This document shows positions 1-64,000 of a stretch of DNA of 64,000 bases, piece by piece. Made by a program: the position numbers and the translations under genes. The notes under the pieces are model-generated. The model did not search any database. It was not told where the DNA came from and saw nothing but the letters and a program-made list of their open reading frames with translations. Within the stretch, counting starts at the first letter, position 1. Every line of letters begins with the position of its first letter. The stretch is from Gemmatimonadaceae bacterium (GTDB taxonomy: Bacteria; Gemmatimonadota; Gemmatimonadetes; Gemmatimonadales; Gemmatimonadaceae), in the NCBI GenBank assembly GCA_037134115.1, contig JBAXMW010000007.1, positions 22,485 through 86,484 on the forward strand, in the 5' to 3' direction.

Positions 1-1111
1 CCAGATCGTGTTCGGAGAGACTGGCCTCTGTCGCTGCGGGGACGTCGGCATCGTTGACTCGGCGATTGGAGAGATCGCTGGAGGCCATGAGCCGCAGGTG
101 GACCTGTGCCCCCGGCACGACCCCACCGCGCCACGAGGCCTCGCCTTCACGCACATGCACGAACGCCGTTTCGATGGTGAGCACCCCGCGGTGCTGCAGC
201 GCATCACCGGCGGTGACCACCAGACTGATCAGCGCCTGCTCGAGCAGCGCCGGATCGGCATGCACCGCGGGCAACGGCTCTTCGAGGGCCGTACGCACCA
301 GGACGCCATGCCCCGCCCCGCGGCGGATCAACGGCGCCAATTCCAACACGACCGCGTTCAGGTCGATCTCGGTGGCCACGGTTTGCTGGCGGCGACTGAA
401 AGCCGACACCTGATGCACCGCTGTACCGGCGCGCGTGGCCGTCTCAACAATGCGCTGGGCGGCGGCGAACTCGGTGGAGCCGGTGGGGAGACCAGCACAG
501 AGCATCTCGGCCAACGATTGAATCTGCCTCACCGATGTATCCAGTTCCTGCGTCAGCTCGGTCGAGAGCCGTCCGATGGTGCACATCTTGCGCGCATGCA
601 CGAGCTGCTCCGACAGCCGTCGATGGTCACTCAAATCGCGGGTGATCACAATCCAGTGATGCAAGCGATCGTTCGCATCGAGGATCGGCATGAGATCGAG
701 ATCGACCCAGATAGCGTGCCCATTCCGCGTGGCCTGCGCCAACTCTGACCGAATCGGAGTCTGGAGCTGTACCGCTTCCCGAATGCGTTGCCAGACCGCC
801 GGTGACGTTTCGGCCGAGAGCAGCAAGGAGAGCGACCGACCCTGCAACAGGTCGCGCGTCCATCCCGTTCGCCGCTCGAAGCCTTCGTTCACATAGCGAA
901 TAGGCGGGAGCCCATCGCCGGTCAGCTCCGGATCCAAAATGAGCAGACCATCCGCAAAGCGATCAAGGCTCGCCCGCAGCATCGCCACTTCATCGGTACG
1001 CCACGCACCGAGCGCCGGTGACGTGATGGCCACGGCACTCGCGCCTGAACCGTTTGCCACCGATTCAGACGTTTCATCGTGGGACTGCGCACCCATCGGC
1101 ATCGCCATCAT
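1..1111 (-). CDS. PAS-domain histidine-kinase-like protein with degenerate H/N/G boxes (pseudokinase); 3' end runs off the window
   Basis: Manual translation (missing from the ORF track because it is open at the edge), ATG at 1111. PAS/PAC segment 'IRYVNEGFERRTGWTRDLLQGRSLSLL...IWVDLDLMPI...HWIVITRD', then 'HARKMCTIGRLSTELTQELDTSV' (H-box position) and 'EQALISLVVTAGDAL' (N-box position). Confidence 0.8.
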   Translation of the reverse strand, partial: MMAMPMGAQSHDETSESVANGSGASAVAITSPALGAWRTDEVAMLRASLDRFADGLLILDPELTGDGLPPIRYVNEGFERRTGWTRDLLQGRSLSLLLSAETSPAVWQRIREAVQLQTPIRSELAQATRNGHAIWVDLDLMPILDANDRLHHWIVITRDLSDHRRLSEQLVHARKMCTIGRLSTELTQELDTSVRQIQSLAEMLCAGLPTGSTEFAAAQRIVETATRAGTAVHQVSAFSRRQQTVATEIDLNAVVLELAPLIRRGAGHGVLVRTALEEPLPAVHADPALLEQALISLVVTAGDALQHRGVLTIETAFVHVREGEASWRGGVVPGAQVHLRLMASSDLSNRRVNDADVPAATEASLSEHDL

Positions 1112-1178
1112 TGTCTCGGGACGTTGGTCGGCCTGAGCGGGGTGGACCGCCATTCGGTCCCCCCCCCATTCACTCGTT

Positions 1179-1210
1179 CGAGCGGAGGCTAATCAGCCTC
1201 CGCTCGTTTT
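1179..1210 (+). terminator. Perfect 12-bp stem hairpin with T-tract on the + strand
   Basis: CGAGCGGAGGCT-aatc-AGCCTCCGCTCG-TTTT. Confidence 0.65.
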
Positions 1211-1227
1211 GTCAGTCAGCGAAACCC

Positions 1228-3243
1228 TTAGGGGCGCGTGGGCGGTGTGCCCCAGCTGTTGTTGCGGCGATCGATATCGGCGAGCCGGTGCTCGGGATCG
1301 ATCTCTACGCGGACCAGCGCCTTCTTCGCCCAGCTGTACTGGCGGACATAGTGCCGCGAGTTCGTGCTCCAAACTTCGGCGGGATAGACGAGATCCTCCG
1401 CAGAGCCATCGGCGAAGGTGAAGCGCACCCGCATGGGCAACACCCCGCGCTCGCGATTGCCAAAGAGGACCACCGCCTTCGTAGTATCGCCAATCGTGCG
1501 CGTCGCGACGGAGTCGACACTCTGATCATAGCGGGCGTTCTCGAGGAACCAGCCCCGCCAAAACCAATCCAGACGGCGCCCGCCCACCTCTTCCATGGTG
1601 CGGAAGAAATCCGATGGGGTGGGGTGCTTATATGCCCAGCGCTTCACATAGGTCCGGAAGGCATCGTCAAATGCCTCGGCCCCCAGAATCTCCTGCCGCA
1701 ACAGCTGCAGCCCGACACTGGGCTTCACATACGCGGCTTCACCGAGCAAGCGCGGATCGATCCGATCCGGATTCATATTGACCGGCTTATCCGCGCCCAT
1801 GGCCATGTATTGCTCAACGAGCCGGCGCTCCTCGGCCGCGCGCGCCATCTGATCCCCCTTTTCCGGATACCGACGCCCCTCGGAAAATGTGTTGATGAAG
1901 GTGTTAAAGCCTTCATCCTGCCACATGTACACCCGCTCGTTGCTCCCGACGATCATCGGGAACCACATGTGGCCGATTTCATGCGTGATGACGTTGTACA
2001 GGTCGTAGACCTCGTCGCCCTTCGTCTCCATCGCGATCATGGGATACTCCATGCCGCTGATGGGCCCCTCAACGGCGGAGATGTGCGGCCAGGGATACGG
2101 AAACCACCGCTCAGAATATTCCTGAATCGACATACGCGACTGATCCGCGGCGTCCTTCCAGGTGGCAGCGGCCGACGGGCGATAGTATGCGTACGCCATG
2201 ATTCCCTTGTAGCTCGACGCATCCCACTGGAACTCCGGGGACGCGGCAAAAACGGCGTCCCGGACGTTTTTCGCGGCGAACTTCCAGGTGCGCATCCCCG
2301 TCTTGGAGGGACGAGCTGTGCCGTTGGCCAATTCCTCGGCGGTGATCAGGCGCACCACGGTGTCCGCACGCGCCGCCGCGGCGTGGCGCGCGATCTGTGT
2401 CGGGGTGAGCACGTCCCGGGGGTTCTGCAGCGCCCCGGTGGCCGCGACGATGTAGCCGGCCGGTACCGTCACGGAGAGCGTGTAGTCGCCGTAGTCGAGA
2501 TAAAACTCGCCCTGGCCGAGATAGGGCTCGATGTTCCAGCCCCGGACATCGTCGTAGACCGCCACCCGCGGGAACCACTGGGCGATTTCGTACAGCGCCC
2601 CATCCCAGCCCATGCGATCGGCGCCATGCTCTGGCACCGGGAAGCTCCATGCCGCTTCGACCACCGCGGTGCGTCCCGGCGCCAGCGGTTCGGCCAGCTC
2701 CACCTTCATCACCGTTTCATTCACCCGCGACGTGAGCGGCGTCGTCCGCGCGGCACCACCGGGCGGCGTGAGCCGCTGCTGCAGCCGCGTGAAGGTGTAC
2801 CCTCCATTGAAGCCACGCGCGCCGAAGCGCGAGTTCTGGGCAAAGATGTAGCTGTTGAGCGACTTATCCCGAAACGCATTCTGCTCCACATGCATCCAGA
2901 GGTAGCGCAGCGTGTCGGGGGAGCGGTTGCTATAACGGAGCGTCATCTCGCCCCGCACCGTCCGGGTCCCGGTGTCAAGCGTCGCCGCCAGCGCATAGTC
3001 GGCGCGGTTCTGCCAGTAGCGGGCCCCGGGGGCGCCACTGCCGGCGCGTTGCTCGTTCGCGGTCGGCAGGGTGAGCGGCGCGAAAATCGAGGTATCGGTC
3101 ACCGCCTGCATCGGCACGGGTGGACGGGCGGGCGTCTGGGCCGACAGTGTGGCCAGCGGCGCCAACAACACCAGCGCGCTGCGCAGGGCGGCGGCGGTCA
3201 GGGTCTGCGCTCGGCGTGCAAGCCGTTCGAAAGGAGTGGTCAT
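1228..3243 (-). CDS. M1 family zinc metallopeptidase (aminopeptidase N-like), exported
   Basis: Signal peptide; 'SGMEYPM' exopeptidase motif; HEIGH (HExxH) with downstream 'WQDEGFNTF' Glu. Confidence 0.9.
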   Translation of the reverse strand: MTTPFERLARRAQTLTAAALRSALVLLAPLATLSAQTPARPPVPMQAVTDTSIFAPLTLPTANEQRAGSGAPGARYWQNRADYALAATLDTGTRTVRGEMTLRYSNRSPDTLRYLWMHVEQNAFRDKSLNSYIFAQNSRFGARGFNGGYTFTRLQQRLTPPGGAARTTPLTSRVNETVMKVELAEPLAPGRTAVVEAAWSFPVPEHGADRMGWDGALYEIAQWFPRVAVYDDVRGWNIEPYLGQGEFYLDYGDYTLSVTVPAGYIVAATGALQNPRDVLTPTQIARHAAAARADTVVRLITAEELANGTARPSKTGMRTWKFAAKNVRDAVFAASPEFQWDASSYKGIMAYAYYRPSAAATWKDAADQSRMSIQEYSERWFPYPWPHISAVEGPISGMEYPMIAMETKGDEVYDLYNVITHEIGHMWFPMIVGSNERVYMWQDEGFNTFINTFSEGRRYPEKGDQMARAAEERRLVEQYMAMGADKPVNMNPDRIDPRLLGEAAYVKPSVGLQLLRQEILGAEAFDDAFRTYVKRWAYKHPTPSDFFRTMEEVGGRRLDWFWRGWFLENARYDQSVDSVATRTIGDTTKAVVLFGNRERGVLPMRVRFTFADGSAEDLVYPAEVWSTNSRHYVRQYSWAKKALVRVEIDPEHRLADIDRRNNSWGTPPTRP

Positions 3244-3325
3244 CTGGGGAAATTAACGGGTCCGGATGGCGCGTCGCTCGTGCCGAGCGCTGGCGTAGCC
3301 TCGGAGCACTCTGCACCTTTCCGGA

Positions 3326-4507
3326 ATGACCGTTGATTCGTCTCTCTTCCATGCCGTGCCGGTGTTCCCGCGCGGCTTCCGTTGCGCGAGCCGTAACGTT
3401 GGCCTGAAGCCGACCGCCCGCGACCTGACGCTCTTCACCAGCGAGGTGGAGGCGGCGGCCGCGGCCGTGTTCACGCGGAATCATTTCCCGGGCGCCCCCA
3501 TCATTCTCGGGCGCGAAACCATTCAGGCCGGCCGGCTGCAGGCGATCATCGCCAACAGCAAGGTCAGCAACGTGGCGACGGGGGCTGCGGGTGTGGACAA
3601 TGCCCGCCGCATGGCGGCCGCCGCGGCCGCCGAGTTGGGGACGACGCCGGATCGGGTGCTGGTCAGCTCGACCGGGGTGATTGGCGCGCCGCTGCCGATC
3701 GAGAAGATCGAGCGCGGCGTCGTGGGGATGGCGGCGGAGCTGCAGGACAACCCGATGGTCGGCGCCGAAGGGATCATGACCACCGATACCCACCCGAAGG
3801 CCCTCTCGGCATCGGTGGGTGACGCCACGATCACGTGGGTGGCAAAGGGATCGGGGATGATTGAACCCAATATGGCCACCATGCTGGCCTACATCTTCAC
3901 CGACGCGGCCTTCGACGCCCCGACGTTGGACCGGTTGCTGCGGGCCGCGGTGGCGGGCTCCTTCAACGCCCTCTCGGTGGACACCGACACCAGCACCTCC
4001 GACACCTGCGCGATCCTGGCCAATGGCCTCGCCGGCCCAGTGGACGAGGCGGCGTTCCTGGAGGTGCTGCGTGCCGGCTGTGAGCGCATGACCGAAATTC
4101 TCGCGCGCGATGGCGAGGGGGCCATGCATCTCATCCGCGTGCACGTCCGTGGGGCGGCGTCGGAAAACGACGCGCACACCGTCGCGAAGTCCATCGTGAA
4201 TTCACCGCTCGTGAAGACGATGGTGCATGGCGCCGATCCCAACGTGGGACGGCTGCTGATGGCGGTTGGGAAGTGCTTCGACTGCACGATCGAGCCGTCC
4301 ACCACCTCGGCGTGGATCAATGGCGTGCCGGTGGTGGGGGGCGGCGAACGGCTCACCTTCGACGACAACGTGGTGCGCGAAACACTCTCGCACGAAGTGG
4401 TCGATCTCGAGGTGGACCTTGGTGTGGGCTGGGCCTCGGCGCATGCCTTTGGCTGTGACCTCACCAAAGGCTATGTCGACGAGAACGCCGCCTACTACAG
4501 CAGCTGA
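3326..4507 (+). CDS. argJ: Ornithine acetyltransferase / N-acetylglutamate synthase ArgJ
   Basis: 'AAAVFTRN', 'SSTGVIG', 'IMTTDT', autocleavage motif 'KGSGMIEPNMA-TMLAYIFTD', 'ARDGEGA', 'SPLVKT', 'GCDLT..YV..NA.Y'. Confidence 0.95.
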   Translation: MTVDSSLFHAVPVFPRGFRCASRNVGLKPTARDLTLFTSEVEAAAAAVFTRNHFPGAPIILGRETIQAGRLQAIIANSKVSNVATGAAGVDNARRMAAAAAAELGTTPDRVLVSSTGVIGAPLPIEKIERGVVGMAAELQDNPMVGAEGIMTTDTHPKALSASVGDATITWVAKGSGMIEPNMATMLAYIFTDAAFDAPTLDRLLRAAVAGSFNALSVDTDTSTSDTCAILANGLAGPVDEAAFLEVLRAGCERMTEILARDGEGAMHLIRVHVRGAASENDAHTVAKSIVNSPLVKTMVHGADPNVGRLLMAVGKCFDCTIEPSTTSAWINGVPVVGGGERLTFDDNVVRETLSHEVVDLEVDLGVGWASAHAFGCDLTKGYVDENAAYYSS

Positions 4508-4523
4508 CCCGCTGGGGCGCTCA

Positions 4524-5363
4524 TCAGCGCCCCAGAATTGCAAAATCTTCGTCGCCGAGTCCAAGCTCGAGGGCCGCATCCATGTGCGCGGCGAGGGCAT
4601 GGAGCATCGGCGTCGGTGCATCGCCCGCGGTCTCCATCATGAGGCGGAGATCTTTGCGGGCCACGGTGAGCGCGAAGTTCGTGTGGAACTCGCGATCCCG
4701 CATCATCGTGCCGCGCAGTCCCATGCCGCCGTTGAAATTGATTTTCCCGATCATATCGAGCGCGCCACTCCGGGGCACACCAGCGGCGTCCATCATGTGC
4801 ATGACATCGGCGGCGAGCCCCACCAATCCCAGCAGCATGCCGTTGCCCACCAGCTTGTACGCCGCGGCCAGATCGGGACGTTCACCGACATACCACAGTT
4901 CACCGGTCATCGCCGTCAGCCCGTCGCGCACGCGATCCACATGCGATTGCGGGCCGGCCAGGAGCATCATCCCCATCGCCTTCCGCGCGGCAGGCGGCCC
5001 CATCATGACCGGGGCGTGGAGATAGGCAATGCCGTCGGCGGCCAGCGCCGCGGCCCGCGCCGCCGTGCGCGCCGGCTGCGTCGTGGTGTGATCCACGATC
5101 ACGGCATCCGGGGCCAACCCGGGGCGCAGCTCCGCGATCACGGCATCCACCGTGTCATCATCGAGTAATACGAGATGCACCCGCGAGGCGCCGCGCACGG
5201 CGTCAGCCGGTGCATCGGCCACGGTGGCGCCGAAGGCGGTCATCGCCTCAGCGCGGGCGCGCGTGCGGTTCCAGACGGTGACGGTGGTCCCACCACGGGT
5301 GAGCAGACCTTCGGCGAACCCACTCCCCAGCAGGCCCATTCCCAACACGGCAACATGTGACAT
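4524..5363 (-). CDS. NAD(P)-dependent oxidoreductase, 3-hydroxyisobutyrate dehydrogenase/6PGD family
   Basis: Start trimmed to MSHVAVLGMGLLGSG (Rossmann GxGxxG); 'WNRT', 'DHTT', 'APVMMGP', 'AAAYKLVGN', 'RKDLRL'. Confidence 0.85.
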   Translation of the reverse strand: MSHVAVLGMGLLGSGFAEGLLTRGGTTVTVWNRTRARAEAMTAFGATVADAPADAVRGASRVHLVLLDDDTVDAVIAELRPGLAPDAVIVDHTTTQPARTAARAAALAADGIAYLHAPVMMGPPAARKAMGMMLLAGPQSHVDRVRDGLTAMTGELWYVGERPDLAAAYKLVGNGMLLGLVGLAADVMHMMDAAGVPRSGALDMIGKINFNGGMGLRGTMMRDREFHTNFALTVARKDLRLMMETAGDAPTPMLHALAAHMDAALELGLGDEDFAILGR

Positions 5364-5404
5364 AGCGAGACTCAGGTGAAAGACGGAACGGATCGTGACG
5401 ACGG

Positions 5405-7087
5405 TCAGCGCGGGGCGCGGACCATGGCGGTCTGACGCACGGCCGGCGTACTCGCCGGCGCGCGGCGATGGTGCGTGGCCTGTTCGAAGTCGTAGGCAAG
5501 GGCAAGCAGCCGTCCTTCGCTCCACGCTCGCCCAAAGAAGGTCATCCCCGCCGGCAACTGGTTGTCACGGGTATACCCCATGGGGACCGTGATGGCCGGG
5601 AAGCCGGTGGTGGGGGAGAAGAGTTGGCTATTGTCGCCGTGCGGCGTGTTGAGATCGCCAATCCGCCGCGGCGGATTGCTCCACGTGGGATAGATGAGCG
5701 CATCAAGCTTGAGCGAGTCCATCAGTTGCACGACGGCCACACGCAGCGCCGCGCGCACACGCTCGCGGCTCTGGCAGCCCGCGCTTTGCTCCGGCATCTC
5801 CGTGATCGGCGCGGCGTCACGCAACCGCTGCTCAACGGTCGGATGGAACTTGCGGCTCCGCAGGATCGCGTCGATGGTCTTCACCGGCGCGTTCGGCGCT
5901 CGCTCGGCAAAGTAGCGCTCGAGGTCGGCGCGGAACCGGTTGCAGCTCCCTTGCTGACGCCGTTGGATCGCATCAAGGGAATCGACGCGGGCCGTGTCGA
6001 TGATCGTCGCCCCCTGCGCACGCAGGGCAGCCACTGCGCGCAGGAAGGTGGCATTCACCTCGGCGTCGAGCGTGGGGCGTTCATAGGCCTGCCGCAGAAT
6101 ACCAATGCGGGCCCCCTTGAGCGCCCCACGCGTCAGCATCGCGCGGTAGTCCGACTCCCGCTTGCTGTCGGCGGGCGCGGTTACAGTATCGGCAGGATCG
6201 CTGCCGACGACGACGTTGAAGACGGCGGCGGCATCCGCGACCGTGCGTGCCATCGGCCCGGCCACATCCGCGACGGCATTCAACGGTACGACACCCGCGC
6301 GCGATGTGAGTCCCATGGTTGAGCGAATTCCTACGAGCGCCTGATGCGCCGAGGGTCCGCGAATGGAGTTGCCGGTATCGGTGCCAAGCCCCACGGTGCC
6401 GAAACTCGCAGCCACCGCAGCGGCGGTCCCGCCGCTGGAACCGGCGGTCACGCGATCGAGCGCGTAGGGATTGCGCGTGTACCCGGGCAGAATGGAGCTG
6501 ACGGTTTCATAGGGCGTGAAGGCCCATTCCGCGAGGTTGGCCTTGGCGAGTACGATCGCACCGGCCGCGCGAATCTTCCGCACCATCGTCGCATCTTGCG
6601 GCGGCACCCAGCCTTCGAGGGCGAGCGATCCGGCCGTGGTCTGCAGGTCAGCGGTCTCGAAGTTGTCTTTCACGATCATCGGAATGCAGTGCAGCGGGCC
6701 CACGGGGCCCGACGCGCGATATCGTGCATCGAGGGAATCTGCGATCTGGAGGGCCTTGGGATTGATCGTCACCAGCGCATTGATGACCGGGCCCCGTTGG
6801 TCGTAGGCCGCAATGCGATCGAGATACTGCTGGACGAGCGCATGGCAGGTGAGCGTCCGCGCCGCGAAGGCCGCATGCACGGAGGCAATGGTGGCTTCTT
6901 CGACCGCGAAACGCGCCGCGCGCGCCGAGGGACGCGCCGTCGACGCGGCGGGTTGCTGCGCGGCGAGCGGGGCCGCGAAGGGCGCCGCCAGTGCGGCGGC
7001 CAGCGGCAACAGCAGGGCGACCGGCAGGGCCACACCGCGGTGGAGGCGCGAAGTGGCGGGGCGTGGGATTCGGAGGAGTGGGCGCAT
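5405..7087 (-). CDS. Amidase-signature family protein with N-terminal signal peptide
   Basis: 'GPLHCIPMIVKDN', 'GAIVLAKANLAEW', 'AGSSGGTAAAV', 'GTDTGNSIRGP'. The start is uncertain. Confidence 0.9.
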   Translation of the reverse strand: MRPLLRIPRPATSRLHRGVALPVALLLPLAAALAAPFAAPLAAQQPAASTARPSARAARFAVEEATIASVHAAFAARTLTCHALVQQYLDRIAAYDQRGPVINALVTINPKALQIADSLDARYRASGPVGPLHCIPMIVKDNFETADLQTTAGSLALEGWVPPQDATMVRKIRAAGAIVLAKANLAEWAFTPYETVSSILPGYTRNPYALDRVTAGSSGGTAAAVAASFGTVGLGTDTGNSIRGPSAHQALVGIRSTMGLTSRAGVVPLNAVADVAGPMARTVADAAAVFNVVVGSDPADTVTAPADSKRESDYRAMLTRGALKGARIGILRQAYERPTLDAEVNATFLRAVAALRAQGATIIDTARVDSLDAIQRRQQGSCNRFRADLERYFAERAPNAPVKTIDAILRSRKFHPTVEQRLRDAAPITEMPEQSAGCQSRERVRAALRVAVVQLMDSLKLDALIYPTWSNPPRRIGDLNTPHGDNSQLFSPTTGFPAITVPMGYTRDNQLPAGMTFFGRAWSEGRLLALAYDFEQATHHRRAPASTPAVRQTAMVRAPR

Positions 7088-7139
7088 CCCCCAATCTACC
7101 ACGCCCCGATACACCGCTGCCGCGATCCGGGGGGCCGGC

Positions 7140-8369
7140 TTAGGGCTTTCGGCCCACCGGTGGACCGTCCATGGCGGCACGGACCGCGTTCAGCAGGTCC
7201 CCGAGCGTCCACGGCTTCTGCAGCACCGGGTCATCCGACGGCGGCCCGATCCCGTCGCTTCCGCTGCCGCGCGACGAAAAGCCGGTGATCCAGAGGATGC
7301 GTGCGTCGGGAGCCATCGACGCGACGGCTGAGAGGACCCGGGCGCCACCGCCGCGTGGCATCACGACGTCCGAGATGACGAGGTCAAAGGGCGAACCATT
7401 TTGCCGGGCCAGCGCCAGACTGGCGGCCGCTTCCTCGCCATCGCCCGCTTCGATCACAAGGAATCCGTTGGAGCGGAGCGTCCGGGCGGTCAGGGCACGG
7501 ATCGCCGGATCATCCTCGATGACGAGCACGCGCTCCTGTCGCGACGGGCGCAGCGGCATCGTCTCCGCGGTGCGCTGCGGGGGGACCCCAACTTCCGCGA
7601 CGGGGAAGCGCAACGTGACGGTGGTCCCGACATTCACCGTGCTGCTGATCGCGACACTGCCGCCCATCTGATGCATGAGGCCGTGCACCATCGCCAGGCC
7701 GAGGCCCGTCCCGTCCTTGTCCGCCTTGGTGGTGAAAAACGGCTCGAAGGCGTGCGCCAGCGTGGCCGGGTTCATGCCACTGCCGGTGTCGGCGATCACG
7801 ACCGCGACATGCCGGATCGCGTGACTGGTCGGTGTACGCGGGCGGTCATCCGATGTGTCGTCCTCGAGGATGGCGCTCCCCACGCGCGCTTCCACAATCA
7901 CGGTGAGCGTCCCGTCATCGTGCATGGCATCCCGGGCATTCGTGGCGAGCTGGCGCACGATCTGCTGGAGGGCGCGCGTGTCCGCCATCACCAGCGGCAA
8001 CCCTTCGGCGATGTGATCCTCCACGACCACCGTGGCGGGAAACAGGCGCGACACCATGCGACAGAGGTCCCGCATCTGCCGATCGATCGCCATCGGTTCA
8101 ATGCGCAGCGGATCCTGCCGCGCAAAGGCCATCAGTTTGCGGACCGAGTCGGAGCCGCGCGTCGCCGCCCGCAGGATCTCGATGATCGAGGCATGTTCAT
8201 CGGACGACAGGCGCTCGCCACCCGAGGCCAGCAACTGTTCGGCGCTCGCGAGAATGACCGTCAGGACGTTGTTGAATTCGTGGGCGATGCCACCAGTCAG
8301 CTGGCTTACGGCCGCCAGCCGTTCAGCACGTTCGCCCACACGGCGTTCAACTACCGCATCGGATTCCAT
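7140..8369 (-). CDS. Hybrid histidine kinase-receiver (HisKA-HATPase-REC) with no sensor domain
   Basis: H-box '[11 protein letters not shown]', 'NARDAM', 'ADTGSGM', 'FEPFFTTK', 'GTGLGL'; REC domain 'VIEDD...ISDVVMP...ITGFS...LQKP'. Confidence 0.9.
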
Positions 8370-8475
8370 CACGGGCCCCCCAGAGGCCGGGTACACTGAA
8401 CGACGCCTTAAGTATACATTGGGTAACAGCAGGGTGCCCGGTGGGCAACGCCCATGTCCCCGTACGTGAAATGCA

Positions 8476-9330
8476 ATGTCTGAATCCTCGATTCTCCGGC
8501 TGGGCCTGTTTTACGACGGCGCGTTTTTTCAACGCATCAGCGATTACTACCTGCACCATCATCCTCGGCGCAGTCGACTGTCCTTTACCGGCCTCCACGA
8601 TTTCCTGCGTGAAGAGACGGCGGTACGGATGGACACGGATCCGGCGCGCACCCGCGTGGTTGAGGCGCACTATTACCGCGGACGACTCCCCACCCGCATG
8701 GCGACCGAACGTGACGTGGTCGTGGGGGAACGCTCATGGGATGAGTCGCTCATGTATGCCGGGATCGAGCCACATTATCAGCCATTGCTCGTGGGCTCTG
8801 GTGGGCGACTGGAAGAGAAAGGGATCGACGTCGCCCTGGCGCTGGACGCCTATGACCTGGCCCGCCGCGCAGAGATCGATGTGTTGGTCCTGATCGCGGG
8901 GGATGGGGATTTCTACCCGCTGCTCCGCCGATTGCATGCCACCGGCACGGCCACCCTGCTCCCCGTCTGGGACGTGGACTATGTCGATGACCGCGGCGGC
9001 GAGCGGCAGCTGCGGGCGGCTGGTCGACTGCGAGCTGAAGCCACCTGGTCTGTAGACATGCCGGTTCGGATCGAGGCGCTTGCGCGCACGCATCCGATTC
9101 GGGTGGCGTCGCTCTTCGTGAGTCGACGTGAGGCGGTCGTGGCCGAGCGGCCCACCCCGGCTTCGGAGGGGCCGCTTGAGGAGCACGACAGTGTGGCGGC
9201 ACCGGTGCTGCCACCGGATGCCACCGACGCGGGGGCACCAGAGACCTCTGGTCGAGGGCGGGGCTCCCTGCCGGCCGCCGGTGCCGGCAGCGGGAACCTG
9301 GATTACGACGCCGTCGGGTATCCGCTCTAA
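8476..9330 (+). CDS. NYN-domain (LabA/DUF88, PIN-fold) protein
   Basis: 'FYDGAFF', 'EKGIDVALALD', 'VLIAGDGDFYPLL'; low-complexity C-terminal tail. Confidence 0.85.
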   Translation: MSESSILRLGLFYDGAFFQRISDYYLHHHPRRSRLSFTGLHDFLREETAVRMDTDPARTRVVEAHYYRGRLPTRMATERDVVVGERSWDESLMYAGIEPHYQPLLVGSGGRLEEKGIDVALALDAYDLARRAEIDVLVLIAGDGDFYPLLRRLHATGTATLLPVWDVDYVDDRGGERQLRAAGRLRAEATWSVDMPVRIEALARTHPIRVASLFVSRREAVVAERPTPASEGPLEEHDSVAAPVLPPDATDAGAPETSGRGRGSLPAAGAGSGNLDYDAVGYPL

Positions 9331-9374
9331 GCGGACCCCGACGGGTCGCACCTCCGTCGCATCAGGTCAGCGCG

Positions 9375-11462
9375 TCAGGGCTTGGCGCGCCACACATTGT
9401 CGGCAGGATTCCGATCGGGGAACCGCCCCTCGGGATCGAGGGTGATCCGTTCAATCGCCCGCCCGCCGAAGGTCAGGTCGGCCGCGATGCTCCGGGCCCC
9501 GTTGAACCAGACATCCACCGGCCACGTCACGATCGCGGTGGTCGCGTTCCGCATCACGGCGTTCTTCATCGGCTTGATCGGTGCACCGGTCGGCGCAAAG
9601 GTCACTTCGAGCACGATCGGCGACGGCATCTGCCCGTCCTGTGCGACGGTGACCGTCGTACGCCCAGCAGCGGTCTTCACGCCCGCAATGCGCCCATCGA
9701 CGCTTTCCGTCGTGAAGAGCCACGCATTCCAGAACCAGCTCAGATCTCGCCCGAGCGCGCGGTTCATGAAGAACATGTAGTCCCACGGTGACGGATGCTT
9801 GAACATCCACGCCGTCGCCCACTCCCGATGCGCGCGCTGCACGGCGCTGTCGCCCACAATGCCGCCGAGCATGGCGAGCATCAGCGGCGTCTTCTGATAG
9901 GTCGTGAAGCCGTAGAAGCCTGGGCCCGCGTAGTTCGCGTTCCACATCATCGGCGGCTCCGCTTCGTTCCCACTGGTGCGGCCATAGGATTGGCCAAGGC
10001 CCGTCAGCACGGGCGCGGCCTTCTTGGCATCGGCATCCGACAGGATGTTCATGTACTGATTGAAGCCTTCATCCATCCAGCCGTACCACGTTTCGTTGTT
10101 GCTCACCGTCATCGGCCACCACTGATGTCCGGTCTCGTGGTCCGCCGCCCCTTGGTTGGAGTTGATGACCATGGGGTATTCCATGCCGGCGCTGGGACCG
10201 TCCTGCATGGTGAATTGCGGGAACTGGTACGGGAACCAGAGCGCCGAATAGAACTCGAGCGCGTGGCGCGCGATCTCGCCGGCGCGGGCGTAAAGATTGG
10301 CGCGACCAGGCAGATAGACCATGTGCACAGGAATAGCCCCCTTACCGGGGATCGTCGCGCGCGTCGCCTGCCAAACAAACTTCTTCGCCGTGGCCCAGGC
10401 GAAGTCGTTCACCGTGTCCGCATGAAAGCGCCAAACGAGCCGACCATTGGCGTTCCCCGCGGCCGTCGCTTGCCCCGGACCGATCTCGTCCGGACCGACA
10501 ATGGTGGTGGTCGCGTTGCTCTCCAGCACCGTCGCAAGGCGCTGCTGCGCCGTGGTGGTGAGCACCTCCTTCGGATTTTGCAGCACGCCAGTCCCGCTCA
10601 CGATCCAGCCAGCCGGGACATCAATGCTCACATCCCAGCTACCGAAGTTGTTGTAAAACTCCGACGGACCAACGTAGAGCTCGGAATCCCAGCCGCGGAG
10701 GTCATCGTACACCGCCACGCGCGGATACCACTGCGTTGGCTGGAAGAGCGTATCGGCCCACCGCTGCACCATGCGATGTCCGGAGCCCGGCCCACCGGGG
10801 AGCTTGTGCGACCAATCGATGTCGAGCTCGGCGGTGCTGTTCGCGGCGATCGGTGACGGCAGTCGCACACGCGCCGACGTGGAGGTGCGGTTCTGCAGCA
10901 CCGGTTCCGCACCACTGGACGCGTTCGCCGCGGCGGCGGCGGCAGCTGTCGCCGCGCGCGCCCCTGTGCTGCCATCACCCAACGGTCCGGTGGCGGCGAG
11001 ATTGGCGGCCTTGCCGTTCACCGCGAGCCGGCTGATCACCATGCCATCGGTCACTTCCGCTGGCACCCACGGCGCGGCATGTGGGGCATTGCCCAAGAAG
11101 TGATTGGGATCGAGCCGCAGGGCGATCACGGAGAGTGGATCGGGGCTCGTGTTGTGGATGGTGATATGCGCGGAGCCGGTCAGGCGCTGCGTGGCCGGGT
11201 CCAGCGACACGTTGATGCGATAGTCCGTGCGGAGCTGCCAGTAGGCACGCCCCGGGCGCCCCGTCGAGTCGCGGGTCCCGGCCGCCATCGCTTTGCGAAT
11301 GGCATTGGTGAGCGGGATGTCGCGACGGATCGCGCGGGGGAGGATGCCCGAACCCTGCGCGGCGAGTGCCGAGGTCGGCACGGCGCTGGCCACCCCGAGG
11401 GCCACCACAGCGATCAGGGCACGATGGGTGAGGCGAACAGCAGCGTGATGCGAATGGGTCAT
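9375..11462 (-). CDS. M1 family zinc metallopeptidase, exported (second paralogue)
   Basis: Signal peptide; 'AGMEYPM', HETGH, 'WMDEGFNQY'. Confidence 0.9.
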   Translation of the reverse strand: MTHSHHAAVRLTHRALIAVVALGVASAVPTSALAAQGSGILPRAIRRDIPLTNAIRKAMAAGTRDSTGRPGRAYWQLRTDYRINVSLDPATQRLTGSAHITIHNTSPDPLSVIALRLDPNHFLGNAPHAAPWVPAEVTDGMVISRLAVNGKAANLAATGPLGDGSTGARAATAAAAAAANASSGAEPVLQNRTSTSARVRLPSPIAANSTAELDIDWSHKLPGGPGSGHRMVQRWADTLFQPTQWYPRVAVYDDLRGWDSELYVGPSEFYNNFGSWDVSIDVPAGWIVSGTGVLQNPKEVLTTTAQQRLATVLESNATTTIVGPDEIGPGQATAAGNANGRLVWRFHADTVNDFAWATAKKFVWQATRATIPGKGAIPVHMVYLPGRANLYARAGEIARHALEFYSALWFPYQFPQFTMQDGPSAGMEYPMVINSNQGAADHETGHQWWPMTVSNNETWYGWMDEGFNQYMNILSDADAKKAAPVLTGLGQSYGRTSGNEAEPPMMWNANYAGPGFYGFTTYQKTPLMLAMLGGIVGDSAVQRAHREWATAWMFKHPSPWDYMFFMNRALGRDLSWFWNAWLFTTESVDGRIAGVKTAAGRTTVTVAQDGQMPSPIVLEVTFAPTGAPIKPMKNAVMRNATTAIVTWPVDVWFNGARSIAADLTFGGRAIERITLDPEGRFPDRNPADNVWRAKP

Positions 11463-11533
11463 GGCACAATCAGGGACGTGGTCGATGAGGTCGGACTGCC
11501 ACGGGACCTAGGGAATATGGCATCGCCGCGCCG

Positions 11534-11589
11534 TTCCGGTTGACCCATTCCGGTGGACCCGTTCCGGTTGACCCATTCCGGTTGACATG
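11534..11589. repeat. 14-bp tandem repeat x4 (TTCCGGTTGACCCA consensus)
   Basis: TTCCGGTTGACCCA / TTCCGGTGGACCCG / TTCCGGTTGACCCA / TTCCGGTTGACATG, with no spacers. Confidence 0.95.
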
Positions 11590-11679
11590 GTCCCCGGCCC
11601 ACATGCTTTGTTCACGGACGGCGGACCGCCCGATGTTGGGCGTCAGGCCACCTGCCCCTCTCTGTCGGAGGCTGTCCCG

Positions 11680-12579
11680 ATGTCGACCCCGCTCCCCCTC
11701 GCGCCACCAGCCACGCTTGCCGAGTCGTCCAGCGGCTCCGTCACCGACGTGGTCCGCGAGAAGTACGGCGCCGCCGCTCGGCGCGTCCTGACGCAGGTCG
11801 ACGTCCCAGGCAGTGCGGGCGGCTGCTCCCCGGCGAGTTCCTGCTGTGGCGGCGCCGAATTCAATGGCAGTGTCGATCCGATCACCAGCAACCTCTACGT
11901 CAGCGGCGAAACGGACGTGCTGCCTTCTGCGGCGGTGCTGGCCTCACTGGGATGCGGGAACCCCACGGCGCTGGCCGCCCTGCACGCGGGCGATGTGGTG
12001 CTCGATCTGGGCTCAGGCGGGGGCATTGATGTGTTGCTCTCCGCGCGCCGTGTCGGCCCCACCGGCCGCGCGATTGGGCTCGATATGACCGATGACATGC
12101 TGGCACTCGCGCGGCGCAACGCCTCCGAGGCCGGTGTGACGAACGTGGAGTTTTCGAAGGGGCAGATTGAGGCGATCCCGCTCCCCGACGCGTCGGTGAC
12201 CGTGATCATCTCGAACTGCGTGATCAATCTGTCGGGGGACAAGCGGCGCGTGATCCAGGAGGCCTTTCGCGTTCTGGCACCGGGCGGTCGCTTTGCGGTG
12301 AGTGATGTCGTGGTGCGCGGCGAGGTCCCCGCGGAGGTGAAGCGCAACGTGGAGCTGTGGGTGGGATGCGTGGCCGGCGCCCTCGAGGAATCGGAGTTCC
12401 GGCGATTGCTCGCTGAAGCGGGCTTTGTCGATATCGACATTGAGCCCACGCGCGTCTATCGCAGCGACGATGCCCGCCAGTTTCTGCAGGAGGCGGGGCT
12501 CGATGTCTCCGCGCATCTCGAGGCCATGGAAGGGAAGTTCATGGCGGCGTTTGTGCGCGCGACCAAGCCCGCCGTCTGA
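11680..12579 (+). CDS. arsM: Arsenite S-adenosylmethionine methyltransferase
   Basis: GGAGG RBS at 11667; 'SCCGG', 'SLGCGNP', 'VLDLGSGGGID', 'GLDMTDDM', 'ISNCVINL', 'WVGCVAGAL'. Confidence 0.88.
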   Translation: MSTPLPLAPPATLAESSSGSVTDVVREKYGAAARRVLTQVDVPGSAGGCSPASSCCGGAEFNGSVDPITSNLYVSGETDVLPSAAVLASLGCGNPTALAALHAGDVVLDLGSGGGIDVLLSARRVGPTGRAIGLDMTDDMLALARRNASEAGVTNVEFSKGQIEAIPLPDASVTVIISNCVINLSGDKRRVIQEAFRVLAPGGRFAVSDVVVRGEVPAEVKRNVELWVGCVAGALEESEFRRLLAEAGFVDIDIEPTRVYRSDDARQFLQEAGLDVSAHLEAMEGKFMAAFVRATKPAV

Positions 12580-14027
12580 TGGCCCACTCTCCGATGCGTA
12601 TCACGCGAAGCGCGACGCTGGCTGCGACGCTGGCTGCGACGCTGGCCGTGGCCCTGTTCGCGACGGCCGCACACGCTCAGCCCGCGCCGCGGGACTCCCT
12701 CCGGGAGGCTCGCGAGATCCTGCGGGAGGTGATCAACATCAACTCCACGAGCGGCACGAAGGGGGTGTATCACCTCGCCACACGCGTGGCGGCCCGACTG
12801 CGTGCCGCTGGGTATGCCGCTGGTGATGTGCAGCTGCTGGGGCCCTCGCCGGAACTCACGGCGGTGGTGGTCCGGCTGCGGGGTCGCGCGTCGGGGCGGA
12901 AGCCGATTCTGCTCATGGCCCACATGGATGTCGTGGCCGCGCGGCGGAGCGACTGGCCCTTTGATCCGTTCGTCATGCTGGAACGCGACGGGTGGTATTA
13001 CGGGCGCGGCACCTCGGACAACAAGGCCGGGGTCGCCACGCTCGTCACCAATCTCGTACGATGGAAGCGGGAGCGGTGGGTCCCCGACCGGGATGTGATC
13101 ACCGTCCTCACCGCTGACGAAGAAACCAACGGCGCCTCAATGGCCTGGCTGCTCGCCCATGTGCCGACGCTGCGGGAGGCGGAGTATGCGCTCAACACCG
13201 ACGCGGGGGGCGGCGCCCTCGATCACGGCAAGCCGGTCTCCAATGCGGTACAGGCCGCGGAAAAAGTCTTTGCCAACTTCCGCGTCGTGGCGACGAATCC
13301 GGGCGGGCACAGCTCCGTGCCGCGCGCCGATCATGCGATTTACGATCTGGCGGATGCGCTCTCGCGCTTTCGCGCCCATCGCTTCCCGATTCGCGTGAAC
13401 GACGTCGTGCGCGGCTACTTCGCACAAAGCGCGGCGACCCAAACACCGGAGGTGGCCGCCTTGATGCGTGCGGCCGCGGCGCAGCCCACCGACCTCGCGG
13501 CGACGGAGCAATTAGCGGCGCGGAATCCGTACTGGAATTCGATCATGCGGACGACCTGCGTGGCCACGCTGCTGGATGGCGGCCACGCGGAAAACGCCCT
13601 GCCGCAGCGCGCCTCGGCGCTCATCAACTGCCGGATGCTCCCCGCCGACCCCGCCGATTCCGTGCTCACGGTGCTGCGGTCGGCACTGGGCGCCGGCGTG
13701 ACCGTCGCCCAGGAGGGGGTGGTGACGCCGAGCCCGGCCTCACCGCTACGGGCCGATGTGATGGGCGTGGTGGAGCGGCTCACGACGGCGCGCTTCCCCG
13801 GGGCCGTGGTGGTGCCGGAGATGTCTGCGGGGGCGACCGATGGGCTGTTTACCCGGAATGCCGGGATCCCGACCTACGCCGTGTCGTCGATCTTCTTCGA
13901 GCAGGGAGAGCCGAGCCGCGAGCATGGGCAGGAGGAGCGCGTAGGGGTCAAGGCCTTCCACGACGGCGTCGCCTTCTGGGAAGCGATGGTCAAGGCACTG
14001 GCAGGGCCCCCGACGATCGTCCCCTGA
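12579..14027 (+). CDS. M20/M25/M40 family metallohydrolase, exported
   Basis: Signal peptide; 'LMAHMDVV', 'GRGTSDNK', 'ADEET', 'GGHSS', 'SAGATDG', 'HGQEER'. TGATG overlap with arsM. Confidence 0.88.
   Translation: MAHSPMRITRSATLAATLAATLAVALFATAAHAQPAPRDSLREAREILREVININSTSGTKGVYHLATRVAARLRAAGYAAGDVQLLGPSPELTAVVVRLRGRASGRKPILLMAHMDVVAARRSDWPFDPFVMLERDGWYYGRGTSDNKAGVATLVTNLVRWKRERWVPDRDVITVLTADEETNGASMAWLLAHVPTLREAEYALNTDAGGGALDHGKPVSNAVQAAEKVFANFRVVATNPGGHSSVPRADHAIYDLADALSRFRAHRFPIRVNDVVRGYFAQSAATQTPEVAALMRAAAAQPTDLAATEQLAARNPYWNSIMRTTCVATLLDGGHAENALPQRASALINCRMLPADPADSVLTVLRSALGAGVTVAQEGVVTPSPASPLRADVMGVVERLTTARFPGAVVVPEMSAGATDGLFTRNAGIPTYAVSSIFFEQGEPSREHGQEERVGVKAFHDGVAFWEAMVKALAGPPTIVP
12612..12647 (+). 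repeat. 12-bp in-frame tandem repeat x3 (ATLA) in the signal peptide
   Basis: GCGACGCTGGCT x2 followed by GCGACGCTGGCC. Confidence 0.9.
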
Positions 14028-14157
14028 GCGGCGGGTGGCGCGAGGCCGCGGGCCGCTCTGGGCGCGCTGGCTGTCCGGGGCGCCCCGCAGACGCGTGACG
14101 CGTCGCGCTCCCCAGCGTCTGCAGGGAGACCGTCCTGCTGCCGATATTCCCTTAGAT

Positions 14158-15045
14158 ATGCCCGACTTGTTCGCTTCCCGCCCATCGCCGCGACGCCGCG
14201 CGCTGCGCCATGCCCTCTCCGCCTGTGGTGTGTGGGCGATGTTGGGCCCGGTATCCGCGCTGGGTGCCCAAGCGCTCCCCGCTGGGGGTGCTGGCGTTCC
14301 GGCCCCCGGGGCCACCCCCACCCCGCGTCGCACCCCCTGGAATCTGCAGCTGAGCGGCTACACGAGCTCGGCCGATCAGGGCTTTGGGGTCTGGCAGGGT
14401 GGTGACGTGCGGCTGCTTTATAACGGCACCCAATTCAGCCCCTTCGCCAGTGTTGGCATGCAGCGCCGCCCGGAAGGGCAGCAGCAGATCGTCGGGGTGG
14501 GGTCGTACATCGTGCTGACGAAGTGGCTGTACTCGATCGTGGGGTATGGCGCCGCGCCGGACCGGGGAACGGTGCTCTTCCCGAAGATGCGCGCCGACGC
14601 GAGCCTGCACGCGGCCGTGCCTGGCGTAGAAGGCCTCCTCCTGTCGGCCGGAATCACCGATCTGCGCTACACCGATCCACGGTCGGGGGGACAGATCCTG
14701 TCGGTGGGCTCGATGTACTACCGCGGGCGGGGCATCTACACGGGGACCGTGCGCTTGAACACCGACCGCGCCAGCGGAGCGAAGTCCAGCTCGTGGCAAG
14801 CCGGGGCGCAGTGGGGCGCGCAGGGCGCGTCGTGGTTTGGCGTGGGGGCCGGCGCCGGCAATGAAGCCTATCAGGTGCTGAGTGCCACGCCCTTTGATGC
14901 CCGCTTCCGCAGCTGGTCCGCCTCGGCCTTTTGGACCAAATGGGTCACGGCGCGGACGGGCGTGGGACTCCGCTACGACTTCGAGCGGAAGATCGACGTC
15001 TACCATCGCCACGCGTTGGGACTGTCGACCTTCGTCGAGTTCTAA
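14158..15045 (+). CDS. Outer-membrane beta-barrel protein, probably YaiO family
   Basis: Signal-like N-terminus, Pro-rich linker, alternating aromatic/Gly beta-strands, C-terminal 'STFVEF' beta-signal. Confidence 0.65.
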   Translation: MPDLFASRPSPRRRALRHALSACGVWAMLGPVSALGAQALPAGGAGVPAPGATPTPRRTPWNLQLSGYTSSADQGFGVWQGGDVRLLYNGTQFSPFASVGMQRRPEGQQQIVGVGSYIVLTKWLYSIVGYGAAPDRGTVLFPKMRADASLHAAVPGVEGLLLSAGITDLRYTDPRSGGQILSVGSMYYRGRGIYTGTVRLNTDRASGAKSSSWQAGAQWGAQGASWFGVGAGAGNEAYQVLSATPFDARFRSWSASAFWTKWVTARTGVGLRYDFERKIDVYHRHALGLSTFVEF

Positions 15046-15047
15046 GC

Positions 15048-17003
15048 ATGCCCGTGCCGCCGCTGTTGCGGCCGGTGCTCGGCGGCACCCGTCGCGCCCT
15101 GCTCGTGGGGCTGGCCTCCTGGTGTAGCCTGCTCCTCTATCTGCGGTCGAGCGAGGCCGTCGCCTCGCTACAGCGGCAGTGGTCGTATCTTGACGTCATC
15201 CTGCGTGAGACGATCGGGGCCGGGCGCCTGACCGTGCTGCCGCCTGCGCTATCCCCTTCACCCGACGCGGTGATCACGACCCTACTCTGGTTGGGATCGT
15301 CTGTCGCCGTCGGATGGCTCGTGGCGCGGCGACTGCATGGCCATGAAAGCGCCGCGCCCGTGGGTTGGGCGTTTGGGATGGCCGCCACCGTCGTCCCGAC
15401 GCTGTTGCTGGCCGCAGTGGGCTGGCCCGATGGCCACGGGCGGATCACCAATGCGGGGATCGTGCTGCAGCAGCTGTTGCTGGTCCTCGGGGTGTGGCGC
15501 TGGAGTCGCAGCATGCACACGACGCCCCCACGCGCTGTGCCTCCGGTGCTCGCACCGGAGCGCACACCATGGTGGATGCGCGTGGCGTTCGTGCTGGTGG
15601 GGCTTTACGGCGCGGTCGTCCTGCTGAACGGGTTGTCCGGGGTGCAGGGCTTTGACTCGTTCAGCGATCATCTCGCGGTGCCGGCGCGGTGGCTCGCGAC
15701 GCAATCGCTCGAGCGTGGCGATGCCGCCGAGGCGGTGCGCTTTTATCCTGGCAACTTTGAGTTGTTGGTGCGCTGGACGCTGTCGCTGGGGACGGACCGG
15801 CTGGCGTTTCTGCTGTCGATGGGCAGCGCCGTCGCAGCGGTGTGGATGGTGTATCGCATCGCGCGCGTGGTCGGGCTGTCGAAGGTGCTGGCGCAGCTGT
15901 CTGCGCTGTCGGCGGCCTCCATGCAGGTGCTCGCGTATCAGAGCGTGGTGGTCTACAGCGACAGCTATACCGCGCTCTGTTTGTTGCTCGCGACCTGGCT
16001 GTTGCTTGTGTGGGTGCGTGAGGGCGCACAGAGTGTGCTCCTGTCGACAGGCTTCGGGCTCGCGCTGGGGATGGCGCTGGGGGCGAAGTATTCCGCGGGG
16101 CCACCAGCGGTGATGCTGGGGATGGTGTGGCTCTGGTCGGCGTGGAAGGCCGAGTCGCGCATGGGGCGGCAGGTGGTCGCGGTGAGTGTGGGGGTGCTGC
16201 TCACCATGGGGTACTGGTATGTCCGGAATGCCGTGGAGTTGGGGAATCCGCTCTATCCCCTGTCGGTGGTGGGACTGCCGGGGATTCCACTCGACCGATT
16301 GTTGGCGGGGGCACCGGGTCCCGTGACGCTCTGGGAGCGACTCAGCTATCCTTGGGTGGAGTCGCACTATCTCGCGGGCTTTGAGACCGGATTGGGTCCC
16401 ATCGTCGCGGCGGTGCTGGTCCCTGCGCTCTGTATGGTGCCGACGCTCATGTCGCGCGAGGAGGCGTCGTTGCGGCTGTGGCGGGTGATAGTCCTAGGTG
16501 CCCTGCTGGTGTGGTGGCAAAGCGGTGTGCTGGTGCCGCGGTATGGGCTCTATCCGTTGCTGCTCTCGTGTGTGGCGATTGGGGTGCTGTGGCGCCGGGA
16601 CGGATCAGTGCTCTTGGGTGTGGCCACCGCCGTGGCGTTGTTGAGCACCTGGCTGTCAGTGGGGCATGAATTGGTGGGCGGTATCGCGTATTTCGAGCGA
16701 CAGCTGGCCATGCCACGTCTTGCACCGGCGGTCATTGACTCGCTGCCGTCGACCGTGATTCTGAACGCCGTGGAAGAGCCGGCGGGCTATCAGGCGATGG
16801 GGCCCGGGTACCGGCACCGCGTGATCACCCTGTTTGCGAAGGTGATGCCCGCCGATGTGCGTCGGTTGCGTCCGGAGTATGTGCTGTTGCCGTCGACGCG
16901 CGACGCCGAATTTCAGGCGGCAGTGCCGATGACGCTGGTGGGGCGTGGCGGATCAGTGCGCGGCGTACCGACGGGACTCTGGCGGGTGGAGCTCACGCGC
17001 TAA
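15048..17003 (+). CDS. Polytopic membrane protein, GT-C fold (ArnT/PMT-like) glycosyltransferase candidate
   Basis: More than 12 hydrophobic segments; 'DSFSDHLAVPARW', 'FYPGNFELL', 'YSDSY', 'GLALGMALGAKY', 'WYVRNAVELGNPLYP', 'PRYGLYP'. Confidence 0.6.
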   Translation: MPVPPLLRPVLGGTRRALLVGLASWCSLLLYLRSSEAVASLQRQWSYLDVILRETIGAGRLTVLPPALSPSPDAVITTLLWLGSSVAVGWLVARRLHGHESAAPVGWAFGMAATVVPTLLLAAVGWPDGHGRITNAGIVLQQLLLVLGVWRWSRSMHTTPPRAVPPVLAPERTPWWMRVAFVLVGLYGAVVLLNGLSGVQGFDSFSDHLAVPARWLATQSLERGDAAEAVRFYPGNFELLVRWTLSLGTDRLAFLLSMGSAVAAVWMVYRIARVVGLSKVLAQLSALSAASMQVLAYQSVVVYSDSYTALCLLLATWLLLVWVREGAQSVLLSTGFGLALGMALGAKYSAGPPAVMLGMVWLWSAWKAESRMGRQVVAVSVGVLLTMGYWYVRNAVELGNPLYPLSVVGLPGIPLDRLLAGAPGPVTLWERLSYPWVESHYLAGFETGLGPIVAAVLVPALCMVPTLMSREEASLRLWRVIVLGALLVWWQSGVLVPRYGLYPLLLSCVAIGVLWRRDGSVLLGVATAVALLSTWLSVGHELVGGIAYFERQLAMPRLAPAVIDSLPSTVILNAVEEPAGYQAMGPGYRHRVITLFAKVMPADVRRLRPEYVLLPSTRDAEFQAAVPMTLVGRGGSVRGVPTGLWRVELTR

Positions 17004-17047
17004 CGCGGTGACTTAGCAGCCTCGAAGGCGGCGAGGCCGCCCCCCTC

Positions 17048-18244
17048 TTACCGGACCGCGTTCACCATGTCGAAGATCGGCAGATACATCGCGATCAGCA
17101 TGCCGCCGACGACGACGCCGAGCAGCACGATCATGACCGGCTCGAGCAGGCTGAGCAACGTGCTCACTGACACGTCGACTTCGGCGTCGTAAAAGTCGGC
17201 CACCTTGGCGAGCATATCATCGAGTCCGCCCGTTTGCTCCCCCACGGCAATCATGCTCGTCACCATGGGCGGAAAGACCCCGCTCCGCTGCAAGGGCGCC
17301 GCAATGGTATCGCCACCGGCAATGCTGCTCCGGCTGCGCATGATGGCATCATGCATCACGCGGTTGCCCGCGGTGCGCGCCGTGATTTCGAGCCCTTCGA
17401 GAATGCTGACGCCGGAGCCAATCAGGGTGCCAAGCGTTCGGGTGAAGCGGCTCACTGCCGACTTCCGAATCAGATCTCCCAGCACCGGCACGCGCAACAA
17501 CGCCCGATCAATCACCAACTGACCCTCAGGCGTCGCGTAGGCCTGCTTTCCCCCGACCGCCAGCACTGCCCCGACCAGCAGCATGAGCCACCAGTACGCG
17601 GTAAGCAGATGCGACAATCCCACGACAAACTGCGTCGGCCCGGGGAGCTCCACCCCAGAGCTGGCGAACATCCCCGCAAAAATCGGGATGACCTTCCAAA
17701 GCAAAATGATCACGCAAATGGCGGCCACGCTCATGATGACGGCCGGATATACCATCGCGCCGCGCACCTTTCGGGCCAGCAGGTCGCTCTTCTCCAGGAA
17801 GACCGCCAGCCGGCTCAGCATGACGTCCATCATCCCGGCGGACTCGCCCGCCGCCACCATGTTCACATACAGATCGGAGAACACCTTGGGATGGCGGCGC
17901 AGGGCGTCCGCCACGGTCTTCCCTGATTGCACATCGAACATGACTTCACGGGCGATCGCCCCCAGCGACGGATTCTCCGATTGATTGGAGAGTACGTCCA
18001 ACACCTGAACCAATGGCAGGCCGGCGTTGATCATTGTCGCGAACTGCCGCGTAAACACCACCACGTCCCGCGTCTTCACGCGACCGCGCGAGACACGCGC
18101 CACGGCACGGGTCTCATCCATCTTCAGAACGGTCAGCCGCTGACGCCGCAGCATCGCCACGGCATCATCTCGGCTTGGGGCATCGACGGCCGCGTTTCGC
18201 AGCTCCCCGTTCGGTGTGCGCGCCGTGTACGAAAACGTTGGCAT
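17048..18244 (-). CDS. pilC: Type IV pilus inner-membrane platform protein PilC (GspF family)
   Basis: 'FTRQFATMINAGLPL', 'LYVNMVAAGESAG', 'MIAVGEQTGGLD', 'AMYLPIF'. Confidence 0.95.
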   Translation of the reverse strand: MPTFSYTARTPNGELRNAAVDAPSRDDAVAMLRRQRLTVLKMDETRAVARVSRGRVKTRDVVVFTRQFATMINAGLPLVQVLDVLSNQSENPSLGAIAREVMFDVQSGKTVADALRRHPKVFSDLYVNMVAAGESAGMMDVMLSRLAVFLEKSDLLARKVRGAMVYPAVIMSVAAICVIILLWKVIPIFAGMFASSGVELPGPTQFVVGLSHLLTAYWWLMLLVGAVLAVGGKQAYATPEGQLVIDRALLRVPVLGDLIRKSAVSRFTRTLGTLIGSGVSILEGLEITARTAGNRVMHDAIMRSRSSIAGGDTIAAPLQRSGVFPPMVTSMIAVGEQTGGLDDMLAKVADFYDAEVDVSVSTLLSLLEPVMIVLLGVVVGGMLIAMYLPIFDMVNAVR

Positions 18245-18253
18245 CGGCGACGA

Positions 18254-19420
18254 CTACCGGCGCAGTGCGCCAGGCATCGGCCGGTCCGACGGCCGACCCG
18301 CCCCGCCCATCAACGCACTGCTCAGCGCATCGCCTGAGGGGAGCCCCGCCATCCGCTGAAATTCAGCGGGATCGTTGGTCGCCCGCAGGCACTCATCAGC
18401 CGATACGGTGCCCGACAGATGCAGCTCCGTGAGCGCATCGTTCAGCGTTTGCATGCCGAACTTTTTCCCTGCCTGCATCGCCGAATAGATCTGATGTGTC
18501 TTATCGTCACGGATCAGCGCCCGGATGGCCGGGGTCACCACGAGCACCTCTGCCGCCATTGCGCGCCCCCGGCCGGACCGCTTTGGCAGGAGGATCTGTG
18601 TGACGATTCCTTCGAGAACAAAAGCGAGCTGCGCCCGAATCTGCCCCTGCTGCTGACTGGGGAAGACATCAATGATCCGGTTGATCGCCTCCGCCGCGCT
18701 CTTGGTGTGCAAAGTCGCGAGCACGAGATGGCCGGTCTCCGCGATCGTGAGCGCGGCTTGGACTGTCTCGAGGTCACGCATTTCCCCTACGAGAATGACA
18801 TCCGGATCTTCCCGCAGCGCATACTTGAGCGCCGTGGCGAAGCTGCGCGTATCGGTGCCCACTTCGCGCTGATTCACCAGGCAGTTCCGGTGCGTGTGCA
18901 CAAACTCGATCGGATCTTCAATCGTCAGAATGTGCGCCCGACGCTCCACGTTGATCTTGTCGATCATTGCGGCCAGCGTGGTGCTCTTCCCGGAGCCGGT
19001 TGGCCCTGTCACCAGCACGAGCCCCCGCGGCCGTTCGGCGAAGGTCGCCACGACTGGTGGGAGCTGGAGCTGCTCAAAGGTTTTGACGACCAAGGGAATC
19101 TGCCGGATCGCGAGGCTGACACTGCCCCGTTGCCGGAAGACATTCCCGCGGAAGCGCGAGAGCGCAGGGACCCCAAAGGAGAAATCGAGCTCGTCATCCG
19201 CCTCGAAGCGTGCCTGCTGGGTCTCGGTGAGGACCGAATAGGCGAGCCGCTGCGTCTGTTCCGCGGTGAGGATGACATCCGTCAGAGACGCCACCATGCC
19301 GCCGTCGATCCGAAGACGCGGACGATCTCCGACCGAGAGATGGAGATCTGACGCCTCCCGGGCGATCATCTCCGCCAGAAGCGTCTCCAGCGTGAGCCCA
19401 TCCGTCGTAAGGAGGCTCAT
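18254..19420 (-). CDS. pilT: Type IV pilus retraction ATPase PilT
   Basis: Walker A 'GPTGSGKSTT', 'TIEDPIE', 'ALREDPDVILVGEMRD', 'TGHLVLATLHT', 'GMQTLN'. Confidence 0.95.
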   Translation of the reverse strand: MSLLTTDGLTLETLLAEMIAREASDLHLSVGDRPRLRIDGGMVASLTDVILTAEQTQRLAYSVLTETQQARFEADDELDFSFGVPALSRFRGNVFRQRGSVSLAIRQIPLVVKTFEQLQLPPVVATFAERPRGLVLVTGPTGSGKSTTLAAMIDKINVERRAHILTIEDPIEFVHTHRNCLVNQREVGTDTRSFATALKYALREDPDVILVGEMRDLETVQAALTIAETGHLVLATLHTKSAAEAINRIIDVFPSQQQGQIRAQLAFVLEGIVTQILLPKRSGRGRAMAAEVLVVTPAIRALIRDDKTHQIYSAMQAGKKFGMQTLNDALTELHLSGTVSADECLRATNDPAEFQRMAGLPSGDALSSALMGGAGRPSDRPMPGALRR

Positions 19421-21258
19421 CAGGTGGAGGTCTCGCGGATCACCTGATCAAGCGAGGTGAGCCCCTTCATGACCTTGAGCCAACCGTCCATGCGGAGGGT
19501 CAGCATCCCGGCCTGGATCGCGGCTTCCCGGAGCGTCTGCACGTCAGCGTTCTTCATAATGAGCTTCTTGAGCTCCGCCGAGATGTTCATCGCCTCAAAG
19601 AGCCCCTGACGACCACGCAGCCCGGTGTTGTTACAGGCGCTGCAGCCGTGCCCCTTGAAGAACGGCAGCTCCCCAATGCGCGTATCGAGTGACAGGTTGG
19701 CGAGGAACGGCGCCGCATCGGGTTCCGCCTTAGCCTTGGCATCCGCCAAGGCGCTCTCGTTGAAGCGCAGTTCACGCAGCGTGGTATCGGGCGTGACCTT
19801 GGCGCCAGCGAGTTCCGCCTGATCCGGGGTATAGCGCACTCGGCACTTGCTGCAAATGCGACGAACCAAGCGCTGCGCCAGAATCATGTTGAGCGCCGAT
19901 GCGACATTGAACGGTTCCAGCCCCATGTCGAGCAAGCGCACGATCGTTTCCGGCGCGGAATTCGTGTGCAGGGTGCTGAGCACAAGATGGCCCGTGAGCG
20001 CCGCCTTGATGGCGATGCCGCCGGTCTCCAAGTCACGCATTTCGCCGACCATGATGACATTCGGGTCCTGTCGCAGGAAGGCCCGAAGCGCGGCCGCGAA
20101 GGTCATCCCGATTTCCGGGCGCACCTGCACCTGATTGATCCCGTAGAGATTGTACTCCACCGGATCTTCAGCGGTCATGATATTCAGGTCGCCGTTGTTG
20201 ATGCGGGCGAGCGCGGAATACAGCGTCGTCGTCTTGCCGGAACCCGTGGGGCCGGTGACGAGCACCATACCGTAGGGATTCCCGATCGCTTCGGTGAGTT
20301 CGCGTTCTGGCCGGGGCTCCAGCCCGAACTTCTCGAGATCGAAGTTCAGGTTGTTCCGGTCCAGAATACGCAGGACGATTTTCTCACCGAAGAGCGTCGG
20401 CAGTGAACTCACCCGGAAGTCGATTACCTTCTGCCCGACCTTGAGCTTCACGCGCCCGTCCTGCGGGACTCGGCGTTCGGCAATGTTGAGCGACGCCATG
20501 ATCTTGAAGCGCGAAATCAGCGCCGCCCGCATTTTGAACGGGGGCTTCATGACTTCAACCAGCGCCCCATCGAGGCGGTAGCGGACCCGGAGTTCCTGCT
20601 CGAAGCACTCGAAGTGGATATCCGACGCGCCCTTCTGGACGGCGTCCACCATGATGGCGTTGATCAGCTTGACGACGGGCGCTTCGTCGATCTGCATCCC
20701 GAGGGGGGACGGATCGAGCGTGTCCTCCTGGCTTTCCAGGATTTCGACGTCGTCGGCCGCCGTGATGTCATGCAGCACGGACTGCATGTGCACTTCGGTG
20801 GCTTCGTAGTGCTTCTCGATCGCCGCGCGCATGGAATACTCGCCCGCCAACACCGGGACGATATCATAGCGCGTGATGAACTTGAGATCGTCAACCACGC
20901 CGAGGTCGGTGGGATCGGCGATCGCGACCGTGAGCTTGCGTCCGTCGCGCTTGAGGGGCAGGACGATGTGCTTCGACGCTAATTCGGCGGGAACCAGCTT
21001 GAGCAGGCGGGTGTCGACCTCGAACTTGGCGAGATCCACTGCGTGCATTCCATGCTGCCGGGCCAGCATCCGGACCACCTCGGTCTCCGGAATGACCCCC
21101 ATGCGGACGAGGGTCAGCCCGAGCCGTTGGCCCGGATTGACCTTCTGCTCCTGAAGCGCTTTCCCCAATTGCTCACGCGTAATCAGCCCGTCTCGGACCA
21201 GCAGGTCGCCGAGCCGTTCATTCGTACGAATGGGAAAGGGCACCACGGGTGCTGCCAT
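19420..21258 (-). CDS. pilB: Type IV pilus assembly ATPase PilB
   Basis: N-terminal MshEN-like 'RLGDLLVRDGLIT..QL.KAL.EQ', 'ASDIHFE', 'GPTGSGKTTT', 'RQDPNVIMVGEMRD', Zn motif 'RRICSKC...GCSAC'. Confidence 0.95.
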   Translation of the reverse strand: MAAPVVPFPIRTNERLGDLLVRDGLITREQLGKALQEQKVNPGQRLGLTLVRMGVIPETEVVRMLARQHGMHAVDLAKFEVDTRLLKLVPAELASKHIVLPLKRDGRKLTVAIADPTDLGVVDDLKFITRYDIVPVLAGEYSMRAAIEKHYEATEVHMQSVLHDITAADDVEILESQEDTLDPSPLGMQIDEAPVVKLINAIMVDAVQKGASDIHFECFEQELRVRYRLDGALVEVMKPPFKMRAALISRFKIMASLNIAERRVPQDGRVKLKVGQKVIDFRVSSLPTLFGEKIVLRILDRNNLNFDLEKFGLEPRPERELTEAIGNPYGMVLVTGPTGSGKTTTLYSALARINNGDLNIMTAEDPVEYNLYGINQVQVRPEIGMTFAAALRAFLRQDPNVIMVGEMRDLETGGIAIKAALTGHLVLSTLHTNSAPETIVRLLDMGLEPFNVASALNMILAQRLVRRICSKCRVRYTPDQAELAGAKVTPDTTLRELRFNESALADAKAKAEPDAAPFLANLSLDTRIGELPFFKGHGCSACNNTGLRGRQGLFEAMNISAELKKLIMKNADVQTLREAAIQAGMLTLRMDGWLKVMKGLTSLDQVIRETST

Positions 21259-21341
21259 GCGGAATGCAGAGCCTGAGAAACGGGGGATGGCGCGGGCACC
21301 CCGGTACCGGGCCCCTCGCAACAAGAAAGACTGTGCCCGCT

Positions 21342-21812
21342 TCAAAACGTCACCGATGGGGCCAGTTTGGCGGCCGTGGCCTTCCCGATGCCGGGGACAC
21401 CGAGGAGGTCATCCAGACTGCGGAAGGGACCGTGGCGTTCGCGGTAGGCCACGAGGCGCTGTGCCAAGGCGGGGCCGATCCCTGGGAGGCGCTCCAGTTC
21501 CTGGGCGGTCGCCCGATTGACCGGTACCGGTCCCTGGGGTCGGGTTGGTGTGCGAGCCGCGCGGGCGGTATCCGGTGCCGTCCGTGGCGCTTTCGTGTTT
21601 TTGCCCCGCCGCCGAGTGGTGGCCCGTGCCGAATCCACGGCGGCGAGCTGGGCGGCGACGGCGCGATCCGCGAGGGGGCGCAGGGGGGCTTCGGGGAACG
21701 CGTCGGCGACCACTCGATCGAGCGTCCGGCTCTGCTGGAAGCGCACGCCGGCGCCGGTGACCGCGAGGGCGGCGAGAAAGAGGAGGGCGTGACGTTCGGC
21801 GGTGGTGGGCAT
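21342..21812 (-). CDS. comEA: ComEA-family helix-hairpin-helix DNA-binding protein
   Basis: N-terminal TM segment; 'VNRATAQELERLPGIGPALAQRLVAYRERHGPFRSLDDLLGVPGIG'. Confidence 0.9.
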   Translation of the reverse strand: MPTTAERHALLFLAALAVTGAGVRFQQSRTLDRVVADAFPEAPLRPLADRAVAAQLAAVDSARATTRRRGKNTKAPRTAPDTARAARTPTRPQGPVPVNRATAQELERLPGIGPALAQRLVAYRERHGPFRSLDDLLGVPGIGKATAAKLAPSVTF

Positions 21813-21889
21813 GCCAGAGGGTAGCACGCCCCCTGCGGTGGACCATCACCCTTTTCCCGCACCGCCCATCACGGGAACGCGCCCTGCTG

Positions 21890-21919
21890 CCGACCCATGC
21901 TCGTCGAGCAGGAGGTCGG
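21890..21919 (-). terminator. Imperfect GC hairpin downstream of sprA, no U-tract
   Basis: CCGACC-ca-TGCTCG-t-CGAGCA-gga-GGTCGG. Confidence 0.35.
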
Positions 21920-21920
21920 T

Positions 21921-21965
21921 CTACGGCGGTTCGGCCTACGGCAGCTCCGCCTATGGCAGCTCGCC
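21921..21965. repeat. 15-bp degenerate tandem repeat x3 containing the sprA stop codon
   Basis: The minus strand reads GELP*-AELP*-AEPP* in one frame. Confidence 0.85.
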
Positions 21966-24900
21966 GGCGAAAAAGCGCATCTGGAAGATCACGCTGAAGA
22001 CCGTCGTGGCAAGACGACGGTTCAGATTCCGGTCAAAATTCAGGATGTGGGAGCCGGTGAGGCTGAAGGTCAGCGTCTCCGACACATCGGTATCAGCGTT
22101 GACGTTGAACGCTTGGCGGCCGTTATCGGTCAGCACCGACACACTGGGCATCCCCACCGCCGCGGGCACCGGCACGCCATCACGGGCCGCCGTCACGGTC
22201 GCCAGGGTGGCTTCCGACTGATACGACAGGCGGGTGCGGAGGAGCCCGGTCCGCGTCTTCCACTGCGCCGGCAGCGGCAGCGACCGCACAACGTCCACCG
22301 AAAAGCGACGCGTGTCCCCGGCGGTGAGTGAGCCCGGTCGCACATCCTCGCGGTGGATGTGATCGATGGAGCCACCGGTCACGAGATTCCCGAAGCCCGC
22401 CCACGTAATCGCCCCAGAGAGCGGCTGGCTGCGCGCCCGCTGCGCGCTCCGGTCTGCGATCCCCTCCAACCCACTCGGCATGATCGTGTGCTGCTCCGTG
22501 AGCGCGTAGCGCCCGTTGATCGAGATGAGGCTGATGAGCGACTGCGCCCGACCGGTGGGACGCCATCCCCACCGAAGCGACAGATCCGGATAGGTGCGGC
22601 GATCGCCACTGATCAACGTTTGGGCGTCCGAGCCGAAGCGCCGCGTCCAGGTCTCGGTGGTGCCCCGCTCAAAGCGCGTTTGCAGCGTGAGTGACAAGGG
22701 CAGCGCGAGCGCACCGCTGGTGGTGACCGTCTGTACGCGGCCGGCGGCGGTCGCCCAACGACCGGACCGGGTTCCGCGGAAGGCCTCCACACCGCCCAAC
22801 CCAAACTGATAGCCAATGCCTGGATCAAGCACGGCGTTGTCGTAGCCGGAGGTGAGGTCCTGCTGCCAGTTCACATCGGCGGGAGCCAGCATCCCGGCCA
22901 GCGTGCGCACCCACGCGTGATCGGACGCCAGCGCCGTCAGCACGCGCCCGAGCTGCAGCTGCGCGCCGGTGGCCAGACTGTTGGTCGCGCCAGCCCGCTG
23001 CGGTAATCGGAAGGCTCCGAGACTGTCCGCGTCGCGCAGCAGCGTCCGCGCGTTGAGGTCCTTGCCGAGTCGGAAGGTGGACCGCCAATCGAACCGGGGT
23101 TGCAGCCATGCGGTCGTCACGGGCTGAAAGCGCAGGCCACTGCTCAGCAAACGATCCTGTTCCAGTCCCAACGAGGTGCCGAGGAGCTGCAGCCGATCGA
23201 GTGCCGCCGCGGCACGACGCGCCGTGCTGTCCACGCCATGCGTTACTGCGGCGACATCACGCAAATCGAGCACCTGTCGTGCATCGATCGTGCCAGTGAG
23301 TCCGGCCAGCGGTCGGAACTCGAGCCGCGCCGCATTGACCCACGCGTGCGTGAGCCCACGCACCGTTTGTCCGGAATCGCGGAGCGAGGCGACGAGCGTA
23401 CCATAGCTCGTATTGTCGATCGCCGAGCGGGAGACCGTGCTGCTGAGACGGAAGGCCGTTGGCCGGGCACGCACCCCCTCCGCGACGATGGCCCGCGCCA
23501 TCTCGCTCTCGCGCATCCATGTCGGCAACCGATCGAGCAACGCGCGCAACGCCCACGGCATGGTGCCGGCAGCCTCGGTGCGCAAGTCGAGTGATGAGCC
23601 GAGCAGATAGTTCGTCGCCGTACCGCGCTGGAACGCGCTCTGCGACTGCCCGCTCGACCAGGCTCCGGTGAGCGAGAGTCCATTCACCACGGGGGCATAC
23701 CACCCCGAGGTCAGTGGTGTGGCCCGACGCATCGCCAGTGCATAACTCAATCGACGATCATGCGGCGTCCGCACCCCAGGGACCCCACTGGCCCGGATGT
23801 CGGTGCGCGCGACAAAGAACGGGTCCACCGCTTGCCCCGTGTAGTCCACCGTCAACGGCATGACCACCCCGAGCCGCTCAGGCAAGAGCCGCTCCAGATG
23901 GACCGTTGTGCCCACCGTCACCCCACTCGTGGTCAGGAACCCCGGTGTTTCCCCGAGCTGGCGGAAGTTGGGATCGCGACGGCTGACCGCCATGCGCAGA
24001 TCGGCCAAATCACCCGCATTCACCGACAGACCGAGTTCACCGGCCATCCCCATGTCGGCAACCACGTCCGACAGGCGGATATCGTTGACCCACAGCTCCA
24101 GTGTGTCATTCGCCATGATGGCCGTGCCACCACGCGCGACACTGTCGACGCGCACAAGGCCCACCGCAAGTTCCTGCACGCCGGCCAGATTCGGCGGCGT
24201 GACCAACGGATCCGCGCTGTAGACGATATACCCGTCCCGACAGACGGCATATCGACGCCCGAGCTGCTGCCTCGGCAGTCCCGATCGACGGAGCAGCTCC
24301 AGATCGACGCCGGTGCACGCCAACGAATCGGGACTTGCGGTCAGCACATTCGTTTCGAGCTGTGCGCGCAACGCTTGGAAACGCGTGAGATCCACCCGGA
24401 CTTCCGGATCCCAGGCACTTTGCGTGGGCCCCGCATTCACGGGGGTCCGGTACATGTAGAAATTGTGTTCGTCGCGACCGATCTTGATGAAGCCATTCAG
24501 TTCCCCACTGGGGCCCCAACCGTTGCCACGACCGCGCATCCACATCCGGAGCGTGCGATAGCCCATGAACGACTTCGTCCCTTCCGGGAAGCGAAAGTAG
24601 GCTTCGGCGCGATCGAAGGGCCGGAAGACGCGGCCGGGAATGCCGGTCTGCAGGCGCAACGCCCGCTCGTTGACCTGCACGCGCACATTTTCGTAGCCCG
24701 TCTGCTTGTTCTCGGGCGATTCGACCACACCGGGCGGCGGCGTATACGGCAGCGCAGCCGTGGAGTCCATGGTGCCAATCAGACTGGCCACGACATACCC
24801 GCCCGTCACCGCGGCCGAATCGCCGGCCGCTCCACTGAGCGGCATCTCCGACCGCTTGACCCATGGGGCGCCCACGAGATTGAGGCGGGCGATGGCGGTT

Positions 24901-27900
24901 TGTACCAGATCCTCATCGGCCGCCTGTCCGTTTGAAACCATCGTGAGGCGGAGCGTGCGCATGCGCCGTTCGTTCGGGGCATTCAGCTGCTCGAGCGGTG
25001 TGCGCCAGTTGAGGCGCACCTGCACCCAGCAGACGGAATCCGAGACGACGGTGGTGCCACTGGAATCGGCCTGCCGGAAGCATCCTCCCACGCGCGTCCA
25101 ACTGCGACGATCGGACAGATCCACGGCATAGCGTCGGATCTGCTCCGACTCCGCGAGCGCCGACGGGACGTTGAGCTGTCCATCCTGGTCGAGATCTTCC
25201 TCGTCGAGGCGACTGTTCCGCACCGTGCAATTCGCGCGCGTATCTCCGAGCGATTGCACCGTGCCAATCGCCTGCGAACAGAGGGGGACCCCGGTCGCGG
25301 TACGCGTGACAGGGGCGCCTCCCGTGCGGTCAACGACCGTCAGCGAATCGAGCAGATCGCCCGGCAACCCCGTATCGTTGATCGCAGCATTGAAGGCCCG
25401 CGAGAAGGGATCGCGTTCGGAATCGAGACGGTCGTAGCCGACCAGTCGCTTGCCGCGCCACGTCGAATCCGGCGCAAGACCGGCACGCAGCGGCGGTGCC
25501 ACCGTCAGCGTTTCGGGAGCGAACGCCACACTGTTTTCGCTGATCTCCCCGACGTCAAAGACGAGGGTGGGATTCCGTCGGAGTTTGGCGGGCTCCACCT
25601 GCACGAGCGCGAAAAACTCCAGCGTTTCAATACGCGAGAGATCGGCACCGGTGGGATTGAGCACGGTCCGCAATGAGCGCCAGCGACGCCCCGTTGGCGT
25701 CGCCCCCATCGCCGACGTGCCGCCCACCGTCCACGCCGCGCGACGTGTGCCCGTCGCCGGATCGCGGCCCATGAGGCCACCCGCGCGCAGCGGATAGAGC
25801 GACAGCCAGAGGAGGGGTTCGGCGCCCTGCAGCCCAGACCCGGCCGTGCGTACCGCGGGGTCGATTTGGTCAATGCGATACTGCACGAACGCCCCATTCG
25901 CATCGAGGCCGTAGTTCTGGTAGGCGAGTGCCGTCGCACGATTCAGCGCGAACGTGCCACTGCCCACGAGGCCGGTGAGCGCGCCGCCGATGGCCGGTCG
26001 CGAGCTGACATACCAGGCCGCATCACCCAAGGCGACCCCGAGCCCCGCGTTCCCCTCGAAGCTCTCGAGATACGCTTGCCCCGCCGCATTTGGCTGCGGG
26101 CGACTCACCGCGAACTCGCCCTGGAGCGACAACCGCGACGGCCGGGCGCTGGGCGTGACCGTCAGCTGGGAGGTGAGCCGATTGAGCAGCGGAGCGTCCC
26201 AAGCGAGCGCACCAGTCATCCCTGCTACGATCGACCCCGCCGATTCGAAGCCGAGCATGGGGCGGTTGTACCCTGAGCGCTGCGTCTGCGAGATGGCGGT
26301 GAAGGTCAACTCGCCATGCGGAATGGGCAGCGCCGACGTGATCCCCAGCATCGTGGTGGGAATCGTGGCAAAGAGCGGATTCTCTTCGTAGCGCACCGTC
26401 ACCGGGCGCGGGCGCGGGAAGAGCGTGTCGCCGCGCACAAAGGTGATCGTGCCAAGTTCGTACTCAATTCGGTAATCACGATCGCGCAGCAGCGGCTGTC
26501 CCTCGAGGGTGAGCCGCTCAGAATTCGGCCGGATCTGCTGACTCATCAACTGGATGGTGTACGGCGCATCGCCACCCGACGACTGATACTGCAGCATCAG
26601 CCGAAAGACCGCCTGCGGGCGCTGCGTGGAGTAGAGGTATTCGTTCGGAAACCGATAGAGGGTGTCGTTGGCGGGATTTCCCGCCGGCTGCGCGAGCCCG
26701 GCCCGCGCAAACGGCTGCACGGACGGGAAGAAGAGAAAGGCATCGCGCAGCAGGGGATCGCGACCGCCACTCAACGCGCTCACATTCGCATCAGAGCGCC
26801 GGGGCCAGACGCGATTTTCAATATCCAGCGCGCTCGGATTGGTGGCCTGTGCGAGGCCGAACAGCTGCAGATAGGTCCCCCCGCGCGAGGGGTCGACGGG
26901 CTTCTCCTGATCGCCCCCCAGGCCGGTCACCACGCGGAGCGCGAGCGATTCGCGCTGCAGATCATCGCCGCCAAGCCGATAGACAGATTTGATTTCGCGG
27001 AGAAAGTACGCGGGGGAGGACGGTTGCAGCTCGGGCTCCCAGAGCAGATTCGCGACTTGGGGCGCGTCGGTGGCCTCGATGTCGGGGGTGCCCCCCGTGG
27101 CGAGATACCGCTGCGGCGTCCCGTTGACCGTCACTTCGTAGGCGATGGCAAGCCGCTCGCCATTGGCCTGTAATGGCCGCACCAGCGCGAGCCAGAGCCC
27201 CGAGGGATCGAGGACATAGTCGATGTTCTCGCGGAGCACTTCGTAGACTTGCGGCGCGGGATTCCGGGCGCCACGCACGGCAAGACGCGGCCCCCGGGGA
27301 TTCGGGTTCGCCGCGCCCACCAGCTGCCGATAGAGCACGATGCGGGTTGGGCGAATCGTATCCGGCAGGGCGGCGGCAGCCTGCAGGAGCTGGCTGCGGT
27401 TCAGCAGGTCGATATTTGGGAAACCGGGGAGGAGGCGCGGGTCGATCGTGAAGAAGAAGCGTCGCGTCTCGATCTGGATGTCCTCAATGGCCCGTTCGGT
27501 GGCCTGCTGCGTCCGATCGCCGACCACGAAGACGTTATCGCGGGAGACATTCCCCTTCTGTTGCGCGAGCATGGAAGTGACGCGCAGGGCGCCAAACTGT
27601 CCGGTGGCCTGGATCCCGTAGTTCCCGGCCGGGATCCCCGCCGTGAGAAACCGGGAGACCGGGGCCGGAAAGTTCACATTGCCGACTTCGAGCTTTTGCA
27701 GGACCTCTCCAGCCTTCCCTTGGTAGAAGACCGAGATCGCATTGGAGGCGTCGAACTCGCGCTGCGAGTCGTAGTCCACGTTCAGATGCAGCCGCTCAGC
27801 CACCACCCCCGCCGTCCGGAGCGAAAACTGAAAGTCAAAGGCGGGTTGGAAGGCCCCGGCGCAGCTGTTGCTGAGCAGGGTCAACTGGGCTGCGGTGCAC

Positions 27901-28172
27901 CGGAGGTTCCGGGTGCGGGCCAGCTTCGACTCCAGACGGGCATTGAGCGCCATCCCAAGTCCGGCCAGCGGATTGTCCGTGGGGGTCCCGGTGCCCAGCA
28001 ACCGGGCACTGTCCGCCGGTGGCACCCGTTTGGGGGTAAGGACAGGGCCAGCCGGTGGCGTACTCCCCTGTGCCGCGGCCTGACGCGGGGTCAGAAGGGT
28101 CAGCCAGAGCAGCGCCGCGCACGCAGCGGCGGGGAGCAGGCGGAGTCCACACCTGCCGGGGAAAACGCTCAT
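21951..28172 (-). CDS. sprA: SprA/Sov-like giant outer-membrane beta-barrel (T9SS translocon homologue), 2073 aa
   Basis: Signal peptide; SprA N-terminal signature 'NVDYDSQREFDASNAISVFYQG...LQKLEVGNVNF...GNYGIQATGQFG...AQQKG'; 'NSERL...L.RD.DY.I.YELGTI', 'YLESFEG', 'LWVNDIRL'; beta-strand-rich C-terminal half. Confidence 0.8.
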   Translation of the reverse strand: MSVFPGRCGLRLLPAAACAALLWLTLLTPRQAAAQGSTPPAGPVLTPKRVPPADSARLLGTGTPTDNPLAGLGMALNARLESKLARTRNLRCTAAQLTLLSNSCAGAFQPAFDFQFSLRTAGVVAERLHLNVDYDSQREFDASNAISVFYQGKAGEVLQKLEVGNVNFPAPVSRFLTAGIPAGNYGIQATGQFGALRVTSMLAQQKGNVSRDNVFVVGDRTQQATERAIEDIQIETRRFFFTIDPRLLPGFPNIDLLNRSQLLQAAAALPDTIRPTRIVLYRQLVGAANPNPRGPRLAVRGARNPAPQVYEVLRENIDYVLDPSGLWLALVRPLQANGERLAIAYEVTVNGTPQRYLATGGTPDIEATDAPQVANLLWEPELQPSSPAYFLREIKSVYRLGGDDLQRESLALRVVTGLGGDQEKPVDPSRGGTYLQLFGLAQATNPSALDIENRVWPRRSDANVSALSGGRDPLLRDAFLFFPSVQPFARAGLAQPAGNPANDTLYRFPNEYLYSTQRPQAVFRLMLQYQSSGGDAPYTIQLMSQQIRPNSERLTLEGQPLLRDRDYRIEYELGTITFVRGDTLFPRPRPVTVRYEENPLFATIPTTMLGITSALPIPHGELTFTAISQTQRSGYNRPMLGFESAGSIVAGMTGALAWDAPLLNRLTSQLTVTPSARPSRLSLQGEFAVSRPQPNAAGQAYLESFEGNAGLGVALGDAAWYVSSRPAIGGALTGLVGSGTFALNRATALAYQNYGLDANGAFVQYRIDQIDPAVRTAGSGLQGAEPLLWLSLYPLRAGGLMGRDPATGTRRAAWTVGGTSAMGATPTGRRWRSLRTVLNPTGADLSRIETLEFFALVQVEPAKLRRNPTLVFDVGEISENSVAFAPETLTVAPPLRAGLAPDSTWRGKRLVGYDRLDSERDPFSRAFNAAINDTGLPGDLLDSLTVVDRTGGAPVTRTATGVPLCSQAIGTVQSLGDTRANCTVRNSRLDEEDLDQDGQLNVPSALAESEQIRRYAVDLSDRRSWTRVGGCFRQADSSGTTVVSDSVCWVQVRLNWRTPLEQLNAPNERRMRTLRLTMVSNGQAADEDLVQTAIARLNLVGAPWVKRSEMPLSGAAGDSAAVTGGYVVASLIGTMDSTAALPYTPPPGVVESPENKQTGYENVRVQVNERALRLQTGIPGRVFRPFDRAEAYFRFPEGTKSFMGYRTLRMWMRGRGNGWGPSGELNGFIKIGRDEHNFYMYRTPVNAGPTQSAWDPEVRVDLTRFQALRAQLETNVLTASPDSLACTGVDLELLRRSGLPRQQLGRRYAVCRDGYIVYSADPLVTPPNLAGVQELAVGLVRVDSVARGGTAIMANDTLELWVNDIRLSDVVADMGMAGELGLSVNAGDLADLRMAVSRRDPNFRQLGETPGFLTTSGVTVGTTVHLERLLPERLGVVMPLTVDYTGQAVDPFFVARTDIRASGVPGVRTPHDRRLSYALAMRRATPLTSGWYAPVVNGLSLTGAWSSGQSQSAFQRGTATNYLLGSSLDLRTEAAGTMPWALRALLDRLPTWMRESEMARAIVAEGVRARPTAFRLSSTVSRSAIDNTSYGTLVASLRDSGQTVRGLTHAWVNAARLEFRPLAGLTGTIDARQVLDLRDVAAVTHGVDSTARRAAAALDRLQLLGTSLGLEQDRLLSSGLRFQPVTTAWLQPRFDWRSTFRLGKDLNARTLLRDADSLGAFRLPQRAGATNSLATGAQLQLGRVLTALASDHAWVRTLAGMLAPADVNWQQDLTSGYDNAVLDPGIGYQFGLGGVEAFRGTRSGRWATAAGRVQTVTTSGALALPLSLTLQTRFERGTTETWTRRFGSDAQTLISGDRRTYPDLSLRWGWRPTGRAQSLISLISINGRYALTEQHTIMPSGLEGIADRSAQRARSQPLSGAITWAGFGNLVTGGSIDHIHREDVRPGSLTAGDTRRFSVDVVRSLPLPAQWKTRTGLLRTRLSYQSEATLATVTAARDGVPVPAAVGMPSVSVLTDNGRQAFNVNADTDVSETLTFSLTGSHILNFDRNLNRRLATTVFSVIFQMRFFAGELP

Positions 28173-28276
28173 GCGGAGCCGCGGTCCTGCCCGATCACAG
28201 CCAGATCACTCACCGATCATCAATTGTTTACCCTGATGCCCTTGAAAATGCGGCGCGTGACGGCGGAATTTACGTC

Positions 28277-29941
28277 GTGAAGCTCCTGACCCGCTACGTC
28301 GTGCGTGAGCACGTCGGCCCGCTCCTGTTCGCGCTCAGCGCGCTGACCTCCCTGCTCATGCTGCAGTATGTGGCACGGCAGCTGGCCAATCTGGCCGGAA
28401 AGGGGCTGCCCTGGCGCGCGATCGTGCAGTTTTTCGTGCTCTCGTTGCCGTTCACGGTGGCGATGACGCTCCCAATGGCCGTGCTGGTCGCCACGTTGTA
28501 TGCCTTCGGGCGGATGGCGGCCGAACATGAGATCACCGCCTTCAAGGCCAGCGGGATCCGGGTGCGGACGCTCATGCTGCCCGTGATGGGGTGCGCGTTC
28601 CTGTTGTCGCTGGCGATGGTCGGGTTCAACGATCAGATCCTCGCCCGCGCCAATCATCGCCTGCGCATTCTCCAGCAGGATATCTCGCGCACGAAGCCCA
28701 CGCTCGCCTTGCGCGATCAGGTCCTCAACGCCCTCACGGAGCAGTTCTACATCCGCGTGGCTCGCAGCGATGCAGAGTCGAACCGGATGTGGGACGTCGT
28801 GATCTACGACCTGTCGAGGGGACCAGAACGCAAAACCGTCTACGCTGACAGTGGGCTGTTTCTCGTCGCCCCCAACGGAAAAGATCTGCAGCTGCGCCTG
28901 TTCCACGGCCATTCGCAGGCGTTTGTGAAGGGCGATCCGCGCCGGTTCCAGCGCGACTTCTTTCAGGAACAGACGGTGCAAGTCCGTGGCATCACGCAGG
29001 GCTTCGAAGCGTCGCGCGCCGATAACTACAAAGGCGACCGCGAAATGACCGTCTGCGAAATGCAGCGGAAATACGCCGTCTCCGCCCGGGAATACGCCCG
29101 CGCGCGGCAAGAGTACATCATGTACGCCAGCCGGGTCGTGGCGAAGGGCACGAAGACGATCACGGTCCCGCGTCCCCGTCCGCTCCGGGATGCGTTGGCC
29201 GACTTTTATTGCACCACGCTCCCGGGGATCTTCCTCCCGGCCTCCGCGCGGGCCGCGGCGGCGCCAACGACGCGTGGGCAAGACACGACCCGGGGCACGA
29301 CCGGCACGGTCCAACCAGCCGTTCCCCCGAAAAAAGACACCGGTGCCACGACCGGAGGTGCGGCCACGACGGGTGCCGTGACTGTCCCATCGGTGACCGT
29401 CCCGCCAGCCCCACCGGTCACGTCCACCACCGTGCCAGCAGCCCCACCGGTCGCCGCGCCCGTCCCGACGGTGGTCTCGCCATCCGCCGAGGAACAGCTG
29501 GAAGCGTCGCGTGGTGAACTGCTGGCCGCGACGGCTCGGCTGTCGGAAGCGCGCGATACGGTGGACGGGGTGGCCGTCGAAATCCAAAAGAAGTTCGCGC
29601 TCTCCTTCGCCTGCCTGGTCTTCGTCCTCTTTGGCCCGCCGATCGCGCTTCGATTCCCGCGGGGTGGTGTGGGCGTCACCTTGGGCGTGAGCATCGTCGT
29701 CTTCGGGCTCTATTACATCTGCCTCATGGGCGGCGAAGCCCTCGCGGATAAGGGGATGCTCCCCGCCTCCGTCGCGATGTGGATCGCGAACGTCATCTTC
29801 GCGCTGGCCGGTCTCATCCTGGTGTGGCGCGTTGAGAGCACCACGGACACCAGCCGTGGCGGCGGGCTCGCCGATTGGTGGGCCGCGCGGAAGGCCGCCA
29901 AAGCCGCGAAAGCCATCACGGCGTCGGCGGTGCGCTCGTGA
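28277..29941 (+). CDS. lptF: LptF/LptG family LPS-export permease (LptF-like) with a long Thr/Pro/Ala insertion
   Basis: GTG start 'KLLTRYVVRE'; 'LPMAVLVATLYAFGRMAAEHEITAFKASG'; 'EIQKKFALSFACLVF...GPP'. Confidence 0.85.
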   Translation: MKLLTRYVVREHVGPLLFALSALTSLLMLQYVARQLANLAGKGLPWRAIVQFFVLSLPFTVAMTLPMAVLVATLYAFGRMAAEHEITAFKASGIRVRTLMLPVMGCAFLLSLAMVGFNDQILARANHRLRILQQDISRTKPTLALRDQVLNALTEQFYIRVARSDAESNRMWDVVIYDLSRGPERKTVYADSGLFLVAPNGKDLQLRLFHGHSQAFVKGDPRRFQRDFFQEQTVQVRGITQGFEASRADNYKGDREMTVCEMQRKYAVSAREYARARQEYIMYASRVVAKGTKTITVPRPRPLRDALADFYCTTLPGIFLPASARAAAAPTTRGQDTTRGTTGTVQPAVPPKKDTGATTGGAATTGAVTVPSVTVPPAPPVTSTTVPAAPPVAAPVPTVVSPSAEEQLEASRGELLAATARLSEARDTVDGVAVEIQKKFALSFACLVFVLFGPPIALRFPRGGVGVTLGVSIVVFGLYYICLMGGEALADKGMLPASVAMWIANVIFALAGLILVWRVESTTDTSRGGGLADWWAARKAAKAAKAITASAVRS

Positions 29942-31044
29942 GCGCGAAGGCGCCGCGCGGCCGGGCCCGGTGGCTCAGTCCACTCGACTGGTATGTCGCG
30001 TCCGAGTTCCTCCGGATCTTTCTCGTGACCATCGCGGGCTTCCCCGTGCTGGTGTTCGTGATCGATCTCGTGGACAACCTACGGAAGTACACGGAGCGGA
30101 AGCTCACCTTTGAAGCGGTGGCGCTCAGCTACTTCTACTGGATTCCGGACACGCTCTTCATGGTGTTGCCGGCCGCCGTGCTCTTCGCGACCGTCTTTTC
30201 CATTGGCACGTTTACGCGATACGCCGAGATCACGGCCGCCAAGGCGTCGGGGATCAGCTTCTACCGTTTCATTGCGCCGATCCTGATGATGGCGATCTTC
30301 GCCATGGGGCTGGGGCTCGTGTTCAGTGAAGTCGCCCCGCCAGCCAATGCCAAGCGGCTCCGTCTGCTCGCGGGCAAAGGCACCGTGCGGGAAACGATGC
30401 GCTACAACTTTGCCGTCGCCACCGATCTGGGCCGCTCCTATCGCATTTACACCCTCGATGTCGACAAGCGACGGCTGCAAAAGATCGAAGTCGAGGAGCG
30501 GGGCTCCACCAAGCGCCCAGGGCTGATCATCGCGGCCGACAGCGGCGACTGGACCGCGCGTCGCGGCTGGCGCCTCCAGAGCGCCCAGCTGCATGTCGTC
30601 CCCAACGACTCGATCGATCATGCGTTCGGCTTTGATTCGCTGATCGACCGGCGTCTCAAGGAAACGCCGCAGGATCTGAGTGCGCGGGACCGCGAACCCA
30701 GTGAGATGCGCTTCGGCGAGCTGACGCGCTTCATTCGGGCGCTGGAGCGCTCCGGGGCTGATGTCAATCAGCTCAAGGTGGAACGCATGCTGAAGCTGGC
30801 GATTCCGGTCACCTGCGTGATCATCGCACTCTTTGGTGCCCCGCTGGCCACCAGCTCCCAGCGTGGTGGGGCCGCCTATGGGATCGCGATCAGCCTCGCG
30901 ACGACGGTATTGTTCCTCGTGCTGATTCAACTCACGAAAGCGATCGGCGGCAAAGGGCTGATGCCGGCGGAACCCGCGGCCTGGCTCCCCAATGTGTTGG
31001 TGGGGTGCGTGGCACTCATCCTCCTTCGCCGCGTGCGTACCTGA
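29938..31044 (+). CDS. lptG: LptF/LptG family permease (LptG-like)
   Basis: 'LDWYVASEF', 'LPAAVLFAT...EITAAKASGIS', 'KLAIPVTCVIIALFGAPL', 'AAWLPN'. GTGA overlap with lptF. Confidence 0.88.
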   Translation: MSAKAPRGRARWLSPLDWYVASEFLRIFLVTIAGFPVLVFVIDLVDNLRKYTERKLTFEAVALSYFYWIPDTLFMVLPAAVLFATVFSIGTFTRYAEITAAKASGISFYRFIAPILMMAIFAMGLGLVFSEVAPPANAKRLRLLAGKGTVRETMRYNFAVATDLGRSYRIYTLDVDKRRLQKIEVEERGSTKRPGLIIAADSGDWTARRGWRLQSAQLHVVPNDSIDHAFGFDSLIDRRLKETPQDLSARDREPSEMRFGELTRFIRALERSGADVNQLKVERMLKLAIPVTCVIIALFGAPLATSSQRGGAAYGIAISLATTVLFLVLIQLTKAIGGKGLMPAEPAAWLPNVLVGCVALILLRRVRT

Positions 31045-31835
31045 TGCCCGCCGCCCAGTTGGTCCGGCTCGGCCGGCACCGCATTGAAGCTATCCTCACG
31101 GCCATTGGCCGTCGGGTGTACTTCGCGCGGGATATCCTGCGCGGCCTGCGCGATCCGGAGACCTGGATCCCGGAAACGATCCGCCAGATGAAGATCATTG
31201 GCGTCGAGTCGGTGCCGCTCGCCGTGATCGTCGCCGCCTTTCTCGGTGGCGTGACGGCGTTCCAGACGCGCTATCAGCTCTTCCCCGGCATTCAGCTCTC
31301 CGTGGTGGGGTTCATCGCCCGGCAGAGCATCGTGCTGGAACTGGGCCCCTTGCTGACGGCGCTGGTGCTGGCCGGCCGGGTGGGCGCACGCATGACCGCC
31401 GAAATCGGCACCATGCGGGTGACCGAACAGATCGATGCGCTGGAAACGCTCGCCTTCGACCCCGTGGCCTTCCTGGCCCTCCCGCGTCTGATTGCGGGGA
31501 TCATCATGGTCCCGGCGCTCACGCTGATCGCCAATGTGGTGGCGATCGGTTGCGCCTTCCTGACGTTGGTGATGGCGACGGATGTCCGGGTGGCCGACTT
31601 CATGGACGGCATGCGGCTCGCCTTCAACGAATTCCAGGTGGTCTACTCGCTGATCAAGGCCGTCTCCTTTGGCGCCGCGATCGCCTTTGTCTGCTCGTAC
31701 GAAGGGTATGTGACGGAATCGGGTGCCGAGGGGGTGGGACGCTCAACGGCCCTCGCGGTGGTCATCGCGTCGGTCTCGATCTTGGTGCTCGACGCCGTCG
31801 TGGCCGCCATCTTCGCGCCATTTATTCAGACTTGA
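31044..31835 (+). CDS. mlaE: MlaE-family ABC permease
   Basis: 'LELGPLLTALVLAGRVGARMTAEIGTMRVTEQIDAL', 'GAEGVGRST'. Confidence 0.92.
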   Translation: MPAAQLVRLGRHRIEAILTAIGRRVYFARDILRGLRDPETWIPETIRQMKIIGVESVPLAVIVAAFLGGVTAFQTRYQLFPGIQLSVVGFIARQSIVLELGPLLTALVLAGRVGARMTAEIGTMRVTEQIDALETLAFDPVAFLALPRLIAGIIMVPALTLIANVVAIGCAFLTLVMATDVRVADFMDGMRLAFNEFQVVYSLIKAVSFGAAIAFVCSYEGYVTESGAEGVGRSTALAVVIASVSILVLDAVVAAIFAPFIQT

Positions 31836-31872
31836 GCCAGGCACCCCGGGTGTCGGCCTGCTTTCCTGACCC

Positions 31873-32754
31873 ATGAAGAAACGTGACGAAGTGCTGGTGG
31901 GACTGGTGTTGCTCATTTCGGTGGTCTCCACGCTGGCGGGGACCATCTGGATTGTGCGCGGCGGACTCAAACGGACCTACCCCATGTACAGCCGTTTTCC
32001 CTGGGGCGTTGGTCTGAAGCAGGGGCAGCAAGTGCTCCTCGCCGGGGTGCAGATCGGCTTTGTCGAACAGGTCAGTCTGGACCCCAACGGCACCGTGCTG
32101 GTGCGGATGAAGATTCAGCAGCAGTACCGCATACCACAGGGTTCGACCGCCACCGTGGAAGCCAACGGCATCTTTGGCGATCAATTGATCGCGGTCCGTC
32201 CGGTCCTCGGCGTAAAGACGTATCTGGCCCCGGACGACTCGATCCCCGTTGGGAAGAACTCGCCAGGCACGGCCGAATTGCTCGGGAAAGGGGATTCGAT
32301 CGCGACGGACCTCCGCGCCATCACGGCATCGACGCGCCGGGAGCTGGTGGAAGGCGGCGGCATGCAGGATGTACGCCTCGCCGTCCGTGATTTGACGAAA
32401 TTGGTCGCGCAGCTGAGCGCGGTCACGGCCGAACAGTCGGCGCAGCTGACGCGTACGCAGGAGACGCTCCGTCGCGCGATCGCTTCCATCGATTCGGTCA
32501 AGGTCGACTCCACACTACGGAACATTCGGGCCACCTCGGCCTCGTTGGAAGCACTCTCCCGCGAGCTCAAGACCACCAACACGCAGGTCCAGGGCGTCCT
32601 GACGAAGGTCACCAGCGGGAACGGCACCGCGGCGAAGCTGCTCAATGATGGGAGCCTCTACACCCGACTCGACGGACTCATTGCGCGGGTGGATTCGCTG
32701 ACGGCGGACTTCAAGGCCAACCCGAAGAAGTACATCAACCTGAAGATCTTTTAA
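31873..32754 (+). CDS. mlaD: MlaD/MCE-domain protein with helical C-terminus
   Basis: N-terminal TM segment; 'GLKQGQQVLLAGVQIGFV'; 'GTAAKLLNDGSLY'; 'ANPKKYINLKIF'. Confidence 0.85.
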   Translation: MKKRDEVLVGLVLLISVVSTLAGTIWIVRGGLKRTYPMYSRFPWGVGLKQGQQVLLAGVQIGFVEQVSLDPNGTVLVRMKIQQQYRIPQGSTATVEANGIFGDQLIAVRPVLGVKTYLAPDDSIPVGKNSPGTAELLGKGDSIATDLRAITASTRRELVEGGGMQDVRLAVRDLTKLVAQLSAVTAEQSAQLTRTQETLRRAIASIDSVKVDSTLRNIRATSASLEALSRELKTTNTQVQGVLTKVTSGNGTAAKLLNDGSLYTRLDGLIARVDSLTADFKANPKKYINLKIF

Positions 32755-32814
32755 TACGGGCATCGGCTCCGACACCGGAACCAGTACGGGCGCTGGGACG
32801 ACAATTGACCGATA

Positions 32815-32861
32815 ACAGAAAACCGCGGCAGGGGATCACTCCCCCACCGCGGTTTTGCTGT
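32815..32861. terminator. Bidirectional intrinsic terminator between convergent mlaD and the TBDR gene
   Basis: ACAG-AAAACCGCGG-ca-GGGGA-tcac-TCCCC-ca-CCGCGGTTTT-g-CTGT. Confidence 0.8.
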
Positions 32862-32935
32862 ATCGACTCCTGGCGATCCTTCCCGAGCGTCCGTCCCCCA
32901 CGACCATTGCGGCCGTGGGGGTCAGAGCGACCCGA

Positions 32936-35900
32936 TTAGAAGCTGTAGCGCAGGGTAAGCTGCAGCTGGTAGTTGTTCGACGCCGAGTTCGGGTTCACCG
33001 AGAAGGGCGAGCCGGTGTTCAGCATCGCGTTCCGGATCGACGAGTTCAGCGTGAAGTTCGACAGCGACGTGTTCAGCGGGCCCGCCGTGCGGCCCGAGAG
33101 GTTGTACAGCTGCTGCTGCGGGAACGTCGACTGCACCGGATACTTCACCCGACCCCAGTTCTTGTTCATGAGGTTGAGGAAGTTGAAAACATCCAGCTGC
33201 ACCGTGAGGCGGTTGTTCTTGACGCCCGGGAGCGTCTGACGCACGGACACGTCCATGCGCTGCTGGAACGGACCGTAGCAGCTGTTGCGCTTCATGATCT
33301 GGCCGCGCTGCTTCTCGAGGCACGACTGGGACTTGATGAACTCGTCGAGCAGATTGGCTTCACCGTAGTTGTACTGCCAGGCGGTGCCGCTGCCGAGGCC
33401 GACGCGCACTTCGTTCGGATCCAGCGCGTTCTTCGGGATGTACACTGGGTCATTGCCCGCGAAGCCATCGCCGTTGAGGTCGGCATTCGCCGTGTACATG
33501 TACGGCACGCCGGAGATGCCTTCATAGTAGAAGGTCACGTCCGTCTGGTTTTCCTTCCAGGGCGCCGTGTAGGTGCCGTAGAAGAGCACGCGGTGCGGGC
33601 GCTCCCACACCGACGACGCGATGTCCGACGGATCGTTTTCGAGCCCGGCGTACTGCCGGCCGTTCCGCCAGTTGGAGATCGCGCGATCCGACGTCAGCGA
33701 CTGCACGTCCTTCGACTGCGTGTACGTGTACGCCGCCGTCGCCTGGAAGGCGCGGCTGAAGCGCTTCTTCAGCTGGCCGCTCAGCGTGTAGTTGTAGCCG
33801 GCCTTCGAGTTCGTCACCATGATCGCGCCTTCGGTGAAGTTCACCAACGGCGTACCAACCGACGTGATGTACTTCTGGCCGGCGTTGGTCACGGCGCCCG
33901 TGCTGCTGATCGTATCGGCGTACAGGATACGGCCGTTGACGTCCGTGTACGGGACGCCATTCACCACGCGCGGGCCCTTGAGGTTCAGGTCGCGGATGTA
34001 GAGCCCCTGGATGTCCTTGCGGTACATCGCTTCAAAGGTCGCCACGAGCCCCCACGGCAGCTTCTGGTCCATGCCGAACGACATGGTGAGGTTCTGCGGG
34101 TACTTGAAGTCCGGGTCGGTCACGTTGACACCGACGGTGCCGGCAGCGCCCGGCGTCGGCGCAGCCAGGCCGGCGCACGACTTCGGCAGCGCGTTGATAT
34201 CCGTCGTGAACCCGGGCGTCGCCGTGCCGGTGCACTGCACCGTTACGCCACCGAGGCCCGTGTTGCCGTAGGCGTTACCGATCAGGATGAACGGCGTGCG
34301 GGCGGTGTAGAGGCCGATGTTGCCGCGCACCTGCGTCGACTGATTGCCGTTCACGTCCCAGTTAAAGCCGATACGCGGCGAGAAGAGCCACGTGGCCTTG
34401 GGCGCCCAGTCGGTCCGGATGTTGGCCGCCTTCTCCGTGATCAACGGATTCTGCTTCGGCGCATCGGCGAACTCCGGGCGATCGACGCGCACACCGGCGG
34501 TGATCGAGAAGTTGCGCGACACGTTCCACAGATCCTGCGCATACGCCGACAGCTGCGACGCGTTGAACTCGGCCGCGATCGGGCCGCTGTTCGCGTACGA
34601 GAACGCGTAGCTCGACGGCGTCCCGGCGTTCAGCGCGGCGATGTTCGGGAAGTAGTACGCCCCGTACGCCGCGCCGCTGAGGAAGTAGTTGTAGATGTAC
34701 ATCTTCTCGAACCGGCCACCCACCGTCACGTTGTGCGCGCCGAGCGGGATGGAGAGGTTGTCCGAGATTTCGAGGATCCGCTGCTTCAGGTCATTGTTCG
34801 GCGAGAAGCGCTCGGAGCCCACCGTCACGGCCACGCCCTGCACGGCCAGCGAGATTTCCGGGGCCGTGACCGGCACGATCCGGTAGTCGCGGATCGTGTT
34901 GTAGCCCACGAGCAATTCGTTCGCCGCGCCGTTGTTGAAGTTCGTGAACAGCTGCGAAACGATCGAGCGGTTCTGATTGCGACGCGTGAACGAGTTGGAG
35001 GTCAGGCGGATGCCCGAGCTCTGGTTGCTCGCGCCGTTCGCATTCAGCGCCGTCGTGTTGCGCGAGAACTCCACCTGCTCGGCGGTGTTGTCGAGGACAC
35101 GGATGGCGAAGCGGTTTGCGTCGTTGATGCTCCAGTCGAGGCGGCCGAAGAGGTTCGTCAGCGGATTGCCGCGCCGGAGGGCGTCTTCGGTGCCCACATC
35201 AAACTTGCTGCCGAGGATGCTGCGGATCGCCGCAATGGAGTCGCGCGACACGCCGCCGATCGAGTTCGTGATCGTGTTGATCACGGGGCCCGAGGTCGGG
35301 TCCGTGCGCTGCTGGAATTCCGGGGCGATGAAGAAGTGCAGCTTGTCCTTGATGATCGGGCCACCGAGGGTAAAGCCGATGTTGTTGTACTTGAAGTCGC
35401 TGGCGCGGATCTGGTCCACGTTGGCGGCCATGCGCGGATTCCGGTACGTGTTCGTCACGCCACCGGTCCACGTGTTGGTGCCGTTCCGCGTGACCGCGTT
35501 CACGAGCATGCCGCCGAAGTTGCCGTAGCGGACGTCGGTCGGGCTCATGAGGACCTGGAATTCCTTGACGGCGTCGACCGACAACAGGCGGCCGCCCGTC
35601 GCGCCACCGGGCTGTCCGCCCGAGGAGCCGAGGTTGAACAGGTCGTTCTGGTTGGCACCGTCGACGGTGAAGTTGTTCAGACGGTTGTAGGCGCCACCGG
35701 CGCTCGCGCCGCTCGTGCCGTCCTTCGACACCTGCGGCGTCAGCTTCACCATTTCCGTGAAGTCACGCTGCAGCGTCGGAACGCGACGGATGATCGTGTC
35801 CGTGACGATCGTCGCCACACCCTGACGGGTCGGCGAGAACTCCGCCGCGGCGGCCGCCGCCGTCACCGCGACCGCCTGCAGCTGCGTGGCCGCTTCGGTC

Positions 35901-36238
35901 ATGGTGAAGTTGATCGGCGTCGTCAGGTTGAGCTGCACCAGGACGGACGGCTTGGTCTGCGGCGCGTAGCCAATCAGCTTCGCCGTCACGCGATAGGTGC
36001 CGACTTCGAGGCCCTGCACGAAGTAGCGGCCATTGCTCCGCGTGATCACGCCCGCCCGGTACCCGGTCGAGACGTTCACAATTTCGATCTGGGCGTTTTC
36101 GATGGGCGCGCCACCGGTCTTCGTGACCGTGCCGCCAATGGCGCCGGTGGTGAGGCCCTGAGCCGCCGCCTGGCTGGACACCCCGAACGTCAGGGCCAGC
36201 AGAGTGGCAGCGAGGCCGAGCCAACGCTGAATGCGCAT
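32936..36238 (-). CDS. Oar-like TonB-dependent receptor (carboxypeptidase-regulatory-like N-domain), copy 1
   Basis: Signal peptide; 'GRYFVQGLEVGTY.V'; plug 'NNFTVDGANQNDLF', 'EFQVLMSPTDVRYGNFGGMLVNAVTRNGTN'; 'FSPRIGFNWD'; C-terminus 'QLTLRYSF'. Confidence 0.9.
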   Translation of the reverse strand: MRIQRWLGLAATLLALTFGVSSQAAAQGLTTGAIGGTVTKTGGAPIENAQIEIVNVSTGYRAGVITRSNGRYFVQGLEVGTYRVTAKLIGYAPQTKPSVLVQLNLTTPINFTMTEAATQLQAVAVTAAAAAAEFSPTRQGVATIVTDTIIRRVPTLQRDFTEMVKLTPQVSKDGTSGASAGGAYNRLNNFTVDGANQNDLFNLGSSGGQPGGATGGRLLSVDAVKEFQVLMSPTDVRYGNFGGMLVNAVTRNGTNTWTGGVTNTYRNPRMAANVDQIRASDFKYNNIGFTLGGPIIKDKLHFFIAPEFQQRTDPTSGPVINTITNSIGGVSRDSIAAIRSILGSKFDVGTEDALRRGNPLTNLFGRLDWSINDANRFAIRVLDNTAEQVEFSRNTTALNANGASNQSSGIRLTSNSFTRRNQNRSIVSQLFTNFNNGAANELLVGYNTIRDYRIVPVTAPEISLAVQGVAVTVGSERFSPNNDLKQRILEISDNLSIPLGAHNVTVGGRFEKMYIYNYFLSGAAYGAYYFPNIAALNAGTPSSYAFSYANSGPIAAEFNASQLSAYAQDLWNVSRNFSITAGVRVDRPEFADAPKQNPLITEKAANIRTDWAPKATWLFSPRIGFNWDVNGNQSTQVRGNIGLYTARTPFILIGNAYGNTGLGGVTVQCTGTATPGFTTDINALPKSCAGLAAPTPGAAGTVGVNVTDPDFKYPQNLTMSFGMDQKLPWGLVATFEAMYRKDIQGLYIRDLNLKGPRVVNGVPYTDVNGRILYADTISSTGAVTNAGQKYITSVGTPLVNFTEGAIMVTNSKAGYNYTLSGQLKKRFSRAFQATAAYTYTQSKDVQSLTSDRAISNWRNGRQYAGLENDPSDIASSVWERPHRVLFYGTYTAPWKENQTDVTFYYEGISGVPYMYTANADLNGDGFAGNDPVYIPKNALDPNEVRVGLGSGTAWQYNYGEANLLDEFIKSQSCLEKQRGQIMKRNSCYGPFQQRMDVSVRQTLPGVKNNRLTVQLDVFNFLNLMNKNWGRVKYPVQSTFPQQQLYNLSGRTAGPLNTSLSNFTLNSSIRNAMLNTGSPFSVNPNSASNNYQLQLTLRYSF

Positions 36239-36316
36239 GAGAAAATGGGTCAGTGTGGAGGAGAATACGCTGACGACCCTGGACCGATTACGGACCTGTG
36301 GGGTTGTCAGCCCTTC

Positions 36317-36345
36317 AAAATAGACTGGACCCGTACCGGTTTCAA
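36317..36345 (-). promoter_or_regulatory. Sigma70-like promoter for TBDR copy 1
   Basis: Minus strand TTGAAA-17 nt-TATTTT inside a locally AT-rich patch; palindromes GAATATTC (36346-36353) and CTTAG-aa-CTAAG (36354-36365) lie just upstream. Confidence 0.6.
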
Positions 36346-36441
36346 GAATATTCCTTAGAACTAAGAGACTTTGTGCGATTTATTCGCCCGCAATGGGCCC
36401 CGATGGTGGGCGGGAGGAATGCCGTGGCCCCCTAACGCACC

Positions 36442-36476
36442 GTGGGGGTGGAGCCGTAGCAGGCCCCACCCCCACC
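36442..36476 (-). terminator. GC hairpin downstream of TBDR copy 2
   Basis: GTGGGGGTGGAGCC-gtagca-GGCCCCACCCCCAC. Confidence 0.55.
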
Positions 36477-36524
36477 GTCCGACATGCCCTGTCAGGATTC
36501 ACCGCCCCGATGGGCAGACATCCT

Positions 36525-39500
36525 TTAGTTGAACGTGTAGCGCAGCCCCAACTGCATCCGCCATACATCGGCCGAATTCGCCGTGTGCTGATACGACGTG
36601 CTGAGCAGGTCCGTGCCGATGTTGCGCAGCCGGTACAGCAGCGCGCCATTGGCGTCCGGGCCCTGCGGAAGCAGCGGCTGGCTCGACACAAGCCGCGTCC
36701 CGGCACCCCACTTCTTGTTGATGAGGTTGTCGAGGTTCAGGATATCGAGACGCAGCGACAACGTGTTGCGCTTGCCACCCAGATTCTGGAAGAGTTCCTG
36801 GGTGATCCCGAGGTCACTCCGGAACATGACCGGCAGAAACACCGCATTCCGCACGGCGTACTGGCCGCGGCGGCTGTTCAGGTACTTGTCCTGCTGAATG
36901 TACGACTCCCACACCGCCTGCTGTTCGGCCACCGTGAAGGTCCGGGTCACCCCGTTGGTGGTCACGGCATACTGCTGGAAGTTCATCTCCGACGCATTGC
37001 GCGGGATGTAAATCAGATCGTTCGTCGCGCCGTCACCGTTCGCGTCGGCACTGAACGTGTAGCTCGTGTTGCCCTGCGTGAAACCCTGCGTGAACAGGGA
37101 GATCGACGTGGCGCCGAACTTGAAGTACTCGTGGCGATACGAGAGCGCGAGGAACGCGCGATGCCCCGGGGAATACTGGGAGAACTGCACCCCAGGATTG
37201 TTCGGGTCATTCGCGGTGGCATTCGCCCCCCAGTTCGACGACGCCGTCGAGCCCGGATCAAACGAGTTCTTCGACACCCCGTACGAGTACGCCGCCTTGA
37301 CGAACAGGCCGTCCCGGAACTGCCGTTCCAGCGACGCCGCGAGGTTGTATGAATACCCCGTGTTGGCGTTACTCAGGACGAAGGCCGCCGAAATGTTCGG
37401 ATTGATGCGGTTGGCATTGTTCGCCGTGTTCCAGCGCATGCGCTGGTCCGCACCCGTGAAGTTCCCAACCGGCGCCGGCAGGTTGGCGTTGATGTAGTAC
37501 GCCCCGTTCATCTCGCGGTTGTACAACGCTTCCAACGTCCCGACAAATCCGAACGGCAGCTTGTGGTCCACCGCGATGTCCGTACGCCACACCTGCGAGA
37601 ACGTGTACTTGGGATCGGCGACGTCGAGCTCGTAGGCCGCGGCCGGGGCACCCGTGACCGTGGCCGGCTTGTACTTGGCTGGATCCGGGTTGAACGGGTA
37701 CGCCTTGGTGTTGGACTGATCGATCAGACCAGTGAGCACGCCCGTGTTCCCCAGCTGGTTCGACACCCACACGTACGGCGGCACGCCGGAGAAAATGCCG
37801 GTTCCGCCGCGCACCACGAAGGAGCGGTCACCCTTCGCATCCCAATTGATCCCGACCCGCGGCGAAATCAGCAGGTTTGCATTCGGCAGCTTCCCAGAGC
37901 TGTAGCTGACCGTCTTTCCCGCTTGGTCGCGGAAGCTCAGGGCATCCGCCTGCGGATTGGCAAACGCGGTGTTGCTGAACGACGGCAGATCGAAGCGCAG
38001 GCCATACGTGACCTTGAGATTCTTCGTCACGCGCCAATCGTCCTGCGCGTAGCCGCCATAGGTGTACACCTCGAGCGGCTGCAACGGCGTCGTCTGTCCC
38101 GGAATGTTGGCGTACCGGACCTGGAATCGCCGGAGGGTAACAGGCGAGGCTGTCCGCCCCTTGTTAGCCAGATAGTCGTTCGCGTCGGTGTAGAAGTCCG
38201 CGAGGGAATTATACACATAGCCCGACTGGAGCCCCGGCGCAAAGCCGTTCTCCGAGTTGTACTTCTGCGCCGAGATGCCAAAGGCAAACTCGTGCTTATC
38301 AGCATAGATCGTGAAGTTGTCCTGGAACTGCAACGTCTTGTACGTCAGGATGTTGCTCGGCGTGAACGGCTCGAAGCCGAACGACACGTAGTTGCTGCCG
38401 TTGTTCAAAATATCCACCAGCGGGAAGAACGAGCCCTTGTACTTCCGGCTTTCATCATTGCTGGTGACACCGGCAATGATCTGGTTCGACATGTTCGAGC
38501 CGATCTGCGAATTCAACTCACCGATCGTGGAGCGAATGTTTTCCATGATCGCGTAGTTCGACGCGCTGAAGCTCATGGAATTGGCATTGTTGATGCGACC
38601 GCCCGCCGAGTTACCAAAGGAGCCCGAGTTGGAGACGGGCTGGTCGGACTGGGAGTTCAGCATCGAGTAGCGGAGACTGAATTTGTTCCGCTCATTGATG
38701 TTGTAGTCGATCTTGCCGATGAAGCGCTGCGACGGAATCTGAAAATTGTAGCCCTGATAGGGGCCCGTCTCGTACCCAAAGTTGTCCTTGAGGTACTTGC
38801 TCAGCTGGTCGAGATCCGACTGCAGCACTCGCGTCACGTTGCCAGTGATCGGCTGCGTCCCGGTGTTGGCCGTGTAAGTCGTCGCCGGCAGGTTCAACGC
38901 GTCTTCGTCGTAGTTCACGAAGAAGAAGAGCTTGTTCCGGATGATCGGCCCGCTGACCCACCCGCCCGGCTGGGCGAACTTATACGTGCCCTTGTTGAAG
39001 AACAGGCCGGCCGTGCTGTCACCCTGCAGCCCCTGATTGCGCAGCGTGTAGTAGACCGAGCTCTTGAACTCGTTGGTGCCGGACTTGGTGACGGCATTCA
39101 CGCCGGCGCCCGTGAAGCTGCCCTGCCGCACGTCGAACGGGGCCACGTTGACCTGCAGCTGTTCGATGGCATCGATCGGGATCGGCGACACACCCGTACG
39201 CGCGCCCGGCTGCGAGCCAAGGCCGAAGGAGTTGTTGAAGGCCGAACCGTCCAGCGTGAAGTTGTTCAGACGATTGTCCTGACCGGCGAAGGACGATCCC
39301 GCCGACTGCGGCGTCAACCGCGTGAAGTCGGTGATGGTCCGACCGATCGTCGGCAACGCCTGCAGCGCTTCCTTCGTGATCGTGGTGGCGGCACCCGTCA
39401 CATTCGAGCTCAGCGATCCACCGGACGCCGTGACCTGCACGCCGGTCAGCGTCACCGCCGTCACCTTGAGCGAGAACGTCACATCGGTCGTCGCACCCAG

Positions 39501-39803
39501 CGTCACTTCCAGACCCCGCTGCGTGGTCTTTTCATAGCCCAGCGCGAGCGCTGAGACCGTGTACGGCCCACCGACACGCATGCCGGGGATCGTAAATCGG
39601 CCATCGGCTCGGCTCGTGGCCTGATAGGTCGTACCGGAGGGCTCATGCACGGCCATCACGCGCGCGCCAGCCAGCGCTCCGCGCTCCGTGGACACCGTGC
39701 CCGTCATGGCACCCGTCGTCACCTGCGCGAACGCCGTCCGGGCGCCCGTCAGGGATAGCATCATCGTTAGCACTGCAACTGCAATCCGACTCACGTGCCG
39801 CAT
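36525..39803 (-). CDS. Oar-like TonB-dependent receptor, copy 2
   Basis: Signal peptide; 'GRFTIPGMRVGGPYTV'; 'NNFTLDGSAFNNSFGL', 'APFDVRQGSFTGAGVNAVTKSGTN'; C-terminus 'QLGLRYTFN'. Confidence 0.9.
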   Translation of the reverse strand: MRHVSRIAVAVLTMMLSLTGARTAFAQVTTGAMTGTVSTERGALAGARVMAVHEPSGTTYQATSRADGRFTIPGMRVGGPYTVSALALGYEKTTQRGLEVTLGATTDVTFSLKVTAVTLTGVQVTASGGSLSSNVTGAATTITKEALQALPTIGRTITDFTRLTPQSAGSSFAGQDNRLNNFTLDGSAFNNSFGLGSQPGARTGVSPIPIDAIEQLQVNVAPFDVRQGSFTGAGVNAVTKSGTNEFKSSVYYTLRNQGLQGDSTAGLFFNKGTYKFAQPGGWVSGPIIRNKLFFFVNYDEDALNLPATTYTANTGTQPITGNVTRVLQSDLDQLSKYLKDNFGYETGPYQGYNFQIPSQRFIGKIDYNINERNKFSLRYSMLNSQSDQPVSNSGSFGNSAGGRINNANSMSFSASNYAIMENIRSTIGELNSQIGSNMSNQIIAGVTSNDESRKYKGSFFPLVDILNNGSNYVSFGFEPFTPSNILTYKTLQFQDNFTIYADKHEFAFGISAQKYNSENGFAPGLQSGYVYNSLADFYTDANDYLANKGRTASPVTLRRFQVRYANIPGQTTPLQPLEVYTYGGYAQDDWRVTKNLKVTYGLRFDLPSFSNTAFANPQADALSFRDQAGKTVSYSSGKLPNANLLISPRVGINWDAKGDRSFVVRGGTGIFSGVPPYVWVSNQLGNTGVLTGLIDQSNTKAYPFNPDPAKYKPATVTGAPAAAYELDVADPKYTFSQVWRTDIAVDHKLPFGFVGTLEALYNREMNGAYYINANLPAPVGNFTGADQRMRWNTANNANRINPNISAAFVLSNANTGYSYNLAASLERQFRDGLFVKAAYSYGVSKNSFDPGSTASSNWGANATANDPNNPGVQFSQYSPGHRAFLALSYRHEYFKFGATSISLFTQGFTQGNTSYTFSADANGDGATNDLIYIPRNASEMNFQQYAVTTNGVTRTFTVAEQQAVWESYIQQDKYLNSRRGQYAVRNAVFLPVMFRSDLGITQELFQNLGGKRNTLSLRLDILNLDNLINKKWGAGTRLVSSQPLLPQGPDANGALLYRLRNIGTDLLSTSYQHTANSADVWRMQLGLRYTFN

Positions 39804-39971
39804 GTCACTCTCCAATTCGAGGGATGGGGGCGAGACTCGCACCTACCTCGACGGAATGTGCACGGCCTGAGAAGTCAGAACAGTTGGGTTGGCAATCGTT
39901 TCGCTTCCGTTACCACCCGCCACCGCGCGCGACAGGACGCGCGATGGACGGAAAGGGGCGGAGCGTGATGA

Positions 39972-41351
39972 TCACGTGACGCGTCGCCCCACCGTCAGGA
40001 AGTAGACCGGGATCCCCAAGGCCACGATCCCGAGCACGCCGACCGTCCCCCACCGCTGCCCCGGATCCATCAACGCATTCACCAACAGGAACAGCGTCGC
40101 CAGGCAAAAAACCGCGGGCACAACCGGATACCCCGGCACCCGCATGGGGGGATCCCAGTCGGGCCGCTGCCGGAGCCGGAAAATCGCCCCGACGCTCAAG
40201 ATGTAGAACACCAGCGACGCCGTCACAAAGATGTCCGCCAACTGCTCGAAGGAGCGCAGCAGCACGAAGGCAATCCCGATCGACGCGGTCATCGCGATCG
40301 CGACATACGGCGTCTGGAACCGGGGATGCACCTTGGCCACGCCGCGGAAAAAGAGCCCGTCGTCGGCCATGGCAAAGAAAATGCGCGGCCCCGTCAGCAG
40401 CGACCCGTTCACCGAGCCAAAGGTCGACAGCAGCACCGTAATCGAGACCAGCGTCACGCCGATCGGTCCGATCAGCCGCTCCGCCACATCGGCCGCCACC
40501 AAGCGCGCCCCGCGGATCTCCTCCACCGACAGCACCGACAGATAGGCCACGTTCGCCAGCACGTAAATGGCGATGATCGCCAACGTGCCAATGATGATCG
40601 CCTTCGGGATCGTCCGCCGGGGATCGGCCACTTCGCCCCCCACCTTCGTCAGATCGCCCCAGCCGTCGTACGCCCAGAGCACCGACACCAGCGCGAGCCC
40701 AAAGGCGCTCACCGAAAAGCTTCCGGGCGGGGTCGCTGGCGTGAAATGCCCACCCGTCTGCGGCAACCCCAGCGCCAACGCCAACAGCACGATAAAGAGC
40801 AGCCCGCCGTACTTGGCGAGCGTGGTCACATTCTGCACGAGCGCCCCCCACCGCAGCCCCACCACGTTCACCGTGGCCATCAGCCCGAGGGCCAGCGCCG
40901 CCGTCCAGTGGGCGTAGGCATCGTAGGGCGCGAGCGCCGGATCATATCCCAGCGCCCGCAGCAGATACTCGGCGAAGGTGAGCGAAATCCCCCCGAGCGC
41001 CGCCGCCCGGATCAGGATCAGTTCGGTCCACCCGTACAGAAAGGCCGGCAACCGCCCCCACCCTTCCCGCACGAAGACGAAATACCCACCCGTCTTCGGC
41101 AGCGCTCCCGCGATCTCGGCCAACGTCAGGGCGCCACACAAGGCGAAGACGCCACCAATCGTCCAGACGGCGAGCATCGGCAGCGGCCCTGGGAGCTTGG
41201 CGGCAATCCCGGCCGGCGACCGGAAGATCCCGGAGCCGATCGTCGTCCCGATCACCACGGCAATCGCACTCCAGAGCCCAAGGCGACGGGGTAATTCGGT
41301 GGGGACGGCCGGTGCGGGACGTCCCGGGGCGGGAGACTGAGTCGAAGGCAT
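39972..41351 (-). CDS. APC-family amino acid permease
   Basis: 'GTTIGSGIF', 'AEIAGALPKTGG.F', 'WAYDGW', 'GPRIFFAMA', about 12 TM segments. Confidence 0.92.
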   Translation of the reverse strand: MPSTQSPAPGRPAPAVPTELPRRLGLWSAIAVVIGTTIGSGIFRSPAGIAAKLPGPLPMLAVWTIGGVFALCGALTLAEIAGALPKTGGYFVFVREGWGRLPAFLYGWTELILIRAAALGGISLTFAEYLLRALGYDPALAPYDAYAHWTAALALGLMATVNVVGLRWGALVQNVTTLAKYGGLLFIVLLALALGLPQTGGHFTPATPPGSFSVSAFGLALVSVLWAYDGWGDLTKVGGEVADPRRTIPKAIIIGTLAIIAIYVLANVAYLSVLSVEEIRGARLVAADVAERLIGPIGVTLVSITVLLSTFGSVNGSLLTGPRIFFAMADDGLFFRGVAKVHPRFQTPYVAIAMTASIGIAFVLLRSFEQLADIFVTASLVFYILSVGAIFRLRQRPDWDPPMRVPGYPVVPAVFCLATLFLLVNALMDPGQRWGTVGVLGIVALGIPVYFLTVGRRVT

Positions 41352-41455
41352 GCGCAATCCTACGCCCGGGGCCGCCGACCGGCCACCACCGATCGACACC
41401 CCAACGCCGGGTGGGGGGTCACTTGGCGAGGTGCACCGTCTAGGTTTCCGTCGCC

Positions 41456-41761
41456 ATGACCACCCTGTTTCTCCCCGGCCCTGTGGCCGACATGCTCTTC
41501 TGGGCGGCCGTTGTCGCCTGCGCCCTCGCGCAACTCTTCATTGTGCGGGCCGTCTGGCGCGTGCTGCCGCCGGTGCCGGCACCGGATGGCGCTGACGCCC
41601 AGGTGCCTGCGCCGCGCCGAGCCCAAGAGATGGCGTGGGCGCTGCTCCCCGCCCTCCTGATGGCGCTGCTCTTTGTGGGCGCCTGGCGGCAGATGCACCC
41701 GACACCATCGTCTTCGCCAATTCCCTCTCCGCTCCCCGAGACGCCCGCCGTCCGCGCCTGA
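41456..41761 (+). CDS. Small two-TM protein resembling only the N-terminal TM hairpin of cytochrome c oxidase subunit II
   Basis: TM1 'MLFWAAVVACALAQLFIV', a loop, then 'QEMAWALLPALLMALL' (compare the CoxII E-x-x-W-x-x-x-P motif). Confidence 0.6.
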   Translation: MTTLFLPGPVADMLFWAAVVACALAQLFIVRAVWRVLPPVPAPDGADAQVPAPRRAQEMAWALLPALLMALLFVGAWRQMHPTPSSSPIPSPLPETPAVRA

Positions 41762-41778
41762 GCCCGAGTGCCCTGATT

Positions 41779-42753
41779 ATGTCCGCTGCCCCGATTTCTG
41801 TGCTCCCTCCCGCGTCCATTCGCCGCGCCGCGCTGGCCGCTGCGACGGTCGCGCTGCTGCATATCATTTTCGGCGCCATCGTCCGTATCTCCGGCTCCGG
41901 CATGGGCTGCGGTGTCGATTGGCCCACCTGCCTCGGCTACTGGATCCCGCCCTTCACCACGCGGCCGGATCTCGCCATTGAACTGGTGCACCGCTACCTG
42001 GCCATCGTGCTGTTTGCGGCGATCGTCACTTTCGCCGTCACGGCGTTCCGGCATCGGCAGCACCCCGCCGTTGGCGGGAAGGGCGGCGCGTGGCATGCCG
42101 CGCGCGTGGCCGTCGCCCTCTGGTTCGCCCCGGCGATCTTTGGCGCCGTGACCGTGCACACGAAGAACGAGTACTGGGCGACGGTCGTGCATAAGCTGCT
42201 CGCTGCCTCCCTGCTCGCGGTGCTGGTGGCCGGCACCATCCGCGCCGGCGGACTTGGTGGCACCGCCATTCGTGGGCTGACGGGGACGCGCAAAGCCGTG
42301 GGTGGCGCGATGGGGGCCGCCGTCATGGCGCTCCTCGTGGTGCTGCTGGGCGGCCTCACCGCCAAGGTGACCGGCGCCGCCGTCGCCTGCGTGGGCTTCC
42401 CGCTCTGCGGCCCTGGCTCCTTGGGCGGTGGACCGCAGCACATTCAGCTCACGCATCGCGTCCTCGCCTACCTGTTGGTGCTGCACCTTACGTCGCTCCC
42501 CTTCCTCTTCCGCAAGCGGCAAGAGCCGGCGCCGATGCAGCGCGCCGCATGGCTCGGCATGGCCCTCGGCCTGCTGCAGGTTGTCTGGGCTGGGTGGATG
42601 GTGACCGGTGGATTCCCCGGCGTCGTGCGCTCGCTGCATCAGGCCACTGGCATTCTGATTTGGGTCACCAGCTTCACCATGCTGTATCTGGCACGCATCG
42701 CCAGCGGTCGCACCGTCCTCGCCGCCGATCGCTCGGCGGCAGCCACCTCCTGA
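41779..42753 (+). CDS. ctaA: Heme A synthase (COX15/CtaA family)
   Basis: 'SGMGCGVDWPTC', 'IELVHRYLA', 'VVHKLLA', 'ACVGFPLC', 'THRVLA', 'SLHQATG'. Confidence 0.88.
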   Translation: MSAAPISVLPPASIRRAALAAATVALLHIIFGAIVRISGSGMGCGVDWPTCLGYWIPPFTTRPDLAIELVHRYLAIVLFAAIVTFAVTAFRHRQHPAVGGKGGAWHAARVAVALWFAPAIFGAVTVHTKNEYWATVVHKLLAASLLAVLVAGTIRAGGLGGTAIRGLTGTRKAVGGAMGAAVMALLVVLLGGLTAKVTGAAVACVGFPLCGPGSLGGGPQHIQLTHRVLAYLLVLHLTSLPFLFRKRQEPAPMQRAAWLGMALGLLQVVWAGWMVTGGFPGVVRSLHQATGILIWVTSFTMLYLARIASGRTVLAADRSAAATS

Positions 42754-43688
42754 TGACCAGCGTGCCCATCGATCCGACCCCGACACCGACACCGCCGGCC
42801 CCACCGGCGCCGACGCTGTCGCGGGATCTGGTGACGCTGACCAAGCCGCGCATCATCTCGCTGCTGCTCGTCACCACCATCGCGCCGATGTACGCCGCCG
42901 GGTCGCCCTCGTGGCTCACCGTCGTGCTGGTCACGATCGGTGGATACCTGATGGCGGGTGGTGCCAATGCGGTCAACATGTATCTCGACCGCGACATTGA
43001 TGATGTCATGGCGCGCACGCGGTTGCGGCCGATTCCCAGCGGACGCATGTCCCCCACGCAGGTGCTCGCCTTCGGCGTGGCCTGCGCGACCTTCGCCACG
43101 TGGATGCTGGCGCAGTTCGTGAACGTGCTGACCGCCGGGCTCGCGCTCGCCGGCTTTTACTTCTACGTCTTCATCTACACCCGCTGGCTCAAGCGCACGT
43201 CGCCGCAGAACATCGTGATCGGCGGTGCCGCCGGCGCCTTTCCGCCGCTCGTCGGATGGGCGGCCGTCACGAATCGCCTCGATGTATCGGCGCTCTGCCT
43301 CTTCCTGATCGTGTTCTACTGGACGCCGCCGCACTTCTGGGCGCTCGCGCTCCTGAAGCAGGTGGACTACGGCCGCGCGCGCGTGCCGATGGCGCCACTC
43401 GTCTGGGGGGAACGCGAGACGATGCACCAGATGGTCTGGTACACCGTGATCCTCCTCGCGCTAACGATCCTGCCGGTGCTCTTCGGCACCTTCGGCCTGA
43501 TCTACCTCGTCTCCGCACTGATTCTCGGCGGGCTGCTCATGGGTGGCGTGCTCAAGATTCTGCGCGCCGCCCGCGCCGGCGTCTCGTGGGTGGCACCGGC
43601 CTGGTGGGTCTACAAGTACTCCCTGCTCTATCTCGCGCTGCTGTTTGTGGCGATGGCGGTCGATACCGCCGTCACGGGGCGTCAGTAA
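42753..43688 (+). CDS. ctaB: Protoheme IX farnesyltransferase (heme O synthase)
   Basis: 'LTKPRII', 'NMYLDRDIDDVMARTRLRPIPSG', 'YTRWLKRTSPQNIVIGG', 'WTPPHFWAL', 'DYGRARVPM'. Confidence 0.95.
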   Translation: MTSVPIDPTPTPTPPAPPAPTLSRDLVTLTKPRIISLLLVTTIAPMYAAGSPSWLTVVLVTIGGYLMAGGANAVNMYLDRDIDDVMARTRLRPIPSGRMSPTQVLAFGVACATFATWMLAQFVNVLTAGLALAGFYFYVFIYTRWLKRTSPQNIVIGGAAGAFPPLVGWAAVTNRLDVSALCLFLIVFYWTPPHFWALALLKQVDYGRARVPMAPLVWGERETMHQMVWYTVILLALTILPVLFGTFGLIYLVSALILGGLLMGGVLKILRAARAGVSWVAPAWWVYKYSLLYLALLFVAMAVDTAVTGRQ

Positions 43689-44620
43689 GCGACGTTTACC
43701 CGCGTCTCCACGCCGCCGGTGATGACCACGGGTACGGTGCGCACGCCCAAGCGCTCGTGCCACGTGAGCAGGGTGTAGCGCCCCGGTGGCACCCCGTCGA
43801 AGGCGAACGCGCCCGTCGGCGCGGTCACCATCACGAACGGATGCGGCACGACGACGACGGCACCGCGCACCCACGGATGCCAGTCGTCGCGCACCTCGAG
43901 AATCCCGGGGGTCGTCGCCACCGTGCTGGTCGGCACCACCTGCCCCGCATCCGTGAACGACACCGTGGCCCGCGCGGAGTCCGCGCCGTCGGCCTGGGTG
44001 AACCGAAGCCGCGAGGTCATCGCATCGCGGGACGTCACCAGCAGTGTTCCCCCGGCGGCGACCATCACGACGCGCGGCGTGAGCTGACAGCCGTCGAGCG
44101 TCAGAAACGCGCGGCGCGGCGCTTCGGGCGGCGGTCCATGCGTGACGCCCACGAGCCACACCACGGCATTGCCTACGCCACCATCGCGCGACGGCAACCA
44201 GGAATCTGTGAAGGGGTGACAGACGCCGACATCATGCGATGGAACAATGGCGCTGTCGCCGGCGACCGCGGTGCGTTGCGTCACCTGCCCGACCAACTGT
44301 CCCCCACCCACCACCGCCCCGCGCTCCACCCGGTACCGCACGGGGGCCCCCGTCGCATCGGTGCCCCGCAGCCGCGCCAAAGCGGCGGACGCCCCATCGC
44401 TCATCGGGCGACTGCGCGCATGATCCACCGTGACCATCGCCGCGGGGACGACCGAGTCCGCGGCGGCCGCCGTCGCGCCCGTTTGGGAGGACGACGTCGA
44501 CCCTCCGCAGGCCGCGAGCATCCCCAACAGCGGCAACCAGTGTGACACAACGCCCTGCCGTCGCACCGCCGGCGGTCTGTTCACCGATCGCGCGCGTTCC
44601 CGCTGCGGCTTAGACGACAA
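43682..44620 (-). CDS. Probable lipoprotein with cupredoxin-like and carboxypeptidase-regulatory-like domains (start uncertain)
   Basis: Lipobox 'LAAC-GGS'; 'LDGCQLTPRV', 'RDDWHPWV', 'PHPFVMVT..TGAFAFDGVPPGRYTLLTWHE'. Confidence 0.6.
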   Translation of the reverse strand: MSSKPQRERARSVNRPPAVRRQGVVSHWLPLLGMLAACGGSTSSSQTGATAAAADSVVPAAMVTVDHARSRPMSDGASAALARLRGTDATGAPVRYRVERGAVVGGGQLVGQVTQRTAVAGDSAIVPSHDVGVCHPFTDSWLPSRDGGVGNAVVWLVGVTHGPPPEAPRRAFLTLDGCQLTPRVVMVAAGGTLLVTSRDAMTSRLRFTQADGADSARATVSFTDAGQVVPTSTVATTPGILEVRDDWHPWVRGAVVVVPHPFVMVTAPTGAFAFDGVPPGRYTLLTWHERLGVRTVPVVITGGVETRVNVAY

Positions 44621-45791
44621 TCAAATCCCGCTGGATGTCGCCCGGCGTGATGAGCAGCGCGTCATCGCCCACGAAGCAATTCACTTCGCTGCGCACCCCG
44701 AGCTCGCCGGGGAGATAAATCCCAGGCTCGATCGAGAAGCCCACACCCGGAATCAGCACGCGATCGTCGCGCGACTCGAGGTGATCGATCTGCGGCCCGG
44801 AACCATGGAGCTCGCGGGCATCAATGCTATGCCCGGTCCGATGCCAGAACTGCGCACCGAAGCCGCGGTCGGTGATGACAGCGCGGGCCGCGTCGTCCGC
44901 TTCGGCACCACGAACCGGGACACCGGCAGCAATCCGCGAGGACAACAGCGTCAACGCGGCATCCCGCGCGTCGCGAACCGCCTCCCAGATCGTCACCACA
45001 CGCGACGACGGCGCGCCCATCGACGCCATCCACGTCTGGTCCGCATACACGCCGCCCGACCGTTCGCGCGCCCAGAGATCAATCAGCAGGACATCGCCCT
45101 GCTGAATCACGCGTGGGGCTGCGGCCGATGGCGCATAGTGCGGATTCGCCGCGTTCTCTGAAGCCGCCACATCCGGCCCGTGATCCGTCTCGAGTCCTGC
45201 CCGGTCAAAGGCCGACAGAATGCGCGCCTGCAGCACATGCTCCGCGACGGGGGTCCCCGCGGCAATCATGGCCCCAGCGTGCGCGATCGCGTCAAGCGCA
45301 ATCGCGCGGATCTGCTCCGCCGCCCGCTCGTGCGAGGCCCGCTGCGGGGCCGTCCACGTTGCATACACATGCGAGACCAGATCGGCCGACGACACGACGG
45401 TGGCGCCCATGCCACGAATCATCTCCAGCACCCCGGCCGGCACGCGATCGAGATACGGGATCGCATCGCCCGCCGAATACTCCATGGCAATGCGCTTGCC
45501 GGCGATCAGCGGCTGCACCTGCGCTTCGAGCTCGCGCCAGCCACTGTAGATCGTCAGCGGCCACGCGGCGGGCCACTGGGCCCACGGTCCCGGCTCAATC
45601 GCATGCTGAATCCCGACCGGTGTCCCCTCACGCGGGATGAAGGCAAAGACGCGTCGCGAGACGAGCCCGTCGAAGCCGAGCAACCCATGCGCGATCGCAT
45701 TGGTACCGCGGAAATCGTACAGCAACCAGCCATCCAAGTCGGCGGCGGCGAGCAACTGCTGCAGGCGGGGCAACAGCTCTGGCGTCAGCAT
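44610..45791 (-). CDS. M24 family (Xaa-Pro) metallopeptidase
   Basis: 'LIDLWA', 'YADQTW', 'HRTGHSI', 'FSIEPGIY', 'VRSEVN'. Confidence 0.9.
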   Translation of the reverse strand: MLTPELLPRLQQLLAAADLDGWLLYDFRGTNAIAHGLLGFDGLVSRRVFAFIPREGTPVGIQHAIEPGPWAQWPAAWPLTIYSGWRELEAQVQPLIAGKRIAMEYSAGDAIPYLDRVPAGVLEMIRGMGATVVSSADLVSHVYATWTAPQRASHERAAEQIRAIALDAIAHAGAMIAAGTPVAEHVLQARILSAFDRAGLETDHGPDVAASENAANPHYAPSAAAPRVIQQGDVLLIDLWARERSGGVYADQTWMASMGAPSSRVVTIWEAVRDARDAALTLLSSRIAAGVPVRGAEADDAARAVITDRGFGAQFWHRTGHSIDARELHGSGPQIDHLESRDDRVLIPGVGFSIEPGIYLPGELGVRSEVNCFVGDDALLITPGDIQRDLIVV

Positions 45792-45819
45792 AGAGACTCC
45801 CGGGGAACGACGGGGCGGA

Positions 45820-46503
45820 CTAGCGGCGGCGCCAATCGGCGCGCCATTGGCAACGGGCATCACCGCGCGTCCGACATTGCACGTGGTCCACGGACCCGTC
45901 CATGTCGGCCAGCACATGCAACGCCTCACGAAACGCGGCTTCGTACAATCCGCACCCAGCACCGCGCGGTGCCGCGTCGGCCGAGACGGGTGCGGCCACC
46001 TCGAGAATGAGCGAGCTCCCGCGACGGTCGAGTGAGCCATTCAGGAAGCGCGACGCGATGCGCTTGAGCGCCCCGAGGGCAATCGGGCGCCCAATCATCG
46101 ACGGCAGCGACTGCGCCGCGCGGCGGCGCGTGGCGCCAATGCTCCCCACGGCGGCGCGGGCGAGCCGACGTCCCGCCTCCCGAAAGGCCAGATCGGCATC
46201 GGGGCGACGGCCAATGAGCCGCGACAGGGCGAGCACTTCGTCAAACGGCGCGCGCTGCTGGCGACGCGCCGCCTCCTGATAGCGACGAATCTGCAGGAGC
46301 ACGGTTTCGCTCAACCCCAGCCGCTTGTTCCGCAGTTCGTGCACCAGCTCGGCATCGAGCTCCGCCTCCGGCGTGTCGATGGCCTTGACGGCCTCCAGCA
46401 AGGCCAGTGGCAGGCTCGCTTCCACTGGAAGCCCCTGCAGAGGCAGCAAAGATTCGCCGGTCCCTGGGGCCCGCGTCGCAGTTCCGTCGTTCTCGTAGGA
46501 CAC
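45820..46503 (-). CDS. Stand-alone V4R-like small-molecule-binding domain protein (start uncertain)
   Basis: C-terminal 'GAGCGLYEAAF...DHVQCRTRGDARCQW' pattern (C...H..C...GD..C). Confidence 0.55.
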   Translation of the reverse strand: MSYENDGTATRAPGTGESLLPLQGLPVEASLPLALLEAVKAIDTPEAELDAELVHELRNKRLGLSETVLLQIRRYQEAARRQQRAPFDEVLALSRLIGRRPDADLAFREAGRRLARAAVGSIGATRRRAAQSLPSMIGRPIALGALKRIASRFLNGSLDRRGSSLILEVAAPVSADAAPRGAGCGLYEAAFREALHVLADMDGSVDHVQCRTRGDARCQWRADWRRR

Positions 46504-46597
46504 GCGGGCGAAGCTAACGGATGCCGCCGCGCGCGAACAGCCTTGCGCCGATGCGCCTCCTCCCACACGGTTCTGCCGTGTCCTGTCCTCCTTTTCC

Positions 46598-47422
46598 GTG
46601 ATCATCACCACGCCCCCGAGCTGGTGGCTGGCCGGCCTGTTGGCCAGCGCGATCGCCGCGTGGGGGTGGCGTCGCGGCAGCCTGCAACGGAACGGCGCGT
46701 TCACGGCCGCCGGGCTCGGGGCGCTCGCGCTCCGCACCGGTTGGGGCTGGGGGCTCTATCTGATCCTCTGGTTCGCGCTGGCCACGCTCGTCTCGCGGCT
46801 GGGCCGACGCACCAAGGCGTCACGCCTCGCCGCCGTGGTGGCCAAAGATGATCGGCGCGATCTCTGGCAGGTCCTCGCGAATGGCGGTCTGTTCGCCCTC
46901 TGCGCGAGTGCCCTGTGGCTGCCGAACCCGCCGTTGCCGCCGGACATTCTGGCCGTGGCCGGCGCTGCCGCGCTGGCAGCGACCGGCGCCGACACCTGGT
47001 CCACGGAAATCGGCACCTGGCTCGGTGGCACGCCGTGGTCCTTTCGCACCGGCGGCCGCGTGCCCCCAGGGAGCTCCGGGGCGGTGACGGTGGCGGGATC
47101 CGTGGGGGGCGTGGCGGGCGCCCTCGTCCTCGCGGGGGCGGCGCTCGCCGTCCGGTTGATTCCGCAGACCGCGTTCCTGCCGGTGGCGCTGGGAGGCGTG
47201 GCCGGCACATTGGCCGACACGCTCATTGGGGCGTGGTGGCAAGCTGACCGGTGGTGCCCGGCCTGCAAGACCGCAACCGAGCGCCCCGTGCATCGCTGCG
47301 GCACCGCCACGACCCATGCGCGCGGGCTGCAGTGGCTCGATAACGATCTCGTCAATTTGCTCTGTGGGGCGGTCGGCGCCCTGACCGCGGTCGTCCTCTC
47401 GGCGGTCCTCCTGACGGCGTAG
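46598..47422 (+). CDS. DUF92 (TMEM19/COG1836) membrane protein with a Cys/His insert
   Basis: 'RDLWQVLANGG', 'ADTWSTEIG', 'SGAVT..G', 'DTLIGA', 'CPAC..TE..VHRCG', 'LDNDLVN'. Confidence 0.88.
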   Translation: MIITTPPSWWLAGLLASAIAAWGWRRGSLQRNGAFTAAGLGALALRTGWGWGLYLILWFALATLVSRLGRRTKASRLAAVVAKDDRRDLWQVLANGGLFALCASALWLPNPPLPPDILAVAGAAALAATGADTWSTEIGTWLGGTPWSFRTGGRVPPGSSGAVTVAGSVGGVAGALVLAGAALAVRLIPQTAFLPVALGGVAGTLADTLIGAWWQADRWCPACKTATERPVHRCGTATTHARGLQWLDNDLVNLLCGAVGALTAVVLSAVLLTA

Positions 47423-47501
47423 CGCCGCGCGTCGATCAAGTGGGCGAGCATGAGGGCGCGCGCGTGGGATCCCTTTGCCCACGCGTTGCGTTGGAAGGGA
47501 C

Positions 47502-47981
47502 ATGTCGATCGATCCCAAACTCTTCCGCACCGTGCTGGGGCGCTTCGCCTCCGGTATCACCGTGATCACCGTCGTCGATGCCGCCGGGCGCGACCATGGC
47601 ATGACCGTCAGCGCGTTCTCCTCCGTCAGCCTCGATCCGCCGATCGTGCTGGTGTGCATTGACAACGACGCCACGATGGCGCCGGTCATGGATCAGGCGA
47701 CGACCTTCGCCGTGAACATCCTGAGCGAGGAGCAGACTGCACTGAGCCAGCGCTTTGCCTCGCGGATTGACGACCGCTTCGCCGAAGTGGCCTGCACACA
47801 CGGGGCGCATGGCACTGCGCTGCTGGATGGCGCACTTGCCACCCTCGAGTGCCGCATCGTGCAGCGGATCCCTGCCGGGGATCATGTCATTGTGCTGGGC
47901 GCCGTGGAACAGGCCGCCGCTCACGAAGGCGCGCCGCTGCTCTACTTCCGCAGCGGCTACGCCCAGCTCACCCGCGGCTAA
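47502..47981 (+). CDS. Flavin reductase family protein
   Basis: 'FRTVLGRFASGITV', 'GMTVSAFSSVSLDPP', 'AGDHVIVLG', 'PLLYFRSGY'. Confidence 0.92.
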   Translation: MSIDPKLFRTVLGRFASGITVITVVDAAGRDHGMTVSAFSSVSLDPPIVLVCIDNDATMAPVMDQATTFAVNILSEEQTALSQRFASRIDDRFAEVACTHGAHGTALLDGALATLECRIVQRIPAGDHVIVLGAVEQAAAHEGAPLLYFRSGYAQLTRG

Positions 47982-48518
47982 TCAGCCGGGGTACGCCTCG
48001 CGATAGCGCTGCATGCTGCGCTGCACGATGGCCATGGCAAACTCGCTCTTTTCCCAGCCCTGGATCTCGACGCGCTTCCCTTCGAGATCCTTGTAGATCC
48101 GGAAGAAGTGCTCCACTTCCTTCAGGTAATGCGGCGAGAGATCCGCAATATCGAAAACGTCGTGGTAGTACGGATCATCGGCCGGCACGGCGAGGATCTT
48201 GTCGTCCGGTTCCCCTTTGTCGAGCATCCGCAGGACGCCAATGGGCCGCGCCGTGATCTGACACCCCGGGAAGGTCGGCTCATTGATCTTCACGAGGATA
48301 TCCAGCGGATCATTGTCCTCGTGCAGCGTCTGCGGAATGAAACCGTAGTCGCTGGGATAATGCACCGCCGAATAGAGCACGCGATCGAGCTTGAGGTGCC
48401 CGGTCACTTTATCCAGCTCGTACTTGTTGCGCGAACCACCAGGGATCTCGATGATCGCAGTCACCTGCTCCGGCGGATGTGGCCCAGCGGGAATGTCGTG
48501 CCACGGATTGTGGAGCAT
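47982..48518 (-). CDS. ppa: Family I inorganic pyrophosphatase
   Basis: 'EIPGGSRNKYE', 'LDRVL', 'YP.DYGFIPQTL.EDNDPLD', 'DKGEPDDKI'. Confidence 0.95.
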   Translation of the reverse strand: MLHNPWHDIPAGPHPPEQVTAIIEIPGGSRNKYELDKVTGHLKLDRVLYSAVHYPSDYGFIPQTLHEDNDPLDILVKINEPTFPGCQITARPIGVLRMLDKGEPDDKILAVPADDPYYHDVFDIADLSPHYLKEVEHFFRIYKDLEGKRVEIQGWEKSEFAMAIVQRSMQRYREAYPG

Positions 48519-48532
48519 GCGCGGTGCCTCGG

Positions 48533-49543
48533 TCAGGGAGTGCGCAGGGCGGCAGCCGCCTCAAGCGCGAAATACGTAATGATCAGATCCGCACCAGCCC
48601 GCGCGATGGCCACCAGCGATTCCATCATCGCCCGATCGCCGTCAATCCACCCGCGTTCCGCTGCCGCCTTGATCATGGAATACTCGCCACTCACCTGATA
48701 CGCACACAACGGCAATCCGGTTTCCTGTTTGACCGCCGCAATGATGTCGAGATAGGCCCCGGCCGGCTTCACCATCAGGATATCCGCCCCTTCCGCCACA
48801 TCGAGCCGCACCTCGCGCAGTGCTTCCCGGGCATTGGCCGGATCCATCTGGTAGCTGCGGCGATCGCCAAACGACGGCGTCGACTCGGCTGCCTCACGAA
48901 ACGGCCCGTAAAACGCCGACGCATACTTGGCGGCGTAGCTCATGATCGGCACCTGCGTATACCCCGCCGCATCCAACGCCTGCCGCATATGCCCAATGCG
49001 TCCGTCCATCATATCGCTGGGCGCGACGATGTCCGCACCCGCTTCCGCATGGGCCACCGCTTCGCGCGACAACAACGTCAGCGTCGCGTCGTTGTCCACC
49101 TCACCCGACGGCGTCAGCAGCCCGCAGTGCCCGTGATCGGTGTACTCACACATGCACACATCGGTCACCACCAAGAGCTCTGGGAATTCACGCTTCACCG
49201 CGCGCACGGCACTGGCCACCGGGCCATGCGGATCCCAAGCCGACGAGCCGATCGCGTCCTTGGTGTCGGGGATCCCGAAGAGCAGAATGCCCCCAATGCG
49301 GGCCGCCACAGCCCGCTCGGCATCACGCAGCAGTTCGTCCACCGACGTCTGAAAGACCCCGGGCATCGACCCAATGGGGGCGCGGATGCCGCTCCCCGAC
49401 CGCACAAAGAGCGGCCAAAGGAACTGTGCCGGATCGAGCCGCGTCTCCCGCACCACGCGACGGATCGCGTCAGTGCGCCGGAGCCGACGGGGGCGCACGA
49501 CCAGCGACGGGTGTGACGCGCCCGATTCTGCCGAGTGGCTCAT
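48533..49543 (-). CDS. hemB: Porphobilinogen synthase (Zn type)
   Basis: 'RPRRLR', '[14 protein letters not shown]', 'APSDMMDGR', 'YAAKYAS.FYGPFR', 'MVKPA', 'YQVSGEYSM'. Confidence 0.97.
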
Positions 49544-50469
49544 GCGCGGAGCTCCGCGAGAATGGCGTCGCCGCCGTTCGCATGGAGCTGCGCCGCCAGC
49601 GCTTCCCCGGCCGCCACCGGATGCGCGGGATCGACCGGCAGCGTGCCGCGCACCACCCGCGTGCCATCCACCGACGCGATCACGCCATGCAAGTGATGCG
49701 CGCCATGGTCCGACAACATCACGGCACCGATCGGCACCTGACAGCCCCCTTCGAGCGCCGCCAGCAGCGCGCGTTCGGCCGTCACGGCCACCCGTGTTGG
49801 CGGATGATCGAGGGCTTCGAGAATGGCCCGCATAGGCGCGTCATCGATTCGCGCCTGCACCGCGATTGCTCCCTGCCCCGGTGCCGACAGCCAGTTCGGC
49901 GGATCGAGCAACGAGACAATCCGGTCACCAAGCCCCAAGCGACGCAGCCCGGCCGCGGCGAGCAGCGCGGCATCCACCACCCCCTCGTCAATCTTGCGGA
50001 GGCGTGTGCCGACGTTGCCGCGGAGCTCCTGAACATCGAGATCCGACCGGAGCGCCCGCAGCTGCGCCCGACGGCGGAGCGACGACGTGCCCACGCGCGC
50101 GCCATGCGGCAACTCGGCAAGCGTCCGGGCGGTGACGCCGGGCCCCGTGACGAAGGCATCGCGCGGATCCTCGCGCTCGAGCAGCGCGACCAGCATGAGG
50201 CCGGCCGGGTCGGCGGTGGGGAGATCCTTGAGCGAGTGGACCGCGCAATCGGTGCGGCCGGTCAGAAGATCGGCCTCAAGCTCCGCGGTGAAGAGGCCTT
50301 TCTCACCGATGGCGGCGAGCGGCTTGTCGAGGATGCGATCCCCGATGGTCGTGTAAGTCACCAGTTCACTGGCAACGCCCCGGTCAGCGAGCATCGCCGC
50401 CACCAAGCGTGCCTGACGCAGCGCCAATTCCGACGAGCGTGTGCCGATTCGTACGACAGGTTGGGTCAT
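49540..50469 (-). CDS. hemC: Hydroxymethylbilane synthase
   Basis: '[13 protein letters not shown]', 'KGLFTAELE', 'VHSLKDLP', 'GTSSLRR', 'RGNV.TRL', '[10 protein letters not shown]'. Confidence 0.97.
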
Positions 50470-50472
50470 GGC

Positions 50473-51258
50473 CTATTCTACCGCGCCGGGCAGTCCCCCG
50501 CGACGCCGGACGGCCACAATGCTGCGCACCAGCGCCGCCGGTGTGGCACTGTCGGCCTCCACCGCCACCGGAAAGCCCGCCATACGGGCCGCACGGGCCG
50601 TCACGGGGCCAATGCAGGCCACCGGCATTCGCCGAGCATGCTCCGGGGGCAGTGCATCCTGCAGCGCGTCCACGGCGCTCGGGGCGGCCACGGTCACGAG
50701 ATCAATGCCCCCCCGCACCGCGAGTGCGCGGAGCCGATCCTGCCCCGCATGATCGGGAGCGCTGTGGTAGACCGGCACGAGGTCGACGGTCGCGCCCAAG
50801 GCCCGGAGCCCGGCCGGCAAGACATCACGAGCACCAGCGGCCGCCGGATACAGCACCCGGGCCCCCTCGATATCGCTCCGGGCCGCGAGGGCATCGAGCA
50901 CCGCCTCGGCGACGAAGCGCTCGGGCATAACGGTGACCGTCCATCCGGCCGCGAGCGCGGCGTCGGCGGTCGCGCGTCCCACCACCGCCAACTGGCATGG
51001 GGACAGGCTGTAGCGCCCCTGGGCCTGAAGCGCGTCGGCGAGGAAGCGGACCGCATTCACGCTGGTGAGAATCACCCACCGGTACTGCTCCCAGTGCGCC
51101 ACCGCCTCCGCGAGCGGTGCGGGATCCAGCGCTTCAATCCGCGTCAGCGGGATATCCACCACCTCGGCGCCTTCCGCAGCGAGGGCGTCGGCGAGCGGAC
51201 CGCTCCGCCCATCGGCGCGCGTCACCGCAATGCGCAGCCCGTCGAGTGCGCGCGCCAC
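50473..51258 (-). CDS. hemD: Uroporphyrinogen-III synthase
   Basis: GTG start; 'LRIAVTRA', 'WVILTSVNAV', 'VGRATA', 'PERFVAEA', 'VPVY', 'ACIGPVTA'. Confidence 0.88.
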   Translation of the reverse strand: MARALDGLRIAVTRADGRSGPLADALAAEGAEVVDIPLTRIEALDPAPLAEAVAHWEQYRWVILTSVNAVRFLADALQAQGRYSLSPCQLAVVGRATADAALAAGWTVTVMPERFVAEAVLDALAARSDIEGARVLYPAAAGARDVLPAGLRALGATVDLVPVYHSAPDHAGQDRLRALAVRGGIDLVTVAAPSAVDALQDALPPEHARRMPVACIGPVTARAARMAGFPVAVEADSATPAALVRSIVAVRRRGGLPGAVE

Positions 51259-51266
51259 CGGTGTGC

Positions 51267-51473
51267 TCAGCGCGCCGCCGCGCGCGCGCGTTCGCGGGCC
51301 ATACGCCGCAGCAGAATCACGAGGTACACCGCGTAGATCCCAATCGCGATGGCGTACGCCGCCGTGCGATAGGCGCCATTGTCTGGCGGTCCGCCCGGCC
51401 GCGTGACATAGGCGGCCCCACTGTCTTGGAGAGCGGTGATTGCCGAGGTCGAGGATGCCGTGGTGGTCATCAT
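51267..51473 (-). CDS. ccmD: CcmD-like single-TM heme exporter subunit
   Basis: 68 aa directly after ccmC; single TM 'AYAIAIGIYAVYLVILL' followed by a basic tail 'RRMARERARAAAR'. Confidence 0.65.
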   Translation of the reverse strand: MMTTTASSTSAITALQDSGAAYVTRPGGPPDNGAYRTAAYAIAIGIYAVYLVILLRRMARERARAAAR

Positions 51474-52183
51474 ACGCTCTGGCGCTCCAGATTCGCGTCA
51501 CGCAACGTCGCCCACCGCACCCGCAGCCGCAGCAACGCCGCAAAGAGCAGGATGAACGCCATCGTGGACATGCCGAAAGTCGACAGCATCTGCCCCGACA
51601 TGCTGGGCGCGCTGGGCTTGAGCACCACCGGTGTCGGATGCATGGTGCGGAAGAGATAGACGGTCAGGTGGATAAACGGCACGAGCAACGTGGCCAATCC
51701 ACCCATCACCGCGGAGAGTCGCGCCCGCGCCTGCGGCTCCTCAATGGCACCACGCAAGACGAGGTATGCCACGAAGAGGAACCAGAAAAAGAGCGTACTG
51801 GTGAGGCGGGCATCCCAGACCCACCAGGTCCCCCACGCGGTCTTCCCCCAGAGCGGCCCGGTCGCGAGCACAATCGACAGGAACACCACGGCGATCTCGG
51901 CGGACGACTCCGCGATGCGATCGAGGCGCGGATCCTTGAGCCAGAGATACATCAAACTCGAAATCGCGACGAGCCCCGAAGCGAAGTACAGCCCCACGAT
52001 CGCCGCCGGCGCGTGGAGATACAGAATCTTCTGGGCCGGCCCCTGCATGGCATCCACCGGCGTGAACGCCAGCGCGCGCACGATCACCCCAGCGCAGGCC
52101 ACGAGCGCCACGATCAGCAATCCATCCACTCCACCGCGCGCAGCGGGCGGCGCAGGCGCTGCCCCCGGAAGCGAAACCGCCAT
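51470..52183 (-). CDS. ccmC: Heme chaperone/exporter CcmC
   Basis: 'YLHAP', WWD motif 'GPLWGKTAWGTWWVWDARLT', 'PFIHLTV', 'MHP'. Confidence 0.93.
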   Translation of the reverse strand: MAVSLPGAAPAPPAARGGVDGLLIVALVACAGVIVRALAFTPVDAMQGPAQKILYLHAPAAIVGLYFASGLVAISSLMYLWLKDPRLDRIAESSAEIAVVFLSIVLATGPLWGKTAWGTWWVWDARLTSTLFFWFLFVAYLVLRGAIEEPQARARLSAVMGGLATLLVPFIHLTVYLFRTMHPTPVVLKPSAPSMSGQMLSTFGMSTMAFILLFAALLRLRVRWATLRDANLERQSV

Positions 52184-52196
52184 CGAAAACCTCGTG

Positions 52197-52907
52197 CTAC
52201 TCGTCGAGCGTATAGGGGAACGCGACCGTGCAGGCCGCGACGAACACCAGATCGAACGCTACCAACATCTTGATCCAGCTTGCCACATCGCTCACCGGAC
52301 GTCCAGCCAACAGCAGCGCCGTGGCCTGCGCCGCAGGAATCACCACCGGCACAAAGAAAGGGAGCGCGAGCATCGGGAGCAACATCTCGGCCAGGCGCGT
52401 ATTGGACGCGACCGCGGCGAAGAGCGTCCCCACCGCCGTGAGCCCAATCATGGCGAGCACGGCCACCCCCACGACGCTCCACCACCATGCGCCAGCGGGG
52501 AGATCAAAGAAGAGCGCGATCGCCGGAATCGTCAGCGCCTGGACCAGCGCCACAAAGACGAGATTCGCCAATGCCTTCCCCGCAAAGACCGCCTCCCGCG
52601 ACATCGGCGACGCCAGCATCGCATCCATCGCCCGATCGGCCAGCTCCACCCCAAAGGAGCGGTTGAGTCCCAGCAGTCCGGAGAAGGTGAAGATCACCCA
52701 CAGCACCGGCGGCGCGAGATCAATCGCCGGCACTGCGGTGGCATCCCACGTGAAGCGGAAAATCGCCACGGAGAGCACCGCGAACACCGCGGCCGCCAGA
52801 AAGGCACTCCGCGTCCGGAATTCGATCAACAGATCCTTGCGGGCGATGCGCCAGCTGTCGGCCAGAAAGCCCGGCACCCGCACCGCGGGACGCGAAGCGA
52901 TCGTCAT
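52197..52907 (-). CDS. ccmB: Heme exporter permease CcmB
   Basis: 'RKDLLIEFR', 'LNRSFGVE', 'GKALAN', 'LLPMLALPFFVPVVI'. Confidence 0.92.
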   Translation of the reverse strand: MTIASRPAVRVPGFLADSWRIARKDLLIEFRTRSAFLAAAVFAVLSVAIFRFTWDATAVPAIDLAPPVLWVIFTFSGLLGLNRSFGVELADRAMDAMLASPMSREAVFAGKALANLVFVALVQALTIPAIALFFDLPAGAWWWSVVGVAVLAMIGLTAVGTLFAAVASNTRLAEMLLPMLALPFFVPVVIPAAQATALLLAGRPVSDVASWIKMLVAFDLVFVAACTVAFPYTLDE

Positions 52908-53716
52908 GCGCCCCCCGCCATCACGAGGTCGCGATAGCGCTCCGCAAACGCCTGCGTCGAGGCGAGGCCGTTGGCACTCACGCGGTCGTCGGCCGCCGCG
53001 GTGACCGCTTCGGTCGCGACAATCGTCCCGCGCAGCATGATCGCCGCCTCGGTCGCAAAGGCAAGCCCCTCGCCAAGGTGATGCGTGACCAGCACCAGCG
53101 TCGCGCCATCGTTGCGCAACGCCCGCAGCGCATCGGTCAGCGCCCGGGCGCCCACGTCATCGAGCCCCGTGTACGGTTCATCGAGCAGCACGAGCCGCGG
53201 TTGATGCACTAAGGCCCGGGCAATCGAGACGCGCTGTTGCAGCCCACGGCTCAGGAGCCGCACCGGCGTGTCCGCCCGATCGAGCACCTGCAGTCGCTCC
53301 AGCGCCGCCGTCGTGGCCGCATCGGCCTCCACGAGCCCCTGACATTCGGCCGCGAAGCGCACGTTCTCGCGCGCCGTCAGCGCCGCGTAGAGCATGCTGT
53401 GGTGCGAGATGAGGCCAATCAGACGCCGCACCGCGCCATCCCCCGGCAAGCGGTGCCCGGCGAGCGTCACGGTGCCACTGGTGGGCTTGAGCAGCCCGCC
53501 AAGCATGCGGAGGAGCGTCGTCTTGCCAGCGCCGTTCGGGCCAAAGAGCGCCAGGCAGGCGCCGGGGGCCAACGCGAGCGACACGCCATCGACGGCCGCG
53601 CGCGCGCCAAAGCGGCGGACCAGCCCATCGGCAATGAGCGCCGCAGGAGCGGGGGCCGCCGGGGCGGTCGCCTCAGGTCGGGGCGTCGCGATCGACATAT
53701 CGACAGGCACGGACAT
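52904..53716 (-). CDS. ccmA: Heme exporter ATP-binding protein CcmA
   Basis: 'GPNGAGKTT', 'LSRGLQQR', 'LLDEPYTGLD'; overlaps ccmB. Confidence 0.9.
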   Translation of the reverse strand: MSVPVDMSIATPRPEATAPAAPAPAALIADGLVRRFGARAAVDGVSLALAPGACLALFGPNGAGKTTLLRMLGGLLKPTSGTVTLAGHRLPGDGAVRRLIGLISHHSMLYAALTARENVRFAAECQGLVEADAATTAALERLQVLDRADTPVRLLSRGLQQRVSIARALVHQPRLVLLDEPYTGLDDVGARALTDALRALRNDGATLVLVTHHLGEGLAFATEAAIMLRGTIVATEAVTAAADDRVSANGLASTQAFAERYRDLVMAGGA

Positions 53717-53849
53717 GCGCGAAGTGTAGCACGGCAGCGCCTCGGCTGCCTGTAGGTGGCCTGTTGCTGGGGGGATTCACGGACTGCACCTTTGACGGAT
53801 GCCAACCGGCCCACCCCAGGGCCGCTTGCCTCCCCTTTCGGTCCGTGTC

Positions 53850-55811
53850 ATGAGCGATATCGACGTCCTGCTGCAGGAGCACCGCCGGTTCCCCCCGCCG
53901 GAAGGCTTCCGGGCCACCGCCCGGGTGGCCACCAACCGACTGGCCGATGATGCCGCCATGGACCCGCTGGCCTTCTGGGCACGGGAGGCGCAGGAGCTGA
54001 CCTGGAGCCGGCCATGGGATACGGTCCTCGAATGGACCCCGCCGCACGCCCGCTGGTTTGACGGTGGCGAACTCAATGTCAGCGTGAATTGCGTCGACCG
54101 GCATATCCACGGCCCGCGTCGCAACAAGGCGGCGCTGATCTGGGAGGGGGAGCCCGGCGACCGGCGCACCTACACCTACTGGGACCTGTACCGCGAGGTG
54201 AATCTCGCGGCGAACATGCTCAAAAAGCTCGGGGTCAAGAAAGGCGACCGGGTGGCGATCTACCTGCCCATGATCCCCGAGGCAGTGATCGCGATGCTCG
54301 CATGCACGCGCATCGGTGCCGTCCACACGGTGGTCTTTGGCGGCTTCTCCCCCGAATCGCTCCGCGACCGGATCAACGATTGCGGCTGCACGGTGCTCAT
54401 CACCGCCGACGGTGGCTTTCGGCGCGGCCAGATCGTGCCGCTCAAGCGCAACGCCGATGCGGCACTCGCCGAATGCCCCACGGTCCAGCACGTCCTCGTC
54501 GTCCAGCGGCAACCCGGTGGGACCGCCGAGATGTATGCCGAGATGCGCGAAGGGCGCGATCACTGGTGGCATCGGCTGCAGCATGAGGTGCCGGCCCTCT
54601 GCGCACCGGAACCGATGGCGGCGGAAGATCTGCTGTTCATCCTGTACACCTCCGGGACGACCGGGAAGCCGAAGGGGATCGTGCACACCACCGGGGGCTA
54701 TCTCACCGGGGCGTATGCCACCGCCAAATACGTCTTCGACTTGAAAGAGGAGGACGTGTACTGGTGCACCGCCGACATCGGCTGGATCACCGGGCATTCG
54801 TATCTGGTCTACGGCCCCCTCGCCAACGGCGCGACCTGTGTGGTGTATGAGGGCGCGCCAGACTGGCCGGAGAAGGACCGCTTCTGGACCATCTGCGAGC
54901 GGTACGGTGTGACGATTTTCTACACGGCCCCGACGGCGATTCGCGCGTTCATGAAATGGGGGGACGCCTACGTCACTGGGCATGATCTCTCCCAGCTGCG
55001 ACTCCTCGGCTCGGTCGGTGAACCGATCAATCCTGAGGCGTGGATGTGGTACCACGAGGTGATCGGGAAAGGCCGCTGCCCCATCGTGGATACGTGGTGG
55101 CAAACGGAGACGGGCGCGATCATGATTTCGCCGCTCCCAGGGGTTACTCACACGACACCTGGCTCTGCCACCACGCCGTTCCCGGGGACACAGGTCACCC
55201 TGCTCGACTCCGCCGGCAACGAGGTCACGGTGGGCGGCGGCCTGCTGGCGATCACGCGGCCGTGGCCGTCGATGCTTCGCACGATCTGGGGCGACGATCA
55301 GCGCTACGTGGACACCTACTTCAGCAAGTGGCCCGGACGCCCCGACGTGTACTTCCCCGGCGACGGGGCGAAGCGCGACGAGCATGGCAATCTTTGGATT
55401 CTCGGGCGCGTGGACGACGTGCTCAATGTCGCGGGCCATCGCATCGGCACGATGGAAGTCGAAAGCGCGCTGGTCGACCACCCCGCGGTGGCCGAAGCGG
55501 CGGTGGTGGGCAAGGTGCACGAACTCAAGGGGCAGGCCATCGCGGCCTTTGTGACGCTGCGGGCTGGCTCGCACGCCAGCTCTGCCCTGCGTGATGAACT
55601 GCGCGAGCACGTCGCACGGAAGATCGGGGCGCTGGCCCGTCCTGATGACATTTTGTTCAGCGCCGACCTGCCGAAGACGCGCTCGGGGAAAATCATGCGT
55701 CGCCTGTTACGCGATATCGCCGAAGGGCGGGCCCTCGGCGATACCACCACGCTCGCCGATCCGGGGGTCGTGGCCTCGCTGAAAGATCAGTACGAAGCGC
55801 AGGAGTCCTGA
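53850..55811 (+). CDS. acs: Acetyl-CoA synthetase
   Basis: '[11 protein letters not shown]', '[14 protein letters not shown]', 'DTWWQTETG', 'GRVDDV', '[12 protein letters not shown]'. Confidence 0.97.
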
Positions 55812-55826
55812 GCGCAGGAGTCCTGA
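55797..55826. repeat. Exact 15-bp tandem duplication containing the acs stop codon
   Basis: GCGCAGGAGTCCTGA x2. Confidence 0.95.
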
Positions 55827-55854
55827 GGCGCGCACGCGGCGGCCCCAGAACGAC

Positions 55855-55889
55855 GACCGCCCCGCCGGCATGGTGCCGACGGGGCGGTC
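55855..55889. terminator. Hairpin between convergent acs and the dsbA-like gene
   Basis: GACCGCCCCG-cCGGCA-tgg-TGCCGa-CGGGGCGGTC. Confidence 0.7.
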
Positions 55890-55910
55890 TGTGTGACGCG
55901 AGCGGCCGAC

Positions 55911-56663
55911 TTACTTCGCGGCCGGCGCCTTGATGTCTGCCTTGGCGTCCGTCTTGGCCGCACCCGGCACCGGCTTGCCGGAGACAGCGGCGAGCGAGTC
56001 CACGAGCTTCCGGAGTTCGTCGAAGCGGAGGCCACCGGCGTACATCTGGTCGCCGATCACGAGCGTCGGCGTGGACGAGACGCCGCGTTCGATCCCGGCC
56101 TGCTGATGCGCCTGGATGCGCGGCAGGTTCTTCTGCGAATCGAAGCAGGTGGCGTAGGCGGCCATGTCGAGCCCCACCTGCTGCGCCAGCCCGTCGAGCA
56201 CCTTGCGCGGGTTCTCGGTCGCCTGCGTGTTCCACTGATCCTGCGCCGCAAAGATCGCGTCATGCAGCTCCCAGAACTTCCCCTGATCCGCGGCACAGGA
56301 GGCGGCCAGCGAGGCGGCCAGCGTGTTCTTGTGGACCTGCGTGAGCGGGAAATCGAAGAAGCGGAAATTGGCGAGGCCGGCGTCGATCAGCCGAGCCCGG
56401 ATGTCCGGCTCCTCGACCGCCGCAAAGCGGCCACAGCCGGGGCATTCAAAGTCCGCGAATTCGATGATCGTGACCGGGGCGTCCGGGTTGCCACGCAGGT
56501 ACCCCTCCGCCTTCGGGAGGGTCGCGGCGGCCGCGTTCAGGGTAATCGGCTTGGGCTTCGCGCCCTGCACCACATACCAGAGCACCCCGGCGCCGGAGAG
56601 CGCGACCAGCAGCAACAGGGCGTAAAAGCGCGACGGAGACTTGTTCGGGGTAACCTTGGCCAC
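55911..56663 (-). CDS. Membrane-anchored DsbA/BdbD-family thioredoxin-fold oxidoreductase
   Basis: N-terminal TM segment; 'EFADFECPGC', 'DQGKFWELHD', cis-Pro loop 'GVSSTPT'. Confidence 0.9.
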   Translation of the reverse strand: MAKVTPNKSPSRFYALLLLVALSGAGVLWYVVQGAKPKPITLNAAAATLPKAEGYLRGNPDAPVTIIEFADFECPGCGRFAAVEEPDIRARLIDAGLANFRFFDFPLTQVHKNTLAASLAASCAADQGKFWELHDAIFAAQDQWNTQATENPRKVLDGLAQQVGLDMAAYATCFDSQKNLPRIQAHQQAGIERGVSSTPTLVIGDQMYAGGLRFDELRKLVDSLAAVSGKPVPGAAKTDAKADIKAPAAK

Positions 56664-56884
56664 ACGCACTCCTGATCGTCAGCCGGCGCGGGAGCCGGAC
56701 GGGGTCCTGGGGGTCCGGCAGGCCCATCACCGGCCGGGGAAACGCCCGTCAAGCTACGAACCGGGCGCCCGGCTGGCTACGGGGGGTGCGCCACTGGTGA
56801 AGAATGATGTCACACTGGTTAGATTACCCATGCTGGCGGAAAATCCGCCCAGCCACGGTTTTTTCGACGTACTTCCCAGAGGAC

Positions 56885-57166
56885 ATGGCCAAACCGAAGC
56901 TTCGTCCGCGTCGTGACAGTATGATGCCCTCGGCCTTTCAAGAGTGCCGCGATGAGCTGTTCCAGCAGATCATGCAGTGTGGCGTTATCGGATGTCACCC
57001 GGACGACCAGAAGGAGTGGTTCGACAACACGTTGCAGTATTTGACCGGTCGCTATCCGGAGCTGTCCAGCACGGAATTCGGCGAGTTGCGGACCCTCGGT
57101 GAGCGCTTCGCCCAGCCGCCCCGTTCGCAAGCCCAAGCGCAGGTTCAGGAACCCGCGGCGCTGTAA
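56885..57166 (+). CDS. Small hypothetical protein (93 aa)
   Basis: AGAGGA RBS, ordered-looking sequence, followed by a strong terminator. Confidence 0.75.
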   Translation: MAKPKLRPRRDSMMPSAFQECRDELFQQIMQCGVIGCHPDDQKEWFDNTLQYLTGRYPELSSTEFGELRTLGERFAQPPRSQAQAQVQEPAAL

Positions 57167-57205
57167 CCAGCCGGCCCGCCTGACCGTCGCGCGACGCACG
57201 ACTTT

Positions 57206-57241
57206 CGAACGCCCCACGATTCCGTGGGGCGTTCGGTTTTT
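57206..57241 (+). terminator. Rho-independent terminator
   Basis: CGAACGCCCCACG-attc-CGTGGGGCGTTCG-gTTTTT. Confidence 0.88.
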
Positions 57242-57283
57242 CCGCCCCCGGCATGCGGCCCGAACGGCGGGAATGCCGGTGCG

Positions 57284-57832
57284 TTAGCCGACCGGCGTGG
57301 CGGGGGGCACTTGAACGCGCTCCCGCCAGAGCATCAGCGTGTAATCCACCGTCGCCGCCACGCCCAACAGCGCGACCACGAGCAGCAGCGGCGTCACCCA
57401 CCCCGGCACCAGCAGCACGGCCAGAAAGGTGAACGTTTGGGCCACCGTCACCGCCTTTCCGAGCAGCCGCGCCTTGAAGTGAATGGGACGCAGCCAGCTC
57501 ACACTGCGTGCGACAAAAAAGCCGATCACGGACATCACGTCGCGGAAGAGCAGCACGACCGCCTGCCAGAGGCGAAGCTCACCGCCAATCACGTAGCTGA
57601 TCACCACGCCCAGCACAAAGAGCCGATCAGCGACCGGGTCAATCAGCGCGCCGAAGCGCGAGGCCGCCTGAAAGCGGCGCGCCAACCAGCCATCGAGCAC
57701 ATCCGTGATCGCCGCGACCACGATGAGCGCCAAACGCACCGGCACCGCGTCGGCCGCCATGAAGCCCACCGCGAGGGCAACGCGGGAGCTGGAAATCACA
57801 TTGGGGAGCGTGACGACACGCGAGGGAGCCAT
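57284..57832 (-). CDS. CDP-alcohol phosphatidyltransferase (PgsA-like)
   Basis: 'TLPNVISSSR', 'TDVLDGWLARR....RFGALIDPVADR'. Confidence 0.9.
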   Translation of the reverse strand: MAPSRVVTLPNVISSSRVALAVGFMAADAVPVRLALIVVAAITDVLDGWLARRFQAASRFGALIDPVADRLFVLGVVISYVIGGELRLWQAVVLLFRDVMSVIGFFVARSVSWLRPIHFKARLLGKAVTVAQTFTFLAVLLVPGWVTPLLLVVALLGVAATVDYTLMLWRERVQVPPATPVG

Positions 57833-57882
57833 GCCGCATATTACGCCAGAGCGGGGCCTCGGTGCCACCGCTGACGGAAAGG

Positions 57883-60540
57883 TCAGCGCGTGATGCCGCG
57901 CACCAGCCCGGTAATCACCCGCGCGGGGTCGAAGTACCGCTGCGCCAATTGCTGCACCTCGCCGGGGGTCACCGCGCGGATCGCCGCGTCCCACATGGTC
58001 CGCTCCGCCAGCCCGTCGCCAAAGAGCCAGGCGTCCACGATCTCTCCCAGCACGGCGCCAGCCGACTGCTGGCTGATCGCGTGCGTTCCCACGAGGTAGC
58101 GCTGGGCCCGCGTCAGCTCCTCCTCGGTCGGCGGCGCCTCGGCGAACTTGGCAAACTCCGCGAACAGCCCCGCACGTGCTTCAGCTTCGCGAGCCGGTGC
58201 CGTCGCGATATAGGCCGCAAAGAGGCCGCCCGCCCGCCGATCCACCGGAAACGCGGACACGGTGTACGCGAGCGACTGACGATCCCGGAGTTGCTCGAAC
58301 AACCGCCCGCCGAGCCCGCTGGCAATGGCGGAGAGCAGCTGGGCCGCATGGCGGGCTGGATCGCTCCGCCCCGGCCCCGGAAAGAGCAGCGCCATCGCCG
58401 TCTGTTGCTTCTCGCGCTGCTCCTCCACGGTGAGCCCCTGCGCGGGCCACGCCACCGGCGGCGGCCCCGATTCCTCCTGGAAGGCAAGCCCCGAGAACCC
58501 GTCGGCGAGGAGGGCATATGCCGACGCCGGCGTCACATCCCCCACGATCGCCAGCACACTGGCCGCCGACCGGATCCGGTCGGCATGAAAGGCCCGCAGC
58601 CGGTCCGCCGTGAGCGTCGCGAGCGAGGCCTCGGTGCCCCCCACTGACCGCCCATAGGGGTGGACGCCGTATGCCGCCGACGTCGCGAGCCGCATTGGCC
58701 AGCGATACATGTCGTCGCGCAGTTGGCGGAGCTCCGCCAGCAGCTGCGTCCGTTCCGTCTCGACGGCGTCGTCGGGGAAGGTCGGATGCTGCAGCACGTC
58801 GGCGAGAAGCGCCGTCGCCGTGGGGAGATGGCGCACGGGCACGGACAGCGACCAGCCAAGGCTTTCGAGCCCCGCGGAGACCCCGATGCTGCCACCAAGC
58901 TCCTCCGTGGCTTCGGCAATGGCGGCGGCCGAACGCGAAGTGGTCCCCTTCAGCATCGTCTGCGCCGTCAGCCGGGCCAGCCCATCGGCACCAGCCGGTT
59001 CGAGCCCGCTCCCGCCTCGCTGCACGATCCCGAGACTGACCAGCGGCGCGCCCGGGCGGGGACAGACCAGCACCGGAATCCCACTGGGCAGCCGGAGGAC
59101 ATGCACCCCCGCCACGACCTCGCTCGCCGGCGTCGTATGGATGGCCGGAGCGGCGATCGGTGCTGCCGGAGCCACCGGCGTGTCCGCTCCCGTCATCGGG
59201 GGCGACGGCACGTCCAGCTCGGCGGTGGCGAGAAGCGCTTCCAGCGCCTCGGCACTCTCCGCGAGCGGGGACGCGGTGTCGGGGTGGTAGCTCACCAGCG
59301 AGAGTTGCGCCGGATCGAGGCACCGCCCCATCGCCTCCTGGACTGCTGATGGCGTGATCGCCTGCAGCTCATCGAAGTAGCGGGCGGCCATCGGGAGTCC
59401 CCCTTCGGCCTCCCACGACGCGAGATACATCGCCTGCCCGTCCATCGTTTCGAGCCGACGGAGCCAGCGGGCTTCGAGAATGCGCTGCGCGCGATGCACT
59501 TCAGTCGCCCTGACGCCATCGCGTCGCACGCGCTCCAGTTCACGCCAGATGCGGACCGCTGCCGCCGATGCAGTCTCCGGCGGGCCTTCCGCGTGCACCG
59601 TGAAGACCCCGACATCGGCCGACGTGTAGTGCCAGGCGGAGACGGAGGAGGCCAACTGTGCCTCACGGACAGCGCGATAGAGGCGCGACGCACGTCCGGT
59701 CCCAAGGATTAGGCCCCCGACCTCCAGCGCCGGCGCATCGGCGCTGTCGAGCGACGGCGCGCGCCAGCCAAAGGCAAGATGGTGGTGCGCCACATCGCCA
59801 CGCCAATCCCGCACGCGAACGCCTGGCGGTGCGAGTTCCACCGGACCGCGGGCGCGGGGTACGGGGGCATCCGAGAGGGTGCCGTAGCGCGCGGTGATCT
59901 CCCGCACGACGGTCTCCGGATCAATGTCCCCCACGACGGAGAGGATCGTATTCGAGGGCTGATACCAGGTGCGATAAAAGCGCAGCAGGTCCGCCTGGGT
60001 GAACGCGCGCAGCCCGGCTTCCTCGCCAATCCGCCAGCGCCGGATGCGATGCCGATCATGCAGCAGGGCATAGAGCGATTCGATGGTCACCGCCGATGGC
60101 GTATCGCGCTTGCGCTTCGCCTCCTGAATGATGACCTCGAGTTCCCGTCCCAGCTCGCCGGCATCAATCACCGAATGCGCGTAGGCATCGAACTGAATCT
60201 CGAGCCCCGCCACGAAGGCGTCCGCCGGCAAGACGGTGTAGTACGTCGTGTGATCGTAAATCGTATGCGCGTTGAGATACCCGCCATGCGATTTCGTGTC
60301 CCGCGCGATCGCGCCAACGCCACGCGTCGGCGTCCCCTTGAAGTACATGTGCTCGAGCACATGCGCGATGCCGATCTCGTCGTCCGTTTCGTCAAAGTAG
60401 CCCGCTTTGACATGCGTGACGATAGCGACCACGGGCGCCGAGGGATCCCGGCGCACGAGAATGGTCAGCCCGTTGGGGAGCACGATGCGCAACGTCTCCG
60501 CGTGGAGCGCGAGAAGCTCGCGCCCCGGGTGGTCGGTCAT
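57883..60540 (-). CDS. M16 (insulinase/pitrilysin) zinc protease with two-lobe architecture
   Basis: 'LPNGLTI', HxxEH 'HVLEHMYFKGT', 'LNAHT..DHT.Y', 'WYQPSN'; the second lobe is inactive. Confidence 0.93.
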   Translation of the reverse strand: MTDHPGRELLALHAETLRIVLPNGLTILVRRDPSAPVVAIVTHVKAGYFDETDDEIGIAHVLEHMYFKGTPTRGVGAIARDTKSHGGYLNAHTIYDHTTYYTVLPADAFVAGLEIQFDAYAHSVIDAGELGRELEVIIQEAKRKRDTPSAVTIESLYALLHDRHRIRRWRIGEEAGLRAFTQADLLRFYRTWYQPSNTILSVVGDIDPETVVREITARYGTLSDAPVPRARGPVELAPPGVRVRDWRGDVAHHHLAFGWRAPSLDSADAPALEVGGLILGTGRASRLYRAVREAQLASSVSAWHYTSADVGVFTVHAEGPPETASAAAVRIWRELERVRRDGVRATEVHRAQRILEARWLRRLETMDGQAMYLASWEAEGGLPMAARYFDELQAITPSAVQEAMGRCLDPAQLSLVSYHPDTASPLAESAEALEALLATAELDVPSPPMTGADTPVAPAAPIAAPAIHTTPASEVVAGVHVLRLPSGIPVLVCPRPGAPLVSLGIVQRGGSGLEPAGADGLARLTAQTMLKGTTSRSAAAIAEATEELGGSIGVSAGLESLGWSLSVPVRHLPTATALLADVLQHPTFPDDAVETERTQLLAELRQLRDDMYRWPMRLATSAAYGVHPYGRSVGGTEASLATLTADRLRAFHADRIRSAASVLAIVGDVTPASAYALLADGFSGLAFQEESGPPPVAWPAQGLTVEEQREKQQTAMALLFPGPGRSDPARHAAQLLSAIASGLGGRLFEQLRDRQSLAYTVSAFPVDRRAGGLFAAYIATAPAREAEARAGLFAEFAKFAEAPPTEEELTRAQRYLVGTHAISQQSAGAVLGEIVDAWLFGDGLAERTMWDAAIRAVTPGEVQQLAQRYFDPARVITGLVRGITR

Positions 60541-60576
60541 GCGGAGCCCATCACGCGGGCGAGACGTCGCGGCACC

Positions 60577-61752
60577 TCAGCGCTCAATGCGCAGCATGCC
60601 GGCTTTGGCACTGTCGCGCAGAAAGACATCGGGGGCGTGTGACGCGATGCGCGCCCCGGTCGCGCCGTAGAAGCGTCGCGCTTCCCGTGCCATGTATTCG
60701 TCGAGGGGACGACCGGCATCGCGCGCATCGCGCAACGCGAGCACAATCTCTTCCCACGTCCCCTCAAAAACGCTGCCATCGCGCATGATCACGCGGTGCG
60801 GCCCATCGGCGGCCATGACATCGCGTTCCCACGTGTCGCGCAGTTCATCGGCCTGGCTGTCGCCCAACGGCTCATGTTGCTGGGCAAGCCCGTTCAGCAG
60901 GCCACCGAGGGCTTCGAGCTGCCCCTGCGCCTGGGCCGCTGCATCTTCCTCCTGCTCGAGCACCTGCTGCTCCACTTCATTGAGCAGCGCATCAATGGCG
61001 TCGGGCTCGGCGGCGAGCTCTTCGAGGCGTGCTTCCCAGGGGGTGAATTCCGGATCGTCGTCTGGGAGGCGATAGACGGACTTCTTGAGCTCCATCACCC
61101 GGTACACCCCCAACTCATCCCAGTGATCGGCGGGGGCGGTCAGGTCGAACTCCACCAGCGCCGCATCGAGGGCGCCGGTGTCGTAGAGCACATTGGCGAG
61201 ATAGACGCGCGCTTCGGTGAAGCTGGGGTCGACGACCAATGCTTTCCGCAGGGCCGCGATGGCCTGGCTGTCCTGTCCAAGCCGGTGCAGCGCGTAACCG
61301 ACGCAGGCGAGCGCCTCCACGGAATCGGGGGCCTGTGTGACGGCACGCTCGAAGTACGCCAACGCGGTGTCGGTGAACCCTTCGCGGAAGAGCGCGCGAC
61401 CGATTTGCAGCATGAGGTCCACGTCGTCTTCGTAGCCCAACGCGACCGTCTGCTCGAAGGCGGCCATCGCCTCCTCGGTGCGCCCAAACATCAGCAGCAC
61501 TTCACCGATCCCGGCGAGCGCGTCTTCATGTTCCTCGTCGAGCAGCAGCGCCTGCGCGAAGCTCTGGCGCGCCCAGGCGTACTCATCGCGCGCCAAGCGG
61601 GCATATCCCATACCCACGTGCAGCTCGACGGCCTCCGGATACCGGTTCAGCCCGTCACGCAGCAAGTCGAGCGCTTCGTCGTACCGCCCCTCGTTGTACA
61701 GGGCGTGCGCGCGCTCATCGTACTCCTCGGAACTCAGAAACGGTGAGGACAT
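60577..61752 (-). CDS. TPR-repeat protein with an acidic linker and an unassigned C-terminal domain
   Basis: Repeated TPR-like helical pairs ('ALAGIGEVL', 'ALACVGYAL', 'ARVYLANVL'). Confidence 0.85.
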   Translation of the reverse strand: MSSPFLSSEEYDERAHALYNEGRYDEALDLLRDGLNRYPEAVELHVGMGYARLARDEYAWARQSFAQALLLDEEHEDALAGIGEVLLMFGRTEEAMAAFEQTVALGYEDDVDLMLQIGRALFREGFTDTALAYFERAVTQAPDSVEALACVGYALHRLGQDSQAIAALRKALVVDPSFTEARVYLANVLYDTGALDAALVEFDLTAPADHWDELGVYRVMELKKSVYRLPDDDPEFTPWEARLEELAAEPDAIDALLNEVEQQVLEQEEDAAAQAQGQLEALGGLLNGLAQQHEPLGDSQADELRDTWERDVMAADGPHRVIMRDGSVFEGTWEEIVLALRDARDAGRPLDEYMAREARRFYGATGARIASHAPDVFLRDSAKAGMLRIER

Positions 61753-61914
61753 AGTCTCGACAACCTCCGGAGCGAGCGGGTTACCGGATTGTACCGAACA
61801 CAACGCCACAAGTTCAACTCAGGACCGCCGCACCGCGCGACCTCCCGCATGGTGCCGCCGTCCCGACGCCGCAGCCGCACGGGCCGCTCCCTATTTACCA
61901 ACAGAATACCACCA

Positions 61915-62850
61915 TCATCGGGCCACCATCGCGCCATTGTCCGAGGCGAGCGCCACAGCGATCGCACCGGCCAGCGACGCATTGGCTTCCAGCAACGCCA
62001 GATTCGCCTGTACCGACGCCCCCTGTGTGAGCCGCTGCACTTCGGCCAGCAAAAACGGTGTGACCGCCGCCCCACGCACGCCGGCGGCGGTAGCGGCCCG
62101 GAGCGCCTCCACCGTGGCCGCTTCCACCAGCGAGGCCGGCAGCGCAAACGCTACCGGTGGCGGCTGCACCACCAGCATGGCGCCGGTGCGCCCGAGCGCC
62201 CGATGGGCCCGCCACGCCGTCGCGATCCGCGCCGGCGTATCGAGCCGAGCCGGGACCGGCAGGCCGGTACTGCTGGTGAAGAAGCCCGGCAGCGTGTTCG
62301 TCTGATAGCCGACCACGGGGACCCCCAAGGTTTCGAGCCGCTCCAAGGTCGCGGGGAGGTCGAGAATGGACTTGGCGCCGGCACAGACCACGATCGCGCT
62401 CGTCCGTGCGAGCTCGACGAGATCGGCAGATTCATCGAAGGGCGCGTCACGATGGACGCCGCCAATCCCGCCGGTCGCAAAAACCTCAACGCCCGCGAGC
62501 GCACAGAGGGCGAGCGTGCCGGCGACGGTGGTTGCCCCATCGGCGCCGTCCGCCATGGCGACCCCCAGATCGCGCGCGGAGACCTTGCGAACACCGTCGC
62601 GGGCGAGGAACCGCTCGAGGGTCTCGGCTTCGAGTCCCAGCACGGGGACGCCGCGATCGATCGCGGTGACCGCCGGTGTGGCCCCGGCCGTCGTAACCGC
62701 CTGAAGCATGCGACTCGCCGCCTCGCGGTTGTACGGCGGCAGCAGTCCCTGCGCGAGCACGGAACTCTCGAGGGCAACGAGCGCCCCGCCGCGCGTCAGC
62801 GCCGCGGCGACCTGCTCAGTACAACGCAAAACACTGGGACGATGGGGCAC
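61915..62850 (-). CDS. psuG: Pseudouridine-5'-phosphate glycosidase
   Basis: 'VALESSVLAQG', 'KVSARD', 'ATTVAGT', 'FATGGIGGVHR', 'DESADL', 'CAGAKSILD..ATLE.LET', 'VTPFLL'. Confidence 0.93.
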   Translation of the reverse strand: MPHRPSVLRCTEQVAAALTRGGALVALESSVLAQGLLPPYNREAASRMLQAVTTAGATPAVTAIDRGVPVLGLEAETLERFLARDGVRKVSARDLGVAMADGADGATTVAGTLALCALAGVEVFATGGIGGVHRDAPFDESADLVELARTSAIVVCAGAKSILDLPATLERLETLGVPVVGYQTNTLPGFFTSSTGLPVPARLDTPARIATAWRAHRALGRTGAMLVVQPPPVAFALPASLVEAATVEALRAATAAGVRGAAVTPFLLAEVQRLTQGASVQANLALLEANASLAGAIAVALASDNGAMVAR

Positions 62851-62898
62851 GCTCGATTGTACGGATCTCCCGCGCGCATCGCAACCAGTCGGGCACCC

Positions 62899-64000
62899 TC
62901 AGGTGACCGTCGACGTCACCTGCGCGAAGGGGCGCCACGCCTCGGTGGCCAGAATGTCGTCGATCGCCTCGACACAGGCCGCGAGTTCGTCATCGGTGGT
63001 GTAAAAGTGCGGCGCCACGCGAATGCCGGCGTTGGGCCGATAATCAATCACCACATCGCGAGCCAGCAGCGCACGCGCCACCGCGGCCGCCTGCGGGACA
63101 TCAAAGGCCACCGTGCCGCCGCGCCGCGCCGACTCCCGGAGCGCGCTGACCCGCCAACCGCGGGCATCGGCGGCGTCGATCAGCCACGACGTCTGACGCA
63201 CACTCTTGGCGCGAATCGCCGGCAACCCGGCCTCGGCGATGAGGCGCGGCCCTTCCATCCCGGCGAAGAGCGCAGGGACCACCGGCGTGCCCCCGAGCCA
63301 GCGCCAGATTCCATCCGCTGGCTCCATCCGATCGGCGAACGCAAACGGGGTCTTGTGCCCCTGCCACCCAGTGAGTGCCGGTGCGAGCTGCGCACTGGCC
63401 GTCGGGGCGGCATAGAGGAAGCAGCCACCGGGCCCACCGCAGAGCCACTTCAAGACGCCGCCGCAGAGAAAATCCGCCCCAATGGCATGCACGTCCACCG
63501 GAATGACCCCCACGCTGTGGTAGGCATCGAGCGCGACGAGCGCCCCCACGGCGTGCGCCTTGGCGCAAATCGCGGCCGCGTCGAGAATGCACGCCGAGCG
63601 GAAGAGGACATGCGAGATCGCCACGAGCCGGGTGCGCTCCGTGATGGAGGCCAGCAGGCGATCAAGATCGATGGACAACCCATCATCACTGGGCACCACG
63701 GTCACCGTCGCCCCCAAGCGCGGCGCCAGTCCATCGTAGGCATACCGCACCGACGGGAAGTCGAGCGCCGTCATAATCACTTCGTTGCGCTCCGCCGGGA
63801 AATCGAGCGCACTGAGCACGCTGCACATCCCCTGGGTGACCGTTGGCACCATGGCCACTTCCCCCGGATGCGCGCCGATAAGCGGTGCGATCTGGTTCCC
63901 CATCGTGACCGGCAGCTCCCACCACCCTTCGGCCCACGCCCGGACGCCCCGCGTCTGCCACTGCGTGGTGTACTCGTGCAGTCGGTCGGGGACGCTGCGC
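62899..64000 (-). CDS. Kynureninase-like class V PLP aminotransferase (5' end outside the window)
   Basis: 'W..RGVRAWAEGWWELP..MGNQI', 'ALDAYHSVG', PLP Lys in 'GGVLKWLCGGPG', 'RGGTV', 'DYRP..GIR.APHFYT'. Confidence 0.8.
   Translation of the reverse strand, partial: RSVPDRLHEYTTQWQTRGVRAWAEGWWELPVTMGNQIAPLIGAHPGEVAMVPTVTQGMCSVLSALDFPAERNEVIMTALDFPSVRYAYDGLAPRLGATVTVVPSDDGLSIDLDRLLASITERTRLVAISHVLFRSACILDAAAICAKAHAVGALVALDAYHSVGVIPVDVHAIGADFLCGGVLKWLCGGPGGCFLYAAPTASAQLAPALTGWQGHKTPFAFADRMEPADGIWRWLGGTPVVPALFAGMEGPRLIAEAGLPAIRAKSVRQTSWLIDAADARGWRVSALRESARRGGTVAFDVPQAAAVARALLARDVVIDYRPNAGIRVAPHFYTTDDELAACVEAIDDILATEAWRPFAQVTSTVT

Follow-up and report, generated by a model that had tools for sequence, protein, structure and literature searches.

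A SprA orthologue in Gemmatimonadaceae and a probable reduced, atypical T9SS-like export pathway

SprA translocons and their described range

The closest described counterparts of the protein presented here are SprA of Flavobacterium johnsoniae (PDB 6H3I, 6H3J, 8GL6 and 8GL8), the type 9 secretion (T9SS) translocon, and Sov of Porphyromonas gingivalis with its PorV/PorU/PorQ/PorZ attachment complex. In current T9SS models, the energy-requiring step is the pulling of the PorV-substrate complex off SprA, and the pulling force is supplied by the GldLM proton motor via the GldKN hub (Lauber et al., 2024; PMC10994853).

Beyond Bacteroidota, the literature (Bochtler et al., 2018, PMC5837995; Mizgalska et al., 2024, PMC11285876) already names Gemmatimonadetes, Chlorobiota, Ignavibacteriota, Rhodothermota, Cloacimonadota and Fibrobacterota as groups that may have a T9SS as well. 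These reports are passing statements that draw on BLAST-type evidence. A further FCB-group arrangement, an operon of VanZ-2, SprA, GcvH-like and TonB-C genes, is described in the Lipocone preprint (10.1101/2025.01.14.632903). A literature search found no description of the T9SS components that Gemmatimonadota possess or lack, of their cargo, or of the sprA-comEA-pilBTC gene order reported below.

The gene considered here belongs to a Gemmatimonadaceae MAG of 189 contigs, in which no 16S rRNA gene was found; positions given without a contig name refer to the window, the whole stretch of 64,000 nucleotides that was analysed. All 74 related loci with an informative label come from Gemmatimonadota, mostly from Gemmatimonadaceae/Gemmatimonas (two labels name no taxon). 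This affiliation bears out an initial annotation of the DNA, which had assigned the gene to an apparently non-Bacteroidota genome.

Identity, fold and conservation of the orthologue

The sprA/sov orthologue occupies positions 21951..28172 on the (-) strand and encodes 2073 aa from an ATG start, exactly where the initial annotation had placed it. A predicted Sec signal peptide spans residues 1-34 (28071..28172, (-)), with cleavage between AAA and Q. It was read by inspection of the translation, where MSVFPGRCGLRLLPAAACAALLWLTLLTPRQAAA, followed by QGS, displays a basic n-region, a hydrophobic core and an AxA motif, in agreement with the signal peptide first proposed. The product scores 875.2 bits (cut-off 200; E 1.2e-262) with the NCBIfam equivalog TIGR04189 (surface_SprA), and the match runs over model positions 126-2317 of 2319 in a single open frame, so that the protein falls into the same equivalog as F. 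johnsoniae SprA over nearly the full model length. A phmmer search of PDB likewise recovers F. johnsoniae SprA (6h3i_A; E 1.4e-26), and the alignment takes in an N-terminal block (query residues 111-210 against residues 170-266). Pfam SprA_N (PF14349) alone stays just under its gathering score (25.5 against 27 bits, in one stretch at residues 1353-1453). With the TIGR04189 score, the PDB match and the Gemmatimonadota kin, the proposal of a SprA homologue outside Bacteroidota stands.

The structure was predicted with AlphaFold2 as two half-models. That of residues 874-2073 has a mean pLDDT of 72.6, with values mostly of 80-95 in the C-terminal strand run, and that of residues 36-1200 has a mean pLDDT of 55.8. 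In the former, some ~25 long antiparallel β-strands (residues ~1377-2073; 21954..24044, (-)) are predicted to form a barrel wall. The reference SprA barrel has 36 strands, an extracellular cap and a lateral opening. The top four Foldseek matches of either half are all SprA chains (E 1.6e-29 to 4e-24 for residues 874-2073, and 5.4e-34 to 1e-20 for residues 36-1200), and the best matches to other proteins reach 1.8e-6 for the C-terminal half and 0.055 for the N-terminal half. The separate modelling of the two halves keeps TM-scores against the SprA chains low (0.26-0.38). The product is a SprA protein whose predicted fold is SprA-like, the only strong PDB matches of the half-models being Flavobacterium SprA. 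What it shares with the F. johnsoniae protein is the signal peptide, the giant β-barrel whose C-terminal strands are long, and a PorV-family partner encoded in the same genome. Its length of 2073 aa is about 330 less than the 2403 aa of F. johnsoniae SprA, and structural alignments of the half-models give only about 10-16% identity.

Four cysteine pairs, among them the motifs quoted in the initial annotation, are conserved across 48 Gemmatimonadota homologues of 31-97% identity. C92/C104 (CTAAQLTLLSNSC; 27861..27899, (-)), C965/C982 (CSQ...ANC; 25227..25280, (-)) and C1286/C1311 (24240..24317, (-)) are invariant in 48/48, and C1031/C1048 (25029..25082, (-)) is kept in 41-42 of the 48. F. johnsoniae SprA has no Cys at the aligned positions of at least the last three pairs, where the phmmer alignment covers them, and C92/C104 falls outside the stretch aligned to that protein. 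The dN/dS of sprA against its closest orthologue (L025, 97% identical) is 0.049. Given this value and the invariant pairs, sprA is under purifying selection and its function has most likely been retained.

Gene neighbourhood and distribution in Gemmatimonadota

On the same strand, 123 bp downstream of sprA, lies a gene for a comEA-like helix-hairpin-helix protein (21342..21827, (-); Pfam HHH_3 74.9 bits, TIGR00426 ComEA HhH region 59 bits, cut-off 53.1). It is followed by pilB-pilT-pilC (17048..21345, (-)), which encode type IVa pilus ATPases and platform (TIGR02538 PilB 693 bits against 675.65, TIGR01420 PilT 482 bits, PilC models 457 bits). Starts and stops in this run, comEA included, overlap or nearly abut, those of comEA, pilB and pilT overlapping. 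Divergent from sprA are lptF and lptG (28220..31044, (+); Pfam LptF_LptG 260.9 and 226.2 bits); the start of lptF is uncertain, as its longest ORF, from 28055, overlaps the start of sprA. Scanning the surroundings of sprA for promoters and terminators was uninformative, and no terminator-like site was found in the 123-bp gap between sprA and comEA.

The order lptG and lptF, divergent sprA, (M28 lipoprotein), comEA, pilB, pilT and pilC is kept in every Gemmatimonadota locus with flanks, including those of the deepest lineages, in which SprA identity drops to 23-35%. SprA itself exceeds the cut-off in 120 of 151 sampled genomes of the phylum (~80%), representing 64 of 82 genera. This wide presence and the phylum-wide synteny are in keeping with a vertical and probably ancient descent of SprA in the FCB group. 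Of the two origins that had been proposed for the translocon, ancestral or repurposed, the first fits these data and nothing was found in favour of the second.

These neighbours differ from the Bacteroidota contexts of F. johnsoniae sprA, and they raise the question of whether SprA serves, additionally or instead, as a conduit or assembly factor for DNA uptake through ComEA and the type IV pilus, or in LptFG/Mla outer-membrane lipid transport. Such a role would suit the gene order conserved down to the deepest lineages, the short gap to comEA, the overlapping pilus genes beyond it, and the fact that genomes of the source's own genus have no CTD matches by the curated model discussed below. Yet gene order conserved within one phylum can be mere inheritance, and SprA co-varies with T9SS partners, namely PorV-like and CTD genes. 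The source genome also encodes three secretins (PilQ-like, T2SS-like and Tad-like), so the pilus needs no further outer-membrane channel, and SprA was rejected as the channel for the pilus genes. A role tied to its neighbours is accordingly improbable. The locus does resemble the operon of the Lipocone preprint in placing SprA, treated there as a channel, in a conserved envelope operon beyond the classic T9SS gene sets, but none of the VanZ-2, GcvH-like and TonB-C partner genes flanks sprA within the window.

SprA has been lost altogether in 30 of the 151 genomes, and CTD proteins are very few in the source's own genus. Both observations could be taken to mean that the protein is a degenerating relic of an ancestral T9SS whose cargo and motor are gone. 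The intact frame of 2073 codons, the dN/dS of 0.049 and the invariant cysteine pairs tell against decay, as does the way in which the gene disappears: SprA and the PorV-like gene are lost together, the latter being missing as well in 9 of the 10 genomes from the source's own family that lack SprA. Co-loss therefore suggests a working pair where both are kept, and the decay of SprA, already disfavoured, is very improbable.

Carrier, candidate cargo and motor

A PorV/PorQ-family protein is encoded on contig C115 of the source genome (G000; about 2180-3168, (+)). It matches the family model NF033709 at 120 bits (cut-off 90) and stays far under the equivalog cut-offs for PorV (52 against 250 bits) and PorQ (56 against 220 bits). 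Across the 151 genomes, SprA and PorV-like genes co-occur strongly (107/14/4/26; odds ratio about 50, Fisher p 3.5e-15), and SprA is present in 64 of 65 CTD-positive genomes. In relatives of the same order, the PorV-family gene directly follows a gene for a large CTD-bearing protein (roughly 1310 aa), an arrangement that resembles porU-porV of P. gingivalis. In contrast to PorU, this large protein has no PorU or C25 peptidase match, and it has no homologue in the source genome.

Cargo signals are unevenly distributed over the phylum. In the deep lineages (families f10-f12), each genome yields 24-35+ matches to TIGR04183, corresponding to canonical type-A CTDs. The same curated model finds no C-terminal domain above threshold in the source genome, and other genomes of its genus are also without matches. 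Six weak matches in the source genome lie within their proteins, 130-578 residues short of the C-terminus, and were therefore rejected as sorting signals. A phylum-tuned HMM, trained on 27 CTDs from Gemmatimonadota other than the source, whose own sequences were left out, recovers two strictly C-terminal domains in the source genome (E 1.9e-15 and 7e-6). Both fall below threshold with the curated CTD models; when compared with canonical CTDs from cargo proteins of f10, they show 32-40% identity. One candidate cargo (C78:2299-2745, (-)) has 148 aa and consists of little beyond a signal peptide and the CTD; its orthologues in three same-order genomes are 45-50% identical, and their CTDs pass the TIGR04183 cut-off. 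The other (C40:14867-15910, (+)) is an Ig/fn3-like protein of 347 aa.

When the last 120 residues of every predicted protein were clustered de novo, no T9SS-like tail family emerged. The tails that proteins did share belonged to ordinary domains, to PEP-CTERM proteins or to a CarboxypepD_reg + TonB-receptor-plug-like family whose members terminate in CGVIVIWT, and were set aside. An M14 carboxypeptidase with a CTD, known from relatives of the same family, has no homologue in the source genome. The initial annotation had held the cargo signal to be unknown and called for a search of the proteome for CTD-like tails. The search returned the two candidates, and the claim is borne out at most in part: canonical type-A CTDs are abundant in the deep lineages, and two divergent CTD-like tails, missed by curated models, can be read from the source's own sequences.

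The combination of a translocon, a PorV/PorQ-family barrel and a type-A CTD signal recalls P. gingivalis Sov and its partners, with two candidate cargoes here against dozens there. By analogy with F. johnsoniae, SprA, the PorV-family protein and the CTD proteins may act together as translocon, carrier and cargo. Proteins would cross the inner membrane via Sec, and those ending in a type-A-like C-terminal domain would pass into the SprA barrel through its periplasmic mouth. A PorV/PorQ-family barrel of the 14-strand type, docked at SprA, would take up the cargo, which would then be released to the cell surface. In this organism the pathway would be pared down: besides its single SprA, it would comprise a single PorV/PorQ-family protein and no more than two candidate cargoes with a CTD. 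The favoured reading, held with moderate confidence, is that the ORF encodes a vertically inherited SprA/Sov orthologue that most likely still serves as the outer-membrane translocon of a type 9-like export route.

The motor is where the source genome departs most from F. johnsoniae, as GldKLM is not detectable. GldL has no match there even at E<=1 and exceeds the cut-off in 0/151 Gemmatimonadota genomes, and the GldM model matched nowhere at all (0/151), with no T9SS-positive genome among the 14 controls for either model. Full-length GldK was not found in the 151 genomes either; matches span the generic FGE domain only, at <=112 against 350 bits. The best GldK match of the source genome scores 87 against 350 bits in the FGE domain only (model positions 218-406), and the gene was rejected as gldK, its neighbours being unrelated. 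GldK-like FGE lipoproteins of f10 were likewise dismissed as the start of a gldKLMN operon, being followed by a CTD cargo of roughly 1000 aa instead of L, M or N. A crude membrane-topology scan of the source genome for an adjacent GldL/GldM-like pair gave one unconvincing pair. With GldL, GldM and full-length GldK not found, the motor may therefore be too divergent for models trained on Bacteroidota, or it may have been replaced; that these three proteins are absent from the phylum is unproven.

The first of these options would make the system an ordinary, complete T9SS, with GldL, GldM, GldK, GldN, PorU and others merely too diverged for the TIGRFAM/NCBIfam models and with nothing unusual in its mechanism. 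In families f10-f12, SprA occurs together with several PorV paralogues and with canonical type-A CTD proteins by the dozen, but GldL and GldM have no match there; for this reason the models may miss their targets in this phylum. The GldM model's complete silence, in a comparison whose 14 controls include no T9SS-positive genome, points the same way, as do the two CTD-like tails that the curated models likewise missed. On the other hand, the SprA, PorV-family and CTD models all work over the same evolutionary distance, the f10 FGE lipoproteins adjoin cargo genes instead of gldLMN, and the topology scan produced no GldL/GldM-like gene pair. In addition, a survey that required the full component set detected no T9SS outside Bacteroidetes (Abby et al., 2016; PMC4793230). 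An ordinary T9SS is thus doubtful. Equally doubtful is the stronger proposal that Gemmatimonadota export by SprA, PorV and CTD works without the GldLM motor and GldKN ring, with release driven by another energy transducer or by none. This minimal form, in one operon-like block with the M28 lipoprotein, comEA and pilBTC, may be nearer than the T9SS of Bacteroidota to the machine ancestral to the FCB group.

Overall, the favoured translocon reading describes a reduced, atypical T9SS-like export pathway with no recognisable motor, a variant of a known system. Should divergent GldKLMN proteins exist, the finding would be a routine extension of the T9SS to a further FCB phylum, as already suspected in reviews. 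The phylum apparently keeps SprA along with PorV-family barrels, and some of its classes keep dozens of CTD cargoes as well, without recognisable GldL, GldM or GldK. If true, either the motor can diverge past recognition or the translocon can be energised otherwise, and either answer would inform the evolution of the T9SS and which of its parts are truly essential. As Gemmatimonas species are culturable and the cargo set of the source's own genus is tiny, with two candidates, a clean genetic test would be possible.

Identity and age of the SprA homologue

The open reading frame at 21951-28172 (minus strand) encodes 2073 amino acids. The initial annotation saw in it a SprA homologue in an apparently non-Bacteroidota genome, and both points are borne out. 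TIGR04189, the NCBIfam equivalog model of the T9SS (type 9 secretion) outer membrane translocon Sov/SprA, reaches 875 bits (cut-off 200), and a six-frame genome search covers model positions 126-2317 of 2319 in one open frame. Pfam SprA_N by itself falls marginally under threshold. Among PDB sequences, phmmer matches F. johnsoniae SprA (E 1.4e-26) over three distinct blocks, one of them N-terminal. The N-terminus, MSVFPGRCGLRLLPAAACAALLWLTLLTPRQAAA|QGS, resembles a Sec signal peptide on inspection, and GC3 (0.79) is like that of adjacent genes. The product of the frame belongs to the SprA/Sov family.

The structure was modelled as two overlapping halves, each from an alignment of 25 Gemmatimonadota homologues. 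Mean pLDDT is 72.6 for residues 874-2073, a model in which the last 700 residues form about 25 long antiparallel strands, and just 55.8 for residues 36-1200. In Foldseek searches of the PDB, four SprA chains are the top four matches for each half-model, with best E values of 1.6e-29 (residues 874-2073) and 5.4e-34 (residues 36-1200); the first matches after them stand at 1.8e-6 (MtrB) and 0.055, respectively. With SprA chains leading for both halves, the predicted fold is SprA-like. The Cys pairs singled out in the initial annotation are real, three being invariant in 48/48 homologues (31-97% identity) and a fourth present in 41-42 of the 48. Compared with a 97%-identical orthologue, sprA has a dN/dS of 0.049 and is therefore under strong purifying selection.

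The window is C7:22485-86484 of an assembly (3.26 Mb, 189 contigs, 90% complete) that contains no 16S gene. All 74 related sprA loci with an informative taxon, from species-representative genomes, belong to Gemmatimonadota, mostly to Gemmatimonadaceae or Gemmatimonas (two loci carry no taxon), so the genome is from Gemmatimonadota, not Bacteroidota. SprA identity across these loci declines from 97% through 60-66% to 31-36%. Gemmatimonadota is a phylum of the FCB group. Within an even sample of 151 Gemmatimonadota genomes, SprA is above cut-off in 120, spanning 64 of 82 genera and all class-level groups sampled, and absent from 30, ten of them in the window's own family. Thus, sprA is an old gene, kept in most lineages and lost repeatedly, and the earlier suggestion of an ancestral translocon gains support as probable.

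Gene order around sprA

At 17048-31044 of the window, lptF and lptG diverge from sprA, which is followed by a comEA-like gene, pilB, pilT and pilC. This order recurs in all related loci whose flanks are long enough (comparison of loci L001-L074 and L145-L149), even at SprA identities of 31-35%. Where SprA identity drops to 23-28%, in the deepest lineages, it is found in two genomes (G006, G012), partly in G002, and as lptF beside sprA in G061. In the window, 123 bp separate sprA from comEA and contain no terminator-like site; comEA, pilB and pilT overlap. If lptF is read as its longest frame, from a GTG at 28055, it shares 118 bp with the start of sprA, which is on the other strand; the actual lptF start, taken as 28220, probably lies further downstream. 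The linkage of sprA with comEA-pilBTC may reflect inherited gene order or co-regulation. SprA as a needed channel of the pilus was rejected: secretins of PilQ-like, T2SS-like and Tad-like type are all encoded in the genome.

Many other Gemmatimonadota lineages carry, between sprA and comEA, a gene for an M28-peptidase lipoprotein of about 300 amino acids, which may be glutaminyl-cyclase-like. Its start overlaps the sprA stop at L056:15907-16872, L036:15988-16923 and L072:11955-12860, and it is also found at L065:7399-8487, L147:7183-8115 and L149:5748-6644. The gene is missing from the window's sprA locus, and the genome has distant M28 relatives only (24% identity).

Two paralogous outer-membrane proteins of about 1100 amino acids, with CarboxypepD_reg and OMP_b-brl_4 domains, are encoded at 32936-36238 and 36525-39842 (minus strand). 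Their GC3 is unusually high (0.85-0.90 versus about 0.80 in neighbours), and they are kept near sprA in relatives.

Candidate carrier, candidate cargo and other secreted proteins

A PorV-like gene lies after era on contig C115. Its product passes the PorV/PorQ family model NF033709 (120 bits; cut-off 90) but stays far under the equivalog cut-offs of both PorV and PorQ. Among the 151 genomes, 107 have both SprA and the PorV-like gene, 14 SprA only, 4 the PorV-like gene only and 26 neither (odds ratio about 50, Fisher p 3.5e-15, with phylogeny not corrected for). Ten genomes of the window's family lack SprA, and nine of these have no PorV-like gene either. Immediately 3' of it, C115:3168-4133 (plus strand) encodes a 321-residue protein with a membrane segment containing PGAGQ; it matches DUF5683 weakly (E 0.017) and is a possible partner.

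Same-order genomes (G046 and G125, with loci L140:1729-9585 and L142:86-7496; also G122) carry a four-gene cluster about 14-20 kb from sprA. It encodes a protein of about 1310 residues that ends in a type-A sorting domain (CTD), together with a PorV/PorQ-family barrel, a GWxTD-domain protein and a lipoprotein; the large protein matches neither PorU nor C25. The window's genome has no homologue (E<=1e-5) of the 1310-residue protein or of this PorV-family copy, and a weak partial match only to the GWxTD protein.

TIGR04183, the curated type-A CTD model, finds nothing in the window's genome, six weak matches being rejected as internal rather than C-terminal, and none in the four other genomes of its genus. 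Same-order genomes have 1-2 proteins each, and the deepest families (f10-f12) 24-35+ per genome, with textbook-like sequences (...NYPNPFNPSTTI...SGVYFYRL...KKMVLLK). SprA is present in 64 of 65 CTD-positive genomes. One contig of G123 (C2; loci L110 and L132; 6350 bp) has 44% GC in a high-GC phylum and a very canonical CTD in two identical copies; the contig is probably contaminating, and the CTD-positive call for G123 is therefore doubtful.

An HMM built from 27 Gemmatimonadota CTDs, none from the window's genome, was run on the six-frame translation of that genome and found two domains, each exactly at a protein C-terminus. C78:2299-2745 (minus strand; E 1.9e-15) encodes 148 amino acids comprising a signal peptide, ten residues and a CTD with insertions. 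C40:14867-15910 (plus strand; E 7e-6) encodes 347 amino acids with a signal peptide, Ig/fn3-like repeats and a CTD. Both CTDs share 32-40% identity with canonical CTDs of f10 cargo proteins, while curated Pfam and NCBIfam models give sub-threshold fragments only, split by the insertions. The 148-residue protein has orthologues (45-50% identity) in three same-order genomes, whose CTDs pass TIGR04183. With two such C-terminal domains, the cargo signal can no longer be called unknown, as the initial annotation had it; it is predicted to be a divergent type-A CTD. The cargo set is very small, with two candidates.

Many predicted signal peptides of the genome end in AxA|Q, including those of SprA (residue 35), the PorV-like protein and the 148-residue protein, recalling the 'Q-rule' described for Bacteroidetes. 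By a crude count with a poor site predictor, Q follows AxA in roughly 13% of signal-peptide-like N-termini versus 3.5% elsewhere. Twelve secreted proteins (C10:61350-62909, C11:70412-72190, C25:27376-32472, C35:14340-15776 and eight more) form a family. Judged by eye, they join CarboxypepD_reg-like repeats to a TonB-receptor-plug-like domain at the C-terminus, lack a barrel and end in ...VEVY...P.EF...CGVIVIWT(K/R). Eight PEP-CTERM-type proteins with tails VPEPSTYALM...RRRR (C4:51327-56703, C22:11615-12352, C60:2692-3537, C7:11026-11637), five of them clustered on C4, imply an exosortase system.

Motor components and relation to T9SS

GldL is not matched in the window's genome at a limit as lax as E<=1, nor above cut-off in any of the 151 genomes, none of which matches GldM. 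Matches of the GldK model are partial and confined to the generic FGE domain (at most 112 bits versus a cut-off of 350). FGE lipoproteins in f10 genomes adjoin a CTD cargo gene, not gldLMN, and the FGE-like gene of the window's genome has unrelated neighbours. A topology scan of this genome found no convincing GldL/GldM-like gene pair. The main rival reading, a complete T9SS with GldKLMN diverged past detection, seems rather unlikely. The 14 control genomes of the motor-model searches include none with T9SS, hence no positive control, and the CTD-rich f10-f12 genomes likewise give no GldL or GldM match. Either Bacteroidota-trained models are blind in Gemmatimonadota, or the phylum truly uses something else; that the translocon is truly motor-less or powered differently also seems rather unlikely.

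T9SS has been called Bacteroidota-specific or FCB-wide. For Gemmatimonadetes, one review (PMC11285876) says that it 'may also be present', and a systematic survey demanding the full component set found it in Bacteroidetes only (PMC4793230). Our literature search found no description of a Gemmatimonadota T9SS component set, cargo or sprA-comEA-pilBTC linkage. In translocon, carrier family and signal the present system is similar to T9SS, but the searches for motor and ring components gave no match above cut-off. We favour, with some reserve, a working, pared-down T9SS-type export route, with an energiser not recognised, in which SprA and a PorV-family carrier would serve two CTD cargoes.

Follow-up and report, generated by a model that had tools for sequence, protein, structure and literature searches.

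A stand-alone paralogue of the subunit II membrane hairpin encoded at the head of ctaA-ctaB in Gemmatimonadaceae

The window analyzed here, a 64,000-nt stretch of a Gemmatimonadaceae MAG, contains a short gene whose product, a microprotein, is shown by comparative analysis to be a diverged paralogue of the subunit II membrane hairpin of cytochrome oxidase (COX2_TM, PF02790), with homology at the profile level. The same comparisons show that its predicted second helix has kept the E-x-x-W-x-x-x-P-A-x-x-L...T-x-R face of subunit II, including the Glu that marks the entrance of the K-pathway. Codon statistics and substitution patterns show a translationally plausible gene under purifying selection, and the product is a predicted two-helix inner-membrane protein. 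As judged from its phylogeny and gene order, the microprotein is shown to have arisen once in Gemmatimonadaceae and to have been retained as the first gene of the ctaA-ctaB operon. The genomic association with ctaA-ctaB makes it a candidate oxidase assembly factor.

The microprotein as a paralogue of the subunit II hairpin

The microprotein gene extends from 41456 to 41761 on the forward strand, from an ATG start to a TGA stop at 41759-41761, 17 nt before the ATG of ctaA at 41779. Read directly, the ORF encodes 101 residues, and an AlphaFold2 model built from a 100-sequence alignment of homologues (mean pLDDT 86) places helices at residues 8-35 and 55-80. Helix 1 (41477-41560) carries the conserved residues F15, W16, C22, Q26, I29 and R31; the sole Cys of the protein lies in this helix, and position 26, Q in the window copy, is Q or E family-wide. 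Helix 2 (41618-41695) carries E58-x-x-W61-x-x-x-P65 and also L69, W77 and R78; residues 57-68 read QEMAWALLPALL, with the Glu58 codon at 41627-41629. In the sequence and the alignments, the helices are joined by an Arg- and Pro-rich loop with the motif VPAPRR (residues 36-54, 41561-41617), which the positive-inside rule predicts to be cytoplasmic. The two modeled helices and the joining loop, with its cytoplasmic side inferred, thus reproduce the architecture of COX2_TM. The frame stops 21 residues past helix 2, and this Pro/Ser/Thr/Ala-rich C-terminal tail (residues 81-101, 41696-41758), which shows low conservation and varies in length in the alignments of the family, occupies the place of the CoxB linker to the cupredoxin domain. 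The Pfam scan gave no PF00116 match and hence no cupredoxin/CuA domain in the microprotein, and the CuA site H-x34-C-x-E-x-C-x3-H-x2-M is absent from its 101 residues, so the protein does not qualify as a functional CoxB/CtaC. These results agree with the first-pass annotation, which had described a 101-residue protein with two transmembrane helices and no CuA domain, whose frame ends 17 nt ahead of ctaA.

Individual sequences of the microprotein fall below the Pfam threshold. The window copy had no Pfam match at E ≤ 1 and did not reach the gathering score of COX2_TM, COX2_TM matched only one of eight members (E 0.19), and the NCBIfam and Pfam scans of single microproteins returned no significant family; profile methods were therefore needed. 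We searched a 157-member HMM of the microprotein against 36,492 six-frame stop-to-stop segments of its own genome. Apart from the microprotein itself (8e-31), the only match was to residues 62-148 of CoxB at 9.6e-9 (36 bits), spanning both helices and the loop, and the next segment was noise at 0.38. In a scan of the phylum covering 251 genomes, the profile picked up a long CoxB frame in most of them, and in nearly all that carry CoxB, with E-values from 1e-5 to 1e-10. All 28 PDB matches at E ≤ 10 belonged to subunit II of A-type enzymes, either cytochrome c or quinol oxidases, with Rhodobacter sphaeroides best (1.3e-4), followed among others by Thermus caa3 (0.0037) and E. coli CyoA (0.004). 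A Foldseek search of the PDB with the AlphaFold2 model of the hairpin gave 0 matches. The first-pass annotation had regarded the protein as a CoxII membrane hairpin homologue with E-x-x-W-x-x-x-P and had proposed a profile comparison with COX2_TM as a check. That comparison found the similarity: hhalign against the Gemmatimonadota CoxB TM-domain alignment gave a probability of 97.7% and an E-value of 1.8e-12 over 75 columns. Together with the match to the own CoxB, the subunit II chains in the PDB and the invariance of E58 and P65, this bears the assignment out.

The E, W and P of the microprotein motif are in register with LEIAWTIVP of R. sphaeroides CoxII and with LEITWTAIP of the own CoxB. 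The Glu aligned with E58 is residue 76 of chain 2gsm_B, which we take, using the usual offset of 25, to be E101 of subunit II. The latter residue is regarded as the entry of the K-path (PMC7601700). Eleven columns are conserved in both the microprotein and CoxB (F15, W16, Q/E26, I/L29, E58, W61, P65, A66, L69, T76 and R78), where position 76 is T in the common set but Ala in the window copy. Conservation along the hairpin is correlated between the two families, with a Spearman coefficient of 0.41 (p 2e-4). The residues C22, R31, W77 and the motif VPxPRR are specific to the microprotein, and RYRRR, HGxT and WT are specific to CoxB. When we refer to conserved microprotein residues as interface residues, we do so on the basis of the subunit II positions that we take to contact subunit I.

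An additional observation concerns helix 1 of subunit II itself. Gemmatimonadota CoxB has a conserved Glu in mid-membrane (in VVVE; L071-L090), where R. sphaeroides has Thr, and the corresponding position of the microprotein is Q or E. A buried acidic residue in helix 1 of subunit II may be a feature of the Gemmatimonadota lineage.

Since spurious long ORFs are common in high-GC DNA and single microprotein sequences lack a significant Pfam match, one could suspect a non-functional remnant, either a coxB pseudogene left by a recent truncation or an ORF that is open by chance in GC-rich sequence. Nevertheless, the codon-position GC content of the ORF (0.76/0.56/0.82) matches that of ctaA, ctaB and the upstream permease gene and is coding-like at the third position. 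The closest orthologue pairs gave dN/dS values of 0.12, 0.14, 0.20 and 0.38 over 73 core codons, with synonymous sites near saturation in the comparisons against the window copy. Within the source organism's genus, 22 of 24 genomes have the frame open and conserved, and the gene is conserved in more than 30 genera. A profile search of 1.84 billion cluster representatives returned 279 matches at E ≤ 1e-3, and the 150 of these that were listed are all short (36-171 aa). Neither E58 nor P65 varies among 100 diverse members, and F15, W16, I29, R31, W61, L69 and W77 are conserved in at least 90% of them. Furthermore, in a tree of hairpin sequences the microproteins form one clade (support 94/95) on a long branch, apart from the CoxB clade of their own family and not nested in it. 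Purifying selection, family-wide conservation and the monophyletic long branch rule out a recent coxB truncation, a pseudogene or a chance ORF, and we give these explanations practically no weight. The first-pass annotation had raised a lack of orthologues and a recently truncated coxB as doubts about its own proposal; orthologues proved abundant throughout the family, and the doubt about truncation is removed by the same three lines of evidence.

Operon context and distribution

The microprotein gene is followed by ctaA (41779-42753, forward strand), encoding a 324-aa heme A synthase of a divergent class with both Cys pairs (PF02628, 73.7 bits), and by ctaB (42753-43688, forward strand), encoding a 311-aa heme O synthase (NF003349, 334 bits; TIGR01473, 306 bits). 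The ctaA stop and the ctaB start share one base (TGATG). Upstream, a divergently oriented amino acid permease gene (39972-41399, reverse strand; PF13520, 200.7 bits) is a syntenic neighbor that has no functional link to the microprotein. About 40 of 42 loci, drawn from many genera, have the order permease (reverse)-microprotein-ctaA-ctaB, so that the position at the head of ctaA-ctaB, noted in the first-pass annotation for this locus, is conserved in relatives. The microprotein gene still adjoins ctaA where the upstream neighbor is a Na/H antiporter gene, and in distant, low-scoring members its stop and the next start overlap or abut. A promoter and terminator scan gave nothing above background. 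Apparent microprotein-ctaA fusions proved to be long open frames produced by antisense read-through of the permease gene, and none was real. On the far side of the operon, a reverse-strand gene (43682-44620) encodes a 312-aa protein whose C-terminus has a weak CarboxypepD_reg/transthyretin-like domain. This gene is convergent with ctaB, shares 7 nt with the ctaB end and is syntenic in many relatives.

Several same-genus genomes (L010, L011, L013, L014, L017, L046 and L062; also L064-L068) have lost the ctaA beside the microprotein gene, and one genome from another Gemmatimonadaceae genus also lacks an adjacent ctaA. In these genomes, a canonical COX15-type ctaA is located elsewhere and the microprotein gene is kept directly before ctaB. 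The COX15-type ctaA of the genus genomes scores ~330 bits against PF02628, versus 74 bits for the window ctaA, and their heme A synthase looks like a case of non-orthologous replacement. Because the microprotein was kept before ctaB after this exchange, its partner is probably not the native CtaA alone.

A short, strong match to the microprotein profile (E 1e-12 to 1e-32) was present in 53 of the 54 sampled Gemmatimonadaceae genomes, usually together with a weaker match to CoxB. In the 251-genome scan, no other family of the phylum had the microprotein, and the profile matched CoxB only there; the ctaA-ctaB operon with the microprotein is specific to Gemmatimonadaceae. In a sister family of the same order (L091/G156 and L093/G076), the permease gene and ctaA are directly divergent with no microprotein gene between them (~30 nt between the two starts at the one locus measured, L093), so that the gene is a lineage-specific gain at this site. 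In L091 and L093, ctaB did not follow ctaA within the flank examined. Seven genomes of a third family of the order (G026, G028, G030, G032, G034, G038 and G277) had no Surf1, and those among them that were included in the scans for the hairpin profile and for a window-like ctaA gave no match to either; they probably lack any A-type oxidase. A search with a CoxB-hairpin profile for a second family of stand-alone COX2_TM proteins returned contig-end fragments or frameshifted coxB genes and no such family. In L105-L107 (ENA contigs of 135-880 kb), apparent stand-alone COX2_TM genes lie amid fragmented COX1 and UbiA genes and look like artefacts, caused by frameshifts in error-prone long-read assemblies.

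Oxidases of the genome and possible roles of the microprotein

The genome of the source organism has a complete caa3 operon on contig C108, encoding CoxB (hairpin, CuA and cytochrome c domains), CoxA (2115-4082, reverse strand), CoxC and a Caa3_CtaG-like protein. Its sole other subunit I is a cbb3-type CcoNO fusion. The cbb3 genes are on contig C30 (~18555-21547) and encode a CcoN-CcoO fusion of 738 aa, a 63-aa CcoQ-like protein and a 194-aa CcoP-like cytochrome c; the same subunit I frame, of ~780 aa, recurs in relatives. Sister families of the same order have the same caa3 oxidase with the Surf1 and Caa3_CtaG set and lack the microprotein gene. Since they assemble caa3 in this way, the microprotein is not generally required for assembly. 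Surf1 is present in the family with the microprotein and in a family without it, and this distribution led us to reject the microprotein as a Surf1 substitute.

Our preferred reading, to which we assign a probability of about 0.4, is that during hemylation the microprotein occupies the subunit II site of apo-CoxA and afterwards gives way to CoxB. It would bind newly inserted apo-CoxA of the caa3 oxidase at the future site of the CoxB hairpin, and there it would stabilize subunit I or keep CtaB/CtaA nearby. Heme a and heme a3 would be inserted into subunit I in the meantime, and mature CoxB, bearing CuA and heme c, would then displace the microprotein. We favor docking on CoxA because the signature face of subunit II is kept, because co-expression with the heme A pathway can be inferred from the operon, and because the microprotein persists where the native CtaA has been replaced. 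Subunit I is hemylated before subunit II joins, and the route by which heme A is transferred from CtaA to subunit I is unexplained, with further factors expected (PMC9145763, PMC5249081). A passive placeholder would not obviously need the invariant Glu. It is possible, and we suggest it only tentatively, that the duplicated hairpin serves as a dedicated hemylation adaptor. Through the docking face of subunit II it would bring the synthases of heme O and heme A to apo-subunit I, and it would hold the heme entry side open until its displacement by mature CoxB; if so, no earlier bacterial factor would have given a physical explanation for the transfer of heme a from CtaA into subunit I.

The main rival to docking on CoxA, a reading that we consider somewhat unlikely but worth weighing closely, makes the microprotein an accessory subunit of the machinery that synthesizes heme O and heme A. 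Here the hairpin would bind CtaB and/or CtaA instead of CoxA and would stabilize a CtaB/CtaA complex, channel heme O to CtaA or gate the release of heme A, its subunit II ancestry being merely historical. The gene lies almost always immediately upstream of ctaA-ctaB with overlapping or abutting stops and starts, stays with ctaB where ctaA has moved, and is outside the caa3 structural operon, all of which would suit a synthase partner; Pet117, for comparison, is a small yeast protein that acts on Cox15. The gene position, however, argues as well for CoxA as for CtaA/CtaB as the partner, and the strongest constraint falls on the signature residues of subunit II that are shared with CoxB, which would be unexpected had the partner surface changed. 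The microprotein also remained unchanged when the native CtaA was replaced by a very different COX15-type enzyme, and no fusion to ctaA or ctaB was seen. The near-universal presence of the microprotein in Gemmatimonadaceae would in turn fit a permanent extra subunit of mature caa3, a peripheral protein of the subunit IV type that tunes stability or proton uptake. We regard such a subunit as improbable: the microprotein gene lies apart from coxBAC-ctaG, its product has its homology with subunit II, no subunit IV emerged from the Pfam or PDB searches, and CoxB, with its own hairpin and Glu, already fills the docking site of subunit II.

Conservation of the interface residues of subunit II, on which docking on CoxA depends, is also compatible with a regulatory competitor that vies with CoxB for subunit I or binds CcoN of cbb3, and that would hold the oxidase inactive or balance the assembly of caa3 against that of cbb3. 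The genome does have this second oxidase with its CcoNO fusion, but heme A plays no part in cbb3, which also lacks a subunit II site, a microprotein co-transcribed with the heme A pathway is predicted to rise alongside oxidase assembly and not against it, and no regulatory context was seen at the loci, so that we hold a competitor to be quite improbable. Least credible, on a par with a remnant, is the alternative raised in the first-pass annotation of a split subunit II, in which the microprotein would supply the hairpin and a second gene the CuA domain, as do mitochondrial cox2a and cox2b. Split cox2 genes do occur in some mitochondria (PMC5374615, PMC9895450), and in architecture, though in architecture only, a hairpin without a cupredoxin domain would agree with such a half. 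The own genome and the complete relatives nevertheless encode a full-length CoxB with its own hairpin, and the only other subunit I of the own genome is of the cbb3 type. There is one PF00116 locus in the own genome and in most complete relatives, and all PF00116 matches are in frames of at least 350 aa except one, a 226-aa frame beside an extra subunit I in G047. Apart from this G047 frame, we found no candidate for an orphan, hairpin-less CuA partner of an A-type oxidase. With one complete CoxB in the caa3 operon, no orphan cupredoxin and a cbb3-type second subunit I, the proposal of a split subunit II is ruled out for the source genome, within its 90% completeness.

Significance and comparison with known systems

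As a COX2_TM homologue, the microprotein is new in both its architecture and its context. The first-pass annotation had stated that no such factor was described, and indeed we found no description of a stand-alone subunit II hairpin linked to ctaA-ctaB in the literature searched. The statement needs one correction: although NCBI lists members as hypothetical, the automatic annotation of IMG labels several of them heme/copper-type cytochrome/quinol oxidase subunit 2, so the resemblance to subunit II was already known to machine annotation. As a mimic of the CoxII anchor that has kept the interface residues and is tied to the heme A operon, the microprotein offers a testable handle on heme A insertion, testable because orthologues are expected in cultivable Gemmatimonas species. 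It is also a clean case in which a core respiratory subunit was partly duplicated into a microprotein that became fixed in one bacterial family. Should it prove to be only a lineage-specific stabilizer, its interest will be modest.

Among the closest known systems is the COX2_TM domain of CoxB, CtaC and CyoA, with which the microprotein shares the two-helix hairpin, E-x-x-W-x-x-x-P, and the F-W pair and Q/E of helix 1. In contrast to these subunits, it has no CuA or cytochrome c domain and ends ~20 residues after helix 2, and unlike CoxB it is encoded with ctaA-ctaB and not with coxA. A separately encoded subunit II hairpin is also found in the split mitochondrial COX2 of chlorophycean algae, apicomplexans and scoliid wasps (PMC5374615, PMC9895450); there, however, COX2B supplies CuA and no intact COX2 exists, whereas an intact CoxB is present here.

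Subunit IIa (CbaD) of the Thermus thermophilus ba3 oxidase resembles the microprotein in being a tiny, separate membrane peptide at the position of a subunit II helix. CbaD, however, consists of one helix (~34 aa) and belongs permanently to a B-family oxidase in which subunit II itself has just one helix, and the CoxIIa family gave no match to the microprotein in the Pfam scans. In proposed role, the microprotein is comparable to the yeast factors Cox14, Coa3 and Pet117 and to the bacterial factors Surf1 and CtaM, which bind subunit I or Cox15/CtaA before subunit II joins. None of these proteins is homologous to the microprotein or derived from subunit II, and CtaM, with its 4-5 TM segments, belongs to DUF420. 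In gene position, ctaM of S. aureus adjoins ctaB (PMC9145763), as the microprotein gene does.
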